A DNA stretch of 64,000 bases, taken from Candidatus Latescibacterota bacterium (GTDB lineage: Bacteria > Latescibacterota > UBA2968 > GCA-2709665). How positions within the stretch are numbered: position 1 is the stretch's first letter; every line of letters starts with the position of its first letter. Shown here in pieces: positions 1-64,000 of the stretch. The stretch lies in the NCBI GenBank assembly GCA_963667175.2, contig CAXXXF010000004.1, forward strand, positions 288,001-352,000, given 5' to 3'. The position numbers and the translations under genes are program-made. The notes beneath the pieces were generated by a model. That model saw nothing but the letters and a program-made list of their open reading frames with translations. It ran no database searches and was not told where the DNA came from.

Positions 1-822
1 GTCGAGCAGGTCGAACCACGTGGTAACGTCCGTCCGTTTCGGCGCGGCGTTCTCGAGCGACGCCTTGAAAATCGCGCATTCCTTGATGGTCTCCGGGCCC
101 TTTCCGGAAATGCGATGGTTGAATCCGGAAATCTCACCCGAGTGTGCGCTGATATGTTCCCGAACCCAGTCCCCGAGTTCCAGGTCGTTCGGATTGAGGT
201 ACGCGGCTTCCTTGAAATCCTCCGCCGAAAATCCGAGAAAGTCCGTAATCGCCTGGTCGATGGGGCAGTTGTAGACGTACTCGCCCAGCCGACCGCCCTT
301 GTCCGCGCGGGCCTTGTCCGCCATCCGGGCAAGGCCGAAGACGCCCGCGACGTCCCGCACGTAGGGTGACCTCGGCGCCCTTTTCCCGAGGTCGACCTCC
401 CGGAAGTTTGCCCAGTCGTCCAGCTCGATGGACTGGAATACGGTCACGATATCCGTACGTCCGGGCGCGAACTGTTCGATCCGGTCTCTGAGGCGCTGTC
501 TGCCGGCATCGTCGTCGGGTTCGCGCTGGAGGTGATGCCGATTGAATGCATCGATTTCATCGTCCGTACGATCCGAAGCTTCCCGTATCCATTGACCCAG
601 ATCCGAATCGCCATATCGTCCCGCGGCATCGGCAAAGCCGTCGTGCGAGACGCCCAGAAAATCCAGCAGGATCTTGTCCAGGCCCGAATCGTCGCCGTAC
701 AGAAATTCACCCAGCGTCCGCCGGTTGTACGCGCGTGCCTTGTCCGCCATTCGCGCGAGGTTGACGACACCGGCGGTGGAGGCGTTTGACGGGCGGCGCG
801 GGGGCTGGCGTCTCAGATCCAC
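1..822 (-). CDS. Tandem DUF5069-like domain protein, 3' end outside window
   Basis: Manual translation from GTG at 822 (AAAGGA RBS): VDLRRQPPRRP..LARMADKARA..LGEFLYG, repeated as PRSPY..LARMADKARA..LGEYVYNCPID; open to position 1; absent from ORF track. Confidence 0.75.
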   Translation of the reverse strand, partial: MDLRRQPPRRPSNASTAGVVNLARMADKARAYNRRTLGEFLYGDDSGLDKILLDFLGVSHDGFADAAGRYGDSDLGQWIREASDRTDDEIDAFNRHHLQREPDDDAGRQRLRDRIEQFAPGRTDIVTVFQSIELDDWANFREVDLGKRAPRSPYVRDVAGVFGLARMADKARADKGGRLGEYVYNCPIDQAITDFLGFSAEDFKEAAYLNPNDLELGDWVREHISAHSGEISGFNHRISGKGPETIKECAIFKASLENAAPKRTDVTTWFDLLD

Positions 823-876
823 AGGCGGTTCCTTTCAAGGCAAATAGGCTGTTTCAAAAAACCTGGCGACACCTCG

Positions 877-1131
877 TTACACAGTGTGCGCAATGGCTTC
901 TGCTTCGATCTCGGCACGTTCTACAAGGTAACCTGCCGATTTTACATCCTCTATCGCCGACAGAATGGCTGCTTCCAGTGAATCACCTTCACGGCAGAAA
1001 TCAACTGAAAATACGCCGTTGCACATTCCGGGCGATCCATCGTCACATCCAGCCTCGAACAATTCGTCCGCGATCTCTACAGTCAATTCGAGCTGACCCT
1101 CTAGTATCAATGCAAACTCGTACTTTGCCAT
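877..1131 (-). CDS. HicB-like putative antitoxin lacking a C-terminal DNA-binding domain
   Basis: MAKYEFALIL..LFEAGCDDG..VDFCREGDSLEAAILSAIEDV; acidic; directly downstream of HicA-like ORF. Confidence 0.55.
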   Translation of the reverse strand: MAKYEFALILEGQLELTVEIADELFEAGCDDGSPGMCNGVFSVDFCREGDSLEAAILSAIEDVKSAGYLVERAEIEAEAIAHTV

Positions 1132-1157
1132 CGTACTAACCCTTCCTGACATACTCT

Positions 1158-1406
1158 CTAAATCACGTGGTGCGGGCACCTCTCTACGGACCGTCGGATT
1201 GCTCTGGCATGGTGTTCAGGATTCCTTGGCGTTGAGTATACGGCCTTCACACAACCGGTCCGTTCCCGCAGCGGACAAAACAACCGACCCCATGTGTGGG
1301 CGCGTGGGCCAGCTTTTCGAAAGGTCCACCCATGATACACGGCGTACGTAATTGCGTTACGAATATGCCTATTTGGGTGATCAGACAATAGTACGCAAAC
1401 CCCCAT
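1158..1406 (-). CDS. HicA-like putative toxin
   Basis: Small basic protein HPNRHIRNAI..GWTF..HTWGRLFCP..VYSTPRNP; start uncertain. Confidence 0.55.
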   Translation of the reverse strand: MGVCVLLSDHPNRHIRNAITYAVYHGWTFRKAGPRAHTWGRLFCPLRERTGCVKAVYSTPRNPEHHARAIRRSVERCPHHVI

Positions 1407-1523
1407 GCAGTGTCAAGGAATGCGGGAAGTCTCAATTGCAGCAGCAGGTTCGTTTCGCCAGGCGTCTCGGCTGAAGCCAATCGCCAGGTCGCCGCAGATA
1501 CACTTCGTGAGGCCAGTGTCCTG

Positions 1524-2366
1524 TTACGAAGTGATTGCGACCTCAACCCCTTGCCTTGGACTCAGAAGCGGACCCCGTACCCCGCGTTCGATCCTGGCGA
1601 AGGCGTCGTGGTTGTGTATGCTCTCGTTATTTCGGCTGGCAATGTCGAACCAGAGGATCCTGTCGGCATCCAGAAGACCAAAAAGGTCCATCCCGATATC
1701 CCTGACCATATCTTCGACAAATCGCGGATTGTCATACGCCCGTTCGGTCACCGCTTTTTCGTCCGGCCGCTTCAGGACGGGATAGAGTCGGCTCGAAGCG
1801 TTCGTTTCCGCGATATCGATCAGATCTTCGAACCAGATAAACTCGTCGCGAGCCGGACGAACGTCGATGGCGATTTCGGAGCGCTGGTTGTGGGCGCCGT
1901 AGTCGCTGATCTCCTTACTGCATGGACAAAGCGTCGTAACGTTCACCTTTACGCCTACAATCTTGTCGAAGGCGCCGGTTCCGGACATCATGCCTCGGAA
2001 AGTACAGTCGTAGTCCATCAAGCCCTGTTCATCGGTCACCGGCGCCCGCCGGGTAACGAAGATAGGAAATTCCATCTCGATAAAGGCTTCTGCAGCATCG
2101 AGCAGATCAAGAAGCTCCTCCAGCACCAGATGCACGGTGTCGGGTCTGAACTGATGGTTTCGCTCGTTCAGGGCGATCATAAACCTGGACATATGAGTGC
2201 CCTTCAGATAGTGCGGCAGACTCACGGTCATTGAAAGATTCGCGACTGTATTGAATTCACCGCCGGCGCGAAGGGGCAGGGTCAGCGGATAGCGCACGTT
2301 CGAGACACCCACCTGGTCGATGTCGATTCCGCGACGATCCTCGCGGTTCTGCAGATCGGGTAACAT
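1524..2366 (-). CDS. folE2: GTP cyclohydrolase FolE2
   Basis: LPDLQ, KGTHMSRF, TTLCPCSKEISDYGAHNQRS, LKRPDEK, FVED, ESIHNHDA motifs. Confidence 0.95.
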   Translation of the reverse strand: MLPDLQNREDRRGIDIDQVGVSNVRYPLTLPLRAGGEFNTVANLSMTVSLPHYLKGTHMSRFMIALNERNHQFRPDTVHLVLEELLDLLDAAEAFIEMEFPIFVTRRAPVTDEQGLMDYDCTFRGMMSGTGAFDKIVGVKVNVTTLCPCSKEISDYGAHNQRSEIAIDVRPARDEFIWFEDLIDIAETNASSRLYPVLKRPDEKAVTERAYDNPRFVEDMVRDIGMDLFGLLDADRILWFDIASRNNESIHNHDAFARIERGVRGPLLSPRQGVEVAITS

Positions 2367-2418
2367 GGTATCCTCTTCGTTATGTAGTCGCGTTTTCCTT
2401 GATGATGCCGTTTCCCGG

Positions 2419-3045
2419 CTACGTGTTCATCCGTGTAAGTGTATCGCGGTCGTTGAGATAGGGGACGGACCCGTCCAGAAAGGCCTGGAGAAGGTCGTGA
2501 GGCCTCATGTCGGACGTATCGATTTCGAATTTGCGCATGATCCAGCAGGCGGCGTACTCCGACTGGAATTCGTCCAGGATCTCCCGGACGTCCTCTCTGG
2601 GTACTATGTGATAGGTATGGCGGTCTTCCTCCATACGTCTTTCGATGACGTCGGCGCGGGCTTTAAGGTGGACCAGAATGGTGTCCTTCGGCATTTCGGC
2701 CTCCCAGGCCCTGGGCGTTTCCGAGAGCCGGCCGACAGCGGGGTAATAGTACCGTGGGCCGTAGATGTACTCCTCGATGTGAAACCCGCCCAGCAGAATG
2801 TGTTCGTACTTGTTGATCAGCCGGACGTGGTAGGCAAGCTGGAAGCGCTGGTAGCGTTCCTTGATGGCTTCGGGCAGACCCAGCATGATCCGCTGGTCGC
2901 CTTCGGTCTTGAGCATCTGGCAGTCTGGAATGCTGAAGTGATCGTCCAGGTGATGGACGATGCCCCGGTCGCGCCCCCATTGCATGAGAGCGTCGAAAAG
3001 GGTTGTCTTTCCGGTGTATTCACAGCCGATGGCGATGATGCGCAT
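2419..3045 (-). CDS. P-loop nucleotide kinase-like protein
   Basis: N-terminal Walker A GCEYTGKTT; NMP-kinase-like LVHLKA and EIDTS segments. Confidence 0.65.
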   Translation of the reverse strand: MRIIAIGCEYTGKTTLFDALMQWGRDRGIVHHLDDHFSIPDCQMLKTEGDQRIMLGLPEAIKERYQRFQLAYHVRLINKYEHILLGGFHIEEYIYGPRYYYPAVGRLSETPRAWEAEMPKDTILVHLKARADVIERRMEEDRHTYHIVPREDVREILDEFQSEYAACWIMRKFEIDTSDMRPHDLLQAFLDGSVPYLNDRDTLTRMNT

Positions 3046-3133
3046 AGTGAGGTCTCCTCAATGGCATGAAGGTTGGCGGTCGAATATGCATTAGATCAGG
3101 ATCTGTACGAAATAACGCGACGACCGGTCCGAA

Positions 3134-3883
3134 TCAGGCCCTCACCGCGTCTATGAAGGCTTTGACGCGGTTGGCATCCGTGAGCGAATGCGAGAATTCA
3201 GGAGGGCGCAACTCGCCGCCCATAAAGGCGTTGGGGTTGCGGTACGTCATCCGGCTGGAGACGCTGCTCCCGGCGGCAACGTGGATTTCACGGGCGCCTG
3301 CGCCTGCCGCCACCCTGGCGACGTTGCGTTCCGTAATTCCGCCCCCCGGCATAACCACGATCCGGTCGGCGGCCTTTTCGATCAGCTCGACGATAAGATC
3401 GATGCCTTCCAGCGCCGAAATCTCCTGGCCCGACGTAAGCGCCCTGTCCACGCCGAGCGAAATCAGGTCGTCCAGCGCCTGGTATGGGTCGGCGGTCATG
3501 TCGAACGCTCGGTGGAACGTCACCGGAAGCGGGCGGATGCGCTCGATGAGGACGCCGGTGCGCTCCACGTCCACCGATCCGTCCGGATTCAAAAGGCCGA
3601 TCACGATCCCGTCCGCGCCCGACTCCGCGGCCAGTTCGACGTCCCGCGCCATGGTTTCGAACTCGACGTCGGAATAGCAGAAGTCGCCTCCACGGGGGCG
3701 CACCATTACGTTGAGTCCGATATCGATGTGCTTCCGGGCGACCTGAACGGCGCCCGCGCTGGGCGTGGTGCCGCCTTCGATCAAATTGTCGCACAATTCC
3801 ACGCGATGTGCGCCGCCTTCCTGCGCCGCGATGGCGCCTTGCGGGGAACCGACGCAGATTTCAAAGAGAACTGACGGGTTCAA
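3134..3883 (-). CDS. cutC: Copper homeostasis protein CutC
   Basis: EICV, RVELC..EGGTTPS, MVRPRGGDF, TFHRAFD, LTSG, MPGGG motifs. Confidence 0.95.
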   Translation of the reverse strand: MNPSVLFEICVGSPQGAIAAQEGGAHRVELCDNLIEGGTTPSAGAVQVARKHIDIGLNVMVRPRGGDFCYSDVEFETMARDVELAAESGADGIVIGLLNPDGSVDVERTGVLIERIRPLPVTFHRAFDMTADPYQALDDLISLGVDRALTSGQEISALEGIDLIVELIEKAADRIVVMPGGGITERNVARVAAGAGAREIHVAAGSSVSSRMTYRNPNAFMGGELRPPEFSHSLTDANRVKAFIDAVRA

Positions 3884-3954
3884 TTTCCACCTCCCGGCGT
3901 GACGTCTTGAGTCGGTCGCAATCCGGACAGAAGGCCCAGGCCCGTCGCCGGCGG

Positions 3955-6900
3955 TTATGCGATATACCCGAATTCCATATCGTCCACCCGCAGGACCTGA
4001 TCCGGTTCTCCTCCTCTATCGAACGCAATAGACACGGTTGTATAGCCCGGTTGGATGTCCAGTTCCGCCCGGTACTCCGTCCACGCCTCGCAGGGGCGGA
4101 CCGGAACCACGAGATGCGTTCCCTGCTGACCCGACACGGAAACCTGCGCGTGGGTGGCGAAACCCCGGGCCTTGAACCGCAGGTGATAGCGACCGGGCGA
4201 CCGCAGACGCATGGGGCGGCTCTTGAGCGAAATGGGGTCGCGGGGTCTCGTGAACTTCAGGCAGGCGCTCCCCTCCGCTGCATCCTCGGTACTCCACGCC
4301 GGCCAGCCGGGATCGTGCGTGCGGGGATGCTGCACGTTCCAGTAACGGGGCGGGTAATCCACGATGCCGGCTTCGAAGCCGCCGTTGCAGAGCAGGTTGA
4401 CGAGTTTACCCTTGTGGCTCTCAACGAGAGATGCCCGGAGATTCGGTCGACAATCGGGCGGGTAGCGGACGAATATTTCCGTTCCCTCTCTCAGGCAGGC
4501 CGTGACACGGCCATTCCCTCGCGCGCTCAAGTCCGGGTCCCACCGGTCCTGGACGAGCACCTCTGTGTCTTCCGCGACGAGTTCATAGACACCCGGCTCC
4601 CGCGGACTGATCTCGGCAAAGGCGATGATGTCGCCGTTGTCCGCGACAGCGGCCTCCAGACTCAGCGACACTTCGCCGGCGCCGTCGTTCAGCATCATCA
4701 GGAGCGAACGCGGGGAGGCCGCGAGATCCGTGACCGGGTCAATCCACAGAACGGATTCGCCCGCGTTGTTCAATTCGACTTCGACCTTACCTTCGCGCCA
4801 TCTGAAGTCAACCGGTTTCGCGCTTCCCGGCCGATCCGGCGTCGACGCGACCACGGCGCGTGGTGCATCGGGGAGGTGGATGGCGAGGCGCACGGCTTCC
4901 CGGTGCCTGACCTGGACCTGCGCACGGGCGCTTCGCAGGTCGTAACTCGCGGCGGCATCGCAAGCCGCATCGGCCACCAGGAGGTCTTTGCCTTCCAGGG
5001 TGAGCCGTTTTCCGCCATGAAGCAGCCATCGTTGAAGCCGATTCCTGCGACGGCGGACGTTGACGATCCGGGCGTCCGACCGAATACCCGCGCCTTCAAT
5101 CGCGCCGCGTCTTCCGTCACGGTACAGGACGCATTCGGACGCGTTACCGGATCGAAAGCCGACACCTTCTCCGCCGGCTGCTTCCACGGGTCGGACGTCG
5201 TCAACTCCCGGTCCTCCCGTTTTGGTGTACGTATGCAGGACCGAGATGATCTGCGCGGTCGGACTCCTCTCAGTGGTCACCCGGATGTTCCATTGCTGGG
5301 GAAAGGCTTCGGTGAAACGGCACCAGTCCCGGGTTTTCAATGGAAACGGACGGTCGTTGTCCTGCGTGTACCTCAGGGGGCCGCCCGCCAGGTGACGGAC
5401 CAGGAGGCGCTGGTCCCGCTGCCGGACGGTCATGCTTCGGCCGCTCTCGTCTATTTCCGCCCGTTCGAAGGTGTTGAGCGTCCAGGCGTATTCGCGGGGT
5501 TCGGAAGCCTCGAGATCGTCACAGACGACAAAGACGTCGGGTCGGATGAAGAGGACCTGGCGCCGGAACTTTTGCAGCAGTTCCCCATACGCGCCAGAAG
5601 CGTCTCCCGTGAAGACACAGGCATCGTGCGTGTTGAAAAAGGCCGTTATCTTTCCCTTGTGGGCAATGCCCCGGCGCTGACTCTCGCCATCGACGAGGAT
5701 GGAATTGTGCGCCTGTGTGGTCCGGCTCCACCGGGAATGGTAGGTATCCCCGGAATAGGTGTAATAGCCCGCATCGCAGCAGAGGATCTCGCCCCCGGCG
5801 TGGAGGACGAAGCCGTTCTGGTCCTGGTGGGCGTGGCTGTGATCCCCCCATGGACTGCTTCTGAAGAAGATGCGGCTGCTTCCGTGGTCGTAGAACCGGT
5901 CGAACGCGGCGAGTTGCCCGACGTCGGGAAACAGGCGGGCCTGCGCGATATCCACGGGTGGGCGGGACGGAACGCCGCTGTCGGAGAGATACTGGAGCGG
6001 GAGATGGACCGGGTTGCAGACCCGGGAATCGCTCCACCACTTGACCGCGGGATCTCCGGTCATCGCGGACAGAAAGGCGGAGACGTACGTATCGGCGTCG
6101 CTGCCGAAATTGGGGTCGATCAGGGAATAGCAGTCTCCCCAGTGGTTCCACCAGTAATTGAGGGACATGCAGTACAACCAGAATGCGCCGGAATTCCGCC
6201 ATCGGGGTTCGCGGAAGACGTCCAGACCCGTTGAGGACCTGAGGGCGGCGAGGGCTTCCAGGATGAATTGAATCTTATGGCCGTATTTCTGCCCTTCGGT
6301 ATACCCGCCGTCCACGCTTCCCCACGCAATCCGGTTGACGTACTGGCGTATGAGATAGTCGGCCCATTCCCGGGTTCTGTCGGATTCGGTCGCAGTGGCC
6401 AGGACCGTGGGCAGCAGCGCATGCATGCACTGCTGACCGTGAGAATTCTGATAATTCAGGTGGATCTGAAGCCCGTCTCTGAGCCACGCGTAAGCGGCTT
6501 CGCAGTGGAACTCGATGTGCGCCAGAACAAGCGCGCGTTCCTCCGGTTCAAGCAGAGCGTACAGCCGATCGTAAGCCAGCGCCGTCCCCTTCAGGCCGAA
6601 CTCGTAGCAGTAAACGACCGTGTCGTGCTGCCCGCGGTCCTCAAGGTGGATGTCAACGCGGAAATGCGAAAGAAAAGCCAACCAGCGTCTCGCTGCCGCG
6701 GCGTACTTTTCGTCGCCGGAGACCAGGTACGCAAAGGAAAGTGCATTGGCGTAATCCGCGCCTCTCTTGAGTCCGGCAATCTGGCAGTTTGCCGGAAACG
6801 TGACACGGTCGTCCTTCAAATGAAAGACCTGTCCGCGACGTTCGCCGAGGTCCGGCGGCACGGATTGAAGGTTCAGTCGCGGCGGTTCGCTCTGAATCAG

Positions 6901-7377
6901 GGCGTCGGCCCGGTGTTTGAGGTGGCGCCAGGCCTCACGCGCCGGTCCATGCCTTCGTGCGCGGAACTCGTCAAGGGTGTCCGGGGTCACAAAGATGCGG
7001 GGGTGGTCCGGCATCTCGTCGAGGATGCGCTCCGTCGGGGGTACGGGAAGCGAGACGGATTCGGACGTGATGTGAAAGCTCCGGACAGGACCGGGTCGGG
7101 ATTGCTCACCCTCGGGCGTAATCGCGAAGTAACGCCAGTACCATGTACCGCTGTCGAGTTCGATTGACGGGTTATGGAACGGCATGTCGATGCCCGCGCT
7201 GCGGATGACCTCACCCCGGAAGCCGGAATTCCTGCAGATCTCCACGACGTACGTGGCGGCCCTGTCGTCCGCGCGCCAGATCAGGGCCGGGGGATTCTGG
7301 ATCGCGGCGGAACCGTCGGCCGGTGTGATCGGGGGATGGCGGTCCGGCGGCGGCGAGGTATCGACTGCAAAACCCAT
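3955..7377 (-). CDS. DUF4962 / heparinase II/III-like polysaccharide lyase with C-terminal CBM-like domain
   Basis: QNPP..W N-terminus, HPRIF, SHAHQDQNGF, CDAGYY, TQAHNSILVDG; C-terminal NLLCNGGFE; start placed at MGFAV. Confidence 0.8.
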   Translation of the reverse strand: MGFAVDTSPPPDRHPPITPADGSAAIQNPPALIWRADDRAATYVVEICRNSGFRGEVIRSAGIDMPFHNPSIELDSGTWYWRYFAITPEGEQSRPGPVRSFHITSESVSLPVPPTERILDEMPDHPRIFVTPDTLDEFRARRHGPAREAWRHLKHRADALIQSEPPRLNLQSVPPDLGERRGQVFHLKDDRVTFPANCQIAGLKRGADYANALSFAYLVSGDEKYAAAARRWLAFLSHFRVDIHLEDRGQHDTVVYCYEFGLKGTALAYDRLYALLEPEERALVLAHIEFHCEAAYAWLRDGLQIHLNYQNSHGQQCMHALLPTVLATATESDRTREWADYLIRQYVNRIAWGSVDGGYTEGQKYGHKIQFILEALAALRSSTGLDVFREPRWRNSGAFWLYCMSLNYWWNHWGDCYSLIDPNFGSDADTYVSAFLSAMTGDPAVKWWSDSRVCNPVHLPLQYLSDSGVPSRPPVDIAQARLFPDVGQLAAFDRFYDHGSSRIFFRSSPWGDHSHAHQDQNGFVLHAGGEILCCDAGYYTYSGDTYHSRWSRTTQAHNSILVDGESQRRGIAHKGKITAFFNTHDACVFTGDASGAYGELLQKFRRQVLFIRPDVFVVCDDLEASEPREYAWTLNTFERAEIDESGRSMTVRQRDQRLLVRHLAGGPLRYTQDNDRPFPLKTRDWCRFTEAFPQQWNIRVTTERSPTAQIISVLHTYTKTGGPGVDDVRPVEAAGGEGVGFRSGNASECVLYRDGRRGAIEGAGIRSDARIVNVRRRRNRLQRWLLHGGKRLTLEGKDLLVADAACDAAASYDLRSARAQVQVRHREAVRLAIHLPDAPRAVVASTPDRPGSAKPVDFRWREGKVEVELNNAGESVLWIDPVTDLAASPRSLLMMLNDGAGEVSLSLEAAVADNGDIIAFAEISPREPGVYELVAEDTEVLVQDRWDPDLSARGNGRVTACLREGTEIFVRYPPDCRPNLRASLVESHKGKLVNLLCNGGFEAGIVDYPPRYWNVQHPRTHDPGWPAWSTEDAAEGSACLKFTRPRDPISLKSRPMRLRSPGRYHLRFKARGFATHAQVSVSGQQGTHLVVPVRPCEAWTEYRAELDIQPGYTTVSIAFDRGGEPDQVLRVDDMEFGYIA

Positions 7378-7631
7378 ACGCGGGGTTCCTTCCTGGTAAA
7401 TTGACGATGTTCGCCGCACAATATACCAAGCCGTCCGGTCTACGGGCAAGCACCTTGACATGCCGTTCGGGTCGGGCTATCTTTGTACTGGAGGCGCAAT
7501 CGAGAAGTGCGTTTCTCACGCCGGGTGTGTCCCGACCGCGCGAGGGAACGCCTCGTTTCGCTGCCTGTCCGCTTCCGTACGTGAGGACGGTTTCCCCGGA
7601 TCTGCTTCTTTGTTGACCGAAGGAGACGCTT

Positions 7632-8312
7632 ATGCGACAGTTTCAATGGCCGGTAATTGCATTCGTCACGCTCTGGGTTGCCGGGTGCAGCGCACGGGAC
7701 CCCATCCAGGAAATGCGGAAGAGCCTGGCAAACGCGCCCGAGTATATGATCATACTGGAAGACATGAGGGAGGCAGGGACCTTCTCTACGGATTACTACC
7801 ATAAGTATACGGTGGTCCAGGGCGAACGGCGGCGCACGACGGATTGGATTGAGGTGTCCCATGAGGTCTATCGGAAGTACCGTCCATTTCTCGGCATGGC
7901 CATCGTGGCCAAGTCGGACCAGGGCGTGAACGACACGCCCCACCCGCCCGGATACCACTACGTCGGGAACCCGCATTACGGCCACTGGGGTGGCGGCGGG
8001 AGCTTCTGGGTGTTCTACGGACAGTACGCGTTGATGCGGGACTTGATGGGCGGGGGTTTCGGGCGGCAGATTTACCGGAACGACTATGACGACTATCGCA
8101 ACAGCCGCGATCGGCGGCGGCCGTACTATGGGCGCAACCGCGAGTACGGCACTGAAGGGTCGGTCACGAAGAGGCAAAGGCCGGGGTTTTACAAGCGCCG
8201 GCAACAGGCGACGGCAAACAGGCAGCGGTCCTTCTCCCAGAGGGTCCGGGACCGGTCCGGTCGCAACAGGTCGGGCTTTGGCAGCCGCAGCGGAGGGAGG
8301 TTTGGAAAATGA
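7632..8312 (+). CDS. Lipoprotein with Arg/Ser/Gly-rich tail, typical of DUF350/PspA clusters
   Basis: Lipobox VAGC; PPGYHYVGNPHYGHW..SFWVFYGQYA; ATGA overlap with next gene. Confidence 0.75.
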   Translation: MRQFQWPVIAFVTLWVAGCSARDPIQEMRKSLANAPEYMIILEDMREAGTFSTDYYHKYTVVQGERRRTTDWIEVSHEVYRKYRPFLGMAIVAKSDQGVNDTPHPPGYHYVGNPHYGHWGGGGSFWVFYGQYALMRDLMGGGFGRQIYRNDYDDYRNSRDRRRPYYGRNREYGTEGSVTKRQRPGFYKRRQQATANRQRSFSQRVRDRSGRNRSGFGSRSGGRFGK

Positions 8313-9154
8313 CGTTGGACAACTTGATGGAATCGGGGATTTACCTTGTCTGCGCGTACCTGCTGTTTTGGATCGGAAAACTGGTGTACGACTGGACCAC
8401 GCCGAGCTACCGGGTGAAAGAGGAGCTTGTCGAAAAGGACAATACGGCGCTTTCTGTAGCGATCATGGGGTACTTTTTCGGACTGGTGATGGCCATCGGA
8501 GGGGTGATTTCCGGACCGTCACATGGACTTGAGCTTGACCTGATCGACGTACTCATTTACGGCCCGTTGTCGATCGTGCTGATGAACCTGTCCCGGATCA
8601 TCAACGACCGGTTGATCCTGCACCAGTTCTCCGTTCGCGATGAAATTATCAGGGATCAGAATTCGGGGACCGGCGCCGTTGTATGCGCCTCGTACATCGC
8701 CACCGGTCTGGTGATTTTCGGCGCCGTTTCCGGCGAACTGGGCGGCCTGGGCACAACGCTCGCGTTCTGGGTGCTGGGGCAGGCGGCTCTGGTATTGGCC
8801 GGAATCGTCTACAACTGGGCGACGCCGTACGACCTGCATAAGGAAATCGAACGGGACAACGCGGCGGCAGGCGTGGCGTTCGCCGGCGCGTTGGTGGGCA
8901 TCGGCATTGTCGTGCGGCACGCTGTTGCGGGAGACTTTATTTCATGGACGACGAGCCTGCAGGACTTCGCGCTCGAGGTGGTCATCGGACTGGCCCTGCT
9001 GCTGCTGGTGCGTGTAGCCACGGACAAGATCCTGTTGCCGGGCCTGAATCTGTCGGCTGAGATTTCAGATCCCGAAAAGCCGCACCTGGGCGCCGGATTT
9101 ATCGAAGCGTTCTCATACGTGGGCGCGTCGCTGCTGATCGTGTGGGCATTATAG
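8309..9154 (+). CDS. Tandem DUF350 membrane protein
   Basis: Repeated EELVEKDNTA / EIIRDQNSG / EIERDNAAAG motifs between TM helices. Confidence 0.85.
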   Translation: MTLDNLMESGIYLVCAYLLFWIGKLVYDWTTPSYRVKEELVEKDNTALSVAIMGYFFGLVMAIGGVISGPSHGLELDLIDVLIYGPLSIVLMNLSRIINDRLILHQFSVRDEIIRDQNSGTGAVVCASYIATGLVIFGAVSGELGGLGTTLAFWVLGQAALVLAGIVYNWATPYDLHKEIERDNAAAGVAFAGALVGIGIVVRHAVAGDFISWTTSLQDFALEVVIGLALLLLVRVATDKILLPGLNLSAEISDPEKPHLGAGFIEAFSYVGASLLIVWAL

Positions 9155-9237
9155 TGCTCGGTCCCGGTAATTTCCCACCATTTGGTCGAACTCAGGCAAC
9201 CTGTTCCGGAGACCGAACACTGTAGGAAACGGCTGCG

Positions 9238-10038
9238 ATGGGAAACCGCCTGAACGATAAGGTCGCGATCGTGACGGGGGCCGGTTCGGTCGGACCCGGA
9301 TGGGGTAACGGCAAGGCGGCGGCCGTTCTCTTCGCGCGAGAAGGCGCCCGCGTATTCGCCGCGGATATCAATTCGGACGCGGCGGCGGAGACCCGCGACC
9401 TGATCGCGGGTGAGGGAGGGGACTGTACGGCTCACACGGCGGACGTATCGAGGTCGGAAGACGTCGAGACCCTGGTCGCCGGATGCATAGACACGTACGA
9501 CCGAATCGATGTCCTGCACAATAACGTCGGTATTCTCCAGGTGGGCGGGTGCGCCGAACTCAGCGAGGAAACCTGGGATCGCGTGGTTGACGTGAATCTC
9601 AAGAGCATGTTTCTGACCTGCAAGCACGTGCTTCCGCATATGGAACGCCAGGGGGGAGGGGCGATCGTGAATATCTCTTCGATCACCTCCATCCGCTGGC
9701 TGGGCGTGCCCTATGTTTCCTACAGCGCGTCCAAGGGTGGGGTGAATCAGCTGACCCAGAGTATCGCCATGCAGTACGCGAAGAAAAACATCCGCGCCAA
9801 TACCATATTGCCGGGATTCATGAATACGCCGATGGTGGCGAAATCACTGGCCGAGTTCTACGCGGAAGGCGACGTCGAGAGAATGATCGAGATTCGCGAC
9901 AGTCAGTGTCCGATGGGCAGGATGGGCGATGCCTGGGACGTGGCCTACGCGGCCCTGTATCTGGCTTCGGACGAGGCGAAATACGTCACAGGCGCCGAAC
10001 TCGTCGTGGATGGCGGATTGACGTGTAAAGCCGTCTGA
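9238..10038 (+). CDS. SDR family oxidoreductase
   Basis: VAIVTGAG..GNG, NNVG, YSASK, DGG motifs. Confidence 0.93.
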   Translation: MGNRLNDKVAIVTGAGSVGPGWGNGKAAAVLFAREGARVFAADINSDAAAETRDLIAGEGGDCTAHTADVSRSEDVETLVAGCIDTYDRIDVLHNNVGILQVGGCAELSEETWDRVVDVNLKSMFLTCKHVLPHMERQGGGAIVNISSITSIRWLGVPYVSYSASKGGVNQLTQSIAMQYAKKNIRANTILPGFMNTPMVAKSLAEFYAEGDVERMIEIRDSQCPMGRMGDAWDVAYAALYLASDEAKYVTGAELVVDGGLTCKAV

Positions 10039-10066
10039 TGTTCTGACCCGGACAGAAGAAACGGGT

Positions 10067-11671
10067 ATGTCGGTAAGAGACAGCGTGCCGGAAGACCGTG
10101 GCGCCGGAAGAGCCGCCCCTGCCGTAACACCGGGCGGAACTGGAAGCGGCCGGCTGATGAAGGCGTGTCTGTTCGCGACGGGGCTGGCCGGAATCGTCGC
10201 GGAGTTCGTGCTCTCGACGCTCGCCAGCTATCTGCTTGGAAACGCGACGTTGCAGTGGACGCTGGTGATGTCGTTGATGTTTTTTACGATGGGGCTCGGA
10301 AGCCGTCTGAGCCGATATCTCACCGAGCGGTTGCTGGACCGGTTTATCGCGGTTGAATTTATCCTGTCGATGCTGTGCGCAACGTCAGCCGCAGCGGCCT
10401 ATTGGGGTACGGCGTTCGTCGAGGGGGCGAGCGCCATTATTTATGCCTATGCGGCAGCGATCGGACTTCTGATCGGACTGGAGATTCCCCTTGTCACGCG
10501 CCTGAACGACGCGTATGAGGTGTTGCGAACCAATATTGCGTCTGTTTTGGAGAAGGACTATTTCGGCGCGCTCGCGGGGGGGCTGCTGTTTGCGTTTTTC
10601 GCGTTGCCGAAGCTGGGATTGACGTATACGCCAATCGCGCTTGGGGCGGTCAATTTCGCGGTTGCATCCGCGCTATTGTGGAAATATCGGACCCTGCTGG
10701 CGCGGCGCAAAGCGTTGATCGCCGCGTTCTGGTTCACCGCGGCCGGACTGATTGCCCTGGGCGTGTACATGAAGCCCATCGTTCGATACGGAGAGCAGAG
10801 CCGTTACCGGGACCGCGTGATCTACGAGGCACAAACCCCGTACCAGCGGATCGTGGTGACGCAGTGGAAGGGGTACCATTGGTTGTACCTGAACGGCGGC
10901 ATGCAATTCAGCACGTACGACGAGGATCGGTACCACGAGCCCCTCGTGCATCCGGCAATGGGACTGGCGGCATCCAGGGAACGGGTGCTCATTCTGGGCG
11001 GGGGGGATGGACTGGCGCTCCGGGAAGTATTGAAATACGGCGATGTGAAACGGGTGACGCTGGTGGACCTGGATCCCGAAATGATCCGGTTGGCGCGGAC
11101 CCATCCGGTGTTTGTCGATGCGAATGACGGCGCGTTAAGCGACGATCGAGTGACGGTAGCGACCCGTGACGCAGGTCGGTTTCTGGCGGACGACGATACG
11201 ATTTATGACGTCATTCTCGTCGATCTCCCGGACCCCAAGGGGCCGGACCTGGCCCGACTGTATTCGAAGGAGTTCTATACGGCGTGCAGGCGGCATCTGT
11301 CGCAATACGGAGTTCTCGTGACGCAGAGTTCCAGCCCGCTCCACGCCAGACGGGCGTTTATCTGCGTGTACCGGACCATGAAGGCGTCGGGCTTCCATGT
11401 TTTGCCCTACCACAATGCGATTCCGACCATGGGAGATTGGGGGTGGCACCTGGGCATGAAGGAAGAGGTGATTTCGGAAGCGGACCTGAAACGCAGGGCA
11501 TTGGCGCTGCGCTTTTCGGACGTCGAGACCGTCTTCCTGAACCGCGAGGCGATGTTGGGCATGCTGCACTTCTGGAAGGGCATGTTCGATGGCGTCGAAG
11601 ACGTGGCCGTGAATACGGAACTGGCGCCTGTGGTGGACAGCTATTACCGGGAAGGGGAGTGGGGATGGTAG
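10067..11671 (+). CDS. speE: Polyamine aminopropyltransferase (membrane-fused spermidine synthase)
   Basis: N-terminal TM domain then QTPYQRI, YHEPLVHP, LILGGGDG, VDLDP, DLPDP; start may be at MKACLF. Confidence 0.88.
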   Translation: MSVRDSVPEDRGAGRAAPAVTPGGTGSGRLMKACLFATGLAGIVAEFVLSTLASYLLGNATLQWTLVMSLMFFTMGLGSRLSRYLTERLLDRFIAVEFILSMLCATSAAAAYWGTAFVEGASAIIYAYAAAIGLLIGLEIPLVTRLNDAYEVLRTNIASVLEKDYFGALAGGLLFAFFALPKLGLTYTPIALGAVNFAVASALLWKYRTLLARRKALIAAFWFTAAGLIALGVYMKPIVRYGEQSRYRDRVIYEAQTPYQRIVVTQWKGYHWLYLNGGMQFSTYDEDRYHEPLVHPAMGLAASRERVLILGGGDGLALREVLKYGDVKRVTLVDLDPEMIRLARTHPVFVDANDGALSDDRVTVATRDAGRFLADDDTIYDVILVDLPDPKGPDLARLYSKEFYTACRRHLSQYGVLVTQSSSPLHARRAFICVYRTMKASGFHVLPYHNAIPTMGDWGWHLGMKEEVISEADLKRRALALRFSDVETVFLNREAMLGMLHFWKGMFDGVEDVAVNTELAPVVDSYYREGEWGW

Positions 11672-11689
11672 ATCGAAGAGCGGGGAGAC

Positions 11690-11835
11690 GGGAGACCTAC
11701 CCCCTACCCCCCTTCCTGAAGGAAGGGGAACTGTGAACCGCTCAGGGCCTTCTGGTTTTCTCCCCCTTTCCTTTAGGAGAGGGGGCCTGCCTGCCGAGCA
11801 GAACTCGGCGCAGGCAGGCCGGGGGGAGAGGTCTG
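11690..11835. repeat. Composite palindromic intergenic repeat (CCCCCTACCCCCTTCC family) with nested GCCTGCCTGC mini-palindrome
   Basis: Close reverse-complement copy at ~34312-34456; related copies at ~15890-15992 and ~37528-37660. Confidence 0.8.
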
Positions 11836-12007
11836 CGGCTATGATGTGACTTCATCACCTGGTCATATCGCTATCCGGCTTCGGCTGGAAGTCGAACGCA
11901 GATAGTTGCTTTTCTTTGTGTCTTCGTGTCTTTGTGTGAGCTGATTGTCAGCCTTTGATTCAAGCTGACCGCTGATGGCTGCTTTATGACCAGAAAGGAT
12001 TTATCCC

Positions 12008-12679
12008 ATGGATTTCGACGAACTCAAACGCCGCCTTTCCCGGCTGGACACGGCGTGCGTCTGCGATGGGTATAAGGCGCTCGATAGGCCGGTCAGAGCC
12101 GTCGACCCCGCTGTCCGGCCGATCACGCCAGGCCTCCGGCTGATCGGGCGCGCGCATACGGTCACCTGCCACGAGGACTTTCTGACCGTGATCGCGGCCC
12201 TTCGCGATGCCTCGCCAGGGGAAGTGCTGGTGATCGACTCCCAGGGGAGCACGAAGGCGCTGACCGGGGAACTGTTTCCGACCGAGGCGAGGCGAAAAGG
12301 GCTGGCCGGGATTGTCAACGACGGACCGTGCAGGGACACGGCCGCGATCCGCCGGCTGGGCGTTCCCTATTTCGCACGGTCGGTTACTCCGGTTGCCGGC
12401 ACAACGGACAGGCTCTTCGAGACCCAGGTTCCCGTCACATGCGGTGGCGTGCGGGTTCATCCGGGTGAGATCGTCTTCGGAGACGACGACGGGTTGATTG
12501 TCGCTGCTGAGAAAGAGATTGCGGAAGTCATCCCCGTGGCAGAAGAGGTGCAACGGAAAGAGGCGCGGCTGCTTGCTGAAATGAAAAACGGGGTGAGTCT
12601 CATCGAGATGCTGAACCTCGAGGATCACTGCGCCCGGATTCGAGCCGGCGAGGAGAGCAAGTTACAGTTCCTGGCCTGA
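12008..12679 (+). CDS. RraA family protein (HMG/CHA aldolase-like)
   Basis: GRAHTV, GEVLVID, GEL, DGPCRD, PGEIVFGDDDG. Confidence 0.9.
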   Translation: MDFDELKRRLSRLDTACVCDGYKALDRPVRAVDPAVRPITPGLRLIGRAHTVTCHEDFLTVIAALRDASPGEVLVIDSQGSTKALTGELFPTEARRKGLAGIVNDGPCRDTAAIRRLGVPYFARSVTPVAGTTDRLFETQVPVTCGGVRVHPGEIVFGDDDGLIVAAEKEIAEVIPVAEEVQRKEARLLAEMKNGVSLIEMLNLEDHCARIRAGEESKLQFLA

Positions 12680-12799
12680 CAGCCCGTTGAGAAAGTCCAT
12701 CCGGTCTGCCTGGCTGGCCGGCAGACAGGCGTCCTGACTCGCCTGCGGAGCGACGTTCTCAACGGATTCCTGAGAAGCTGTTTTATACGGGTCAACGGG

Positions 12800-12847
12800 C
12801 AACAAGAGCAGGCGGGACGACAGTTGTCGTCCCGCCTGCTCTTGTTG
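12800..12847. terminator. Perfect 23-bp inverted repeat between convergent genes; possible bidirectional terminator
   Basis: CAACAAGAGCAGGCGGGACGACA-gt-TGTCGTCCCGCCTGCTCTTGTTG. Confidence 0.6.
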
Positions 12848-12888
12848 GGAATTATGCACAATTGTAATGCAAATTTACAGTCAGCCGC

Positions 12889-13344
12889 TCAGCTTGCGTC
12901 GTGACGACACGATTCGGAACGACAGAGCCTGAAATTGCGAACGTGGGCGGCAATGAGAATGGAAGCGGACACCAGGGTCACAACGACTTCGCCGAATTCT
13001 CCGACCAAACCGTGTAATGCCACGCTTGACAGAACCATGCCTGTGAGGCCAATTGCGCCCAACAGCAGTGCCCACCGGTCCTTATGTCGCCAGCAGCCAA
13101 GCCCTAACGCCAATGCCGCAGAAGGCACGACCAACCACAACATCGCGCGGTGAAAGGACTCGTCATCAAGAAAAACGGTCGGAACAGCGGTCCCGACAAT
13201 CAGAATGGCCGGTAAGGCGATACAGTGCAATGCGCAAGCCGTCGCGCTCAGTGCCCCGATGCCGTCGGCAATGGTAGTGACGTAGAGTGTGGCAGCTCGC
13301 TTCATCTCCGGAATTCCTCGTAACGCGTCAGCCTGCTGCTGCAA
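12889..13344 (-). CDS. MerC domain membrane protein
   Basis: ADGIG..SATACALHCIALP, FHRAML, GCWRH, AHVRNFRLC; start uncertain. Confidence 0.85.
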   Translation of the reverse strand: MQQQADALRGIPEMKRAATLYVTTIADGIGALSATACALHCIALPAILIVGTAVPTVFLDDESFHRAMLWLVVPSAALALGLGCWRHKDRWALLLGAIGLTGMVLSSVALHGLVGEFGEVVVTLVSASILIAAHVRNFRLCRSESCRHDAS

Positions 13345-13373
13345 ATAAGTCCCCGTTTAATTCGCGGAATCGT

Positions 13374-13907
13374 CTACCCGGTTGGCAGAATATCGGTGAA
13401 CTGGTATTCTTCGACGATTTCGCCGACCGAGGCTTCGAAGTCGTCCTCGCCCCACTGTTCGATCGTCAGCGTCTTCCGCTCGGAATCGTCCAGGTACTCC
13501 CAGGTAATCAGTTCCCGCGGCGTTCCTTCGCCGTCCTTGTAAAATTCACCCGCATCGGAAGATTCCGCATAGTAGGCGACCCCGTCGCAGGTTACTTCTT
13601 CGGGCGGGTCTTCGTGTTCGACAATGTGGGACCTCGGGTCGCCGTCAATCCTGGAGATCGGCACCTTGCGTGATACGGACCAGCCGAGGCCGTCATCCTC
13701 CTCACGTTCAAGGTACAAGACGTCATCGGCGCAGGTCAACTCCCACTCGTCCACGCGGTCTCCATCGAAATCGTAGTGGTTCTTCGCCGTGACCTTCCAG
13801 GTTTTGAGGTCATAGTCGACCACGTAACCCGGCTTGAGGTCGGACAGCGTGAAGTCGACCACGGGGTCGACTTCATCGGTCTTTTTCTTGAAGGGATTCC
13901 AGTTCAC
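13374..13907 (-). CDS. DUF4178 domain protein
   Basis: LKPGYVVDYDLKTWKV, EWEL, YLERE, WEY, IEQW; follows pspA. Confidence 0.75.
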   Translation of the reverse strand: MNWNPFKKKTDEVDPVVDFTLSDLKPGYVVDYDLKTWKVTAKNHYDFDGDRVDEWELTCADDVLYLEREEDDGLGWSVSRKVPISRIDGDPRSHIVEHEDPPEEVTCDGVAYYAESSDAGEFYKDGEGTPRELITWEYLDDSERKTLTIEQWGEDDFEASVGEIVEEYQFTDILPTG

Positions 13908-13966
13908 GAAAACGCCTCCGGCCGCCGCCTGGAACCCGTATTCCAGGCCGCGACGATTTGCCGGAC

Positions 13967-14668
13967 TTACGCCTGAATGCCCATCTTGTTCTTGAGTTCG
14001 GCCAGCTTGTCCGCGCCGGGACTCTTTTCCTGCAGCGCGGCGTCGATCTCCTCGTCCACGCTCTTGGACGCGTCGGCCACTTCGCCGTAGGCCTGCGACA
14101 GGGACTCGTCTTCTTCCACCCGCTCCTTCATGCGTTCGAGCATGGCCAGCGTGCCGTTAGAGTCCACTTTCGCCATTTGCCTGTTGATCTTCTTCGTCGC
14201 CGCGGCCGTTCGGGCCCGGGCGCGCAGCGTTACCAGGTCGTTTTCGTACCCGGCAATGGATGATTTGAGTTTGTCCACCTGGGTCTGCAACTGAGCGGCC
14301 ATTTCCTCCTGCTGTTGGGCGTTCTGGCTCAAGGTGGCCGACCGGTTCACGTTCTCCTCCTTGCGAGCAAGCGCTTCACCGGCCAAACGGTCTGCTTCGG
14401 CGGGGTTGATGTCGTCCTTCTGGGCCCTCTGAAGCAGCGCCATGGCTTTGCGTTCGTAGTCCTCCGCCGCCTTTTTGCTGTCGGCTGCCTGTTTGCGCAG
14501 CCGGATGCCCTGCCCCTTGACCTCGGCGAGGCTGGTCATCGCGTTGCTCAGATCTTTCTTGAGATCCCGGATGCCCTGTTCGGTCAATCGGATCGGATCT
14601 TCGAGTTTGTCGATGGCAGCGTGTACTTCGGCCTGGCCCACGCGAAAGATGCGTTGAAAGACGCCCAT
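13967..14668 (-). CDS. pspA: PspA/IM30 family protein
   Basis: MGVFQRI..DKLEDP, long coiled coil, ARARTA, ERMKERV. Confidence 0.92.
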   Translation of the reverse strand: MGVFQRIFRVGQAEVHAAIDKLEDPIRLTEQGIRDLKKDLSNAMTSLAEVKGQGIRLRKQAADSKKAAEDYERKAMALLQRAQKDDINPAEADRLAGEALARKEENVNRSATLSQNAQQQEEMAAQLQTQVDKLKSSIAGYENDLVTLRARARTAAATKKINRQMAKVDSNGTLAMLERMKERVEEDESLSQAYGEVADASKSVDEEIDAALQEKSPGADKLAELKNKMGIQA

Positions 14669-14755
14669 GGTATGCTCCTATATGATGCGGGATTCGATGT
14701 CCGGAGGTCGGGATACGCAACGGCGTGATTTCCGAGGCGCCGACCCCTGCTCTGA

Positions 14756-15151
14756 TTATCGTCTGCTGTAACTAATCAGTTCTTCGGCGTTTTCGCCCAG
14801 TGCAAAACCCAGGGCGTTAATGGCGCCCTCGATTTCCGCCCGGTCCAGCGTATCCAGGCGAAGGGTGTCGCGGAACAGAATGGTTCCTGTCTCCTCGTCC
14901 AGCGCGAAAGCGCCGTGGATGAGCGTCCGGTTTATCTCCAGCAGGCGCTTGTAGAGATCGCCGGGGTTATTGGGGATCGGCATGATGGCCTGTTCCAGAA
15001 TGAGGATGGGATCTTCGCAGTCGACAATGAGCTGGTGGATCCCGCGGTCTTCGTCGGAAACAACCACCAGTTCCTCACCGGAATCTTCTTCTTCAATGAC
15101 CAGTTCGAGGTCCTGAAGATAGGCCTTTACGGTTTCAAAATGGCGCGACAT
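14756..15151 (-). CDS. YbjN/CesT-like chaperone domain protein
   Basis: YKRLLEINRTLIHGAFALDE..FRDTL..LD; upstream of pspA. Confidence 0.8.
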   Translation of the reverse strand: MSRHFETVKAYLQDLELVIEEEDSGEELVVVSDEDRGIHQLIVDCEDPILILEQAIMPIPNNPGDLYKRLLEINRTLIHGAFALDEETGTILFRDTLRLDTLDRAEIEGAINALGFALGENAEELISYSRR

Positions 15152-15238
15152 GTATACTCCTTTGTTCTTGCGGGGAGAAGCGTTTTCGTGAATATATGAT
15201 TCTCAAGCGTGCATTTTGTTTCAAAAAACGTCGGCGCT

Positions 15239-15610
15239 TCAGATCCGGATCAAATTTCCAACCCGGACGGCCAGAGACTCGGGGGTCGCCGGCTTTACCA
15301 GGATTTGGCCGCGTGAAATATCCAGATCCGCAAGTTCACTCACGCGCTCCTGATCCGGAGTGTCCAGAAGAACCAGCACGGGTAGACGGGCGAACATCCT
15401 GCGTATGAAACGTATGCAATCAACCCCGCTGATTTCCGGCAATTCGTATGCGAGAATGACGAGTGCGTACCCCTTTGGATTCTCGGCGAGGCGCTCCAGA
15501 GCGCTGCGGCCGTCTGTGACCACGTCCAGTTCGACGTCTCGGTGATCGAACAGTCCGCCGGCGAGGGTCATGGCGGTCGGGCCGTCTTCCGCGAGCAGGA
15601 TTCTGGGCAA
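15239..15610 (-). CDS. Stand-alone atypical response-regulator receiver
   Basis: ILLAED, LPEISG, LVKP; phospho-acceptor position reads Ala (VILAYELP). Confidence 0.75.
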   Translation of the reverse strand: MPRILLAEDGPTAMTLAGGLFDHRDVELDVVTDGRSALERLAENPKGYALVILAYELPEISGVDCIRFIRRMFARLPVLVLLDTPDQERVSELADLDISRGQILVKPATPESLAVRVGNLIRI

Positions 15611-16211
15611 ACCGTGAACCGTATGGAATTCGGGTTGACTTCAGGTCAGATATCCAGGGAGAAATATACGGCATTCGCCCGATACGCCAACAATTATATT
15701 TCGCAGATGGAGGCAAAGAGAATGAACGAAAGGCGAGAGGCACCCGGAAAGCGGGGAGACGTAAGACGTGAGACGGTAGAAGACGTCCTTGCCCGAATAG
15801 CTCTTCCTTTAAGCCGCCGACAGGAAGTGAAATCGCTCGGCGCATTCATATTCTCTCCCCGTCGACCACCCCCTATCCCCCTTCCCACGGGAAGGGGGAA
15901 CTGTCATCGCTTCAAGACATCTCGCTCTGCTCCCCCTCTCCCCCGGGAGAGGGGGCCTGCCTGCCGGCAGGCCGGCCGGGGGGAAGAGGTCTGCGCATCG
16001 GCGAGATTGTCTCGCCAGGCCGTATCGTCGTCCTGTGGCGCAGTGAGGTCCTCTTCCGTCTCCCGCCTGACCTCTCCCGTCTCACCGCCTTCAGGGAATT
16101 TGGGCAGACGTGGACGTTGATCTTGATTCTTGCTTTTGCTTCTCGCTGACCGCTGTTTGTTTTTCTTCGTGTCTTTGTGTCTCCGTGTGAGCTGCTTTTC
16201 GCTCTTGGTTC

Positions 16212-16258
16212 AAGCTGACGGCTGATAGCTGAACGCTGATAGCTGACGGCCGATAGCT
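16212..16258. repeat. Heptamer GCTGA(T/C/A)N tandem repeat
   Basis: gctgacg gctgata gctgaac gctgata gctgacg gccgata; related runs at ~11940-11982 and 37434-37470. Confidence 0.7.
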
Positions 16259-16347
16259 ATCCCCAAGATGTATTTTGTCCGACGACGGGAGTCATGATAT
16301 ATTGGTCGACGCTTCTTTGGGGAAACCAATTCAATCTTGAGGTACCG

Positions 16348-18084
16348 ATGCAGAAATACCCGATCTGGACGCTGAGGCACAAACGGGATTCCGACTCCGA
16401 AGCGGGGAGGCCGGCCGAGCCGCTCGTGGACGTGGTGCTGTCCAACCGCGGACTGACGGCGGACGATATCGCCGATTCTCCCGGAGTTCTTCAGGACCCG
16501 TTTTCCATGAAGGACATGGACCGGTTGGCGGACCGCATTGTGAAGGCGGTTCGCGCGGGCGAGCGAATCGTCGTGTTCGGCGATTACGACGTAGACGGGG
16601 TGACGAGCACGGCCGTGTTCATGGATTTTCTGGAGAGGGTGAGCGCCGACGCCGTGCCCCTCCTGCCGGACCGCCACCGGGACGGATACGGGATGAAGCT
16701 GCCCGGCGTTGAGCGGGCGATCGAAGCGGGCGCGCGTCTGATCGTGACGGCGGACAACGGCATTTCCTCGTTCGAGGCGGTCGACGCGGCAAACGCGGCC
16801 GGCGTCGACGTGCTGGTCACCGATCATCACCAGCCCCCGGGGCGGTTGCCCGACGCTTACGCGGTGGTCAATCCCAACCGCCCGGATTGCGGCTACGCGT
16901 TCAAGGGGCTCGCGGCCGTCGGCGTGGCGTTCAAGGCCGTGCAGGCCCTTTCGGATTCGCTGATCGATGCAGCGGAGCGCAGGGCCTATCTGAATTCGCT
17001 GCTGGACCTGGTCGCTCTGGGAACGGTGGCGGACATCGCGCCCATGTTGGGCGAGAACCGGCTGCTGACGCGCAGGGGAATGCAGATTCTGGATCGCACG
17101 CAGCGTCCGGGCCTTCAGGCCCTGAAGGCCGTAGCCGGCGCCGATACCCGGCCTGTCGACACAACGGCGATCGGATTCTTCCTGGGGCCGCGCATCAACA
17201 GCGCCGGTCGGCTGGCCTCCGCGGACCTGGCGCTGGACTTGCTGCGCGCCACCGAGGCGCGCGAGGCCGCCCGATTGGCGGAACGGTTGAACGCGCTCAA
17301 CCGAAGGCGGCGGGAGCTCGAACTCGAGGGCGTCAAACAGGCCCTGGAGCAGGTGGAATCCATGTCGCTTGATGCCCATCGCATTCTGGTTGCGAAAGGC
17401 GACGAATGGCACCTGGGTGTGGTGGGGTTGATCGCGGGACGCCTGGCGGAGCAGTACGGCAGGCCCGGCATCGCCTGTACCGAGGTTCGCGGTGATGGAA
17501 GTTTTACGGGTTCGGCGAGGTCGGTGGCGGGCTACAATATGGCGGAGGCGATTTTTCGCTGCGCGGACCTGCTGACCGAGTACGGCGGGCATGCCGATGC
17601 GGCCGGCTTTACGGGCGACCTCGAAAATTTCGACACGTTCAAGGCCAGACTGGAGGCCGATGCGGCGGAGCGGATTTCGGATGAGGACCTGAGAAGCAGG
17701 CTGGAGCTGGATGCGGCGCTGCTGTCCGGTGAGATCTCGCTGGACACGGTCTCGGCGCTGTCTGCCCTGGCGCCGTTCGGCGCGGGAAACGAAGCGCCGC
17801 TGTTTATGGCGCCGAACTGTACGATCGATCGCGCCATTGCGGTCGGGAAGGGGGCGCACCTCAAAATGAACCTGGACACGGGATCGCCCGTGGACGGGGC
17901 GGGCGGCGCAGCGCGAACGGGCCGGCTGATATGCGACGCGGTCTGGTGGGGGCAGGGCGAATTGGCGGGTCGGCTTCAACGGGGCGAACGCGTGGACGTG
18001 GCCTGCGCCCTGGAGGCCAACACCTGGAACGGCCGGACGCAGGTGCAGCTTGTTCTGAAGGACATGCGCCCGGCGGAGGAATGA
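16348..18084 (+). CDS. recJ: Single-stranded-DNA exonuclease RecJ
   Basis: GDYDVDG, TADNG, TDHH, ALGTVAD, GPRINSAGR, GSARS, GGHADAAG, LAPFGAGN; GAGGT RBS before ATG 16348. Confidence 0.96.
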   Translation: MQKYPIWTLRHKRDSDSEAGRPAEPLVDVVLSNRGLTADDIADSPGVLQDPFSMKDMDRLADRIVKAVRAGERIVVFGDYDVDGVTSTAVFMDFLERVSADAVPLLPDRHRDGYGMKLPGVERAIEAGARLIVTADNGISSFEAVDAANAAGVDVLVTDHHQPPGRLPDAYAVVNPNRPDCGYAFKGLAAVGVAFKAVQALSDSLIDAAERRAYLNSLLDLVALGTVADIAPMLGENRLLTRRGMQILDRTQRPGLQALKAVAGADTRPVDTTAIGFFLGPRINSAGRLASADLALDLLRATEAREAARLAERLNALNRRRRELELEGVKQALEQVESMSLDAHRILVAKGDEWHLGVVGLIAGRLAEQYGRPGIACTEVRGDGSFTGSARSVAGYNMAEAIFRCADLLTEYGGHADAAGFTGDLENFDTFKARLEADAAERISDEDLRSRLELDAALLSGEISLDTVSALSALAPFGAGNEAPLFMAPNCTIDRAIAVGKGAHLKMNLDTGSPVDGAGGAARTGRLICDAVWWGQGELAGRLQRGERVDVACALEANTWNGRTQVQLVLKDMRPAEE

Positions 18085-18110
18085 AAGGGCGCCCGACTCA
18101 CGGCGCATTC

Positions 18111-19109
18111 TCACGTCATCATTGGAACCTCGACCCGCTTCCCGGTCCTTGCGGATTCGTGAGCTGCGGCGGCCACCGCGACAACGCGCCTTCCGTCCCT
18201 TCCATCCGACCGGGGCGCTTCGCCCTGTTGGATACAACCGACAAAGTGAGCGATCTCGTCCACCAGACCGTTGTTTCGGGGTACGTCTATGGCCGTGGAC
18301 TTGTCGCCGTGCCGGGCGAACAGGATGGGGCCGCCCGGATCGTTGAGCTTGAGCGCGCCCGCCGTTCCGGCAACGCCGAGTTCGTAGCTGTTGACCGGGT
18401 ACACGCGGCTGCTGCTTAAGGCGCCGACCGCGCCCGATGCGAATTCGATGCCGATAAAGATGCTTTCTTCGATTTCGTTTTCAGGGTCATCTCCATATTT
18501 CATGACGGCATTGACGGCGCGGACTTCACCGGCAATCCAGGCGAGTTGGTCGAGTTCGTGGCTGTACATGGAAAACATACCGCCGTAGTCGTCCTTACGG
18601 GTTTGCCATCCTCCCACGCCGCCCGGCGCGCCGGTTCCCAGACGCACGGCGTGCGCAAGGGTTACTTCGCCCACGTCTCCCCGGTCCACCCGGCGCTTGA
18701 GCTCCTGATACGAGGCCTGAAACCGGCGAACGTAGCCGATCATAAGAAATACGCCTGACCGTTGCGCAGCGCGGTTCATCGTGTCGCAGTCTTCAACGGT
18801 CAGCGCCATCGGCTTTTCGCAGAAGACGTGGGCGCCCGCCAGCGCGGCATCTGTACTGATGCGGCTGTGGGTGTGGTTGGGCGTAACCACCAGCACGGCG
18901 TCCGGATTCTCAGCGGCCAGCATCGCGCGGTGGTCCGCGTAAGGCGTCGGGCCGGACGCCAGTTGCGCGGCAAGCTGCGCGGCGGATTCCGATACGACGT
19001 CGCAGACGGCGACAAGCCGGGCGCTTTCCAGCGCTTCCACGTTTCTGGCGTGGGCGCGGCCCAACCCGCCACATCCCGCGAGCGCGACCTTAATGGGTCC
19101 TCCAGGCAT
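18111..19109 (-). CDS. Gfo/Idh/MocA oxidoreductase
   Basis: GCGGLG, TPNHTH, FCEKPMA, GYVRRF. Confidence 0.92.
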   Translation of the reverse strand: MPGGPIKVALAGCGGLGRAHARNVEALESARLVAVCDVVSESAAQLAAQLASGPTPYADHRAMLAAENPDAVLVVTPNHTHSRISTDAALAGAHVFCEKPMALTVEDCDTMNRAAQRSGVFLMIGYVRRFQASYQELKRRVDRGDVGEVTLAHAVRLGTGAPGGVGGWQTRKDDYGGMFSMYSHELDQLAWIAGEVRAVNAVMKYGDDPENEIEESIFIGIEFASGAVGALSSSRVYPVNSYELGVAGTAGALKLNDPGGPILFARHGDKSTAIDVPRNNGLVDEIAHFVGCIQQGEAPRSDGRDGRRVVAVAAAAHESARTGKRVEVPMMT

Positions 19110-19112
19110 TGA

Positions 19113-19170
19113 AGTTCCTCGTTCCCTCGTTCCCTCGTCTTCTCGTTCTCTCGTCCCTTCGTTCCCTCGC
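19113..19170. repeat. Degenerate 8-bp tandem repeat (TCCCTCGT, about 7 units)
   Basis: Fills the spacer between the two Gfo/Idh/MocA genes. Confidence 0.7.
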
Positions 19171-20184
19171 CTACTCTATCTCGATCGGCATGGAACCGTT
19201 CGCCGCCGATTCTTCAGCGGCAAAACACGCGGCGTGGGTGTTGACGGCCACGGTAAGATTGTCGTGCGATTCCACGTCGTCGAGGATGCATTCGACGAGG
19301 TGGTCGACCATTTCCTGGAAAGGATGGTGCGACACGGCGCCGCTGTCCGGCATGACCGCGGGAAAACTGCCGAACGCGTCCTGGCCGGACAACTGCCGGG
19401 TGTAGAATTGGTTGTTCCGGATCGCGCCCTCCGTTCCGAACACTTCGACGTTGAAGACGTAAGGCATGAAGAAAGCCGTGGATCCCGAGAACTTCCCGGC
19501 GGCGCCCCCCGCGAATTCAACTGTTGCGACCGTCGTGGAACGGTAGCTCTCTCCATGCGTTCGATGGCGTGGAGACATGCCCGTTACCCGGATGACGGTG
19601 TCATTGTCCAGAATGTGTCTCGCGGCGTCGAGGGCATGACAGCCGCCGTGCACGATTGCCCCGTTCACGAGCGGTTTCCAACCTGTCCGGCTGAATGTTT
19701 CCGGGTGTGCGTTGGTGGGGCCGTGCCAGTAGTCGGCATGAACGAGCAGAGGAACGCCGACCCACCCTTTCTCGATGGCCCGCTTGATGGAAACGATCAG
19801 CGGATTCCATCGAAGCACGAAGCCGACGACCGTTTTGACGCCGGCGCTTTTCACGGCCCGGTGCATCGCGTTCAGTTCTTGGTGATTCGTGGCCACCGGC
19901 TTTTCAATCAGCAGGTGTTTGCCGGCGCGGGCGGCGGCAATGGCTTCTCCGGCGTGGCGGTCGGGCGGCGTGCAGATGGAAACGACGTCGACGTCCGGAT
20001 GCTCGAGAAGCCTGTCGTAGTTATCGTACAGGTCGCATTCAACGCCCAGTTCCACCGCTTTCTTGCGTGCGCTCTCCAGCGTCCGGCTCCCGATGGCCGC
20101 CAGCCGGACGTGGGGATTGTTCAGGTAGGCTCTGATGTGTTCGGTGGAGACGTTTCCCGAGCCCTGGATGGCTACGCCAAGCAT
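19171..20184 (-). CDS. Gfo/Idh/MocA oxidoreductase
   Basis: GSGNVS, CTPPDRH, LIEKPVA, HALD; RBS before MLGVAI. Confidence 0.92.
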   Translation of the reverse strand: MLGVAIQGSGNVSTEHIRAYLNNPHVRLAAIGSRTLESARKKAVELGVECDLYDNYDRLLEHPDVDVVSICTPPDRHAGEAIAAARAGKHLLIEKPVATNHQELNAMHRAVKSAGVKTVVGFVLRWNPLIVSIKRAIEKGWVGVPLLVHADYWHGPTNAHPETFSRTGWKPLVNGAIVHGGCHALDAARHILDNDTVIRVTGMSPRHRTHGESYRSTTVATVEFAGGAAGKFSGSTAFFMPYVFNVEVFGTEGAIRNNQFYTRQLSGQDAFGSFPAVMPDSGAVSHHPFQEMVDHLVECILDDVESHDNLTVAVNTHAACFAAEESAANGSMPIEIE

Positions 20185-20496
20185 GGCTTCTCCCTTCCTA
20201 CTGTCTGCTGAAGGATGTTCTCGTCTCGTGCCGACGGGTGGGAAAATGGGGGTTCCCGGTCTCGACACACGTCCGACGCAAAGATAGGGGCGCGGGATGG
20301 CGCCGTCAAGATGGATCCCTGACGTCCGGCAGGGTACCCGTCATAACCTGTCGGGGTGTCTGACGGACGCCCGGCGCAGGGTCATATCGTATCCCGGCCC
20401 TTTGGAGGCAACCCTGGGAACCATTGATTTTTCGGGCATGACGCGTTATGTTAAACCGTCGAATTGAGTCCTTCCAATTTGCGGGACAAACGACAG

Positions 20497-21357
20497 ATGC
20501 CGGAACGGATCAACAAAGCGATTGAGCTGCTGGAACGGGGGCAGCCGATCTATTACGTCGGCGTCTCCGAGCTTTCCTACGAGACCGGCGTGGAGATGGC
20601 CGCAACGTGGGCCGACTATATCAACGTCAGCATCGAGCACGGCGCATTCGATATGCGTGGCCTGGGCGATTTCATGACGGGCCTGGTGGACGGCGGTCCC
20701 ACGGCCAGCGGGCACCGGACGCCGGCCGTCATTGTGGACCTGCCGGTGGAGGGGTCGAGTGAAGCGGTGGTTCGCGCCAATGCCTGGATGTTCAAGCAGG
20801 CGCTCGCCCGCGGCGTGCACGGTATCCTGCTGTGTCATGCCGACGACCCGGAGGCCGTCCGGGCTTTCGTGGAGAGTTGCAGGTACCCGTTCCGGAAGCC
20901 GGCCGCGGGACATGGGGACGGGCGGCGAGGGGCCGGCGGACAGGGCTGGGCCGCCCAGACCTGGGGCGTGACCGCAGCCGAATATCTGAAAAAGGCCGAC
21001 CCGTGGCCCCTGAGTCCGGACGGAGAATTGATGCTCGGCGTGAAGATCGAGAACAAACGCGCGCTGGCACACGCGGAGGCCACGGCGAAGGTGCGGGGAC
21101 TCGCCTTCGGCGAGTGGGGTCCCGGGGATATGGGCATGTCGCTTGGGCACGCCGATCGGCACGACCCGCCCTATCCGGCTGAAATGGCAGCTGCCCGGGC
21201 TCGTGTGATGGCGGCCTGCACGGACGCCGGTCTGTTCTTCCTGAACGGCGCGAACCCGGAAAACGTCACGGAGATCATTGACGAGGGGGTGATGATCATC
21301 TCCGGAGGCGGCGAGGCCGTGGCGAGGCTGGGACGGGCGTATACCGGAAGAAGATAG
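20497..21357 (+). CDS. HpcH/HpaI aldolase family protein
   Basis: IEHGAFD, CRYP, GRRGAG, VKIE, WGPGDM. Confidence 0.88.
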   Translation: MPERINKAIELLERGQPIYYVGVSELSYETGVEMAATWADYINVSIEHGAFDMRGLGDFMTGLVDGGPTASGHRTPAVIVDLPVEGSSEAVVRANAWMFKQALARGVHGILLCHADDPEAVRAFVESCRYPFRKPAAGHGDGRRGAGGQGWAAQTWGVTAAEYLKKADPWPLSPDGELMLGVKIENKRALAHAEATAKVRGLAFGEWGPGDMGMSLGHADRHDPPYPAEMAAARARVMAACTDAGLFFLNGANPENVTEIIDEGVMIISGGGEAVARLGRAYTGRR

Positions 21358-21547
21358 GCACGTCAAAGATCGAAGACACTGGCGAACAATCGTGTTTCAA
21401 ACAGACTGACGGGTATCCGTCGGTGAATGGAGCGCCGACGCGATTTGAACGCACCGGTCGGCGGCGCCTGGCGCGGGACGTTAAAACGAGCGACGAAACC
21501 ACGGTCGTATGAATTGCAGGTAAACCGTCTGAAACGGGAGGGAAAAG

Positions 21548-22249
21548 ATGTCGAGCTCACGTATCCGAACCGTCATTGAAGTCGTCCTGGCGGCGGGGTG
21601 CGCGTACCTGGCGCACGTCGCGTATATCGCCCCCGTCGACATCGCCATCAACTACGATGCCGAGAACGCCATTCAAATGCGGATTGAAGACAAAATGGTG
21701 GCGCATAACGCCGTCCTGGACTCGATCTGGAGCAAGGATTTCTCGAGAGACGCGACGCTGGGATGGTTGAGTGCAAAGGACGTCTATCACTACCGGAACA
21801 GCGCAATCGCAGGGCGCCTGGCAGAAGCAATGCCTGCTGCGCCGGAGGGCGCCGGCGAGACCATTGAAGAGCGAAAGGCGCGCCTTGAAGCCGCGATCGC
21901 GGAGAGCCCGTTGATCGCAGACCTTCGCGGCCGTGCCCGCGGATTACAGCCCCCGTTTCAGTATCTCGGCAAAAAGGTCAGCGTGGGCGTTCCCAGCGGA
22001 AACAGACCGCGTACGAACGTGGCGTACGTCGCCTTCGGGAGCGAATTCGACGGCAGGGTCGTTGAAATCTGGAATCCCGTAAACGACAAACGCGTGACGG
22101 TCTTTGCACAGGGCGCTTTCGTGCCCACGGAATCGGTCACCGTCGACTTCCAGATGAACCGGCGGCAGGCGGTAGACCTGTTCGATCGCGTCGAAGACAC
22201 CGCGGACGCCGTGGTGGTTATTCTTCCGCCGGCCACACCCGCGCCGTAG
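21548..22249 (+). CDS. Hypothetical protein with N-terminal membrane anchor
   Basis: 233-aa ORF with host-like codon usage and RBS; no recognised family. Confidence 0.65.
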   Translation: MSSSRIRTVIEVVLAAGCAYLAHVAYIAPVDIAINYDAENAIQMRIEDKMVAHNAVLDSIWSKDFSRDATLGWLSAKDVYHYRNSAIAGRLAEAMPAAPEGAGETIEERKARLEAAIAESPLIADLRGRARGLQPPFQYLGKKVSVGVPSGNRPRTNVAYVAFGSEFDGRVVEIWNPVNDKRVTVFAQGAFVPTESVTVDFQMNRRQAVDLFDRVEDTADAVVVILPPATPAP

Positions 22250-22538
22250 GGGAACTACACGTTAGCGGCTTTTCATCTTTTATGTGTCTGAGTGACAAGG
22301 ATTTACCTGATGCCTGATTCTCACTCATACGTTGGCACGAAATTCGCCTTTAAGTGCCAATTTATCAACTCAATTCCCTCCTCGATGATCAGGCCTGAAA
22401 CTCTGAGTGACCTAAATACCCTTTTATACTTAACTGTAAGCCCAGGCGTGTAAAGAGGGAGGGAGGGACAAGGTTTGATTTGGTGTAGAGGAAATTAACG
22501 ATGGGTGCTTTAAACCGACTCCGGCCGGTATATGGAAA

Positions 22539-22769
22539 CTACTTACTCGTGTCAAGCCCGAGGTGAAGCCAGGCGTCGAGCAAAGCCAAAAATCGCTTTT
22601 CCTCTACTTCTTGTGACTCAGGAACTAAAGGCATATCGTGTTTCCAATCCTGAAGAGTCTGCTTAAGTTTCAAGTGATATTCAGGGGGCAAGGTACGTAA
22701 TATGAAGATAGTTCCATAAAAAGCGACGGCTGCAATTTCAGATGGTGTGAGAGAATCGAGATCGGACAT
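22539..22769 (-). CDS. Small hypothetical protein in AT-rich island
   Basis: 76-aa ORF with GGAGG RBS. Confidence 0.55.
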   Translation of the reverse strand: MSDLDSLTPSEIAAVAFYGTIFILRTLPPEYHLKLKQTLQDWKHDMPLVPESQEVEEKRFLALLDAWLHLGLDTSK

Positions 22770-23024
22770 TTAATGCCTCCCCGCTAAAAGGTTTTGAGTA
22801 GTTGGTAGCGAGGACATGATAGATAGAACTAACTCAATCAGCAATAAAAAATCGGTCTAAGATCCGCGTCCTAGACCGTCACTTATTCGAGATCGGTAGC
22901 GTTTAACTTATAGGTATAATATACCTTTTGAGGGGTCAGAGGACAACAAGTTGGTTGTCAGGTTGATTATTTTCTGGCCGGAAGTATTAATTAATTCATA
23001 GTATCAGTTTAGAGAGGCGCTTTA

Positions 23025-23189
23025 ATGAAGAATTGTCCTCCTGTTTTAATTGAATGGGAAGACTCACGTCAACCAGGTTCCAATTGGCAATATCTCATTA
23101 ATTATACAAAACAGGGAGCTGTGCGTTGTGTTTCGGTTGGCTGGTTAATTCAAAATAAAACGCGATCATTGTGGATTCAGACTTTTTAA
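23025..23189 (+). CDS. Small phage-like protein, probably truncated
   Basis: Manual translation MKNCPPVLIEWEDSRQPGSNW..VRCVSVGWLIQ..TF*; GAGG RBS; below ORF-track cutoff. Confidence 0.5.
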   Translation: MKNCPPVLIEWEDSRQPGSNWQYLINYTKQGAVRCVSVGWLIQNKTRSLWIQTF

Positions 23190-23273
23190 TTGACACCCCA
23201 CCTCGTCCCTTGTATATTCCCCCTCGGATCGCTTCTCACCCTTACACCCCACGCGTAGAATTGCAGTTCCCCG

Positions 23274-24095
23274 CTGGACATCTTCACCCTCGCAGAACGG
23301 TTCAATTCCCAGGCTATTAGCCACCTTGAGCAAGTTCGCTTTGGAGAGAGGCCCTATTGCCCTCTCTGCGGTACTGTGGGCCGGTGCGCCCGGAAGCAAG
23401 AGAATGGTTTAATCGGCAGGTGGAACTGCTATGCCTGCAAGAGTTCCTTTAACGTCCTCTCGAAGACCATATTTCAAAAGACCCGAGTTCCATTGCCCAG
23501 GTGGTTTTTGGCCATCGCGCTAATGCTGAATGCGAAGAACGGTATTTCGTCATATCAACTGACCCGGAGCATCGGGGTGCTCCCGATGACCGCCTATCGG
23601 ATGCAACGGAAGATCCGGGAGCAGATGCAACGGGCCGAAGGTAAGGAGTTGCTGACCGGTATAGTAGAGGCCGGCGAAGCCTACCTGGGCGGAAAGCCGC
23701 GATACAGTAAGTCGGTTCGTGCTTACTGGACCAAAAAGACAATGTTGGTGGGTGCGATCGAGCACGGGGGAAGGGTCGCGGTCCGGGTCGGTACGAGTAA
23801 GTCCAGTGGCGCGGTCTATGAGGCTCTCAAGGATATGATTAAACGGGGGACGCGGTTGATCACCACGCGGCATAACTTATTCAAGTTGCTGTGGATTTTT
23901 GATCATCAGCCCAGGGCGACGCCTCTGCGTCAAATTGGGTTGTTTTTTGAATCGGTGAAACGGGCGTACTACTGCACTCATCATCACTACAGTTTGAAGG
24001 AGATGGAACTGTATCTGGCCGAGGCGTGTTATCGGTATAATCGGCGGAAGGAGGGGGATTTGTGGAGGGAGTTTTTGGAGGGTGTGGTTAACTAA
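23274..24095 (+). CDS. IS1595-family transposase derivative with substituted catalytic residues
   Basis: Frame open from CTG 23274: CPLCG..CYAC zinc ribbon, TIFQKTRVPL..W, KNGISS, YL.E..YRYNRR; DDE positions read G, T, G. Confidence 0.8.
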   Translation: MDIFTLAERFNSQAISHLEQVRFGERPYCPLCGTVGRCARKQENGLIGRWNCYACKSSFNVLSKTIFQKTRVPLPRWFLAIALMLNAKNGISSYQLTRSIGVLPMTAYRMQRKIREQMQRAEGKELLTGIVEAGEAYLGGKPRYSKSVRAYWTKKTMLVGAIEHGGRVAVRVGTSKSSGAVYEALKDMIKRGTRLITTRHNLFKLLWIFDHQPRATPLRQIGLFFESVKRAYYCTHHHYSLKEMELYLAEACYRYNRRKEGDLWREFLEGVVN

Positions 24096-24752
24096 TGTGG
24101 AATTTCAAGTATGACATCTGTGTGTATGGCAAGATCGTTTTGTATAGTTGAATGATAGAATTTTGTCAAACCAACTCTAAGTCCTTCTGTTCTAGCTAAT
24201 TTCATTGCAGGTACTAAATCAGAATCTCCAGAGACAACAATAATGCTGGAAACAAGTCGTTTTAATGCTAGACTGGTCATGTCAATACCCATCATCATAT
24301 CGACACCCTTTTGGGTGATGTTGGGGAGTAATGTCGCTATAATACGCAGCATTGCGCAGATCATGTTCTAAACCACGCACCTGATCTAATAATTTACTTA
24401 TGAATGATTTTTTAAGAGACCAACCACGATGAACTAATCGACCACGTCTAACTGCCACATTTGGTGATTTTTCTAATTCTGTGATGAGTTGGGTATTTTG
24501 TTTATATTGTGTTGTTGTGCGATAATTTTTACGTTTATCGGTACTTAGGGGATTTATAATTATCTCGGTGAGGGGGTTAGCTGTATAGTAAAAAATACGA
24601 TAAAGTTTTGTGATACCTGCAGAAGCTTGAAGATTGCGGATAGTGTGTAACACGGTATGTGCGTTTGGAAATTCTTTATTTTGGTGATGTAGATTTTTTT
24701 TAAACCATTCACCATCAATTAATATGGCGACTCGATCTCCTGGAAAGCTCAT
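24092..24752 (-). pseudogene. NYN (PIN-fold) domain nuclease, split by +1 frameshift (possibly sequencing error)
   Basis: AILIDG, RIFYY, then QKGVDM, SGDSDLVPAMKLARTEG in second frame; extra base in G4 run 24323-24326. Confidence 0.85.
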
Positions 24753-24772
24753 CTTTTACTCCTAATGCGTAT

Positions 24773-24854
24773 GCCCCCTGCGCTGCGTGCGATCTCCACC
24801 TAACCGCGTCCGGAGAGGTTTAATCGCTTTGGATAGTGACGAAGCGCAGGGGGC
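24773..24854 (-). ncRNA. Candidate structured leader RNA of the NYN gene
   Basis: GCCCCCTGCGCT (24773-84) / AGCGCAGGGGGC (24843-54) inverted repeat, GC-rich in AT-rich context, between promoter and RBS. Confidence 0.5.
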
Positions 24855-24893
24855 TAGATTTCAAGAAAAATATACTGAAAAGACAACTACAAT

Positions 24894-24922
24894 ATTATAT
24901 ATAATTTTGTGGCAAAGAGCAA
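24894..24922 (-). promoter_or_regulatory. Sigma70-type promoter for NYN gene
   Basis: TTGCTC-17 bp-TATAAT on minus strand. Confidence 0.7.
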
Positions 24923-25033
24923 GTCTTTTTAATATCAAGTCACTGGATCAAAATTTTATATAGTGGAGATAAAGAAACCGACTGATGGCGTTTCGGAACG
25001 TGTCAATAGAAATGAGACACCTCCCGTTGGGGT

Positions 25034-26048
25034 TTAGTGTAGCAGTTGTTGGCATTCGATGGTGTTCTGTGGTTGGTTAATCCAGACTTGGTCCGGAACG
25101 TGTGGTGGTCGAGGATGGCCCCTTAACAAATCGTTCAGGGTGGTTGTGATAAGCCTGATCCAGCACCGATTGTCTGGCGGCTTGCACCTGCTGTGTGAGC
25201 CCATGGTGGACGGTGTCGGGCGTGAGTAAGCCCAGTCCACTGTGCCGGTGTTGCGTGTTGTACCAGGAAAAGAAGGTCTGTAAATAGGTACGGGCTTCTT
25301 GCGGACCGGTGAAGCGCCCGGGGTATGAAGGCGCGTATTTGAGCGTTTTGAACTGGCTTTCGGAATACGGGTTGTCATCGGAGACGCGGGGTCGAGCGTA
25401 GCTGGCCAGGATGTCGAGGTCCATCAGCAACTGCGAAAACGTCTTGGCTGTCATGGGTGCGCCGCGGTCCTGGTGCAGCGTCAGTTGTCGGGGTTGAATG
25501 CCCTGCTTGTTGCAGGCGTTGGTGATCAGGCGCTTGGCGTATGTGGCGCTTTCCCTTGTGGCGACCATCCAGGCCACGACATAGCGTGAGAACAGATCCA
25601 GTACGACGTAGAGGGGATAGGTTTCCCACTTGCGGGTTCCTGGCAGCCGCGTGATATCCCATGTCCAGACCTGGTTGGGCGCATCCGCCATCAAGCGGGG
25701 CGGTTCCAGACGTGGATGACGCCGCTGGTGTCGCCGCTGGGGCACCTCTCCTGCATCGTGCAGCAGACGGTACATGGTCCGGATCGAGCAGACATACCGC
25801 CCTTCCTCGAGCAGCGCGGCGTAGACTGCCGGTGGCGCCTGGTCTACGAAGCGGTCCTCGTGCAGGATGTACAGCACGGTAGCGCGCTCGTTTTGGGAAA
25901 GCGCACGTGGCGACGAGGACCGGGCGCCACGAGGCCCGCGTTGGGCTGGCTGACGCGCACGGTAGACCGATGCCCGCGCCACACCCAGCGCCCGGCACGC
26001 GGAAGCCAACCCGACCTTCGGGGCCAGTTGTTCTGCCGCCCGTATCAT
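25034..26048 (-). CDS. IS3 OrfB DDE transposase (+1 frameshift near C-terminus)
   Basis: WTWDIT, LDLFSR, HQDRG, DNPYSESQFKTLK, YNTQHRHSGL; conserved VWINQP tail in second frame; ATGA overlap with orfA stop. Confidence 0.88.
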
Positions 26049-26545
26049 ACGTCGTCGTCGCCTGCTGGCGGATTCAGGGGGATGCCCAGGATCTCGGAGG
26101 CTTTTTTTTGGATCTCGAGGATCGTGTTCGCCTGTTCCAATCGTCGTCGCAAACGGGCGATCTCCTTGCGCAGTTGCTCGTTCTCGACGGATACCTCGTC
26201 GCGGCGACGCCCTTTCGGTCCCCGCAGCTTCAACAGCGCCTTGAGCGACCCCTCGCGACGCGCACGACGCCACTGCGTCAACTGCGAGGAATACAGACCC
26301 TCGCGGCGCAGCAGCGCGCCGACTTCGCCAGGGGCACGGCACGCGTCGGCCTCTTCCAAGATGCGAAGCTTGTACTTTGCCGTGAAACGGCGACGCCGCG
26401 CACGCGCCGGCACTTCCGGATTCGGCCTCGTGGTTGTGGAGGTCCCGCGCGGGACCTCCACAACCAGAGACCCCTTGCTGCCGTTGCCTACAACATCGGT
26501 CCTTGACCTCATCTCTTGTTCTCCTCTCCGCCCATGATACGACAT
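26045..26545 (-). CDS. IS3 OrfA
   Basis: RRRFTAKYKLRILEEAD..LLRREGLYSSQLTQWR..EIQKK. Confidence 0.88.
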   Translation of the reverse strand: MSYHGRRGEQEMRSRTDVVGNGSKGSLVVEVPRGTSTTTRPNPEVPARARRRRFTAKYKLRILEEADACRAPGEVGALLRREGLYSSQLTQWRRARREGSLKALLKLRGPKGRRRDEVSVENEQLRKEIARLRRRLEQANTILEIQKKASEILGIPLNPPAGDDDV

Positions 26546-26976
26546 TAATCTCGAAGGGGGAGTTGTCTCACCCTATATTGGCACGTAGGGAGGAAGGACT
26601 ATTTTATCAATACAGCTAAACCCCCGTAAATTCAGTATTTATGGTGAAATAATCAGTAAAAATGCTTGATTTGATGAAAGACAAATAAAGTTTGAGATGG
26701 TAAGTTGCACTGGTACTGTGTATTAGAAAAGGAAAAAGCCTGTGACGTGGTATTCCGCGCCATAGCTCCGTTCGGTGTGCGCCACTCGATTGGTTGATCG
26801 ACCGACTCGATGCGACTCTGGTCTCTGCATCCCCGCTATTTGAACGCGCTCGGGAGACTCGAATCCGGGCGCACGCCGCTTCCGCAACCGTTATTGGTTG
26901 TGAATCCGTGACCATTAAGGCATGGGAACGCCGCGCGGTATCCTGGCGGAAGTAGAAAAGACTGGAGGAGAATCGA

Positions 26977-27351
26977 ATGGCGGATGAAAGGAATCCCGTC
27001 GGCTGGTTCGAAATCCCGGTGCGCGAGCTGGAAAGGGCCCGGCGATTCTACGAAAACGTGCTGGGTCTTGAACTGACAGCCAGCAGGATGGGCGACACGG
27101 AGTTGGCATGGTTTCCGATGACCGAGGGACCCGGAGCGGCGGGAACGCTGATCAAGTCCGAAGGATACAAACCGTCCCACGAGGGCGCCCTGGTCTACTT
27201 TTCTGTGACCGACATCGACGGGATCCTGGAAAAGATCGAGTCAAACGGCGGAACGACGCTGATTCCGAAAACCAGCGTCGGCGAACACGGATTCTTCGCC
27301 CATTTCGAAGACTGCGAAGGCAACCGGGTTGCGATGCACTCCTGGACCTGA
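26977..27351 (+). CDS. VOC/glyoxalase family protein
   Basis: VGWFEIPV..RARRFY, VYF, FEDCEGNRV. Confidence 0.92.
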   Translation: MADERNPVGWFEIPVRELERARRFYENVLGLELTASRMGDTELAWFPMTEGPGAAGTLIKSEGYKPSHEGALVYFSVTDIDGILEKIESNGGTTLIPKTSVGEHGFFAHFEDCEGNRVAMHSWT

Positions 27352-27489
27352 TTCAATTGACCCGCGCCGCATCCGACCCGGCTGAAACGACCCAATCGAT
27401 GGCAATTCCACCGCTCACACTTACCGCGCTGTCCCCGGTTGCGATTCCTTTACGACCCGAAAATCCCGCCTCGAATAGATCCCCCTCTC

Positions 27490-28026
27490 CTACCGTCCCA
27501 ATAGCTGTGCGAGGGCCCATTCCAGTTCCGTTTCGGTATCGGGCCCGTAGCCCGTTTGCATGAACCTGAGGCGTCCCTTTCTGTCAACCAGGAAGGTGGT
27601 TGGAATGCTGCGGACGGCGTAGTCGGCCTGGATTCCCGGATCGGCGAACAGGACCGGGAAGGTGTAGCCGTATTCCTGAATGAACGGACCCACGCGCGCC
27701 CGGTCGAAGTCCGTGCTGACGGCAAGTACGGTCAGGCCCTTTTCGCGGTACCGGTCGTACAACTTCTGGATATGCGGCAATTCGTACAGGCACGGCATGC
27801 ACCACGTCGCCCAGAAGTTGATCAGGACAACGCGACCCTCATTATCGGACAGCCGGACGACCGAGCCGTCCAGGCTGTCCAGCGTGAAGTCGGACGCGCC
27901 CGGGCCCACGGGCAGCGCGTTCTTCGGTTCCGGCTCCTCGACGAGAATCTGACCCAGCGCGGCGCCCGCCAGGACCACTGCGACGCCCATAAACACCCAG
28001 GATTTCCATCCGACGCTCAGCTTCAT
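27490..28026 (-). CDS. TlpA-family thiol:disulfide oxidoreductase
   Basis: Signal/anchor; NFWATWCMPC; IPTTFLVD. Confidence 0.92.
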   Translation of the reverse strand: MKLSVGWKSWVFMGVAVVLAGAALGQILVEEPEPKNALPVGPGASDFTLDSLDGSVVRLSDNEGRVVLINFWATWCMPCLYELPHIQKLYDRYREKGLTVLAVSTDFDRARVGPFIQEYGYTFPVLFADPGIQADYAVRSIPTTFLVDRKGRLRFMQTGYGPDTETELEWALAQLLGR

Positions 28027-28059
28027 TTGGCAGTACCTTTCAGTTGAGTAAGGGCGCGC

Positions 28060-29196
28060 TTAAGGCGTAAAAATCAGAATCTGATCCGTCGTCTCTTCCG
28101 TGAACGTGTGTCCATTGCCGGTATCTTTCGTTCCACCGGCAATCATCACGCGCCCGTCCGCAAGCAGCGTTACCGTAGGCGACGACCGCCACCCTATGCT
28201 GTGTCCTGTAGGAGAAAACGCGTGTGTGGCGGGGTTGTACATTACGATATCACCGTTGTGGGAGTGGACGAGCAACACCGTGCCGGAAGGCAGCAACGCC
28301 GCGGCAAGGGGATCGATGGTAGAAACGCCGGCCGGCGAAAAGGCGTTTGTTTCAGGGTCATATATCTCGGCCCTCTGCACGAAGGGCCCTTTCCCAGCGG
28401 TGCCGCCTACAATCAGAACCCTGCCGTCCTGAAGTAGCACGGCTTTATGGTTGATGCGGTCGACCTCCAGATTACCGGCCTCGGAAACGCCCCTGGACGA
28501 AGGATCGTAAATGACGTTCCGACCAACCAGCCCGTCTTCAAGTCCGCCACGCAATCCTCCAACGATCAGCACACGGCCGTCCTTCAACAGCGTCGCTGTA
28601 TGTAGCCTTCGGATTTCCTCCCTCTTGAAGATGGAGTGAAATGCGCGTGCATCCGGGTCGAAGACACCCGTGTGGTCCATGTTAGTCAGAAAGACCTCTC
28701 CGCTGGGTAGAAGCGTTGCCGTCGCGATGGTGACATTGGAAGGCACGTCCGCCACGGCCTGGAATCGCCTGGAATGAGGATCGTACATCTCAATGGGGAG
28801 CTGTCCATTTCTGGGCATGATCAGGACGCGACCGTCAGATAGCAGCATTCCATTGTCCGCGTAACGTCTGACGGTCATGGCTCCGGTTGGCGACGAGATC
28901 CCGGTTTCGGGATCGAACACTTCCGCGCTGGCGAGAGGGCCCGAGGGCCGATAAATGACGGTACCGCCCGGAGACGGATCAGGGACTTCTGCAGGTGGCT
29001 CCGCCAGGCCGCCTGCGATCAGGACCTTGCCGTCCGGCAACAATGTCGCGGTGTGCCAATGCCGAGGTTGGGTCAGCTTGCCGACCTCGTGGAGACCCCG
29101 TTCAAGGGTCGGCTGCTCCGGCGTCGTCACCGAATCCCCACCACATGCCCAAAAGCTCGAGACGACCAATAGCGCGAGTCCAATTCTGGTGGTCAT
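28060..29196 (-). CDS. Kelch-repeat lipoprotein 1
   Basis: Lipobox FWAC; repeated HTATLLxDGRVLIxGG..AEIYDP. Confidence 0.88.
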   Translation of the reverse strand: MTTRIGLALLVVSSFWACGGDSVTTPEQPTLERGLHEVGKLTQPRHWHTATLLPDGKVLIAGGLAEPPAEVPDPSPGGTVIYRPSGPLASAEVFDPETGISSPTGAMTVRRYADNGMLLSDGRVLIMPRNGQLPIEMYDPHSRRFQAVADVPSNVTIATATLLPSGEVFLTNMDHTGVFDPDARAFHSIFKREEIRRLHTATLLKDGRVLIVGGLRGGLEDGLVGRNVIYDPSSRGVSEAGNLEVDRINHKAVLLQDGRVLIVGGTAGKGPFVQRAEIYDPETNAFSPAGVSTIDPLAAALLPSGTVLLVHSHNGDIVMYNPATHAFSPTGHSIGWRSSPTVTLLADGRVMIAGGTKDTGNGHTFTEETTDQILIFTP

Positions 29197-29229
29197 TTTG
29201 TGTCTCCTTTCTGACAGAAGGCTGGCGAG

Positions 29230-29276
29230 GCGGGCAGACAGGAATGTCTGCCCCACCTTCACTCCGGTTTCCTCAG
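29230..29276. repeat. 47-bp REP-like element, copy 1
   Basis: GCGGGCAGACAGGAATGTCTGCCCCACCTTC..CCTCAG; hairpin GGGCAGACA/TGTCTGCCC. Confidence 0.85.
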
Positions 29277-29302
29277 ATTTGCAGTGACGGCTCCTGTGTC
29301 TC

Positions 29303-30412
29303 TCATGGCGTGAAAATGAAAATCTGATCCGAAATGGACTCATGAGAATGATTGACATCACTCCACTTCAATCCGCCGACGATAACGACGCGCCCGTCAT
29401 CGAGGAGCGTCACGGTCGCGCCGTGTCGCCACGGTCCTATGCTGTGTCCTGTAGGTGAAAATACCTGAGTGTCCGGATTATACAGTGCGATCTTGCCGTT
29501 GTCCCGATGGATGAAAAACACCCTGCCTGACGGCAGCAGCAGGGCGGCTAACGGATCCATTACGGACGTTCCGGCGGGCGAGAAGCTGTTTGTTTCGGGG
29601 TCGTAGATCTCGGCCGTCTGTACGCGAGGCCCGTCTCCGACCTGGCCGCCGACGATCATTACCCTGCCGTCCTGAAGGAGCACCGCCTTGTGGTGTGCGC
29701 GGTCGAACTGAAGGTCGCCTGCTCTTGAAAAGGCTTCGGACGAGGGATCGTAGATCAGATTCCGTCCGGTCAACTCGATTCCCCTGCGGGCTCCTCCAAC
29801 GATCAACACCCGGCCGTCCTTCAGCAAAGTCGCCGTATGGCCATAGCCGGGATGGTCTATCGCGTTTGTGTCGGAAAATGTACCTGACGCGGGATCGAAG
29901 ACACGCGCGCGCCCCGCGGATGACGCGCCGATTAAAAGGACCTCTCCGTTGGGCAACAGGGTGGCGGTCCGGGCTCCATTTGACCAGGGCGCGTCTGCCA
30001 CGGCGTCGAATCTGCCGGAGTGAGGGTCGTACATCTCAATAGGGAGTCTAAGAAATCTGGATATCATCAGGACCCGACCTTCAGCAAGCAATATCCCGTG
30101 GTCGTCCCATCGACTGGCGGTCAGGTCTCCCGTTGGTGTTGAGACCCCGGTTTCAGGATCGAAAATCTCCGCGCTGACAAGACCGTTGGGCATGAAAAGT
30201 ACACCATGTTCAGCAGGAGGCATTTCCGCGTTGCCGCCGGCAATCAGGACTTTACCATTCTGCAATAGCATCGCGACATGCTCAGATCTGGGTTGCGTCA
30301 TATTGCCGACCTCGCGGAGACCCCGTTCAAGGTCCGGCGCCGTCACCGAATCGCTTCCGCAAGCGCAGAAGCTCGCGACGACAAACAGCTTTATTACGAT
30401 TCTGGCGGTCAT
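29303..30412 (-). CDS. Kelch-repeat lipoprotein 2
   Basis: Lipobox FCAC; same repeat motifs; ends DQIFIFTP. Confidence 0.88.
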   Translation of the reverse strand: MTARIVIKLFVVASFCACGSDSVTAPDLERGLREVGNMTQPRSEHVAMLLQNGKVLIAGGNAEMPPAEHGVLFMPNGLVSAEIFDPETGVSTPTGDLTASRWDDHGILLAEGRVLMISRFLRLPIEMYDPHSGRFDAVADAPWSNGARTATLLPNGEVLLIGASSAGRARVFDPASGTFSDTNAIDHPGYGHTATLLKDGRVLIVGGARRGIELTGRNLIYDPSSEAFSRAGDLQFDRAHHKAVLLQDGRVMIVGGQVGDGPRVQTAEIYDPETNSFSPAGTSVMDPLAALLLPSGRVFFIHRDNGKIALYNPDTQVFSPTGHSIGPWRHGATVTLLDDGRVVIVGGLKWSDVNHSHESISDQIFIFTP

Positions 30413-30445
30413 TTTGTATCTCCTCTCGGACAGAACGCTGAAGAG

Positions 30446-30492
30446 GCGGGCAGACAGGAATGTCCGCCCCACCTTCGCTACGGATTCCTCAG
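30446..30492. repeat. 47-bp REP-like element, copy 2
   Basis: Same length and core as 29230-29276. Confidence 0.85.
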
Positions 30493-30505
30493 ATTGAGAT
30501 CGCGC

Positions 30506-31609
30506 TTAAGGCGTAAAGATGAAGATTTGGTCCGTCATCTCCCAATTGTCGTTTTGCGTCACCCTGATGCCACCGGCGACCATGACACGGCCGTCTTCAA
30601 GCAGTGTAACCGTTGCCCACTGCCGCAGCGACCCCAGGCTGTGTCCGGTAGGTGCAAATGTATGTGTGGCGGGATCGTACAGCACGATATCGCCATTGAG
30701 CCGGTGGATGAGAAATACCTTGCCGGTCGGAAGCAGCGTGGCTGCGACCGGCTGGATGAGGGAAGTTCCGGCCGGTGAAAACGTATTGGTTTCAGGGTCG
30801 TAGATCTCGGCCGTCTGTACCTGAGTCTGCTGATCGGCCTTCAGGCCGCCCGCGATCAGGACCCTGCCATCCTGGAGAAGCACCGCTTTATGGGCCGAGC
30901 GGTCGAACTGTAATTCGCCGGCTTTCGTAAACGCGTTCGTCGAGGGATCGAAAATCAGATTTCGTCCGACCAAACCGTCTTCAGGTCGACCGCGCGTTCC
31001 ACCAACGATCAGCACGCGACCGTCCTTCAACAGCGTCGACGTATGGCCGAAGCTGCGATCGTCAGTCGCGACGATCGAGGGAAATGTCCCGGTTCCCGGG
31101 TCGAAGACACCCGTGTGCTGCGGGTTCGTTGCAAAGACCTTTCCGCTGGGAAGCAGGGTTGCCGTCGCGATGGCCGGATTCGCGGGTACGGTCGCCACGG
31201 CGCTGAAGCTGCCCGTACCTGGATCGTAATATTCAATGGGGAAACGACCAAGCCGCGACATAATCAGGACCCGACTGTCCGGAAGCAGGATTCCCTTGTC
31301 ATTGTAACGACCCACGGTCAGGTTCCCCGTTGGCGATGAAATCCCGGTTTCAGGATCGAATATCTCCGCGCTGATATGGCGATTCGATTCGTCTGCGATA
31401 TTGGGGAGCAGTTCTCTGTAGCCGCCTGCGATCAGGACCTTGCCACTCTGCAATAACGTTGCGACGTGCATACCCCGCCGGTGATTCATAGCGCCGACCT
31501 CGTGGAGACCCCGTTCAAGGGCCGGCGGCTCCGGCGTCGTTACCGAGTCCCCACCGCAGGCACACAAACCGGAAATAACAAACAGCATTATTGCGATTCT
31601 GGCGGTCAT
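30506..31609 (-). CDS. Kelch-repeat lipoprotein 3
   Basis: Lipobox LCAC; same repeat motifs; ends DQIFIFTP. Confidence 0.88.
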   Translation of the reverse strand: MTARIAIMLFVISGLCACGGDSVTTPEPPALERGLHEVGAMNHRRGMHVATLLQSGKVLIAGGYRELLPNIADESNRHISAEIFDPETGISSPTGNLTVGRYNDKGILLPDSRVLIMSRLGRFPIEYYDPGTGSFSAVATVPANPAIATATLLPSGKVFATNPQHTGVFDPGTGTFPSIVATDDRSFGHTSTLLKDGRVLIVGGTRGRPEDGLVGRNLIFDPSTNAFTKAGELQFDRSAHKAVLLQDGRVLIAGGLKADQQTQVQTAEIYDPETNTFSPAGTSLIQPVAATLLPTGKVFLIHRLNGDIVLYDPATHTFAPTGHSLGSLRQWATVTLLEDGRVMVAGGIRVTQNDNWEMTDQIFIFTP

Positions 31610-31669
31610 CTTCTTTCCCCCGCGTCAACGGTACTGTGAGTGAGAAGTCTACGCAATCGCGCCGGCGTG

Positions 31670-31716
31670 GCGGGCAGACAGGAATGTCTGCCCCACCTTC
31701 AAATCGGTTCCCTCAG
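31670..31716. repeat. 47-bp REP-like element, copy 3
   Basis: Same core; overlaps stop codon of XRE gene; shorter copies at 45201-45226 and 55602-55626. Confidence 0.85.
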
Positions 31717-32369
31717 GACCCGGATTGGGACTCGGTCCTGCCGTTCTCACGGCTGATGTCGATTGGCGCGTATATCCTGAATCCTGTGGAGCCGTTCTTT
31801 CGTCTATCACGGCTCGACGATTCTTTCTGACCCACCGGACCCATCGGCCTTCCGTTTTCCGCCCTCGTCGCCACCCCAGATTCCGCGGATCCGTTGCGGC
31901 GCGACCGAAGCGCCTCCAGCTTCTCCACAAACAGGTCGAGCATTTGGAACAGGAATTCTTCGTAAGTCCGTTCCGCGCCCCGCCCGGTGGCCCCTTCGTT
32001 CTGTGCCTTCTCAGCCACGTCGTCGAGGCTGTTCCGGATCTGGCGCGCCAAGCCTCCGATGACGTCCGCCGCAGGCAATTCCTGCTCGAAGCCAATGGAG
32101 ACTCGCACGTTGAAAGCCCGTGCGTACATCGCCAGGTCTTCCAATTTGAGCCGATCGTTCGGGCTGTTCTCGATTCTCGAGATTTTGCTCTGCGTGCAGC
32201 CCGCCCGTTCCGCAAGTTCGGCCTGCGTGACATCGTGAGAACAACGCAGCGCGGTCAAGGACCGGGACACGCCATAATCTGCAGGATGCCCATCCGATCT
32301 GTTCTGGAAATTCTCATCCGGCACGGTGTGGCGAGCCATTTCCAACACGGGTGAAACCCGCTTTTCCAT
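31713..32369 (-). CDS. XRE-family HTH protein
   Basis: LTALR..VTQAELAERAGCTQSKISRIEN. Confidence 0.8.
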   Translation of the reverse strand: MEKRVSPVLEMARHTVPDENFQNRSDGHPADYGVSRSLTALRCSHDVTQAELAERAGCTQSKISRIENSPNDRLKLEDLAMYARAFNVRVSIGFEQELPAADVIGGLARQIRNSLDDVAEKAQNEGATGRGAERTYEEFLFQMLDLFVEKLEALRSRRNGSAESGVATRAENGRPMGPVGQKESSSRDRRKNGSTGFRIYAPIDISRENGRTESQSGS

Positions 32370-32627
32370 TTTCGTGCTCCCTCTGAAGGCTGTCGAACTG
32401 TGACAGCAGGTATGCCGAATTCTTTTCAAATGTCCGGGATTCCGTAAACCGAGAAGTGAGGTTATCCGTACCGCAAAACGGCAGTTTGCGATGTCAGATT
32501 ATCCAAAATCACAATAAATATCGCCGAGACAGGAGGCAATTATGCAAATATAAGATAATTTATCGATCTCGCAATCGTAGTCGGCGGGGGCCCCTCCGGG
32601 ACCGACCGCCTAGCTCGCTGACGGGTA

Positions 32628-34187
32628 TCAGGGCCCTGGACAGGGAAGACCGTTAGACAAAGTCACGGCCGCGGACGGGGGACCCTCATTCGGGGGGCGC
32701 CGGTAATCCACGGCCGTGATCCGATAACAAAAGGGTCCGGATGCCGCGCCCCGATCCACGTATCGCGTTGCGGCGAGGGGGGCCTCGTTCAGCCGATCGA
32801 AGGGTCCTTCCGGCCCCGATGCCCGGTACACGGTATATCCTTTCAGTCCGGTAAGCGCGGTGCCGTCGGTATCGGCTTCCGGACGGCGCCACGAAATCCG
32901 CGCGTCCTGTCCGCTGCGAATAACTTCGAGGTGCAGCGGAGCGCCGGGCGCCCATCGGTCGTGCGCCTGCGTGGATGTGGCAAGCATCGCGGCCGTTGCC
33001 GCAATATGCGACGGTGCGCCCTGCATTGAAACGTGCTGTTCGAAGTACGCGGCCATCGATTCCCAGATCCGGTAGTCATATCCTGCCAGGTAGAGAAAGC
33101 CCCATCCCCTGAAGCCCCGTTCCGCGTCGAGCTTATCCGGAGGGCCGCCTATGTAGTACCTGAATGCCGGTTCCTCCAGGCTGCCATTCCAGACATGGCT
33201 GACGAACGTATTGGCCATCCTCTCAAGATCTCTCCGGGTGAAACTCAGTCCACTCTGCGCCCCCTGAAGCGCCGCCTGGATGTCGATAAAGGCATGCCCG
33301 ACGTCCTCCATCAGTTCGGGCCAGTGGCTCTTTGGACCGTATTTCCACGTATAGGCATCCGCTTCCGAATCGTACGACAGTTGACGGTGAAAGAACCGCA
33401 TCATCTGCTCGCTTTGTTCAGCGTAAAACGGAACGAACTCCTCCTTGTAAGGTTTGTAATACGGCGATCCTGAAATTCGACGGAGCGTTACCAGCGCATC
33501 CGTAAACGACAGGTACATATTCAGCGGCTGGCGTTTCCATCCAGACCATTCGTACACGTGGTATCCCGCGTCTTCGCCGTAGCGGCTGGTGTCCTCTTCC
33601 GTCCACCCGGGATCCGGCGCCCAATTGGCGTACCACTTTGCAATCACGTCCGCTTCCACAGCGAGGAGGTAGTCATCCGCTTTGGCCTTATAGGCCGTGT
33701 GGAGGTACGGATCGCCCCAGACGAGTTCCACGAATGCCAGGATGGGGCTGATAATCAACCCGTCGTCAGAAAGCCATTCGGTATATTCGGGCTCGTACTG
33801 GCGGTAGCGGTTCTGTCCCCAACCCCTGTAACCGTCCACGTACCTTGAATCGTACCCTTCATACGGCGGCACGTCCGAGCGGGCCGTCAGAATGCGGTCG
33901 ATCTGTTTTACCAGTTTATCGAGCCAGACCTTTTCGTTAAACGTCCGATAGAGGTTCAGATACATCCTCTGCACGTAGGCCGAAGGACCCCAGGCGAACG
34001 ATCCCCCGTCGCGGCCGTTCAGATAATTGTCCCCGTACGTTTGATCCCAATCTACAAAAGCCGCGTACCAGTCGGTACTCACAGGACCCTCGAACGGGAC
34101 GATCGGGGGTTTCCTTTCAGCCGCGACAGGGCCGCCTATCCACCCGAAGGCAACGTAAAAAAAGGCGTAGAGACACAGGCGCAACAT
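32628..34187 (-). CDS. Secreted protein, aromatic-rich helical (glycosidase-like) domain plus C-terminal FN3
   Basis: Signal peptide; EDVGHA; C-terminal APGAP..ISW..GYTVYRA..YVD..YRITAVD..NEG. Confidence 0.65.
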   Translation of the reverse strand: MLRLCLYAFFYVAFGWIGGPVAAERKPPIVPFEGPVSTDWYAAFVDWDQTYGDNYLNGRDGGSFAWGPSAYVQRMYLNLYRTFNEKVWLDKLVKQIDRILTARSDVPPYEGYDSRYVDGYRGWGQNRYRQYEPEYTEWLSDDGLIISPILAFVELVWGDPYLHTAYKAKADDYLLAVEADVIAKWYANWAPDPGWTEEDTSRYGEDAGYHVYEWSGWKRQPLNMYLSFTDALVTLRRISGSPYYKPYKEEFVPFYAEQSEQMMRFFHRQLSYDSEADAYTWKYGPKSHWPELMEDVGHAFIDIQAALQGAQSGLSFTRRDLERMANTFVSHVWNGSLEEPAFRYYIGGPPDKLDAERGFRGWGFLYLAGYDYRIWESMAAYFEQHVSMQGAPSHIAATAAMLATSTQAHDRWAPGAPLHLEVIRSGQDARISWRRPEADTDGTALTGLKGYTVYRASGPEGPFDRLNEAPLAATRYVDRGAASGPFCYRITAVDYRRPPNEGPPSAAVTLSNGLPCPGP

Positions 34188-34608
34188 AACGGCAATCTGA
34201 CCCTCCCCTGGCCCCACACCCCCGGGGAGACGTTAGACGGGAGACGGGAGATGATCACACCGCGACCACGGGATGACGATATGGACTAGCGATATCAGTT
34301 CGCGGTTGCGCAAACCTCTCCCCCCGGCCTGCCTGCGCCGAGTTCTGCTCGGCAGGCAGGCCCCCTCTCCTAAAGGAAAGGGGGAGAAAACCAGGCGTCC
34401 ATCAAGCGGTGACAGTTCCCCCTTCCTCTCAGGAAGGGGGCTAGGGGGTAGGTCTCGTGAAGGCGGGGAGAGGGTAGAGGGGAGACGGTAGAGGATGTGA
34501 TTGCCCGGTGCGGTTTCATTTCGTGCCGGAGGCATAAAGGGAGAGCCAATCGGGCAAGGATGTCATCTACCGTCTTGCGTCTAACGTCTCACCGCCATTA
34601 GACGTTAG

Positions 34609-36318
34609 AGTCTTACAGTAAGACTTCAACGCAAGATGCGTAGAAGTTTGTTCATGCTGCTTGGATAGCGTTCCGGTTTGTGTGGTTGTCGTATAGTGTC
34701 AGTGAAGTCGCGAGGGTGACGTGTCCGGCCTGTGTGACGCGCCATCTTCTGGACCGAGGTATTTTAGCGATCAGGCCTCGGACGTGTAGACGTTTGAGGA
34801 GTCGGCTGACGGCGTTGGCTTGTCGTCGTCGCTGGTCGAGGGTTCTGGGTTGTTTGAAGAGGTGTTTTCGGATGTCCCGATTGCGGAAGCCCATCAGGGC
34901 GTGTTCGCCTTTCAGGACGGCGGTGAAGAGGTCGAGGTCGCGGGTGTCGGCGGGATTGAAGCCCCGATAGGTCCGCCCCTTGTGCCTGCGTGGTCGGGCA
35001 AGTGCGGCGAGGCTGTGACGGCTCTTCCCGGTGTCTGGTGCTGCTGCCAGCGCCTGAAGATAGTGTTGGTTGGCCTTCAATGAGATCTCCCGATAGCGGT
35101 AGAGGTTGGCCACCCCTTTGGCCATGGGATACCAGCCCATCACGCGTTGTCCTTGCCGTATGCCCTGGCGGCGGACCTTGAACTGCCTTGGATGGTTGAT
35201 CACTGTCTCTATGCGTAGTACGCGCCCGTGTTTGTCGTACATTTTTATCCAGTTCTCACACATCCGGTGTTTGACCCGTGCGCCGGGTTGGCGTTTGTTT
35301 TTGAAGTCCGTGAGGACTTCGCCCTGAAAGTTGCCGTGGAGTTTGCGTCCCAGGAAGGTCAGGATGTCCTGGGGAGAGAAGCACAGCACCGTATGTCTGA
35401 GCAGATTTTCATACAGCACCTTCAGGGCGTGGGGGCTTGTGAACATCACGTCGGTGGCGAACTCAGCCTGGTCAACGACCCAGTAATAGTCCATTCCCGA
35501 AAGCAGGTCTTTGAGCAGGGGGTTGACCCTGCGGGCAAGCCCGGAGAGAATGCGCGGCCAATTTTTCTCGACAAAACGATCGGCAAACCGTTGCGCCCGG
35601 GCCACGTCGTCGATCCATAGAAACGCGTTGTCTGCTTTGCGATAGGCAATGCCGTTTTTATCGAGCTTGCGCGCCAGGTATTCGTGGCCATTGAGACAGA
35701 CCTGCACCACCAGGGGGAACCACGACTGGATGCGGATATGCAGCAACCCGAACTCACGGTCGATATAGTAGAAATAGTAGCACAGGCACTTCCGCCGGGC
35801 GTTGCGCAGGCGAGGCCTTCCTTTCCCTGGAACCAGCTTGAAACTCTGACAGCCCTCCACGGCGCGGTACACACAGACCAGGCCGCGGGTGATCCCATCT
35901 CGTTGGGCGATGCGTCGCGCTTCCTCCTCTTTCCTGACGGTGTTGCGGTCGAGATAGAGGAACGGGCGCTTGTGCCTGCTCGCCATCGCCTCCGCGTGGG
36001 CTTTGATCGTTTTGGAATGCATCGTCACAAAACGCTTGAAGTCCTTCAACAAAAAACCCTGATTACCCATGAAACGCTCCATCGCATCGCCAAATCCCAA
36101 CGGCAGGTACCCCTTGAACAGAACCCGATCAAAACACGATACCACGCCACTGATTTTTTCATTATATTGGTCCACGAAGTCGTTCACGGCGTTCCTCCTT
36201 GGATTGATGGCGGTCGGGACCACCATCATAACGGACGAACGCCGCTTTTCATACCACAAAACAACCTGCCGCTTCAATACCACACTTTTTGGTTGCGGCT
36301 GAGCAAAGCGAAGCCGCC
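34609..36318 (-). mobile_element. Single-gene mobile element without TIRs, hairpins at both ends, flanked by TTAG
   Basis: TTAG at 34605-08 and 36319-22; hairpins AGTCTTACAGTAAGACT and GCGGCT..AGCCGC just inside the ends. Confidence 0.6.
34652..36187 (-). CDS. Putative transposase/replication-initiator-like protein with C-terminal winged helix
   Basis: SCFDRVLFKG, YYFYYIDREFG, LNGHEYL, IKMYDK..LRIETVIN, GFRNRDIR..RLHVRGLI.K; AAGGAGG RBS before GTG 36187. Confidence 0.7.
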   Translation of the reverse strand: MNDFVDQYNEKISGVVSCFDRVLFKGYLPLGFGDAMERFMGNQGFLLKDFKRFVTMHSKTIKAHAEAMASRHKRPFLYLDRNTVRKEEEARRIAQRDGITRGLVCVYRAVEGCQSFKLVPGKGRPRLRNARRKCLCYYFYYIDREFGLLHIRIQSWFPLVVQVCLNGHEYLARKLDKNGIAYRKADNAFLWIDDVARAQRFADRFVEKNWPRILSGLARRVNPLLKDLLSGMDYYWVVDQAEFATDVMFTSPHALKVLYENLLRHTVLCFSPQDILTFLGRKLHGNFQGEVLTDFKNKRQPGARVKHRMCENWIKMYDKHGRVLRIETVINHPRQFKVRRQGIRQGQRVMGWYPMAKGVANLYRYREISLKANQHYLQALAAAPDTGKSRHSLAALARPRRHKGRTYRGFNPADTRDLDLFTAVLKGEHALMGFRNRDIRKHLFKQPRTLDQRRRQANAVSRLLKRLHVRGLIAKIPRSRRWRVTQAGHVTLATSLTLYDNHTNRNAIQAA

Positions 36319-37403
36319 TTAGGGGCTGTAAATCAGAACCTGATCGGTCGCCTCGAGGTCCTTCAAGCCTCCAGCAATCAGCACGCGGCCGTCGGGAAGC
36401 AACGTTGTCGTGTAAAACGCGCGATTCTCGCCTATGCTGTCTCCGGTCGGGCCGAACGCACCGGTGGCGGGATCGTAGAGGATGACTTCGCCGCTGTTTC
36501 CAATGATAAACACGTCGCCCGATCGCAGTAACGTGGCCGCATGGATCGATTCGAGTCCCGGATCCCCTTCTGATGAGAACATCCCCGTCCCTGGATCGTA
36601 CCGCTCGGCCGCCGTAACCGACACCTCAGACCCCCTCGTCGTCGGTGGTCCCGCCAATGACCAGAACGCTGCCGTCCTGGAGAAGAATTGCCTTTGTGAT
36701 CTCGACGCTCGTATCTCAAGTCGCCTGTGCGCGTAAGCGTATTGGACAATGGGTCGTAGATTTCGCATTCCTGCACCATACCCAAGGCATTGCTGCCGCC
36801 GGCGATGAGTACGCGGCCGTCCCCCAGCCGGGTCGCCGTGTGGCCTCCGCGAATGCGGACCGTACCTGGAAGCGACGCGAAGTCACCAATTGCGGGATCG
36901 AAGAGGGAGACGCCCAGCGAGGTATAGGTGAGGATCTTCCCATTGGCCAGCAGCGTCATCGACGAGATGATCGCGAAGGCGGGCTCATACGGCTCGGGAG
37001 TGATTCGACCGGTTTGCGGATTGTAGAATTCCAGCGGGGCCTGAGCAGCGCCTGCGATCAGGACACGGCCGTCCGGCAGCAGTATTCCCACGTCGAGCGC
37101 GCGAGCCCGGGACATGTCGCCCCTTCTGCTCGAAGTGCCCGTCACGGGATCGAATATTTCCGTGCTGGCGCGAAACAGCGACGAAGGCACGTTACCCGGA
37201 CTGTCCGTGGCTGCGCCGCCCGAGATGAGCACCTTTCCGTCCTGCAACAGCACCGCCGCGTGCCAGAATCGCCTCTCCGTCATCTGACCGGCAACTTCGA
37301 AACCCTTCAGATCGCTCGTGGCTTCCGGGGACGTGGGCACGGGATTGCCGCAGGCCATCAAGAGCAAAATAAAAACCAGCGCGGAACCTGTTTTTCCGGA
37401 CAT
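36319..37403 (-). pseudogene. Kelch-repeat lipoprotein 4, +1 frameshift (possibly sequencing error)
   Basis: Lipobox LMAC; removing one T at 36693-95 restores HKAILLQDG; ends DQVLIYSP. Confidence 0.8.
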
Positions 37404-37660
37404 TCGACGTCCTTCCTCAGCGTCGTCAAAAAACAGCGATCAGCGGTCAGCATTCAGCCGTCAGCTTGAAGCAAGAAACCAACCAATTGACGTCGGCGCC
37501 GTGAAGCAGTGGGACAATCACGGGCGCAGACCTCTCCCCCCGGCCTGCCTGCGCCGAGTTCTGCTCGGCAGGCCGGGGGGAGAGGGGGAGAAAACCAGGA
37601 CACCGCGAGGGAATCACAGTTCCCCCTTCCCCCGGGATGGGGACAGGGGGTAGGTAGGCC

Positions 37661-40600
37661 CTATCGCGAGATGACGAAGACCACGTCTTTCTCCGCCGTT
37701 TCGCCGCTGTTCATGTCGTTAATCGATACGTTGAGCGAATATCGCCCCGGGACCTGTTCATCCAGCGCGAGTTCGACGTATTCGTTCTCGCGAGCGGCCG
37801 TGCCCAGCTGCTCGTACGCGACGGCCAGCTCCTCGCGCCTTCCGGTTCCCCAACGGAACAGGCGGGAGATGTTTCCCGCCCCCCCGGCGCGATCTTTCGA
37901 CGTGATGGTGTAGGAGACGTTGTAGCCGGTCTGTCCGAAATCGTCCTTCTCCAGGTTGTAGATCTCGTAATAGACGAACACGCTCTGGCCCTTCCTGTAC
38001 GTTCGGGACGGCATTGGAACAACGTTCAGGCTTCCTTTTGTGAACTTGCTATCCACGTCGTCCGCGCCAACCCGCCAGGCCAGTTCCAGGTCGCTGATCT
38101 GCAGGCGATCTTCTCCGTAGGGTTCCACGACCACCTGCTGCTGATAGATGCCCATTCGTCCTCTCAGGCGGTCCTGCGACTTGACCTCCAGACGGTAGAC
38201 GCCGGGCGGCAGAGCCAGCTTCAGGACGTCCGGCACGATAAGGCCCTCTCCGGCCCGGTTGCCGGCGGTTTCGTAGACCATCTCGTCCGATTGCCGGTAG
38301 ACCGTGTCCAGCGACGACGAAATGAGCGCCGCATGGTGCGTCAGAACCTGCCGAGTGACATCCTCTGCCGCAACGTAATGCGCCGGGACGACGGGGACGC
38401 CGTAGTAGATTTCGAGAAGGCTGTTATCGTCCTCGCCCATGAAGTCGGCCAGCGAGTAGTGGAAATCGAGCGGCTGCGTCTCATGTCTCGGCGTATAGAA
38501 ATCGGGCGTGGCCCGAGCCGCACGCCTGTAGACCGAGTGGGGCGCGTGCCTGCTTAGCGCAGCGGTTTCGCCTATGGATATATCTCCCTGGTTCGGCGGC
38601 ATGGGCGCATAATCGTACGCCCCGGAACCAGTTTCGTCGGTAAATGTGATTTCGATGCCGCCGCCCGCGTCGGTATAGATCCAGGTCTCCCAGGGCACGG
38701 TGCTTCGATCTTCGTCGGTGGTAACCGGGTGATAGTCGCCGAATCCCAGGCTTTCGTCAAGGGGCAAGATGCCGATCTTCAAGGAATCGTCATTGACGAA
38801 GAAAGACTCGCTTCCTCCATCTTGATTGAGGTCGGCGTCGGCCGCCTCCGTACCGTCGTTCGTCATGCCGGCAATCTCACACGCCGATGGATCTGCGTTC
38901 TCTATTGTGAATTCTTTCAGTTCATACCAGGCGCCATCCAGCTGTTTGAGGCTGCGAACGGGATATACCGGGCCGACGAACGTGTGCGCGCGGACGTCGC
39001 CCTTGTAGATATTGAACGCGAGCCGCTCCTTGACCCGCTGTACTTTCAGGCTCTGCTTGAAGTTGGGATCGTCCGATCGGGACCGGTGGTCGGGTTCCCC
39101 GAATCGGACGTAGACGTCCCCCCTGGCGTCCCATGGTTGCCTGCCCTTCGAGAAATCCGTCAACGCGTGCCAGACCCTCCGGTAGTGTTCCAGCAGCCGC
39201 TCGTTCACGGCGGTGGACAGGTCCGGGTCCTTCCCATTCCAGAAACGACTCAAATAGGTCTCGGGATCGTCGGCCTCGCGATACTTCCTGAGTTCTTCGC
39301 TGGAAGCGACCAGCGATATATCTTCGTACAGTCCCCGTACATCCGGCGCAAGTTTGGCAATGTAGTCCTCGAAGAACGCCATGGCCATATCCGACTCTTC
39401 CTGTTCCATGGCGGAAATGGCGACAATGGGCATCAATTCGATGGCTTCGGGGTACTTTCTCACAAAGTCCAGCAGGTGGTTCATAATCTTCGAATAGTCC
39501 CTCACCTTCAGATAGGCAACGCCCAGGCGCCGCTGCGCGTCCGCGTCTTCCGGGCGAAGCGCGAGGTACTTCGTATACCAGACAACGGCCTTTTCGAATT
39601 CCCAGGACAGGTTCAGGTAATAGTCCGCAATCATCAGATAGGCGTCCGCGTGGCCGGGATCCATCTTCAGGACCCGTTTCAGCTCCAGCTCCGCGTCGCG
39701 CTGTTTCATCTCATAACGGACTTTGGCCATCCGGAATCGCGCGTCCACAAAGTCCCGGTCCCTGACCAGCGCCTCTGTAAAGTGGTGAATCGCGAAGTGC
39801 CGCTGCATCGGCCACGTGGCGTAGAGCATTCCCAGGCCGTGGTGGGCAAGCGCTTTGCTTCCCAGGGCCATGGCGCGGTGAAACGCGTCCTTCGATTCCT
39901 CGAACCGCTCGAACGTCAGCAGGATGTGACCCAGCCTGATGTATGCATCGGGACCCTTCGGTTTCTGACGCGCGACGTTCCGATAGATCAGGCGTGCCCT
40001 TTCCAGTTCACCCGCATCCAGCGCCCGGCGACCGATCGCCGAGAGAGAATCCACCTGCTCCGCCGGTAAACGTGACACTCTCGTCCGATTCCCTGCCGGG
40101 CCATTGAGGCCGTAAATGTACTTTCCCCGGTGCCAGAAACAGGCCAGGGCCGGCGCACCGGCCAGCCCCTCGAGGCGATCGTGGTAGTCGCTGAGAAACC
40201 CGCGGCCCGAACTCGCCGGGCAGGAGAACAGGATATTGAGGACCGACATCCTGGCTTTCTCTTCAACCGGGTTCTCAGCATCTTCGGCAATCCTCCGGGC
40301 TGCCCAGCGATGCAGTTCACCAAGGTTCGTCAGTTCTCTGTTCCCGTGGACCCGCCTGAATTTCTGAATCAGACCCAGCATCCCCATCAAGCGCTCCTGA
40401 CAGTGGTGGACGTCGGCCGGGTTCCTTTCGGTCCTGGTCCAGGTCTTGCAGACTTCCTGGTAGATTGCACAGCTTTTTTCTGACAATCCGTACATAGAGG
40501 CCCTGTCAGCGAGTTTCCCGAAGGCGCTCCGCGCGCTCTTGAACCTTTCTTTCGCATTCGCGACGTTTCCTCTGTGAAGCGCGTTCCTGCCCCTGATATA

Positions 40601-41392
40601 CAGATCGAGCCCGATTCCGATCAGGCCCAGGGCGGAATCGATCGTGTCGGCCTCCCGCAGAGCCGCTTCACAATTCGATCCGAAAAAGGCTTCCGAATCT
40701 CTATATATCTTTTTTAATATGTCTCCGGGCGGTTCTGCTGGAACCATCTTCCCGGTTCCCACGTCCACACGGATCCATCCCGATCCATCCGCGGTCCGGC
40801 AGAATACAGCCTTCCCGTCGGGCGACCACGCGACCGGGCCGGTGACGTTGCCTTCGAACAGAAGCCTGACGCCGCCTCGATCGTCCACGGTCCAGAGAAC
40901 CTGTCCGGATCTCGCGAACGGACTGCCCCGATACCCCAAGGCGGCCAGGGACCTGCCGTTGGGCGAGACCCCCATTTCGAGCGGTTGAAAGTCATCGGGC
41001 AGCGGCCACAATTCCTCACCGGCGCCGTCCGCACTCAACCGCCAGATTCTGTTGTTCGAAATCGGAAGCGAATATTCGCCGTAGAAATGCGACCCCCACG
41101 CTTCGCGCCGCAGGCTGCGCTCCAGGTAGACCAGTTCCGTCCCGTCCGGCGCAAAGTGCAGGGCGCCGGGTTCACCGGGATAGGCCCTCAGCTTTTCGGG
41201 TTTATCGTCTTTCGCCGAGACGATCCATATTTCCGTCAGCGAAACCGTCCCTTCGCCGCGTTGGACGGCGTAGGCGACGCGCCCGCCATCCGCCGAACGC
41301 GCGGCGATAACCCCGGCAGGCGCCGACCCGGCCACGCCCGGCATGATCAGGAAGCCGGTGGCGCCGATGAGGAGGATTTTCATCCAATTCAT
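37661..41392 (-). CDS. Secreted TPR / GWxTD-type protein with TolB-like N-terminus
   Basis: Signal peptide, WSPDGK repeats, TPRs, FW..KDP..NERLLEHYRRV, PWDARGDVYVRFGEPD, VFVYYEIYNL. Confidence 0.85.
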   Translation of the reverse strand: MNWMKILLIGATGFLIMPGVAGSAPAGVIAARSADGGRVAYAVQRGEGTVSLTEIWIVSAKDDKPEKLRAYPGEPGALHFAPDGTELVYLERSLRREAWGSHFYGEYSLPISNNRIWRLSADGAGEELWPLPDDFQPLEMGVSPNGRSLAALGYRGSPFARSGQVLWTVDDRGGVRLLFEGNVTGPVAWSPDGKAVFCRTADGSGWIRVDVGTGKMVPAEPPGDILKKIYRDSEAFFGSNCEAALREADTIDSALGLIGIGLDLYIRGRNALHRGNVANAKERFKSARSAFGKLADRASMYGLSEKSCAIYQEVCKTWTRTERNPADVHHCQERLMGMLGLIQKFRRVHGNRELTNLGELHRWAARRIAEDAENPVEEKARMSVLNILFSCPASSGRGFLSDYHDRLEGLAGAPALACFWHRGKYIYGLNGPAGNRTRVSRLPAEQVDSLSAIGRRALDAGELERARLIYRNVARQKPKGPDAYIRLGHILLTFERFEESKDAFHRAMALGSKALAHHGLGMLYATWPMQRHFAIHHFTEALVRDRDFVDARFRMAKVRYEMKQRDAELELKRVLKMDPGHADAYLMIADYYLNLSWEFEKAVVWYTKYLALRPEDADAQRRLGVAYLKVRDYSKIMNHLLDFVRKYPEAIELMPIVAISAMEQEESDMAMAFFEDYIAKLAPDVRGLYEDISLVASSEELRKYREADDPETYLSRFWNGKDPDLSTAVNERLLEHYRRVWHALTDFSKGRQPWDARGDVYVRFGEPDHRSRSDDPNFKQSLKVQRVKERLAFNIYKGDVRAHTFVGPVYPVRSLKQLDGAWYELKEFTIENADPSACEIAGMTNDGTEAADADLNQDGGSESFFVNDDSLKIGILPLDESLGFGDYHPVTTDEDRSTVPWETWIYTDAGGGIEITFTDETGSGAYDYAPMPPNQGDISIGETAALSRHAPHSVYRRAARATPDFYTPRHETQPLDFHYSLADFMGEDDNSLLEIYYGVPVVPAHYVAAEDVTRQVLTHHAALISSSLDTVYRQSDEMVYETAGNRAGEGLIVPDVLKLALPPGVYRLEVKSQDRLRGRMGIYQQQVVVEPYGEDRLQISDLELAWRVGADDVDSKFTKGSLNVVPMPSRTYRKGQSVFVYYEIYNLEKDDFGQTGYNVSYTITSKDRAGGAGNISRLFRWGTGRREELAVAYEQLGTAARENEYVELALDEQVPGRYSLNVSINDMNSGETAEKDVVFVISR

Positions 41393-41658
41393 AAAGAAAT
41401 CCGGAATCTGAACACTTGTCCTGCTCCTGGTTTTTCCTGCATCAGGTTTGGATCCTGTTCCTGGTTTCCAATCCTGTTATTACGGGGAGCACCGTATCGT
41501 TTACATCCTCCCACTCTTCTTTGGTGGGGCCTGGATGTCGACGATTTGTTTCTCCTGAGAATAAATGGAAGCTCACAACTGCTCTTCCTGATCACTGGCC
41601 ACTGCCCACTATTTACTGCTCCTGGTGATAATCCTGCTCAATCCTGCAAATCCTGATC

Positions 41659-44600
41659 CTACTGCGCGAGGATGAAACTGGCCTTCTTCTGTGCCAACTC
41701 GCCACTCTGCATATCGATGACGGTGACGTTCAGATTGTATTTGCCCGCGGGGCGGTTTTCCAGCTCGAGTTCCACGTATTCGACTTCCATGTTATCCTCG
41801 CCCACCATCTCGTACGTCACTTCCAGCTCTTCACGCTTGCCCTTCTTCCACCTTATAAGGCTGGTGATGATACCCAGGGGGCTGAAGCCGCCCTTCTTCG
41901 TGACGGTGTAGGATACCTGGTAGTTCGTCTGCCCGAAATCGTCCTTCGTCAGGTTATAGATTTCGTAGTAGACGAATACATTCTGTCCTACCCTGTAGGT
42001 CCGCGTCGGCATCGGAATGACCCACAGTGTGCCCTTGTTGAATTTATCCTCCTCCTTGCGGCTGGATATCCGCCACGCCAGTTCCAGGTCGCTCACCTGG
42101 AGACTGTGCCGTTCATAGGACTCGATTTCAATGTCCTGACGATACCGCCCGTGCTGAACGGACAGATTGTCCTTTATCTTCACTTCCATCCTGTAACGCC
42201 CGGGGGGCACGTCCAACCGCGCGAGGTCCGGCACGAACGCGCTGCGTTCCGCGGTCACGTCCCCCTTGGCCGCGAATTGTACCTTGTCCTCGCTCCGGTA
42301 GACCGCTCCGGTTGCCGGATTCCGTAGCGCCACGGTCCGGTCGACCATAATTTCCGTCCGGTCGTCATCGATCATATAGTGCCCCTGGCGCCGCGGTATC
42401 CCCACGTAGACCTCCAGCGCGGTCCGGAAATCCCTTTCACTCCTGAAGTCAGCCGAGTTGAAATAGAATTCCATCGGTAGCGTGTTTTTCGGCCGCACGA
42501 AGTAGTTCGGATGCGCCGCGGCGGCCATGCGGTAGATATTGCGGGGGCTGTAGCGGGTAAACATGGCCAGCCGGCGGGCGGGAATCCCGGCATCCAGCGG
42601 TTCAGGCGCATAGTTGTAGTTTCCGTTGCTGAACTCGTCGGTGAAGGTAATCTCGATGCCGCTGCCCACGTCGACGTACGTCCACGTTTCCCACGGGACC
42701 ATCGAGCCGTCGTAGGTCGCCGTGACCGGTCTGTAGGACCCCCCCGGACCCCTGCCGCCCAGGCTGCGCACGGGGTAGACCGGACCGACGAACGTTGAGC
42801 TGGCGCCGCGAAGGCCGATTCCACGGCGCGGCGGGCGCGCAGCCCCGTAGAGCGTCCTGGAAAGACGTTCCTTGACCCGCTGAACCGCCATGGATTGCTG
42901 GAAGTTCAACTCTTTGGAGGTGGAGCGGTGATCGGGTTCGCCGAAGCGGATGTAGACCTCGCCGCGCTGGTCCCAGGGCTCCCTGCCTTCGGAGAAATTC
43001 TGCATGGCGAACGACACCCGCCGATAATGCTCCAGGAGGCGCTCGTTGGCGGCCGTGGTCAGGTCCGGGTCCTGGTCCGCCCAGAACTTCCTCACAAAGT
43101 CCCATTGTTCTTCCGGCGGTGTCTGTTCGAAGGCCGCCAGCGTCTCCTTGGGCGCAACCAGCCGGATATCGTGGTAGTGCCCCTTCTCGGCCGCATCGGC
43201 CCCTTCGAGAAAGTCTCTGAAGAAGGCGGCGGCCCTGTCGTACGCCTCCAGCTTCATGCAGGCCTGGGCGAGGATTGGCAAGACCTGGTCGTCGTCCGGA
43301 TTCTGTACGGCGTAATCCTCCAGGACTTCCAGGATGCGGCCGTAGTCCTTCGTTCTCAGGTAAATCGATCCCAGCCGCTTGCGCCCCTCCGGGTCGCCGG
43401 GCCGCAAGCCCATATACTTCGCATAGTAGAGCGCGGCTTTCTCGTAGTTTTTCTCGAATTCCTCCACCCATTTCCCCATCAGAAGATAGGCGGGCGCGTA
43501 GCGGGGGTCAATTGCCAGTACTTTTTTGACTTCCCGCCGTACGTCGTGTTCGTCCAGTTTGTACCGGATATCGGCAATATTGAACCTTGCTTCCACGTGG
43601 CGCCGGTCGTACTGGAGGGCTTTCTGGAAATAGCGGATGGCGTCGTAATTTCCCCTGGGCCACTTGCGGAAGGTGAGACCCAGGCCGAAGTAGGCCTCGG
43701 CCAGCGTGTGGTCGCATTCGATCGCGCGTTCGAATGACTTGACGGCGCGCTCCAGCCTCTCCGCCTCCAGATAGGCGAACCCGAGCCTGCTGTGCCCGCG
43801 GGCGTAATCCTGAGCCACGCCGGCCAGGATTTCAAGGGTGGAGATCGCCCGCAGCGGCTCATGCGGGGTGAGTTCAGTGCCGAGGTAGAGGAGGGAGTCG
43901 ATCTGCGCCTTGCCCACGCGCCGGTCGACGGTGCGATATCCCGCGCTGCTGCGGACGGCTTCAACCAGGGTACCGTCGTGGAAGAAACTGGTGACAACGG
44001 CTTCGCCGTCCTCGGCTTCCGGGCGGTATCCGTGCGTGTAGCTGATCCGGCGGCCTTTTTCAGGGTCTATCGCCGAGCGAAACAGGGTCTTCAGAACGGT
44101 CGAGTCCGCCGGTGTGAGCGTATGGGTTTCAATCCAGTCCCTGAGCGTCGCCAGGTCGGTCGGCCGCTGGTTTTCGTGGGCATTCTCGTATGCATGGAGG
44201 GCGTCGCCAATGACGGTCAGATGGTCCCGGCAGACCCAGCGGGCGCCGGGCGTTGCTGCGGCTTGCGGCGCCATCGCGGCCAGCGCCCCCGCGTAGGACA
44301 GGACCGGCTCTTCGTAGAGCCCGTACTCTTCAAATCTGAGAGGCAGGGCCGCCCACGCCCGGGAGGCTTTCCGGTAACGCTTTACCGCCGATCGGAATTC
44401 CCAGCGGTGCACGGTGGTGTAGGCCAGGGCCGAGGCGTTGAATGCCGTCGCAACGCCCCACAGCACGGCCTTGGCGGCCGAACTCGGGCGCGGCGCGTTT
44501 CGGGTCGCCACGACCGGCGGCGTTACCGGTTCCGCCTCGAAGTCCGTCTTCGAACGCGCGATCGATCCGTCCAGAACGGAGATCTCCCAGACACCCGATT

Positions 44601-44964
44601 CGACCAGCGGCAAGGACCTGTTCGGGAGCATGGTAAGCGTATGCAGGGGGACCTTTAAGGCAGTCTCCTGAAAGCGAAGACGTTCCCCGTACGCAACCCA
44701 CGCCAGTCGCCCTGGCTGGCCGGGAAAGGTGCCGAGGTGGCGAGGCTGGCTTCCACGGGTTTCGACCCATATTTCGGTTATGGCGGAGGAACCGGTTTCC
44801 AGCCCGATCGCCCACGCGGTATGCCCCCCGCTGGAGACCGATATCGCGGTTTGACGAACTTCCGCATCGAGGCCCCGGGAGGGGAAGAATGCGAACACGG
44901 CCGCGGTCGAAAACAGGATCAACGCCTGGCGTCTCGCACGCACGGATTGGCTACGCGGTCTCAT
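41659..44964 (-). CDS. Secreted TPR / GWxTD-type protein
   Basis: TPRs, FWADQDP..NERLLEHYRRV, PWDQRGEVYIRFGEPD, VFVYYEIYNL; start uncertain (frame open to 45069). Confidence 0.85.
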   Translation of the reverse strand: MRPRSQSVRARRQALILFSTAAVFAFFPSRGLDAEVRQTAISVSSGGHTAWAIGLETGSSAITEIWVETRGSQPRHLGTFPGQPGRLAWVAYGERLRFQETALKVPLHTLTMLPNRSLPLVESGVWEISVLDGSIARSKTDFEAEPVTPPVVATRNAPRPSSAAKAVLWGVATAFNASALAYTTVHRWEFRSAVKRYRKASRAWAALPLRFEEYGLYEEPVLSYAGALAAMAPQAAATPGARWVCRDHLTVIGDALHAYENAHENQRPTDLATLRDWIETHTLTPADSTVLKTLFRSAIDPEKGRRISYTHGYRPEAEDGEAVVTSFFHDGTLVEAVRSSAGYRTVDRRVGKAQIDSLLYLGTELTPHEPLRAISTLEILAGVAQDYARGHSRLGFAYLEAERLERAVKSFERAIECDHTLAEAYFGLGLTFRKWPRGNYDAIRYFQKALQYDRRHVEARFNIADIRYKLDEHDVRREVKKVLAIDPRYAPAYLLMGKWVEEFEKNYEKAALYYAKYMGLRPGDPEGRKRLGSIYLRTKDYGRILEVLEDYAVQNPDDDQVLPILAQACMKLEAYDRAAAFFRDFLEGADAAEKGHYHDIRLVAPKETLAAFEQTPPEEQWDFVRKFWADQDPDLTTAANERLLEHYRRVSFAMQNFSEGREPWDQRGEVYIRFGEPDHRSTSKELNFQQSMAVQRVKERLSRTLYGAARPPRRGIGLRGASSTFVGPVYPVRSLGGRGPGGSYRPVTATYDGSMVPWETWTYVDVGSGIEITFTDEFSNGNYNYAPEPLDAGIPARRLAMFTRYSPRNIYRMAAAAHPNYFVRPKNTLPMEFYFNSADFRSERDFRTALEVYVGIPRRQGHYMIDDDRTEIMVDRTVALRNPATGAVYRSEDKVQFAAKGDVTAERSAFVPDLARLDVPPGRYRMEVKIKDNLSVQHGRYRQDIEIESYERHSLQVSDLELAWRISSRKEEDKFNKGTLWVIPMPTRTYRVGQNVFVYYEIYNLTKDDFGQTNYQVSYTVTKKGGFSPLGIITSLIRWKKGKREELEVTYEMVGEDNMEVEYVELELENRPAGKYNLNVTVIDMQSGELAQKKASFILAQ

Positions 44965-45232
44965 GGCCTGAACCTCACCTGGATCGAACAGTCGTGTTGC
45001 CGCTGTTCCGCTTCTTCGCCGTACCCCGTTCCGATTCAGCATGTTATGCGATTTTTCACAGCGGAGCAAGCATTTCCCGAAACGTGATCTTCCAGAATGT
45101 CATTCTGAGCGCTACGAAGAATCTCCCGTCGTCTCTCTTGTCCGTAACGCAACAACGCGCTAAGCACATTTGCGCGGACACATCAATGGCATGACGCGAT
45201 GCGGGCAGACAGGAATGTCTGCCTGCCTCCCG

Positions 45233-46322
45233 TTACGGCTTGTAGACCAGCACTTCATCCGTCGAAACCAGATCCTTCAGGCCGCCGGAAAACATGACCC
45301 GGCCGTCGCTGAGCGGCGTAACGGTATACAGGATGCGATTCTGACCAATGCTGTGTCCCGTACGTAAGGCAGTACCTGTGGCCGGATCATAAATCGCCGC
45401 GTCTCTGCCGGACAGGATAAACACCTTGCCTGTTGGCAAAAGAAACGCGGCATCGACGGACGGCAGTCCCGTGTCGCCTGCCGGCGCGAACGTCTCCGTC
45501 GCGGGGTCGAAAAATTCGGCCGACGTCACATACTGCACGTCCTCCGAAACGACGTCGTCCCTGCGCCCGCCAATAATCAACACCCGTCCGTCCTGCAGCA
45601 GCATCGCTTTGTGCCGCCATCGCTCGTTATTCAAATCGCCGGCACGTGTAAAGTCACCGGTCGAAGGATCGAAGATTTCACAGATCCTGACCATTTCGGC
45701 GCCATTCGTTCCACCTGCGATCAAAACACGCCCGTCTGACAGCAGGGTCGCCGTGTGGGCGCTACGGGAAGCGATCATCCTCTTGATCGACGAAAACACT
45801 CCCGTGTCCTGGTTGAAAATGGCCGCGTTGCCCTGTCCGTCCGATATGAAGACATCACCATTGAGGAGGAGCGTCAGGTTGTTGCCGGGTCCGAACGACG
45901 GAATGGATGATGCGGCCGTGAATTTCCCTGTTCCCGGATCGAATAATTCGACCGGATGATTGCCCAAACCCATAATCGCGACCCGACCGTCCTGCAACAG
46001 GATTGCCGTGTCCTGCGTGCGGGCCTGCGACATCGTTCCCGTTGTCGACGATTTTCCACTTTCAAGATCGAACAGTTCCGCGCTGTCGTGGTTCATATTC
46101 GCCTGCGAATGGCCTGGTCGATCCGTTTCGGTACCCCCCGGCGATGAGCACCCGGCCGTTCTTCAATTGCACCGCAACGTGCCAGAACCGCGATATGGTC
46201 ATCCTCCCAACGACTTCAAACCCTCCGGGATCGCCCTGAGGATCCGAGGGCGTCGGCGAATCGGCGCCACAAGCGAGGAGACATAGGAAAACCGCCAGTA
46301 CAATCGGAAATCTCCTGGACAT
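45233..46322 (-). pseudogene. Kelch-repeat lipoprotein 5, +1 frameshift (possibly sequencing error)
   Basis: Lipobox LLAC; removing one C from C6 at 46134-39 joins the two ORFs. Confidence 0.8.
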
Positions 46323-46335
46323 CGCATTCCCCTTC

Positions 46336-46431
46336 TCACTCAATCACGCGGAACAACACACCGCGCGACACCACCTCATCGCTATGCACATCTCTAATCC
46401 GCACCGACAGGCGATGCACACCGGCAGCGAT
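46336..46431 (-). pseudogene. C-terminal remnant of a GWxTD gene
   Basis: IAAGVHRLSVRIRDVHSDEVVSRGVLFRVIE* aligns with C-terminus of the 58224 gene (VPAGVHLLSVRLKDMHTGQEAAREALFRVID*). Confidence 0.75.
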
Positions 46432-46535
46432 GGGCCGACCAATTGGGATCCCATCCGGTGACCTCGCCAGATGCCGCGGCGACACGCTGAATGGAGCAGG
46501 CTGTTCCGTTGCGTTAAAATGCCAGATTCAATGGT

Positions 46536-48980
46536 CTATCGAATCGCAAACGATACCGCCGACGTTGCTTTGCTGCCTGCGATCTCATCCGATACGTTGA
46601 CGATCAACAACTGGCGCCCCGGGTCCGTATTCGACATATTCAGTTCCAGGTAACCGTGCTCGTCGGCTTTGTCTCCCTCGTGCGCGTATTCCACGCTCAC
46701 AACCTCCGCTTTCCTGTCAATGCCGACCAACCTTCCGACCGCCTTCAATGTTCTGACCGCAATATTTCCCCTATTGAGCGAATGCAGGTCGTACGATACG
46801 CGATACTTTGTCCGGCCGAATTCATCCTTTTCCAGGTTATATACCTCATAATAGACGAACACGGGCTGCACAGACAGATAGAAGAGGCTCGGATTGGGCA
46901 CGACTTCGATCTTTCCTTTTGCAAATTTACTTCCGCGGCTGGGGCGGATCAGCGCCGCCATTTCGATATCGCTCAACCTGAGTGAATCGTCGCCGAATGC
47001 GGATAGAATCACCTCCCGGTTATAAACCTGGGATTTGTCCGACGACGCGTCAAGAATCTGGACCGACAGCCGGTAGGTACCCGGCGCCACCGAAAGCCGG
47101 TCCATCTCCGGTACAAATGCGAGTTGCGTGGTGTCCACCGTTCCCGACGCGTATAACTCCATATCCTCACTCGACCGATACACCGGCACGTTGTCCTCGT
47201 CGTACAGCACCAGGCCTCGTTTCAGGTAAGCCGTGTGCCTCCCATCCGATGCCGCCGAATAGCTCAGGTCTCGCGTTGGAATGCCGAAATAGACCTCCAG
47301 CGCGGGTCCTCCCTTGCCCTTGAACCTTGCCACGTCGAAAAAGAAGTCCAGCGGCGCCGTAGCGAAATCCTGCTCGTACACCTCCGGCGTCTTGCGCGCC
47401 ACGCGATGCATCACGATACCGGGATTCATCCGTTGCCAGATCAGATTCGACCTGGTCGCGGTATCGACCGAAGGATTGAGGTTTATGGTTGTTGGTTCGT
47501 CGGTCAACAACGCGGTACCGGGATTTCGCCCCGTGATCTCGTCCACCCAGACCAGAGCGCCGGCATGCGGCATTTCTGCGTACTTGTAAGGACCCGGCGT
47601 GTACTCCTGTGCGAACGTGACTTCAACGCCGCCCCCGACTCTCGTGTAGATCCAATATTCCCAGACCCCTCGAACCGGGTAGACCGGATAACCCAGAATA
47701 GTGGATAAAGTCTCCTGGTCATCCATGCCTCTCTCAGTGCCTCCGTCCATATCCCTGTAAAAGGTGACCATGCGCCGACTCAGAAGGAGGTGCGCCAGGG
47801 CTTCCCCGGCCTGGTTCATCAGCCGGTCCTTCACCGCCAGAACCCCGGGATCGGTCTCAAAGCGGATGTTCTCGGATGAGCTGATATGGGCAGGTCTGCC
47901 GTAACGCACGTACACCTCCCCACGCACGTCCCAGGGATACTTGTGCTCGCCGAAATGCTCCCGCGCATACGCGACTCGGCGACAGTGCTCGATCCATCGC
48001 TCGTTGGCCGGCGTTACCGGCGCAGGGTCGCGTCCGGCCCAGAACGCTTCCGATAGCGCCTTTCGATCCCCTTCAGACGCGGCCTCGAAACGCGCGAGTT
48101 CGTCGCCGATCGCCACCAGACTCAAGTCGTAATACACCGCCTGTTCTTCCGGCGTCAGCCCCTCGACGTAGGCGTCCAGCGGCGCGTCCGCAAGGTCGTG
48201 GTCTCTGGCGGTCTGATGCACCTCCGCCATTTCCAGCAGCGCCCGCCGTTGATAGGCATTCGGCGTAACCGCAACCGGCTTCAGCTGGGTCAGCGCCTCG
48301 TCCGTCCGCCCGGACTCCTTCAATGTCCGGCCGAGATACGTCCGCGCGCCGAAGTGTTGGGGATTCACCTCAAGCTGCCGCCGGTACGCCGCTTCCGCCT
48401 TCTGAGCGTTCCGATACCTGCCCGCCTCGCCATACGTATGGATCCGCCCGATCTGAAACCATGCATCCGGATGCCGGGGATCCACTTTCACCAACTTCTG
48501 ATAGGTATCCAGTTCCTTGGTATCGCCAATCGTCCGGTAAACCTGTGCGAGGTTGACGTAGGCCTCGATATATCCGCGGTCCGCCTGGTACGCGCTCCGG
48601 AAATACCTGATCGCCCAATCCAGCATCCTGTCCGTATTCCGGAATACCAGGCCCAGTCCGTTCAGCGCCGGCGCGTAGTTCTTCCGCTTTCGGAGCGCCT
48701 GGCGAAACGCTTTCTCCGCCGCCTTCAGGTCGCCTCTCTTAAGGTGCACGTGGCCCAGCCCCACGTAAGAGGGGAGATGGTCTTTGTTCAGCGTGATTGC
48801 GCGCTCAAATCGAGCAGCCTCGGCGGCCAGTGAATCCCGTTCTGCAAGTTCGATGACCTTTTTATAGAGGGAGTCAATTCTGCCGGCATTTTCTTTCGAC
48901 AAAGCATGCACAGGCGCTTTGGGCGCACACGGGACGATAGCGATTGCGACAGCGGGCAGCCACAACATAACTGATTTCAT
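46536..48980 (-). CDS. Secreted TPR / GWxTD-type protein
   Basis: Signal peptide, TPRs, FWAGRDP..NERWIEHCRRV, PWDVRGEVYVRYGRP, VFVYYEVYNL. Confidence 0.87.
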   Translation of the reverse strand: MKSVMLWLPAVAIAIVPCAPKAPVHALSKENAGRIDSLYKKVIELAERDSLAAEAARFERAITLNKDHLPSYVGLGHVHLKRGDLKAAEKAFRQALRKRKNYAPALNGLGLVFRNTDRMLDWAIRYFRSAYQADRGYIEAYVNLAQVYRTIGDTKELDTYQKLVKVDPRHPDAWFQIGRIHTYGEAGRYRNAQKAEAAYRRQLEVNPQHFGARTYLGRTLKESGRTDEALTQLKPVAVTPNAYQRRALLEMAEVHQTARDHDLADAPLDAYVEGLTPEEQAVYYDLSLVAIGDELARFEAASEGDRKALSEAFWAGRDPAPVTPANERWIEHCRRVAYAREHFGEHKYPWDVRGEVYVRYGRPAHISSSENIRFETDPGVLAVKDRLMNQAGEALAHLLLSRRMVTFYRDMDGGTERGMDDQETLSTILGYPVYPVRGVWEYWIYTRVGGGVEVTFAQEYTPGPYKYAEMPHAGALVWVDEITGRNPGTALLTDEPTTINLNPSVDTATRSNLIWQRMNPGIVMHRVARKTPEVYEQDFATAPLDFFFDVARFKGKGGPALEVYFGIPTRDLSYSAASDGRHTAYLKRGLVLYDEDNVPVYRSSEDMELYASGTVDTTQLAFVPEMDRLSVAPGTYRLSVQILDASSDKSQVYNREVILSAFGDDSLRLSDIEMAALIRPSRGSKFAKGKIEVVPNPSLFYLSVQPVFVYYEVYNLEKDEFGRTKYRVSYDLHSLNRGNIAVRTLKAVGRLVGIDRKAEVVSVEYAHEGDKADEHGYLELNMSNTDPGRQLLIVNVSDEIAGSKATSAVSFAIR

Positions 48981-49080
48981 GCAGAGGCCCTTCTGAGCGA
49001 AGGAGAACGCGAGACGCAGCATCGCGGATAAGAGTGGAAGACCTGGGTCAATGAACGCACACGGGCTCTTCATTCGCCAA

Positions 49081-49230
49081 CCCGTCCTTCCCAAAAGACA
49101 CGGGCCAGGCGCCATGGGTTCAAAAAAAGCCCGGACACCCTGTCTTCCGGACTCGTTTCGCGCCTGGGCGATGAACTCTGGGTAACCGGGGGTTATGTCA
49201 CGTCGTTGCGCAACATCGTTCCTGCTCCCT
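49081..49230 (-). promoter_or_regulatory. Conserved leader copy 1: uORF MLRNDVT* (49193-49216) plus intrinsic terminator (49122-49152)
   Basis: Homologous to 60714-60865; stem GTCCGGA..TCCGGGC followed by T7. Confidence 0.6.
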
Positions 49231-49382
49231 GGCGAGCGTGCAGCAAACTGACAGTTCGCTCTACCAGATCAAGCGTACTCATCACTGAATCGCGCTCCGT
49301 TGCATCGTAGGGACACCCCTTGTGGGCCTGCCTGCCAAAGCGTCACTGGCAGGCGCAGGCAGGCCCCACCCTAACAACGGCA

Positions 49383-50915
49383 TCACACCGGATCGGACGC
49401 GGCATTTCCATAATGCGCCTGCAAAGCCCGTTCCATAGCTTCAATTTCCTCATCCGCAAGACGGCCAAAATGGCTGGCTCGTTTTCGTGCGGAGAGGCGG
49501 CCGCTGTTCTGAATACAGAAGCGAACGAAGAGATCGATCTGTCGATCCGGCATATCGACGATGTTCTGTATCGCTTGTTTGGTCGCATCGAAGTTTTGCA
49601 GAAAGGAAAGTTCGCTGGAAAGTTCGGTATCGATCGTCCGACCGATAAATCGAAAAAGCGCCTCCGCCTGGGGGGTCAGGTCGATGTAACGGTACCAGAC
49701 AGCCGTCTCGTTGTGCACAGCCAGCCTTCCGTGCTGGTCGATCGTATATTCCACCAGCGGCATGAGATTCCGTGAGAACGCGCTTAGTGAAGCGTCATAG
49801 TCGGCTGGATTCTTCAACATGAACGCTGAAATGGGAAACATGACGCTTTCGGGAGTAAAGCCTCGACGCGCAAGAATATTGTGGATCAAAAACCGGTGGA
49901 TTCGACCGTTGCCATCCTCGAAGGGGTGAAGAAAGACGAACCCGTAGGCGATGGCGGCAGCCTGAATCACGGGCGAAACGTGACCGGATTCCATGCGGCT
50001 GTGCGCGGTCATCAGGCCTTCCATCAGGTGGGCCAGATCGTCGGGCTTCGGGGCCACAAAGTGGACATGCTCGCGCTGCCAGGCCACGCTTTGACCGACG
50101 TAATTCTGCGTGATTCGATAGTCGTTGTCGCGGAACCGGGCGTCGACGATGCGGTTCTGCAACTCGACCAGCCGTGGTTTTCGACAAAAATCCTCCTGCT
50201 CAGCCAATTGGAGCAGGGCCACGAAGCGTTCGGTTCGCGTGGAGGTCGGGTTGATTCGCTCGATTTCAAATGAGGATTTCGTTTCCTTTGTATACAGATA
50301 ACTCAATGCGCGCTTCAACAATTCAGGCGAGTAGCGAGAGACCACTTGCCGGCATCTTCTGTGCAACCGGTCCATTTCCACGTTGCGAAGGGTGTCGGTA
50401 CGACGAATTGTCGGACAGAATCGCGGTTCACCCGGCAGGTTGTCATTGATCCGTTGACGGCGGACCGGCCGACCCGGCTTCACTGTAAAATAGGCATCCG
50501 GATTGAGGAGGTGGATGTAGTTTCCACGCTTCAGGTCAACCAGCGGGAGTGTCCTTCCGGTCAGGAATTCATACAGAAACCACAATCGTCTGGCATACTT
50601 GCCGGTCGGTTTGGAGCGGAAGTATTCGAGAAGCTTGTCCTCTGGAATTGCCTCGAACAACGCGGCGAGAATCGCGAGATTTGTGCCGTCGTATTTGAGA
50701 GCGAATCTCAGATGGTCGACCGGTGCGTTTCCGGGCCAGTAACGGGGTGGATAGACTTCCGTTACGGCGTCTCCATGGTAATCGATCCTGCGGGTTCCGC
50801 TTGTGGCCACGAGGGACGTGTGCCAATTCGGAATGACGTCAAGATCGTACTGCTCTATCAGAGCGGCATACCCCGCCAGTCTGTGTTTTACTTGAATTCG
50901 ATCTTGTTCAGCCAT
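49383..50915 (-). CDS. Fic family protein
   Basis: HPFEDGNGRIHR; ETKSSFEIE. Confidence 0.93.
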   Translation of the reverse strand: MAEQDRIQVKHRLAGYAALIEQYDLDVIPNWHTSLVATSGTRRIDYHGDAVTEVYPPRYWPGNAPVDHLRFALKYDGTNLAILAALFEAIPEDKLLEYFRSKPTGKYARRLWFLYEFLTGRTLPLVDLKRGNYIHLLNPDAYFTVKPGRPVRRQRINDNLPGEPRFCPTIRRTDTLRNVEMDRLHRRCRQVVSRYSPELLKRALSYLYTKETKSSFEIERINPTSTRTERFVALLQLAEQEDFCRKPRLVELQNRIVDARFRDNDYRITQNYVGQSVAWQREHVHFVAPKPDDLAHLMEGLMTAHSRMESGHVSPVIQAAAIAYGFVFLHPFEDGNGRIHRFLIHNILARRGFTPESVMFPISAFMLKNPADYDASLSAFSRNLMPLVEYTIDQHGRLAVHNETAVWYRYIDLTPQAEALFRFIGRTIDTELSSELSFLQNFDATKQAIQNIVDMPDRQIDLFVRFCIQNSGRLSARKRASHFGRLADEEIEAMERALQAHYGNAASDPV

Positions 50916-51019
50916 TGTGCATCCTGGGAAAAGAGTTATCGCCTGAGAATTATAGTTATATTTTGACAAAATTCAAGAAAAACAGTTATGTCCCTTTGAT
51001 TCAAAAAAACCAGAACTCA

Positions 51020-52998
51020 GTAGAGTCGAGATGTGGCGCGGTGGTTTAGGAGTGGCCTATCTGTTTCCGCCCCTTTCGTCTGGCGGTGCCTCAATAGCCG
51101 CTCCGTGCTCCGTTTCCACGTCCCGCTCATCGAACCGGACGTGCGGATTTACCGCATCCGGCTCTCGGACAAGGAGTCATGCGTTCGCCCACGGAAGGTT
51201 GCGCGCCTGTACTTCCAGCCGGGTCAGGCCCAACGTGTTGTAGAGGACCTGGTCATGGAAGCGTGACCTTCCCTTTCCCGGTATTCGGTACTTGTTGCAC
51301 AACCACCAGCGGAGCCGTTTCCGGGTGTGGCTGTCCACACTCCGATAGGCTTTGCTGGCCAGACCAAGACGGAAGTAGTTGCCCCACCCTGCCAGCTTTC
51401 GGTTCAGGTGGGCAATCCGTTCTTGATGGTCTTTCAGCAACCACCGTCGCGCCGTTGCCTCGCTGATGGCCCGGCAGATGTGCCGGATGGCCTTCTTTGA
51501 CGGGCGCGTGCCGATATAGGCCTTTCCCGTCTTTGGCGAGTAACAGCGGCCGATGGTGTAGCCCAGAAAGTCAAATCGTCCTTCCGGGAGCGTGCATATG
51601 CCCGTCTTCTGCTCGTTCACCGTCAACTTAAGCGCTTTCATGATGGATCGCATCGCACGCATCGCTTCTTCTGCACTGCCGCGACAGCAGATCACAAAAT
51701 CATCCGCGTAGTTGACAATATGAGCCTCCAGACGTTGCTGATGTCCCCGAAATTTCCATCCCAGAATGAACCGCCGCATATACAGGTTCGCCAACAGCGG
51801 GGAGATTGGGGCGCCTTGCGGTGTCCCCCTTCCCTGATCCTTGTTCGGCGTCGCTCGACGTTTGCGGCCCCGCTTGTCGGTCTCCTCAATCGGCGCGGTC
51901 AGCCACAGCTTGATCAGGCGCAGCATTCGCCCGTCACTGATGCGTCGCGCCACCGATTTCATCAACTCGGCATGCGGGATCGTGTCGAAGTAGCCGCTCA
52001 AGTCGGCGTCGATCACCTGCGTATGGCCGCGGCTCACCAGACTGTGAACCGCATTGATGGCGTCGTGCGCACTCCGTTTCGGGCGATACGCATACTGTTC
52101 CGCTGGCAGGTCCGCCTCAAAGATCGGCTCCAAGACCAGCATCGCCGCGGTTTGCACCACCCGATCCTTCACCGTCGGGATGCCCAACGGCCTTTGCTTC
52201 CCGTTCGGCTTGGGGATATATACCCGACGGATCGGAGACACCCGATACGATTTGCTCCTTACGGCTTCCGACAGTTCGCCTAACCACCGCTTTTGCCCGT
52301 ATGACTCGATATCCGCAAACGTCTCGCCGTCCACGCCCGCCGCGCCGCCGTTGGCCTTGCAGCAGCGGTACGCATAAAGCAGGATGTCCTCGCGATACAC
52401 TTTGTCATACAGCGCGTAGAATCGGTAGCCGGGCGATTCCTTCGCTTTGGCATGCAACGTCTTCCGCAACTTCCGAACCTTCTCCGGAGGTCTTAGGCTC
52501 ATACCAATCTCCAGGCTCTCGCTCCTTTGACGTTGCCCTTGAACCAAGGCCCCTTCCCTCCACCGGCATTACCCGGCTTCCCGGGTACTACGGGCCTCTC
52601 CGCCACCCCACACGGCCCGGCCTGACCCTCACGGGCGTCCGGTTGGTGTCTATACACCACCGAGGGGGGCTTCCCGTGTTGCGTCGGAACTCCTTGTATA
52701 CGTGCCTTCGCCATTACCCCGGCGGGACCGTTGGATGCGCGCGTTGCTCTCTTTTTCCAACGACGGCGGCCTTCCCCGATCCATGGGCGGGTCGGCTCCC
52801 GCATTACCTTTTTCGAGGCCTGCTCAGCGTTCACTCACGTTTCGGCCCGCATACTCGCCAGGTCGCCTTGCGACCCTCTACACCGGAGGCTTCGGAGATG
52901 TCGTTGCCTACGTCCCCGCTCCGGTTGCTACCGACCGCAGCAACATTTGTCGGGTGGGACTCTCACCCACTGAAGTTCCGCGCCTTTTCACGGCGCAC
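51020..52998 (-). mobile_element. Complete group II intron
   Basis: 5' GTGCG at 52998; domain V GAGCCGGATGCGG..CGTCCGGTTC; 3' end CTCTAC at 51020; EBS1 loop CATGGAT (52779-85) complementary to 5' exon ATCCATG. Confidence 0.93.
51177..52547 (-). CDS. ltrA: Group II intron reverse transcriptase/maturase, no endonuclease domain
   Basis: AAGVDG, RPLGIP, DADLSGYFD, GTPQGAPISPLLAN, YADD, FDFLG, GWGNYF. Confidence 0.95.
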   Translation of the reverse strand: MVQGQRQRSESLEIGMSLRPPEKVRKLRKTLHAKAKESPGYRFYALYDKVYREDILLYAYRCCKANGGAAGVDGETFADIESYGQKRWLGELSEAVRSKSYRVSPIRRVYIPKPNGKQRPLGIPTVKDRVVQTAAMLVLEPIFEADLPAEQYAYRPKRSAHDAINAVHSLVSRGHTQVIDADLSGYFDTIPHAELMKSVARRISDGRMLRLIKLWLTAPIEETDKRGRKRRATPNKDQGRGTPQGAPISPLLANLYMRRFILGWKFRGHQQRLEAHIVNYADDFVICCRGSAEEAMRAMRSIMKALKLTVNEQKTGICTLPEGRFDFLGYTIGRCYSPKTGKAYIGTRPSKKAIRHICRAISEATARRWLLKDHQERIAHLNRKLAGWGNYFRLGLASKAYRSVDSHTRKRLRWWLCNKYRIPGKGRSRFHDQVLYNTLGLTRLEVQARNLPWANA

Positions 52999-53575
52999 CA
53001 TGGATAAACAGGATGGACAGGATGAAAACCGAAAAGCAAGACAAGCTCACGAAAAAACGAACATCAGAAACTACGAAACACGCGAAACACACGAAAAAAA
53101 CACGAAGAAAACCGATCAGGATTTGCAGGATTAGCCTTGATTCGTAGTTCTTCGGGAACGATAATTCAAATAAACGCAGGCGAATAAAGGCGATTTGACG
53201 TCCGATTTCCACGAACCTTCAGGTCACTGGACGTGAACGGAATAAACGTCGTTCCGGACGACCTTTTTGGGTCCGTTTCGCAACGATACCCTTTGTGTCT
53301 TTTGTGCTTTTTGTGGCTAATTTAACGGTTGTCTTTTTTCGAATTGAGGTTAGAACCCAGGAGCAGGATGAAAACCGAAAAGCAAGACAAGCTCACGAAA
53401 AAACGAACATCAGAAACTACGAAACACGCGAAAAAAACACGAAGAAAACCGATCAGGATTTACAGGATTTGCAGGATTAGAAACCAGGAGCAGGATAAAA
53501 ACCAATAAGCGCGACAAAGGCGCCAGAAAACGAACATCAGAAACTACGAAACACGCGAAACACACGAAAGATCCG
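52999..53575. repeat. Degenerate A-rich tandem repeat (CAGGATG / CACGAAA / CAGGATTT modules)
   Basis: Units at ~52999-53133, 53359-53480, 53486-53570; further copies at 55254-55386 and reversed near 41410-41480 and 41620-41658. Confidence 0.8.
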
Positions 53576-53639
53576 TGGCTGACCCCATAAATTCACAAAA
53601 CAGTTGTCATGCCCCTTTGGGGCACCCATAATGATGAAA

Positions 53640-53858
53640 ATGGTTGCGTCAACAGACTTGTGTGGTAGGTTGTTGGCCACCATAACCCTTGGCTGGTCGA
53701 AGGTCGTTTTGTAGATGGTGCTATGAGCCTGAAAAACAGTTGGACCTGGGTATCTGGAGGTATCCATTATTGTCGCCCCCTGTAAAGGGAGAGCCCGCCA
53801 AGTAGACTCTTATCCCAGCAGATACCCGACCAGCCGGATCAGACACAGGAGGCCTGCG
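53640..53858 (+). ncRNA. Candidate bridge RNA region
   Basis: Non-coding end holds AAAACAGTTG (53733-42, equals 53597-606), TATCCAT (53761-67, complements 55261-67) and AAGTAGA (53800-06, equals 55248-54). Confidence 0.6.
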
Positions 53859-55199
53859 ATGCATGTCATCTACCCTTGTTGCGCTGGTTTGGATGTCCAC
53901 AAAAAGACGGTCGTTGCCTGCCGGATGAAGGCCGAAGGGTCAAAGCCGAGCCGGCGAGAGGTAAAGACCTTCTCCACAATGACCCGGCAGTTGCTGGCGT
54001 TGAGCGATTGGCTTTCTCAGTGGGGCTGCACCCACGTGGCGATGGAAAGCACCGGCGAGTATTGGAAGCCCATCTTCAACGTGCTGGAAGCCAACTTTGA
54101 AGTCTTGCTGGTCAATGCGCAGCACGTCAAACAGGTGCCAGGACGCAAGACCGATGTCCGGGATGCTGAGTGGCTGGCCGGGCTGCTGCAACACGGCTTG
54201 CTCAAAGCGAGCTTTATCCCCCCTGCCCTCCAGCGGGATTTGCGTGATCTGACGCGGTATCGCACCACATTGGTGCAGGAGCGCACCCGGGTGATCAATC
54301 GGGTGCAGAAGGCTTTGGAGGGCGCCAACATCAAGCTGTCCAGTGTGGCCAGCGATACGCTGGGCGTGTCGGGTCGGGCCATACTAAAAGGGCTCATCCA
54401 AGGCCAGGAAGATCCAGCAGCGTTAGCGGAGTTGGCCAAGGGCCGCTTGCGCAACAAGAAGGCCGACCTAGAGCAGGCGCTGACCGGCTTTTTCCGACCC
54501 CACCATCGCTTTTTGTTGAGCCACTTGCTGGTGCATCTGGACTTTCTGGAAACACAACTTTCTCAGCTGTCCGACCAGATCGCTCAACACATTGAGGCGA
54601 TGGGTGTGCCCCCAAAAGACCCGCAGCCTCCTTCGGGCGGTTCGCCCAAGCCTGCGCAGTCACCAACCGCCGCCTCGTCCAAGCCTGCGCAAGCTTCTCG
54701 GCTCCTTCCCAATCAGGCCATGGCCTTGTGGGATACGATTCCTGGCGTCAACCAGACCGTGGCCGAGGTTATGGTGGCCGAAATGGGCGTGGATATGGGC
54801 CGCTTCCCCACCCACCGGCATCTGGCCTCCTGGGTCGGCTTAGCGCCTGGAAACCATGAAAGCGCAGGGAAACGTCAATCGGGGCGCACCACCAAAGGCA
54901 ATCCTGCGTTGCGTCTTGCCCTCGTCCAGGCGGCCTGGGCGGCCTCGCGCACCAAAGACACTTATCTGTCCGCTCTCTATCGTCGGTTGGCCGCACGACG
55001 GGGCAAGAAACGCGCCTTGGTGGCAGTGGCTCATTCCATTCTCACAGCCGCCTATCATATGGCCTGTCACACACAACCCTATCAAGATCCGGGCAGCAAC
55101 TATTTCGATCAGCGCAAGAAACACGACGTTGTCTCTCGGCTCTCCCATCGCCTGGAAAAGTTGGGGTACAACGTTGCGCTTACGCTACAAGCTGCTTAA
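53859..55199 (+). CDS. IS110 family transposase/recombinase
   Basis: GLDVHK, AMESTG, RKTDVRDA (DEDD); GLAPGNHESAGK, KGNPALR. Confidence 0.95.
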   Translation: MHVIYPCCAGLDVHKKTVVACRMKAEGSKPSRREVKTFSTMTRQLLALSDWLSQWGCTHVAMESTGEYWKPIFNVLEANFEVLLVNAQHVKQVPGRKTDVRDAEWLAGLLQHGLLKASFIPPALQRDLRDLTRYRTTLVQERTRVINRVQKALEGANIKLSSVASDTLGVSGRAILKGLIQGQEDPAALAELAKGRLRNKKADLEQALTGFFRPHHRFLLSHLLVHLDFLETQLSQLSDQIAQHIEAMGVPPKDPQPPSGGSPKPAQSPTAASSKPAQASRLLPNQAMALWDTIPGVNQTVAEVMVAEMGVDMGRFPTHRHLASWVGLAPGNHESAGKRQSGRTTKGNPALRLALVQAAWAASRTKDTYLSALYRRLAARRGKKRALVAVAHSILTAAYHMACHTQPYQDPGSNYFDQRKKHDVVSRLSHRLEKLGYNVALTLQAA

Positions 55200-55797
55200 A
55201 TAAAAGAAAAACAACAGGATTCTTCGAAATCTGAAAGGTTATTTTCTAAGTAGAACTTATATGGATAGACGGGATGGACAGGATGAAAACCAAGAGGCAC
55301 GAAAAATGAACATCGAAAACTACGAAATACGCGAAAAAACACGAGGAAAACCGATCAGGATTTACAGGATTAGAAACCAGGAGCAGGGCAAATGCTCACT
55401 CTTGCAGGCAACAGCGATGAGTCCATCCACCCTGAAACCCCAACGTTTGCCGGCCAGACCGATTTCGGATTCTTAATGGATTTCGTTACAATCTCCACTG
55501 ATGTTATTGAAAATCAACCGATTATATAACAAACCCACCGGTTTTCATGACTATTTCGGGCTAAACACATCTGCGCGGACACATCGCCGGCATGACGCGA
55601 TGCGGGCAGACAGGAATGTCTGCCCGCCTGCCGCCTGCCTGCGCCGCTGCGCTTCCCGCGGCAGGCAGGCGCCCGGCCTCCCGCTACGGAGACAATCGAC
55701 CGGCTTGTCATTCTGAGCGGAGCGAAGAGCCTCCCGTCTTCTTCTCGATTGTCCGTAACGCAACAACAGGGAATCGGCAACTGTCAATCCCTACACT

Positions 55798-58170
55798 TCA
55801 CTCGACCACCCGGAACACCACGTGCCGTTCAGCGATTTGTCCCGTGTAGAGATCCTTCACGCTAACGATCAGCTTGTGGAAACCGGCGGGGGTATCGCTG
55901 GATTCAATCTGCAGGAAGGTGAAGTCATTCGTCTGATCTCCCTGGTATCGCGCCGTGACCGTCGTCTCGGTGCCTTCCCTTGAACGGGGCGTATTCCGGA
56001 TCTCCTCGGAGATTTTGTTTCGTTCCGGAAGGATGTACCTCACACGATACCTGACGGACTCTTGAATCCCATCCCGCCAGATGTCGCCCTCGCTTTCAAT
56101 TACAGGTTCCTCGATGATGGTCCGGACCTCCACCCTGGCGGCGGCGCCCGGCGCGTCCAGGGCGGCGAAGCGTTCGGGAAGGATTTCTTCACGGTCCGGC
56201 CGGGTCAGCCGATAGGAAATCCGATATTTTGTTCGGCCGAATCTGTCTTTCCTGAGGTTGTAGATCTCGAGATAGATGAAGACGGGCTCGGATCGGCCGA
56301 AGGTGTGAAGCGGGTTGGGTGTGACAAGCAGATCGTCGCGGCCTTCGGGGAACGCGGTTTTCGGCCGGATCCGGGAGGCCAGCAGCAGATCGCTCATCAC
56401 GAGCAACGAATCGTGCGATCCGAATGTTCGCAATTCCCGGAAGGTCCCAATGGATCCCGTACCGCGGTCCCTGATCTCCACAACAAGACGATGTTGCCGC
56501 GGGGCGACTCGCAGCGTCCGGTATGACACGACGTGGTTGCGCCGCAGACTGTCGCTCTTTGTATCAGTCCCGGTGTCGAATTCAGGCCACTGCATGGTGA
56601 CGTCCATCTTCTTCCGGTAGACCTCGTCCCACTGCTCGTCGAACAGAAACACCCCGTCCTCCAGGTTCAGAAGGCCCTCAGGCTCGTTCACCTGCACCCG
56701 CGACTTCGGAATGGCATAGGCGAACTCCACGCGAATACTGTCGCGCTCCTGAAAGGCGGCGATCTGCCGGGGTATCCGGTATTTCCGGTCACGATAGGGG
56801 TCGATGAACCGCTGCGGCGTATCGCGAAACACATGCCGGGAGGGCGGCGAAGGCCGGTTCTGCAGTACCATTCGATTCTTACCCGAATAAAAGTCGCCCA
56901 GGTCATCCCTCCATTGTGTGATGTCGTACATATCCCGACCGTCCGTTACCCGGACATTTGCCAACTGCCCGCCCATGCTCCCTCCGCCGGCTTTCCCGAG
57001 ACCGAACCGCCATCCGTCCATCCCGTCGCTGCTTATAAATGAGATTCTAAACGTCTCATAAAACCAGGTCTTCGCCCTGCCCGTGGAAACTCGCTTAATA
57101 AACCGTCCAAACTTGATGAAGGTCTTGCCCGTGTCCGTCCGCCATCCTGCAATTTCCTTGAAAGGCCGGCTGTACCTCAGGTTGGCGTACGCCACGCGGC
57201 CAAAATGCGCCATCTTCCGCTCGTTGAACGACGTCAGAAACAGCGGATCATGCCCGCGCCAGAAACGGTCGCGCGCGACATCCGGCCAACCGTCACCTCC
57301 GTTGTCGGCATACGCGATCGCCTCCGCCATGCGCTTCCGGTCCTCTGCCGACGCAAGAATATCCACGGCCTCGATCATGGCGCGCTCATCGTTGCTCATC
57401 CGCTCCAGGGCAAGCGTGTAAAGGCTGTCCGCCGCGTCCATTTCACCCAGCATCTGGTACCCCAGACCGCAGAACATGAACGCATCCTTGTCCTCGGGCG
57501 CCTGTTCCAGAAATCGCTTGAAGACCAGGATCATCTCTTCCGGCTGTCCGGTCTCATAATGCAGGAGTCCAAGCTGGTAATACGGGCCTCGAAGACCGGG
57601 GTCCGCATCAATGCTCTGCTGAAAGTGCGTCCTTGCCCGCTCGAGGTCCTGCATGGCGAAATTCTTCCAGTAGAACATCCTTCCCAGGTTTTTGTCGATA
57701 TAGATGAAGGGGTCCTGCCTGTCGATATAGCGTAGATAATCCTGCGCTGCATAATACCCGGCCCAGTACGACGCCTCGGCGTTCTCCGGCTCCGTGTCCG
57801 CCAATTTCTCATAGTGCCGAACGGCATGCCACCAGAACCCCTGTTTGCCGAGCAATTCGCCCAGCGTCATCTGATAGTCCGTGTTCTCAGGATCGAGCCG
57901 CATCGCCTGCTTCAGCGCCTTGCGTGCGCTCTGGCGCGTGAGCGGCGTGTTCATTTCCATGTACAGCCTGGCGATCTCATAGTGCGCGGGCGCGAATTCC
58001 CAGTCCAGCTTCAGTGCGTCCTCAAATGCCTTTATACTCACCTCTGCCGACACTTCGCCAACCTGCGCCATTGCCTCACGATAAAGCGAATCTGTCCTGG
58101 CATCCTTCACCCCGGCGCGTACTTCGCCGGCCGCCAGCATCACCAGCGCCAGGACCACCAGGTGTCTCAT
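55798..58170 (-). CDS. Secreted TPR / GWxTD domain protein
   Basis: Signal peptide, TPRs, FWRGHDP..NER, canonical GWRTD, VFIYLEIYNL. Confidence 0.9.
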   Translation of the reverse strand: MRHLVVLALVMLAAGEVRAGVKDARTDSLYREAMAQVGEVSAEVSIKAFEDALKLDWEFAPAHYEIARLYMEMNTPLTRQSARKALKQAMRLDPENTDYQMTLGELLGKQGFWWHAVRHYEKLADTEPENAEASYWAGYYAAQDYLRYIDRQDPFIYIDKNLGRMFYWKNFAMQDLERARTHFQQSIDADPGLRGPYYQLGLLHYETGQPEEMILVFKRFLEQAPEDKDAFMFCGLGYQMLGEMDAADSLYTLALERMSNDERAMIEAVDILASAEDRKRMAEAIAYADNGGDGWPDVARDRFWRGHDPLFLTSFNERKMAHFGRVAYANLRYSRPFKEIAGWRTDTGKTFIKFGRFIKRVSTGRAKTWFYETFRISFISSDGMDGWRFGLGKAGGGSMGGQLANVRVTDGRDMYDITQWRDDLGDFYSGKNRMVLQNRPSPPSRHVFRDTPQRFIDPYRDRKYRIPRQIAAFQERDSIRVEFAYAIPKSRVQVNEPEGLLNLEDGVFLFDEQWDEVYRKKMDVTMQWPEFDTGTDTKSDSLRRNHVVSYRTLRVAPRQHRLVVEIRDRGTGSIGTFRELRTFGSHDSLLVMSDLLLASRIRPKTAFPEGRDDLLVTPNPLHTFGRSEPVFIYLEIYNLRKDRFGRTKYRISYRLTRPDREEILPERFAALDAPGAAARVEVRTIIEEPVIESEGDIWRDGIQESVRYRVRYILPERNKISEEIRNTPRSREGTETTVTARYQGDQTNDFTFLQIESSDTPAGFHKLIVSVKDLYTGQIAERHVVFRVVE

Positions 58171-58223
58171 CGCTTTGACCCTCCGGCGTCACGTCGGTGA
58201 ATTCAACCGCGGGTTGTGGCAGT

Positions 58224-60671
58224 CTAATCGATCACCCGGAACAACGCCTCCCGCGCAGCTTCCTGACCGGTATGCATGTCTTTCAGACGCACCGATAGGA
58301 GGTGTACGCCTGCAGGCACGTGGCTCAGGTCAATCTGCAGATACGTGAAGTCGTCCTCCCGGTCTCCCTCGTACCGCGCGGTGATCGTCGTCTCCACGCC
58401 CTCTTTGCTCCGACCCATCCTCTTGATCCGGCTGGCAAGTCTATCCTCTTCCGGAAACACAAACCTTGCCCTGTACGTCAACTCCTCTTTCCTCTTCGCA
58501 TCGAAATAGTCCGGAACGACCTGTTGCTGCACCACCGGCAGACCCTGGCGCCGCTGTTCTTCTTCTTCCTCCTCCGAAACTCGTGGTGGACGGCGCATGC
58601 CCGACTCACGGGTCCTGGAGACACGAGACACTTCCAACTGCCTGCCGCCCTGGGGCAACCGTTGCGCGACGAACAGGTACGGGTCGATCTTTCTCTGTTC
58701 CGTGTTTCCGATCGTGTATGAGATCTCGTACTCCGTTCGACCGAATTCGTCCCGCTCCAGGTTGTATACTTCCAGGTAGATGAACGCAGGCTCGGAGCGA
58801 TGGTAGGTCCGCAGCGGATTGGCCACAATGTCGAGGTCCGACCGTCCCTCCGGAAAAGGCGTTCTCGAATTGATCTGTGCGGCCAGCAACAGGTCGCTCA
58901 TCGCCAGCGACGACCCCATCGCCTCGAATTCCCGGTGCTGTCGAAACGTGCCGATGGATCCTCGCCCGGCATCCCTCAATTCGCCAACATAGTGATACTT
59001 TCCCGGAGCTATCCTGAACGGCACCTGGATAACCAGATGATTATTCCGGAGGCTGTCCGAAACGGCATATCCGCTTGGCGTTAAACTCGGCCACTTCAGT
59101 TTGAAATCCGATCGCTTTCGATAGACCTCGTCCCAGCGCTCGTCGAAGAGAAATACGCCGTTTTCAATAGCAATGCTCCTGTCCGAATCCGAGACGGTCC
59201 CATTGTATCTGGGCAGCGCATAAGCCAGTTCCACGCGGAGGCTGTCTCCGTCCTTGAAACTCGCGACCTGATGAGGCACGCGGTATTTCATCCGGCCATA
59301 GGGATCGATATACCGCGTCCGGTCCGGCAAACGAGATGGAGAGAAGCCGTGGAATCCGTCGGATATCTGAAAATCAACCCGGAATCCCTCGTAGAACCAC
59401 GTCTCTTTCTGCATGGACAAATGCCAGCGCATCGGCGGTGTTTGGCCGAAGGTGTAGGTGTAGTCTATCGGACCAGAACCGACCTCCGGTCGTTGCATCC
59501 TTCGGTCCAGATATCGTCCCAGTCGTATATACGCTCGGCCCATATCCGTCCGCCAGCCCTCAATGCCCTTTGACGGACGGCTGAACCGCAGATTCGCGTA
59601 CGCGACCCGGCCGTAATGCTCCATGCGGCGTTCGTTGAATTCCGTCAGAAACAGGGGGTCCTGCCGCCGCCAGAATCGAACTCGCTCCGCACTGTCGACC
59701 CAGGGTTGATACGTGCCTCCGACCGTCTCCCCTTCGCGATGGAGGTCGTCCAGGTTCGCACGCTCCGCGTCCGGCACAATGCCCTCTACCGATTCCATCG
59801 CGGCACGCTCAGCCGGCGCCATTCTCTGAAGTGCTCGCGTATAGAACTCATGCGCCGATGTCTCGTCGCCCAGAGCCTGGTATCCGAGCCCGCAAAAGAG
59901 CAACGCATCCTTGTCGTCACGGGCGCGATCCAACAGCAGATTTGCCACCCGAATCAGTTCTACCGGCCGATTGGTCTCGAGGCAGGCAAGCCCCAGTTGG
60001 AAATACGCATCCTTGAATTGGGGATCTGCCTCGATGCACGTCTTCAAGTAGGTCACGGCTTCATTCAGTTCTTCAATGCCGAGTTCTCTTAACGAGTGCC
60101 TGGCACGCGAGCCGCCTTCTCTCCAGTCGATCGGCGACACCCTGCTTGTAAACTCCATGTCGTAATATTTCATGAAGTTCTTGATACCATGGTGACCGAT
60201 CATGTAGGCCGCCCTCGGGTTTTCGGGATCAGCTTTCAACGCCTTCTTGTACTCTCTCACCGCATTGTGCCACGATCCCTGCGCCCACAGGATGTCCGCC
60301 TTCATCAGGCGATAGGTCACATTGTTTCGATCCAGCCGAATGGCCTTTTTAACTGCCTTCATCGCGCTTTCGCGATCCAGGGGCGTGTCAAGGGACAGAT
60401 ACAGCTTCGCGATTTCGTAATGGGCCGGCGCGTGGTCCCGATCCGCCTTCAATACCTTACGGAAGGCCTTCACGCTCTCGTCAACGGTGACGCGACCCAC
60501 CTGTTCCAGCGCTGCCTCATAGAGCCGGTCGGCAACCTGCGTCGTGCTGGCGGCAGCCTGTATTGCGAAATGGTATCCAGGGCACAGCACAACCAACACG
60601 ATAGAACTCAATGTGACACGGCATCGTCGCATTCGATACGCTATCAGAGACGGCATTGGAAAACCTCTCAA
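58224..60671 (-). CDS. Secreted TPR / GWxTD domain protein
   Basis: TPRs, FWRRQDP..NER, canonical GWRTD, FIYLEVYNL; start uncertain. Confidence 0.9.
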   Translation of the reverse strand: MRGFPMPSLIAYRMRRCRVTLSSIVLVVLCPGYHFAIQAAASTTQVADRLYEAALEQVGRVTVDESVKAFRKVLKADRDHAPAHYEIAKLYLSLDTPLDRESAMKAVKKAIRLDRNNVTYRLMKADILWAQGSWHNAVREYKKALKADPENPRAAYMIGHHGIKNFMKYYDMEFTSRVSPIDWREGGSRARHSLRELGIEELNEAVTYLKTCIEADPQFKDAYFQLGLACLETNRPVELIRVANLLLDRARDDKDALLFCGLGYQALGDETSAHEFYTRALQRMAPAERAAMESVEGIVPDAERANLDDLHREGETVGGTYQPWVDSAERVRFWRRQDPLFLTEFNERRMEHYGRVAYANLRFSRPSKGIEGWRTDMGRAYIRLGRYLDRRMQRPEVGSGPIDYTYTFGQTPPMRWHLSMQKETWFYEGFRVDFQISDGFHGFSPSRLPDRTRYIDPYGRMKYRVPHQVASFKDGDSLRVELAYALPRYNGTVSDSDRSIAIENGVFLFDERWDEVYRKRSDFKLKWPSLTPSGYAVSDSLRNNHLVIQVPFRIAPGKYHYVGELRDAGRGSIGTFRQHREFEAMGSSLAMSDLLLAAQINSRTPFPEGRSDLDIVANPLRTYHRSEPAFIYLEVYNLERDEFGRTEYEISYTIGNTEQRKIDPYLFVAQRLPQGGRQLEVSRVSRTRESGMRRPPRVSEEEEEEQRRQGLPVVQQQVVPDYFDAKRKEELTYRARFVFPEEDRLASRIKRMGRSKEGVETTITARYEGDREDDFTYLQIDLSHVPAGVHLLSVRLKDMHTGQEAAREALFRVID

Positions 60672-60713
60672 TCTCTTGGCGAGGCGTTTTAACTGAGACT
60701 ATTTTCCACCATA

Positions 60714-60865
60714 CCCGTCCTTCCCAAAAGACACGGGCCGGGCGCCAGGGGTTCAAAAAAAGTCCGAAAATCGCGGCTTCCGGACTCATTTTGCGCCTGG
60801 ATGATGAATTTTTGGTAACCGGAGGCTATGTTACGTCGTTGCGTAACATCGTTCCAACTCCGTTC
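60714..60865 (-). promoter_or_regulatory. Conserved leader copy 2: uORF MLRNDVT* (60826-60849) plus intrinsic terminator (60755-60786)
   Basis: Stem AGTCCGGAA..TTTCGGACT followed by T-run; homologous to 49081-49230. Confidence 0.6.
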
Positions 60866-60979
60866 CGACCGATCAAAGCCGCAACAGGTTGTATCGGAAA
60901 ATCCGATCGCGGAATCGCCGTGTTCAGACGCAACCAGATGTGTGGAAGTGACCGCGCGTGCCCGACAAACGGGTCCAAT

Positions 60980-61166
60980 CACTCCCCCCTTGAGGGGGAG
61001 TCGCCTGCCTGCGCCTGCCTGTCCCGTTGGAACGGCAGACAGGCCAAGCGGAGCGCCTGCCTGCCGCGGGAAGCGCAGCGGCGCAGGCAGGCGGCAGGCA
61101 GGCAGAAGCCGAGCCGATCCCTGAGCTTGTCGAAGGGCCGGCGAAGGCTGATGCGGTGGGGGGATC
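60980..61166. repeat. Nested composite of several short palindromic elements
   Basis: CTCCCCCTTGAGGGGGAG host carrying three GCCTGCCTG..CAGGC units and a CCCTGAGCTTGTCGAAGGG unit. Confidence 0.75.
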
Positions 61167-61276
61167 GCAACACATCTTTGCTAGCTGGCAACGTGAAAAT
61201 GACATGAACGCATTTCGCGGAGAAGTCTTACTGTAAGGCTCTAACGGCCGAACGGACAGGATTCGGTGAAATCCTC

Positions 61277-63688
61277 TCACTCGTCTCTGAGCGTATCGGC
61301 CGGATTCAGCGTTGCGGCCACATAGGTCTTGCAGCTGACTGCGAGCATAACAAAGGCAGACGCCAAAACGCCGCCTGCGATAATGGGTGCGATCAGGTCG
61401 ATTCTATAGACGAAACTCTGAAGCCACTCCCTTAACGCGAAGTAAGCGACGGGTCCGGCGCCGATGGCAGCCAGGATGACGATTTTCGTGAAGTCAATCG
61501 AAAGGCGCACCATCAGACGGGAAATGGACGTGCCGAACACCCTTCGGATTCCGATTTCCTTTGTCCTCCGGGCGACGGAGAAAGAGGTCAGACCAAAGGC
61601 GCCGAGACAAGCAAGACCCAATGCGAGAATTGCCGGGAGTCGAATGGCGTTCAGCCATTTTTCATCCTTCTTGTATTGGTCCCTCAGTTCGTCTTCGAGA
61701 AACCCGGCTCGAAAGGGCTGAGACGGCGCGATTTCCTGCCATTCCTTGCGTAAAATATCAAGGATGTCTCCGTTCTCGCCGGACGTCGACACAACGAATA
61801 ACAGGTCACAATACTCGGGTTCCAGGAAAATGACCGCGGGCGCCACCTGCTTGTGGAAGGACTTGAAGTGGAAGTCTCTGACCACGCCGATAATTGGCGC
61901 GTCTCCGTTGCCGTTCCAGTCGACGACCCGGTTTGCAGCGCTTTGCCATCCAAGCTGCTTCATGAGGGCCTGATTGATAATGACGGCGTTGCGGTCGGTC
62001 GATAGCAACCTGGAAAAATCCCTGCCCTCCATCATCGGAAACTCGAGTGTCTTCAAGAAACCATAGTCCACGGCAATCGTCTCCACGCCATGGACTTTCC
62101 TGCCCTCAGCTTCGGCAAAGCCGCCGATTGACTTTCGATTGCTGAGTGGATGTTGTCCCCGGGCAACGCCGATGACGTTCGGATATGATTCTATTTTCCG
62201 CGCATAAACATCCACCAGGCCCGGCGAAGATTCCCGCAATCCCCCGGTTTGGACGGCAATGACGCCGTCCGTACGGAAGCCTGGGTTCTTGTTTACAAGG
62301 AGATTGAGCTGGGCCGCCATCCCAAGGGCGCCCATCATCATGGTCATTGACATTGCCAACTGGATTACGAGCAGCATCCGCATGAGAAAACCGGGATTTA
62401 CGCTCTCGGGCCGGGCATATAGGACGTCGGCCGGCTCCAGGCGGGATAACGCCAGGGCAGGATATAGGCCAGCCCCTGTGCCAACGGCCACGGTGAGAAG
62501 AAGAACGAACAGCAACGTTGTAACGCTCAACTGCCCGGACATGCTGATCTTGGCCCCGACAAGGGAATTGAAGTGCGGCAGGATCGCGCTCACCAGTCCA
62601 AGGCCAATAACAAGGGCCATCAGCGCCATCAATACCGATTCCATGAGGAACTGAGACATAAACTGACGCTTTCCGGCGCCGAAAAGCCGGCGAACGCCCG
62701 CTTCTTTTGCGCGAGATAACCCGCGGCCGATGGCCAGTGCCGAATAGTTGACGCTCGAAATCGTAATCACAACGAGCGCGATTCCGAGAAAGACGTAGAT
62801 GTACACCGGATTGATTGCTCGTTCCACGCCGAAAGCGTGCGGGTCGAAACGCATTTCCTTAAGAGGTTGCAGCGACATGCTTATCTGAGCGGTTGCCGGC
62901 AGCCCCTGTGCTCGTTGTACGATTTCGGGCAGCCTGTCCTCAATATTTCGAGGCTCCATATGGTCGGGTAAGAAGACAAACGTCGTGGCGACGGGAACCA
63001 TCCACAAACCGAAATTCGGAGTTTCACGTGCGGAATCGGAGGGCGACCCTTCCTTCGCCACAACACGAACGTTTACAGATACCCATGAGTTCAGTAACTC
63101 ATCCGCGGCATCGGCGGGTACCAGACAATCGAACACAAGGCTGGAGTTCTCCGGAAGTCTTGACAGCACCCCGGTGACCGTATATGCCCTTCCCTTGTCT
63201 ATGGTAATGACCTCGCCCACCGGGTTTGTGCCCGGAAACAGTCTTCTCGCCACCTTCTCGGTGATCACAATTGAACGCACGTCGCGGAGCGCGGTTGACG
63301 CATCTCCGATGACCATTGGAAACGAAAAGACGTCCAGAAACGAGGGATCCACGTAACTCACCCGAAATCTCAACGACTTTTCCCCGAACGAGACAGAACC
63401 ACTGCGCTTGAAAATCCGCACCACCGTGACATCCGGCAACTCATGCGCAATGGCGGGCCCGAGAGGCCACGCTGTCCGGCTCATGCTTCGATCGCCGAAT
63501 TTCTGGTTGATTCTGTAGATGCGCTCCGCATTGACGTGAAAGTGATCGTAGGTCAACTCGTTGTATGCAAATACAACGGCAAGCATTCCGAATGCGAGCG
63601 CGACGGACAGTCCTCCGAGATTGATCAACGAAACCAGTTTGCTCTTGAACAAGCTTCTGAAAGCAAGTGTCATGTAGTTGCGCAACAT
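61277..63688 (-). CDS. MacB/FtsX-type duplicated ABC transporter permease
   Basis: MLRNY..AFRSL, INLGGLS, YDHFH, RAKEAGVR, IIGVVRDFH, RRTKEIGIR, NPADTLRDE. Confidence 0.93.
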   Translation of the reverse strand: MLRNYMTLAFRSLFKSKLVSLINLGGLSVALAFGMLAVVFAYNELTYDHFHVNAERIYRINQKFGDRSMSRTAWPLGPAIAHELPDVTVVRIFKRSGSVSFGEKSLRFRVSYVDPSFLDVFSFPMVIGDASTALRDVRSIVITEKVARRLFPGTNPVGEVITIDKGRAYTVTGVLSRLPENSSLVFDCLVPADAADELLNSWVSVNVRVVAKEGSPSDSARETPNFGLWMVPVATTFVFLPDHMEPRNIEDRLPEIVQRAQGLPATAQISMSLQPLKEMRFDPHAFGVERAINPVYIYVFLGIALVVITISSVNYSALAIGRGLSRAKEAGVRRLFGAGKRQFMSQFLMESVLMALMALVIGLGLVSAILPHFNSLVGAKISMSGQLSVTTLLFVLLLTVAVGTGAGLYPALALSRLEPADVLYARPESVNPGFLMRMLLVIQLAMSMTMMMGALGMAAQLNLLVNKNPGFRTDGVIAVQTGGLRESSPGLVDVYARKIESYPNVIGVARGQHPLSNRKSIGGFAEAEGRKVHGVETIAVDYGFLKTLEFPMMEGRDFSRLLSTDRNAVIINQALMKQLGWQSAANRVVDWNGNGDAPIIGVVRDFHFKSFHKQVAPAVIFLEPEYCDLLFVVSTSGENGDILDILRKEWQEIAPSQPFRAGFLEDELRDQYKKDEKWLNAIRLPAILALGLACLGAFGLTSFSVARRTKEIGIRRVFGTSISRLMVRLSIDFTKIVILAAIGAGPVAYFALREWLQSFVYRIDLIAPIIAGGVLASAFVMLAVSCKTYVAATLNPADTLRDE

Positions 63689-63742
63689 CGTTCCAGCTCC
63701 CTTCCGGCCGATCGAACCCGTGACGGGTCTTGTCCGCCAATC

Positions 63743-63814
63743 CTATTCCGCGATGACGAACCCGGCGTCCTTCTCGGCGGTTTCACCGCTGTTCACGTCC
63801 CTGACGGTGACATT
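63743..63814 (-). pseudogene. C-terminal remnant of a GWxTD gene
   Basis: NVTVRDVNSGETAEKDAGFVIAE* aligns with NVSINDMNSGETAEKDVVFVISR* (37661 gene); in-frame TAG just upstream. Confidence 0.75.
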
Positions 63815-63855
63815 CGTGAATCTCTATTCGGCAGGTGACCGGGCGCCGCAAATAG

Positions 63856-64000
63856 CTAAGGTGTGTACGCCAGGATCTGATCCATCGTTTCTCCGTTTCT
63901 TGTTCCGCCGATAACCAGTACACGCCCGTCGCGAAGCACCGTCACCGTGTACAGGCTGTAGTCTCGCCCGATACTGTCGCCTGTGGGATGAAATGTCCCG
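63856..64000 (-). CDS. Kelch-repeat protein 6, C-terminus only (5' end outside window)
   Basis: Manual translation GTFHPTGDSIG..YTVTVLRDGRVLVIGG..DQILAYTP*. Confidence 0.8.
   Translation of the reverse strand, partial: GTFHPTGDSIGRDYSLYTVTVLRDGRVLVIGGTRNGETMDQILAYTP

Follow-up and report, generated by a model that had tools for sequence, protein, structure and literature searches.

An unclassified multi-copy insertion sequence of Latescibacterota encoding a putative transposase with a predicted TBP-like core

A single gene enclosed by two TTAG tetranucleotides, one of which shares bases with the stop codon of a neighbouring Kelch-like gene, raises the question of whether this segment of a bacterial genome is mobile and, if so, which enzyme moves it. 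The preliminary description of the locus had proposed a transposon whose protein resembles rolling-circle initiators. We identify the region as an intact member of a so far unclassified family of insertion sequences, and literature searches returned no published description of this element family. We consider it reasonably likely that the family is driven by a tyrosine nuclease of the Rep_trans superfamily cutting 5'-CTA/R (the slash marks the cut).

Borders, copies and insertion sites

The element (Table 1) measures 1,718 bp with the CTAA of both borders counted, and carries one gene. The two TTAG tetranucleotides first proposed as its borders lie at 34605-34608 and 36319-36322, the latter sharing bases with the TAA stop codon (36319-36321) of the Kelch-like gene. 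A lone pair of such motifs would be meaningless; the border TTAG was counted as meaningful because it recurs in 13/13 related copies and because CTA recurs in 5/5 copies of a distant subfamily. All 13 copies agree on 34605 and 36322, so that both proposed end points proved exact. Similarity among the copies begins with CCTA[G/A][C/G]GCGGC and ends with GTAAGACTCTAA in 13/13 cases. The right junction is TCTA-A in all 13 and the left junction (C)CTA-R, and the base after CTA is fixed per end, with G at the left and A at the right in loci L002-L007. Terminal inverted repeats had been described as missing, and a repeat search of the window sequence (the window being the whole 64-kb stretch of DNA that was analysed) likewise found no inverted repeat linking the two ends, which are unlike each other across the 13 aligned copies. 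The table-11 open reading frame spans 34652..36283 on the minus strand and would encode 543 aa. Homolog alignments begin at its residue 33-35, and a GTG at 36185-36187, located 6 nt after AAGGAGG (36194-36200), provides the start of the 511-aa protein originally reported.

Table 1. Coordinates of the element, its gene, its motifs and its terminal features in the window
Feature	Coordinates	Strand	Remarks
Whole insertion-sequence-like element	34605..36322	-	Exact limits of similarity in 13 copies
5' border CTAA (TTAG on the + strand)	36319..36322	-	CCTA-R in 13/13 copies
5' subterminal hairpin GCGGCT..AGCCGC (36295-36317), then conserved AACCAAA box (36288-36294)	36288..36317	-	
5' leader stem in which upstream sequence pairs with the Shine-Dalgarno sequence and start codon	36185..36244	-	z -3.6
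Single gene, 511 aa, putative transposase	34652..36187	-	GTG start; homologs begin here
Putative catalytic core, residues 1-358	35114..36187	-	Two predicted TBP-like beta-alpha repeats (about 12-177 and 235-354)
D20 (FDR), compare Rep_trans motif N' (D46)	36128..36130	-	59/59
E242-F-A-T-D246, compare Rep_trans motif I (R-x-D142-x-A-x-D)	35450..35464	-	E 58/59, D 58/59
K315-M-Y317-D-K319, proposed catalytic tyrosine motif	35231..35245	-	K 57/59, Y 58/59, K 57/59
R325-I-E327, compare Rep_trans motif IV (R212-x-E214)	35207..35215	-	R 59/59, E 59/59
Helical region and predicted MarR-like winged helix (about 415-485), residues 359-511	34655..35113	-	
3' non-coding end: two hairpins (34624-34646, 34610-34624) and terminal AAGACTCTAA	34605..34651	-	
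Solo 3'-end remnant of a related element, without gene	61208..61246	+	87% match to 34603-34641

A total of 15 loci were found among the genome contigs searched, including 11 in one complete Latescibacterota chromosome (OZ244744.1). Four of the copies (L002-L005) are 100% identical over 1,711 bp and the remaining copies are 94.6-97.4% identical. Eleven copies within a single chromosome, set in unrelated flanks and including four identical ones, establish the element as a mobile, real multi-copy transposon, as had been supposed. The window itself contains no second copy of the element. The solo remnant listed in Table 1 adjoins a REP-like repeat. When the flanks of the 12 Latescibacterota loci were used to look for an empty site, no useful match emerged; window positions 51020-52998 are syntenic with the right-hand flank of L009, but this synteny does not set in until 326 nt outside the element.

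Unoccupied sites came instead from a Burkholderia/Caballeronia subfamily (26% identity), in which 5/5 copies start with CTAAC followed by a hairpin and end with AATCTA/g (here and in the next sentence, slashes set off the flanks). One occupied site reads ACATT/CTAAC..AATCTAG/ATTCGC and two orthologous unoccupied loci read ACATT-CTCG-ACTCGC; these orthologs hold the single tetranucleotide CTCG, not CTAG, in flanks that are only 86-90% identical. For the left flank of a second event, three related plasmids have CTAG or TAAG at the junction position. Unoccupied sites of L023, L024 and L028 were sought in plasmids and not found. The 13/13 and 5/5 junctions, together with the unoccupied orthologous loci, support CTA-R as the target, i.e. 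the TTAG/CTAA of the preliminary description. The other copies and empty sites that it had pointed to as a check are now available, with 13 copies fixing the ends and two unoccupied loci in the distant subfamily, and the homologs do not form the pattern of syntenic single-copy genes without empty alleles that would have spoken against a transposon. Plasmid CP003090.1 carries two 100% identical copies of a 7,458-bp segment that extends from the first base of the element to 5,644 bp beyond its right end. The duplication stops at an IS66 end without target duplication, and the far side of the target is absent from the plasmid. This could be a one-ended event; other rearrangements are also possible sources.

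The hairpins reported just inside each end were recovered at 36295-36317 and at 34610-34624 and 34624-34646. Those of the 3' end, GTCTTAC.GTAAGAC and then CTTC.ACGCA..TGCGT.GAAG, beat shuffled sequences as DNA folds (z -2.9, with 2/200 shuffles as good; z -2.7 and -2.0), and the terminal TCTAA is kept in 5/5 Latescibacterota-type sequences, including relatives that are 57-62% identical. The 5'-end hairpin folds as DNA no better than shuffles (z -0.7, -0.9 and 0.0), and its support comes from a GC-rich stem that occupies the same place in every subfamily and is built from different sequences (L013, L014, L015 and L023). The leader stem is kept in eight sequences, with two-sided changes in 5/20 pairs, and probably limits translation by hiding the ribosome-binding site, keeping expression low; in IS200, a leader stem hides the ribosome-binding site in a like manner. 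An Rfam search of 34200-36700 gave no match at E<=1. Near the 5' end, a promoter resembling the sigma-70 type was also considered, but it is not conserved in the distant relatives and no claim is made for it.

Predicted fold and conserved residues of the encoded protein

Sequence searches of the 511-aa protein against Pfam, NCBIfam, PHROGs and PDB gave only weak C-terminal winged-helix matches, and a profile of 59 sequences likewise gave winged-helix matches only (among its members, HVO_A0261_N in 16/59 and HTH_45 in 10/59). No transposase model of Pfam or NCBIfam matched the protein, consistent with the earlier remark that no DDE, DEDD or serine-recombinase motif is recognisable in it. These two collections gave no match to an HUH domain, neither Y1 (Y1_Tnp) nor Y2, and none to DEDD or IS110 models; together with Foldseek, they revealed no RNase H, DDE, DEDD, serine-recombinase or tyrosine-recombinase signature. 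Neither PF02486 (Rep_trans) nor PF25227 (DUF7845) matched the window protein at E<=1, and PF02486 is not one of the 25 families that the 59 homologs hit most frequently (E<=10). In the ESM Atlas, the whole protein led to unnamed 'hypothetical protein' clusters only, and residues 1-360 to no usable named cluster.

The predicted structure (pLDDT 91.6 for full-length and core models alike) consists of a double TBP-like beta-sheet core and a C-terminal MarR-like winged helix, and the latter (within residues 359-511) is presumed to be the DNA-binding domain. Foldseek comparison of the core with PDB placed Rep_trans initiators (4cij A-D and 4cwe_A) and TBPs at the highest probabilities (0.85-0.95), at E-values of 4.8e-3 or worse: 4cij_A matched with E 4.8e-3 and probability 0.95, 4cij_C with 0.93, 4cwe_A with 0.85 and the TBP 1vol_B with 0.95 (TMt 0.45). 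TM-scores to Rep_trans were only 0.32-0.33, no PDB match reached E<=1e-3, and the best E-value belonged to 4xrw, an unrelated helix-grip cyclase. The structure search against Rep_trans suggested in the preliminary description thus returned a TBP-like double repeat, with Rep_trans initiators as the highest-probability enzyme matches. No RNase H-fold protein was among the listed Foldseek matches, and the fold class of the model is TBP-like, not the RNase H/DDE fold that had been named as contrary evidence. In the BFVD database, Foldseek matched A0A2N9QVX7 (E 1.3e-4) and A0A345MNV4 (probability 0.99). The catalytic domain of Rep_trans proteins is described as a crescent-shaped, TBP-type extended beta-sheet (PMC4797284).

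Rep_trans proteins are characterized by motifs N' (D), I (RxD), II (T/SxY/ExG), III (YxKxxE) and IV (W/LxRxE), with the tyrosine sitting on a beta-strand (PMC5714925), and religation is reported to need R189 and K193 (PMC4797284). The KMYDK..LRIE segment, which had already been likened to Rep_trans, aligns with motifs III and IV, KMYDK corresponding to R189-x-Y191-x-K193 of motif III (RepC/RepDE numbering), and its residues are kept in 57-59 of 59 homologs; all conservation counts refer to these 59 homologs, down to 30% identity. The conserved active-site-like residues all lie on predicted strands. At motif I, QxE..D stands in place of RxD, the final E is absent from motif III, and no motif II was found in the 511-aa protein. 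Two further tyrosines, Y138 and Y140, are invariant as well, and it was these that hhalign, run in greedy mode, paired with the Rep tyrosine. The top local match in hhalign set SCFDRVLFKG against SFDAMTIVG, with D20 opposite D46 (P 0.029), and a sub-region comparison placed KMYDK opposite IRmYNK and E242 opposite D142 (P 0.008), the windows behind both P-values having been picked after the motifs had been seen. Over the whole length, hhalign against a Rep_trans alignment of 14 sequences (pT181-type proteins and six plasmid loci, Neff about 3) gave a probability of 0.3%, which is not significant, and comparison with RepC alone gave no support.

Proposed mechanism and competing explanations

Under the Rep_trans reading, the protein would join an N-terminal TBP-fold nuclease of this superfamily to a C-terminal MarR-like winged helix, which most likely reads the subterminal hairpins. 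Y317 would serve as the nucleophile (Y138 and Y140 being further candidates), D20, E242 (with D246) and E327 as metal ligands, and K315, K319 and R325 as basic residues for strand rejoining, as in RepD. One strand would be nicked 3' of CTA at the element's left junction, at its right end and in the target, with the enzyme held to the 5' phosphate via its tyrosine, and the element would be moved by strand transfers like those of rolling-circle replication, IS200/IS605 and IS91. In this scheme the origin would be the left (promoter-proximal) end and the terminator the right end. After transfer, the donor site would read CTA-R, and a CTA-R target would have acquired the element together with one further CTA; under this CTA/R model, only one of the two CTA would belong to the mobile unit. 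We infer the tyrosine chemistry, the strand that is cut, a circular or single-stranded intermediate and action of the protein as a dimer. Orientation alternates among the OZ244744.1 copies at 1.57, 1.67 and 1.84 Mb; such mixed orientation of neighbouring copies provides no support for a single-stranded intermediate and is at odds with a strict strand bias like that of IS608.

With the Rep_trans/MOBT proteins (RepC/RepD of pT181/pC221, RepSTK1, NicK, Orf20 and RelSt3), the element protein appears to share a TBP-like crescent beta-sheet core (here predicted), the order D..E/D..K/RxYxK..RxE with an acidic triad and a tyrosine on a beta-strand, a separate DNA-binding part of helix-turn-helix type and a cleavage site (here putative) beside a hairpin. 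At the pT181 origin (L016), the hairpin loop reads CTCTAA, the hexamer that also forms the 3' terminus of the element, a comparison of loop sequence and not of nick position. Unlike these proteins, it has no Pfam match, is about 200 residues longer with large insertions, and departs from them at motifs I and II as described above; moreover, its gene stands alone in a chromosomal element that has two defined ends, occurs in multiple copies and does not belong to a plasmid, phage or conjugative element. A parallel in architecture is offered by the archaeal rolling-circle initiators Rep-Arvir/RepSNJ2 (DUF7845, PF25227). As presented in PMC13107129, the proven initiator RepSNJ2 has the same two BFVD targets (a viral TBP and an Inoviridae PF02486 initiator), the domain order is the same (a TBP-fold catalytic part of about 300-360 aa followed by a MarR-like winged helix), residue spacing is similar (E25, D207, Y283 and E303 in Rep-Arvir versus D20, E242/D246, Y317 and E327 here), and kinship to Rep_trans is likewise seen through structure alone. 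In contrast, the element is bacterial and not archaeal, its carrier is IS-like and not a virus or plasmid, and it has no DUF7845 match (PMC13107129 for the archaeal side).

Among transposons, the element has the trait set of IS200/IS605 (HUH Y1 TnpA, e.g. IS608): no inverted repeats, subterminal hairpins, a fixed short target and no variable duplication, with a single enzyme and insertion at a fixed 3-4 nt target resembling the element's own cleavage sites. However, its enzyme is of an unrelated fold, three times larger and without an HUH motif, and its neighbouring copies show no clear orientation bias. IS91/ISCR/Helitron elements (HUH Y2) share with it asymmetric origin-like and terminator-like ends, a tetranucleotide target and, in a single case, possible copying past the terminator end that starts exactly at the other end, but the element has no HUH or Y2 domain and the read-through case has other possible explanations. 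IS110 (DEDD, bridge RNA) also lacks inverted repeats and has a short core at both junctions and a long non-coding 5' end, whereas here there is no DEDD/IS110 match in Pfam or NCBIfam, no Rfam match in the element ends and a different fold.

Of the competing explanations, the one that survives best, though we judge it unlikely, is a transposon whose protein shares only the TBP-like scaffold and works by other chemistry, with a staggered CTA cut and a true 3-bp duplication; movement would then be double-strand cut-and-paste or copy-out, and the likeness to Rep_trans motifs convergent or coincidental. The junctions bear on it in both directions. CTA at both ends is just as compatible with staggered double-strand cuts that duplicate 3 bp of the target, and the border CTAs with one tetranucleotide in the unoccupied state are what such a duplication would give, whereas the base following CTA is fixed per end and differs between the ends of one copy, and asymmetric ends without inverted repeats are unusual where an enzyme cuts both ends alike. 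The mixed orientation of neighbouring copies is in keeping with it. Within the protein, PDB Foldseek E-values above 1e-3 and the non-significant whole-length profile comparison favour a shared scaffold only, but seven polar residues in Rep_trans order and on the corresponding strand types are kept in 57-59 of 59 homologs, and no RNase H, DEDD, serine- or tyrosine-recombinase signature points to another chemistry.

A second explanation, which we regard as quite improbable, is that the gene primarily encodes a rolling-circle replication initiator for a very small replicon able to integrate (a plasmid or satellite); copies in chromosomes would then be its integrated forms, and the 1.7-2.2 kb metagenome contigs its free circles. 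Fold and motifs do resemble Rep_trans initiators, and single-gene Rep_trans plasmids this small exist, e.g. the 1,489-bp plasmid in L020. Most homologs lie on contigs of 1.7-2.2 kb, and the longest contig is <=3 kb for 102 of the 120 listed homologs, as with collapsed repeats, which counts as evidence of mobility. Contig L015 (1,687 nt) begins and ends at the terminal motifs, not at arbitrary points of a circle, and L013 is flanked on both sides. The 11 chromosomal copies are dispersed. A search of 50,697 phage records gave no match, and 15 of 72,556 plasmid records match, with listed sizes from 199 kb to 1.95 Mb and another matching record (H73) of 56.5 kb. Given the lack of a phage match and the size of the plasmids carrying the gene, all at least 56.5 kb and thus far larger than the element, the element is most likely not a replicon. 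Finally, an ordinary host transcription regulator of ArsR/MarR type that merely became duplicated, as the C-terminal winged helix and one RefSeq record naming a homolog an ArsR family regulator might suggest, has next to no probability and is refuted by the copy and flank data, since the same non-coding ends bound the copies to the base in unrelated flanks, orthologous sites are unoccupied, four copies are identical and others show decay, L009 and L010 having premature stops and L009 and L011 nested insertions.

Family size and significance

Transposon classes are defined by the mobilizing enzyme, which may be of DDE, DEDD, HUH, serine-recombinase, tyrosine-recombinase, reverse-transcriptase or Cas1 type. 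The HUH line gave rise to IS91, IS200/IS605 and Helitrons. We see roughly even chances that the present family is the first recognised transposon family with a Rep_trans/TBP-fold tyrosine-nuclease transposase, rolling-circle initiators having been recruited a second time, independently of HUH. If true, a family driven by the Rep_trans fold would add a class of transposon and would mirror the link between replication protein and transposase known from HUH on the second known rolling-circle initiator fold.

The family is large. Scoring of 8,000 candidates gave 5,404 homolog matches, and the family comprises 7,469 clusters at 50% identity (E<=1e-3), with hosts in Latescibacterota, Planctomycetota, Desulfobacterales, Bacteroidota, Burkholderiaceae, Rhodococcus and mycobacteria. 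Because it is invisible to Pfam and NCBIfam, assemblies are broken and copies go unannotated; across these thousands of sequence clusters and many bacterial phyla, pipelines label the protein 'hypothetical protein' or regulator. As a compact one-protein system for insertion at a 3-4 nt site through the proposed covalent tyrosine intermediate, it may also serve as a DNA-insertion tool.

Copies, termini and target of the element

Other copies and empty sites had been suggested in the preliminary description for fixing the ends. A scan of one genome per species yielded 15 loci, and for the plasmid locus L026 unoccupied orthologs were found in two plasmids. One Candidatus Latescibacterota chromosome, the complete OZ244744.1, carries eleven of these 15 loci; another chromosome, OZ241917.1, contributes one (88% protein identity), and the other three belong to Desulfobacterales, Phycisphaerae and Paludibacter assemblies (57-62% identity). 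Alignment of the 12 Latescibacterota loci with the window copy showed that similarity opens in all 13 copies at CCTA[G/A][C/G]GCGGCTTCGC and closes at GTAAGACTCTAA, with unrelated flanks. In the window these limits fall at 36322 and 34605, matching to the base the borders first proposed (34605..36322). The unit in OZ244744.1 is 1,711 bp long; four copies there show 100% identity, four 97.3-97.4% and one 94.6%. The L009 and L010 copies contain a premature stop, and two copies are broken near the element's 3' end, that of L009 by a 1,553-bp insertion sequence that has terminal inverted repeats and carries an ORF of 495 aa (L009 5518-7070) and that of L011 by a 1,596-bp IS3-like element (L011 5557-7152). 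Identical and decaying copies side by side are the pattern left by an active insertion sequence and, judged by its copies, the element is a real mobile element that looks active. Window positions 51020-52998 are syntenic with, and 86% identical to, L009 7460-9438, and the window organism is related to the OZ244744.1 genome.

Homologs of the protein are numerous, with at least 5,404 matches at E<=1e-3 among 8,000 candidates scored, and at 50% identity the family comprises 7,469 representative clusters, 786 of them with E<=1e-30. For 102 of the best 120 matches the longest contig does not exceed 3 kb; it is element-sized, the outcome that an assembly-breaking repeat should give. None of these 120 has a precomputed Pfam domain, and sources name them 'hypothetical protein', apart from one 'CBS domain-containing protein' and one 'predicted transcriptional regulator'; RefSeq plasmid records label homologs as 'hypothetical protein' or as 'ArsR family transcriptional regulator'. 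The element belongs to a very large unannotated family. One copy of a distant subfamily, in Burkholderia sp. RPE67 (AP014580.1 237556-242744), is broken by an IS3/IS911-type element.

Distant relatives show the same end layout in different letters: directly inside the 5' border comes a short GC-rich stem and next AACCA, and at the 3' end hairpins precede ..AAGA[C/G]TCTAA at the border. In a subfamily from Burkholderia, Caballeronia and Paraburkholderia plasmids (~26% protein identity; 1,813 bp), all five copies start with CTAAC-GAGGC..GCCTC-AGACC and end with ..GGAATCTA and then g. Since CTA stands at both borders in the Latescibacterota copies and in this distant subfamily, it is a family-wide trait. 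Each end has its own fixed base after CTA, and this base is not copied from side to side (left G and right A in L002-L007, left A and right G in the Burkholderia subfamily); because it differs between the ends, a target duplication can span at most 3 bases. The occupied L026 site reads ..CCATGGACATT|CTAACGAGG....GGAATCTAG|ATTCGCTTCGG, and the orthologous unoccupied locus of two other plasmids reads ..CCATGGACATT-CTCG-ACTCGCTTCGG, a single tetranucleotide as against CTA..CTA-G; the G after the right-hand CTA belongs to the target. As these orthologs have only 86-90% flank identity and CTCG instead of CTAG, we infer the pre-insertion sequence of the L026 plasmid from them. The left junction of the 'locus 2' copy of Burkholderia sp. 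YI23 falls at a point where the sequence in three related plasmids is C-CTAG-G or TC-TAAG-G.

In all 13 Latescibacterota copies c precedes the left CTA and a succeeds the right CTA, which points to CCTAA as the target in this group. In the window this target coincides with CCC-TAA, the final sense codon and stop of a Kelch-like gene, whose paralogs likewise end in ..P-stop; the TTAG/CTAA target and the overlap with the Kelch stop codon, both proposed at the outset, agree with the 13 junctions and with this coincidence. The Kelch-like lipoprotein gene (36319-37403, minus strand) abuts the element and would match the reading of its paralogs at 29303-30472 and 30506-31609 only after two frame changes within ~70 nt (~36640-36720); a pseudogene and an assembly error are the two explanations. 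The solo 3' end in the table is a remnant of a related copy. One REP-like copy lies ~10 nt from the element's 3' border and another adjoins the solo remnant at 61.2 kb. G+C drops to 0.39-0.51 (22001-25000) and 0.475 (53001-54000), compared with ~0.6 elsewhere in the window, and these stretches may be foreign DNA.

Features of the window copy, its protein and repeats elsewhere in the window
Feature	Position	Strand	Description
5' non-coding DNA	135 nt ahead of gene (gene orientation)	-	opens CTAAG-GCGGCT..AGCCGC-AACCAAA
3' non-coding end	47 nt after gene	-	two small hairpins, terminus AAGACTCTAA
Solo 3'-end copy	61208-61246	+	last 39 nt (hairpin + TCTAA), 87% identical, no transposase gene nearby
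REP-like intergenic repeats	~11785-11820, 15751-15965, 34300-34595, 37540-37660, 49326-49365, 55633-55670, 60960-61140		GCCTGCCTGC..GCAGGCAGGC palindromes and G-rich stretches
F-D20-R	predicted strand 12-27		D20 in 59/59 homologs
Q-x-E242-x-A-x-D246	predicted strand 235-249		E242 in 58/59, D246 in 58/59 homologs
K315-M-Y317-D-K319	predicted strand 312-319		K315 in 57/59, Y317 in 58/59, K319 in 57/59 homologs
L-R325-x-E327	predicted strand 323-330		R325 in 59/59, E327 in 59/59 homologs

The gene and the predicted fold of its product

The table-11 ORF spans 34652..36283 on the minus strand (543 aa). Homolog alignments begin at ORF residue 33-35, not earlier, and a GTG (36185-36187) lies 6 nt downstream of AAGGAGG; therefore, the gene is placed at 34652..36187 (minus strand), which restores the 511-aa ORF of the preliminary description. 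No inverted repeat joining the element's two ends was found, as that description had stated, and no second copy of the gene was found within the window. In the predicted fold of the 5' leader (z -3.6), a stretch lying further upstream base-pairs with the SD sequence and the start codon. Conservation of this stem extends over 8 sequences, with two-sided change in 5 of 20 predicted pairs, and we read it as a possible translational restraint on the putative transposase.

Searches of Pfam, NCBIfam, PHROGs and PDB sequences gave no match to the first 360 residues and weak matches to MarR-like and other winged-helix domains near the C-terminus; among 59 homologs, HVO_A0261_N was matched in 16 and HTH_45 in 10. 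An AlphaFold2 model built on these homologs (30-83% identity to the window protein; mean pLDDT 91.6) predicts a pair of beta-alpha repeats (~12-177 and ~235-354) whose strands are long and antiparallel; C-terminal to them lies a region of helices and a winged helix. A PDB structure search found no match at E<=1e-3. The highest-probability matches are the Rep_trans initiators RepSTK1 and RepDE together with TATA-binding proteins (TBP): 4cij_A for the full-length model (prob 0.89) and, for core 1-358, 4cij_A (E 4.8e-3, prob 0.95), 4cij_C (0.93), 4cwe_A (0.85) and TBP 1vol_B (0.95, TMt 0.45). The structure search that had been suggested thus ranks Rep_trans and TBP folds first by probability (0.85-0.95), yet with E>=4.8e-3 and TM-scores to Rep_trans of 0.32-0.33; the best E-value is that of 4xrw (prob 0.41-0.72), an unrelated cyclase of helix-grip type. 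Among viral models, the top match was A0A2N9QVX7 (E 1.3e-4), and A0A345MNV4 reached prob 0.99. Both are also targets of RepSNJ2 (Rep-Arvir), an experimentally confirmed rolling-circle initiator, and represent a phycodnavirus TBP and a PF02486-bearing Inoviridae initiator (PMC13107129, 2026). RepSNJ2 shares its domain order with the 511-aa protein: the TBP-fold catalytic domain comes first and the MarR-like winged helix second (PMC13107129).

Active-site pattern and alternative readings

Rep_trans enzymes are described by motifs N' (D), I (RxD), II (T/SxY/ExG), III (YxKxxE) and IV (W/LxRxE), with a D-D-E metal site and the tyrosine on a beta-strand (PMC5714925, section 10). The RepDE residues are Y191, D46, D142 and E214 (PMC13107129), R189 and K193 being critical for religation (PMC4797284); in pT181 RepC they are placed in SFD46AMT, TRLD142LAFD, IR189IY191NK193 and WR212VE214IE. 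The motifs of the 511-aa family follow the same order as in RepC, and the Rep-like YxK..RxE arrangement noticed earlier recurs as K315-x-Y317-x-K319 and R325-x-E327 in 57-59 of 59 homologs, the single outlier (P0136) having a seemingly garbled sequence across the motif stretch. By hhalign, the best local profile match joins SCFD20RVLFKG to SFD46AMTIVG; in the second repeat KMYDK pairs with IRmYNK and E242 with D142 (P 0.008), and the first repeat gives P 0.029, both on segments picked after the motifs had been seen, and the whole-length comparison with a shallow Rep_trans alignment was not significant (probability 0.3%). In motif I, Q replaces R and E replaces D; motif III lacks the trailing E, and motif II was not found in the 511-aa protein. 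Y138 and Y140 are also invariant and were matched to the Rep tyrosine by greedy alignment. The origin hairpin of pT181 (L016 4355-4382) carries in its loop CTCTAA, the hexamer of the element's 3' terminus.

A tyrosine nuclease of the Rep_trans superfamily is the best-supported reading and a fairly probable one. A transposase with unrelated chemistry on a TBP-like scaffold is unlikely. An integrative mini-replicon is improbable: contigs end at the element's own termini, 50,697 phage records gave no match and, among the matches listed, the plasmid carriers all greatly exceed the element in size, at 56.5 kb (H73) to 1.95 Mb. A plain regulator, of negligible probability, is refuted by the copy data.

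Known systems and the proposed route of movement

The element would work like IS200/IS605 or IS91, but these are defined by an HUH enzyme, and the 511-aa protein has no HUH match in Pfam or NCBIfam. In its class of fold, the order of its domains and the pattern of its active-site residues it resembles Rep_trans and Rep-Arvir proteins, but it matches neither of their Pfam models and its biological role is different. Section 7 of a 2017 review treats transposition under HUH enzymes only (PMC5714925), and full-text literature, mostly outside subscription journals and without ISfinder, yielded no description of a transposon with a Rep_trans or TBP-like enzyme. The initial observation is confirmed, and its interpretation as a transposon, with putative tyrosine-based single-strand chemistry, is supported in every testable part (borders in 13/13 copies, mobility and target).

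In the proposed scheme, the enzyme would cut 3' of CTA, on one strand, in three places (left junction, right end and target), binding the 5' end through Y317. The excised strand would run from the base after the left CTA up to the right CTA, the donor could reseal to CTA-R, and insertion into CTA|R would give CTA-[element..CTA]-R. The product of this single rule equals the junctions observed. The logic is that of IS608 and of rolling-circle termination, and would here be executed by an enzyme with the other rolling-circle nuclease fold.

One observation concerns the direction of movement. In plasmid CP003090.1 of Burkholderia sp. YI23, a 7,458-bp segment, comprising the element and 5,644 bp rightward, occurs twice with 100% identity, and its first base is that of the Burkholderia-subfamily element (L030 3787-11244; L029 3549 onward / L031 to 2006); two sister strains have the ancestral copy only. 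This is what read-through past the terminator end would give, as in IS91/ISCR, in one, confounded case: on one side the duplication borders directly on an IS66 end that has no target duplication, and CP003090.1 lacks the sequence beyond the new target. The IS66 end without target duplication suggests replicon rearrangement in YI23. A strictly single-stranded, replication-fork-linked route is disfavoured because the OZ244744.1 copies at 1.57, 1.67 and 1.84 Mb alternate in orientation, because a 3-bp staggered double-strand cut at CTA would give the same footprints, and because the 5' hairpin is not unusually stable. Movement of the element by a single-stranded or rolling-circle route would nonetheless be plausible.

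Follow-up and report, generated by a model that had tools for sequence, protein, structure and literature searches.

The window, a 64,000-nucleotide stretch of a genome from a sponge-metagenome bacterium, contains two copies of a dispersed repeat, one of them interrupted by a group II intron and the other by an IS110-family insertion sequence (Table 1). An earlier note on this DNA had described both elements with their ends and flanks. All of these ends and quoted flanks are present in the window sequence; the corrected coordinates are those listed in the table.

Table 1. Features of the locus, with positions in the window
Feature	Position	Strand	Basis or remark
3' exon side of repeat copy 1, the MITE 3' inverted end (TGAGTTCTGG...GAATCAAAGGG)	50992..51019	-	Matches the repeat 3'-end consensus; end point approximate
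Group II intron, subfamily A, full length, 1979 nt	51020..52998	-	Rfam RF02003 and RF00029
Intron-encoded reverse transcriptase/maturase ORF	51177..52547	-	RVT_1, GIIM; probable ATG at 52502
EBS3, A, intron nt 285	52714	-	Pairing partner: 3'-exon T at +1
EBS1 loop CAUGGAU, intron nt 214-220	52779..52785	-	Pairing partner: 5'-exon ATCCATG at -7..-1; subfamily variation and covariation
5' exon side of repeat copy 1, with IBS1 ATCCATG (52999-53005; plus strand CATGGAT) and CCT at -14..-12	52999..53096	-	nhmmer, profile 29-126, E 6e-18, stops exactly at the intron
Partial third repeat copy between intron and IS110	53488..53574	-	nhmmer, profile 24-110, E 1e-13
3' inverted end of MITE copy 2, the IS110 left flank; ends in left target AAAAC and core AG	53583..53603	-	Joined to 55254 onward, restores the repeat
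IS110-family insertion sequence, 1650 bp	53604..55253	+	No inverted ends; AG at both junctions; same ends at nine genome sites
IS110 non-coding left end, 255 nt, presumed bridge RNA gene	53604..53858	+	Precedes the recombinase gene, the arrangement described in the IS110 group (PMC11208160)
AAAACAGTTG, candidate left target guide	53733..53742	+	Sense copy of the left junction: left target, core, first 3 nt of the element
TATCCAT, proposed earlier as partner of ATGGAT	53761..53767	+	Judged a chance match
CAAGTAG, candidate left donor guide	53799..53805	+	Near-copy of right end and core (TAAGTAG)
IS110 recombinase, 446 aa	53859..55199	+	Pfam DEDD_Tnp_IS110 7e-34, Transposase_20 8e-24
Body and 5' inverted end of MITE copy 2	55254..55560	-	nhmmer; 5' module E 2e-31

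The repeat is a MITE, a non-autonomous transposon of about 305-440 bp present in roughly 100 copies. A profile search of the genome gave 108 matches, and eight full copies of 305-440 bp carry imperfect inverted ends of ~22 bp, with a 4-bp target-site duplication that is clear in five to six of the eight. The many short ORF-less copies, the terminal inverted repeats and the target-site duplication are those of a MITE. Matches are depleted in reading frames of at least 300 aa, which hold 22% of them versus 76% of random positions.

When the intron is removed from one copy and the IS110 from the other, the healed flanks can be aligned to each other as one repeat and agree in 45 of the 53 aligned columns, and both match the repeat profile (nhmmer E-values of 6e-18 and 8e-18). 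This bears out the claim that the two elements lie in copies of the same repeat. The intron is inserted at profile position 126/127 and the IS110 right end lies ~6 positions further on; the profile alignment of copy 2 reaches position 138 by taking in 6 nt of the IS110 right end. The offset in register is 6 bp, or 6-8 bp if the 2-bp AG core is allowed for, and the distance of "about 7 bp" given earlier was right. Copy 2 also contains two empty, degenerate intron sites on the minus strand, one for the subfamily of the window intron (ATCCATA^TAAGTT at 55259/55260) and one for a second subfamily, B (AATAGTCA^TGAAAACC at 55547/55548). With the partial third copy between the two elements, the region forms a small array of repeat modules.

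The intron has the expected group II features: a ribozyme core with characteristic ends, a reverse transcriptase with a maturase (X) domain in domain IV, and EBS1-IBS1 and EBS3 pairings. D1-D4 scored 102 bits against RF02003 (gathering threshold 49) and DV/DVI 41.6 bits against RF00029 (gathering threshold 40). The intron starts with GTGCG and stops with CTCTAC, and the ends GTGCG...CTAC, which fit GUGYG/AY, are common to 26 copies. Its protein matched Pfam RVT_1 (2.7e-36) and GIIM (3e-13) and scored 360 bits against TIGR04416 (cut-off 300); its nearest solved chain is the GsI-IIC RT (1e-53), a similarity and not a class assignment. A domain search of the ORF found no endonuclease domain. The genome holds 28 matches to the intron 5' end, 26 of them also with the 3' end, and the copies form three subfamilies: A with 12, B with 6 and C with 8, the latter two having other EBS1 loops and other targets. 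Three genome copies with identical ends are 100% identical to the window intron and one is 99% identical. ORF-less derivatives of 758/762 nt carry the same EBS1.

In the window, EBS1 and IBS1 form seven Watson-Crick pairs. Between the three subfamilies, loop and target change together, and across 55 unique copies (out of 64) exon positions -3, -4, -5 and -7 covary with intron nt 216, 217, 218 and 220, paired in fractions of 0.80-0.96 through 4-5 pair types. The match of CAUGGAU to the word ATGGAT that the earlier note had pointed out is therefore real. At EBS3, subfamily A has A, B has G and C has T, against T, C/T and A, respectively, at position +1, and nt 285 is paired with +1 in 0.94 of the 55 unique copies, with 5 pair types. 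A candidate EBS2 at nt 191-192 is paired with -12/-13 in 0.89-0.91, with only 3 pair types, and fails in subfamily C.

Nine of the 12 subfamily A copies in the genome occupy the identical MITE position (profile 126/127), and the remaining three lie outside the MITE and adjoin (G/A)TCCATG. In relatives, introns with the same loop sit in the same MITE context in 7 of 7 copies in one genome (G007) and in 2 of 3 in another (G009), and introns with a different loop have a different target to match, such as TTCGCAA for the loop UUGCGAA (7 copies). The word CCT-N4-ATCCATG^T occurs at 43 empty genomic sites, 39 of them in the MITE. The proposed check on other insertions thus found the intron strongly enriched in the repeat, and these counts support a role for the MITE as a harbour for the intron, as judged from sequence.

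The IS110 element lacks terminal inverted repeats, shares an AG core among the copies with known flanks, and occurs as a tandem in which right end abuts left end, as expected for its family. Its recombinase combines an N-terminal DEDD/RuvC-like domain (PF01548) with a C-terminal Tnp domain (PF02371) and scored 294 bits against NF033542, "IS110 family RNA-guided transposase" (cut-off 140). A tandem pair on contig C2 has the head-to-tail junction TAAGTAG|TTGTCATG, which is the donor junction, and in a contig from sequencing run X3 the right end rejoins the left end with 11 other letters between them.

The non-coding left end matched no Rfam family at E up to 1, and its minimum-energy folds were no better than those of its shuffles (z of -1.2 and -1.3). 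In IS110-group elements, the left guides are described as having the sense of the left target or the left donor plus core (PMC11208160). The 10-mer AAAACAGTTG is present twice, once at the junction and again 136 nt into the element, and CAAGTAG follows this target word by 66 nt. Three related elements carry the same target-word signature with different words, at spacings of 120-139 nt, and in two related elements matching right-junction words follow 63-73 nt after; each word fits its own element's junctions. That elements whose proteins share only 33-36% identity have guide words in corresponding places is consistent with the left-guide rule as published (PMC11208160). AAAACAGUUG and CAAGUAG occupy the places in the left end expected for bridge-RNA guides, and we infer that AAAACAG(UUG) and CAAGUAG act as guides, the former matching the left target and AG core and the latter the element's own right end and AG core. 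We found no convincing antisense word for the right target and donor guides (RTG, RDG) in the left end, so the full IS110 target word is not defined.

IS110 occupies nine sites in the genome. Its left flank is constant, ending in A(A/T)ACAG in 7 of 7 known cases, and the right flanks are AAC (three), CTTCT (three) and others (three). The recognisable target, AAAAC-AG followed by AAC or CTTCT, is carried by a minority of MITE copies. Only one of the nine insertions is in the MITE, none of 19 related element ends in relatives is, and a related right end in another genome record is likewise outside it; at least 10 of the 19 related ends sit in a different repeat ending TTTTAAAACAG^CTTCT. The enrichment that had been predicted for IS110 was thus not found. 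In the genome, 11 sites with the word AAAACAGAAC are empty, and 2 of these lie in the MITE; by our own arithmetic, with 3 insertions and 14 such sites, 3 of them in the MITE, at least one MITE insertion is expected about half the time.

Two further observations concern contact between IS110 and the MITE. At another IS110 copy in the genome (C15:873310), the left flank GTTCACAAAACAG is similar to ATTCACAAAACAG in the window, with no profile match and an unrelated right flank; this likeness means that MITE occupancy could be two of nine. In five small elements, IS110 ends enclose the interior of the same MITE, which implies some past contact between the two that an incidental insertion leaves unexplained.

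These chimeric elements and the similar left flank would fit an IS110 with a real but secondary preference for the MITE, for which the variant end AAAACAG^AAC is a proper target and the MITE a minor harbour. In line with this reading, AAC follows AAAACAG in three of the nine insertions, and 3 of the 14 such words (11 empty and 3 occupied) are in the MITE. However, the MITE consensus there is AAACGGAAC and not AAACAGAAC, two MITE copies with the exact word are empty, none of the 19 related ends in relatives uses the MITE, and the counts are too small to demonstrate any enrichment. We therefore regard a secondary preference as unlikely.

The earlier note had gone further, reading the locus as a convergence of two unrelated RNA-guided elements on the same ATGGAT word, with the repeat as their common safe harbour. 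Both insertions do interrupt copies of one repeat, at an offset of 6 bp in register, EBS1 does read ATCCATG, and the IS110 left end does contain TATCCAT, with one candidate guide word on either side and roughly where a right target guide is expected. TATCCAT is complementary to ATGGATA at +8..+14 right of IS110, but this is beyond the 11-14 bp given as read by the IS621 bridge RNA (PMC11208160, PMC11208158). Shuffled non-coding ends gave a mean of 1.74 seven-base matches to the 52-nt site and at least one in 73% of 2000 shuffles, and ATGGAT occurred within 40 nt in none of the 8 other IS110 right flanks. We therefore rejected the TATCCAT-ATGGAT pairing as a means of IS110 targeting: the word and its complementarity are there, but its proposed role as a guide is excluded by the insertion census, not by its anatomy. 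The intron half of the convergence claim stands (9 of 12 copies) and the IS110 half does not (1 of 9 here, 0 of 19 in relatives), which makes convergence on one harbour very improbable.

Also very improbable is an artefact in which repeats and multi-copy elements were mis-joined in assembly or recombination and the insertions are not truly at this locus. In its favour, intron, IS110 and repeat are all multi-copy, the genome is a draft of 18 contigs and public contigs break at element ends. Against it, the ends are clean and the same in all copies of either element, and the flanks joined across them give back repeat sequence; in addition, a contig from run X5 runs through unique sequence upstream (50800-51006) and continues at 52999, placing the intron site at this locus. 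With 12 letters between 51006 and 52999, this contig represents an intron-less allele of the window locus of the kind that had been proposed as a search (one contig, with 24 letters on the shorter side). Run X5 also holds a contig spanning 53597-55253.

Each element has parallels in known systems. In Thermosynechococcus elongatus, one intron lineage is described as having given rise to families with different targets and, by ORF deletion, to ORF-less forms (Mohr, Ghanem & Lambowitz 2010, PMC2882425). The introns described here are similar, with three families in this genome and several others elsewhere in the genus, and with ORF-less copies of 758-762 nt. Unlike in that account, nearly all targets here are dispersed repeats, including a MITE end, the introns are known from sequence alone, and the host is a bacterium from a sponge metagenome. 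The IS110 element resembles IS621 and the IS110-group bridge recombinases (Durrant et al, 2024, PMC11208160; Hiraizumi et al, 2024, PMC11208158) in its DEDD and Tnp domains, its long non-coding left end upstream of the gene, the 2-bp core at both junctions, the right-end/left-end junction in a tandem copy, and left-end words with the sense of left target plus core and left donor plus core. It differs from IS621 as described there in its core, AG versus CT, and its variable right target flank, and its sense words run 1-3 nt beyond the core into partner DNA, a feature that we have not seen described for the IS621 group in the portions of these reports drawn on here.

Targeting of REP or other conserved intergenic repeats has also been described for IS110-family elements (Tobes & Pareja 2006; ISPpu10 preprint 10.64898/2026.03.19.712850). 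Similarly, most related ends in this genus share a single conserved site, ...CTCGGGAACTCACCGGTAATTTTAAAACAG^CTTCT, which accounts for at least 10 of the 19 loci, and 2 of the 9 copies in this genome lie in a similar repeat. A precedent for an intron lineage and an IS110/IS1111 lineage entering the same repeated site comes from integrons, where group IIC-attC introns and IS1111-attC elements are both reported as specific for attC, near one end and in fixed orientation (Léon & Roy 2010, PMC3001079, citing Tetu & Holmes 2008). In contrast to that pair, only the intron is repeat-specific here (9 of 12, against 1 of 9 and 0 of 19 for IS110), and it uses a 7-bp EBS1 and EBS3; the comparison is one of target habit and not of class C membership. 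The repeat preferred by the related IS110 ends is not the intron's MITE.

RmInt1 reportedly homes into an IS. RmInt1-type introns of Sinorhizobium meliloti are described as encoding a protein without DNA-binding or endonuclease domains, and related introns as adapting to colonise one genome (PMC4615759, PMC4075523). The intron here is likewise without an endonuclease domain in its protein and has a mobile element as its harbour. Unlike in the RmInt1 type, this harbour is a non-coding MITE end and not a transposase gene.

Overall, we consider it likely that the intron homes to the MITE by EBS1 and EBS3 and that IS110 is there incidentally. IS110 would be a separate, currently active bridge-recombinase element, inserting wherever A(A/T)AC-AG precedes a tolerated right side (AAC, CTTCT or others). 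Few MITE variants have the reading AAAACAG^AAC in their inverted end, at six bases from the intron site; MITE copy 2 would happen to be one of them, and for this reason the intron and IS110 look like neighbours in register. From their sites, the two appear to recognise different short words, and the presence of IS110 in the MITE to be incidental. The locus thus holds two ordinary elements of known kinds with no convergence on one target. The intron, for its part, would be a retroelement homing to a fixed position 33 nt from the MITE 3' end. Its ribozyme would read the DNA by pairing EBS1 with ATCCATG at -7..-1 and the A of EBS3 with T at +1, probably with a short EBS2 pairing to CCT at -14..-12, and its endonuclease-less reverse transcriptase would then copy the intron into the site by retrohoming. 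The ORF-less 758/762-nt derivatives are presumably mobilised in trans, and sister subfamilies with altered EBS1 and EBS3 have spread into different repeats, the opposite end of this MITE among them.

The window's intron and IS110 element occupy two copies of one dispersed repeat, as the earlier note had proposed: with both elements removed, the two sites align with 45 of 53 positions identical, and each matches a repeat profile, which we built from 40 unoccupied copies, at E ~1e-17. The profile has 108 matches across the source genome, a 5.52-Mb draft in 18 contigs, and conservation extends upstream of the conserved part of the repeat into further modules. Complete copies (n = 8) are 305-440 bp long with imperfect inverted ends of ~22 bp (CCTGAATTATTCATGAAAACCGG at one end, CCGTTTCATGAATTAATGGGG at the other), and a 4-bp flanking duplication is clear in 5-6 of the eight; because of these features, we identify the repeat as a MITE. 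MITE copies avoid long open frames: by a crude stop-to-stop measure, 22% lie in frames of at least 300 aa, versus 76% of random positions. The profile search showed that 52999-55560 is a small array of MITE copies and fragments. Contigs from sponge-metagenome runs contain stretches of the window, and public-contig joints that fall within the array (53038-53516, 53557-55347 and others) were not assignable to one locus and were left out of the results. Directly downstream of the intron-bearing copy and on the same strand is an ORF with a Fic/DOC domain (49383-50969, minus strand), so the MITE and intron lie within this ORF's upstream region.

Coordinates of the intron, the IS110 element and related sites (plain numbers are window positions; C1-C18 are contigs of the same genome, with the window at C4:288001-352000)
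Feature	Position	Strand	Details
Group II intron	51020-52998	-	1979 nt; Rfam domains I-IV 102 bits, V/VI 41.6 bits
IS110-family element	53604-55253	+	1650 bp; 255-nt non-coding left end
Candidate left target guide AAAACAGTTG	53733-53742	+	same letters as left junction
Candidate left donor guide CAAGTAG	53799-53805	+	compare right end TAAGTAG
Subfamily B introns in MITE 5' inverted end	C6:57241, C4:143201, C18:72602, C18:322694		
Subfamily C introns	C15:278630, C15:564309, C6:490181, C4:159754, C17:97188, C13:106092, C16:418665, C13:175517		
IS110-type ends in the second repeat	C9:16678, C13:129689, C14:152049, C16:474710, C16:52306, and others		also loci L072-L090 in relatives
IS110-ended small elements	C3:37041-37230, C16:134525-134332, C15:819011-818834, C1:5878-5676, C10:54160-53998		

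Element coordinates were fixed from ends common to all copies, and the flanks quoted in the earlier note are correct to the letter. The intron ORF encodes a reverse transcriptase/maturase with RVT_1 and GIIM domains (TIGR04416, 360 bits against a cut-off of 300), and no endonuclease domain is among its domain matches. We identified 28 intron 5' ends in the genome, 26 of them with a matching 3' end, which fall into three subfamilies; a search of 30 other genomes found the lineage in 15, and within the same genus in 13 of 14. Subfamily A, which includes the window intron, has 12 copies: four full (1978-1979 nt, three of them 100% identical) and eight ORF-less (758 or 762 nt). Nine of the 12 occupy an identical position in the MITE, and the remaining three lie inside long open frames elsewhere, adjoining (G/A)TCCATG.

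The other two subfamilies are also found in repeats. The subfamily B intron (1976 nt) uses the same MITE in four of its six copies, where it interrupts the 5' inverted end, is oriented like subfamily A and lies 139-222 nt upstream of the subfamily A site; the second MITE copy in the window has a degenerate, unoccupied subfamily B site at 55547/55548. Subfamily C comprises eight ORF-less introns (761 nt, one of 1059 nt) with U as EBS3, all inserted in a third repeat between AAATGGAAGCTGACA and ACTGCTCTTCCTGACCACTGGCCACTG. No full-length intron with the subfamily C EBS1 was seen in the genome.

Aligning domain I of the subfamilies revealed one loop that varies between them, and in each case its sequence matches the end of the target: CAUGGAU with ATCCATG in subfamily A, UGAAUUU with (T)ATTCA in B, and UGUCAGC with GCTGACA in C. 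Among relatives, copies with the subfamily A loop follow ATCCTGTNNATCCATG in seven of seven cases in one genome (G007) and two of three in another (G009), and other intron loops pair off with other targets. Across 64 intron copies (55 unique), exon positions -3, -4, -5 and -7 are best paired by intron nucleotides 216, 217, 218 and 220 (0.80-0.96 of copies, 4-5 pair types), and position +1 by nucleotide 285 (0.94 of copies, five pair types). This covariation places EBS1 at nucleotides 214-220 (window 52779-52785) and EBS3 at nucleotide 285 (52714), and confirms the proposal that the window intron's EBS1 loop reads ATCCATG. A short EBS2 at nucleotides 191-193, pairing with CCT at -14 to -12, is possible but weak; when EBS2 was sought sequence by sequence through complementarity, the matches were scattered and inconsistent. 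Of 43 unoccupied genomic occurrences of the word CCT-N4-ATCCATG^T (^, insertion point), 39 are in the MITE. The suggested search for empty alleles recovered one for the intron: a contig from public run X5 contains unique sequence from 50800-51006, then continues from 52999 onward with 12 letters replacing 51007-51019. This single contig, whose shorter side spans 24 letters, is an intron-less allele of this locus.

Judged from sequence, the intron homes to the MITE. An intron RNA-protein particle would recognize the MITE end through EBS1, EBS3 and perhaps EBS2, and recognition is the only step that our data show. By analogy with the rest of the family, the intron would then reverse-splice into DNA and be copied by its endonuclease-less reverse transcriptase, and ORF-less introns would ride on protein from full copies. 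With ~40 intact, mostly intergenic landing sites, the MITE thus serves as a harbor for the intron. This radiation resembles that described for Thermosynechococcus elongatus introns in the available text of PMC2882425.

The IS110 element encodes a 446-aa recombinase with DEDD_Tnp_IS110 and Transposase_20 domains (NF033542, "IS110 family RNA-guided transposase", 294 bits). Nine of its insertion sites are readable in the genome, with the left flank known for seven and the right flank for all nine. Each of the seven left flanks terminates in A(A/T)ACAG, and right flanks start with AAC (three), CTTCT (three) or other sequence (three). On contig C2, two head-to-tail copies (256751-260050) abut with zero spacer, reflecting either tandem insertion or insertion of a dimer; here TAAGTAG runs directly into TTGTCATG, which gives the donor junction with its AG core. 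In public run X3, one contig links the right end back to the left end across 11 intervening letters. Two further copies are rearranged (C4:83523-85296 and C15:871916-873310), one with its last ~160 bp duplicated and the other with a ~250-bp internal deletion.

Only one of the nine IS110 insertion sites, that in the window, lies in the MITE by profile search. One further copy has a similar left flank and no profile match, and two are in a different repeat, inserted between GCAGGCAGGCGCGAAGACCGCTGGGGATTTTAAGACAG and CTTCT. The exact word AAAACAGAAC occurs at 11 empty sites, two of them in the MITE, or at 14 including three occupied sites, three in the MITE; by our own arithmetic, three insertions at such sites would place at least one in the MITE with about even chance. 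The MITE consensus at this position is AAACGGAAC, so only variant MITE copies qualify as an IS110 target. In profile coordinates, the intron is at 126/127 and the IS110 some six positions beyond it, so the distance of about 7 bp given previously is correct (6 bp, or 6-8 once the 2-bp AG core is allowed for).

DNA searches of 18 relatives did not recover the full IS110, and protein relatives (33-36% identity) occur in three of 52 other genomes of the order. The first 44 nt of IS110 recur in relatives as ends of related small elements. We retrieved 20 such loci, and at 19 of them (A/G)CAG closes the left flank; at least ten share CTCGGGAACTCACCGGTAATTTTAAAACAG, and CTTCT predominates among the right flanks that were recovered. 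None of the ends at the retrieved loci lies in the MITE. Within the genus, IS110-type ends are most often in a second dispersed repeat, in which a GC-rich hairpin precedes GATTTTAAGACAG (or CTCGGGAACTCACCGGTAATTTTAAAACAG), with the insertion point before CTTCT. Searching metagenome contigs for the exact right-end word of the IS110 produced a single hit, an AT-rich match that arose by chance and has no relation to the element, and a scan of genome contigs gave one related right end with an unrelated flank, in a Candidatus Latescibacterota record (L093) that carries the last 20 nt of the right end and a similar stretch upstream.

In the available text of the IS621 reports (PMC11208160, PMC11208158), the two left-hand guides, for target and donor, base-pair to the bottom strand; their sequence is therefore that of the top strand, left target plus core for one and left donor plus core for the other, and the target window spans 11-14 bp. 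The left end of the window IS110 carries one candidate word of each kind. The signature recurs in three related elements (33-36% protein identity), each with words of its own: TTAGGAGCA, AAGAAAACGT and TTATCAGCATG occur at the left junction and again 120-139 nt inside, followed in two of the three by a right-junction word 63-73 nt later. In all, four elements were compared. A by-eye search for right-hand guides (antisense of AG+AAC or AG+CTTCT) found nothing convincing, and no Rfam family matches the left end at E up to 1. Folds of the left end, whole or trimmed, were no better than shuffles and were therefore not used for placing loops.

The word previously suggested to guide IS110, TATCCAT (53761-53767), would pair with ATGGATA at +8 to +14, beyond the stretch read by known bridge RNAs. 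None of the eight other IS110 right flanks contains ATGGAT, and matches of this length arise in 73% of shuffles (mean 1.74). Enrichment for the repeat thus stands for the intron and not for IS110, and the copy census does not support convergence of two RNA-guided elements on one repeat, which, if true, would have provided a second natural example beside integron attC sites. Instead, IS110 would excise to a circle, of which the tandem junction is the sole trace here, and insert at AAAAC-AG words via a bridge RNA; its position six bases from the intron site would arise from the variant sequence of that MITE copy. A shared target has its closest precedent in integrons, where group IIC-attC introns and IS1111-attC elements are each specific for attC according to the available text of PMC3001079; the IS110 here lacks such shared-site specificity.

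Five elements of ~160-205 bp start with the IS110 left end (TTGTCATGCC) and finish with an IS110-like right end (TTCCAAGTAG), each with A(A/G)ACAG as flanking sequence; between these ends, profile search identifies the left module of the MITE. They look like non-autonomous IS110 derivatives or chimeras, and their right end fits the candidate donor guide CCAAGUAG better than does that of the full IS110. We consider it improbable that the last 35 bp of the MITE, together with the other inverted end, form a multi-tenant docking strip for RNA-guided elements. Such a strip would host two intron specificities, that of subfamily A at a site 33 nt short of the 3' end and that of subfamily B within the 5' inverted end, and an IS110 bridge RNA would read an adjacent, non-overlapping word. 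The MITE interiors of the IS110-ended small elements would then point to repeated recombination between the IS110 lineage and the MITE. If the strip exists, the two sides would be co-evolving: the repeat, itself derived from a DNA transposon, would spread landing sites, and its RNA-guided guests would retune their guides to match.

The intron and IS110 are members of already known kinds. For the IS110 with its AG core, left-hand candidate guide words are readable from its own junctions. Short complementary words between element ends and flanks are expected by chance, and copies should be counted before such a pairing is believed. The introns form a natural series in which one lineage alters EBS1 and EBS3 to move between repeat families; this genome contributes three specificities and the genus several others, a possible test set for rules that predict targets.
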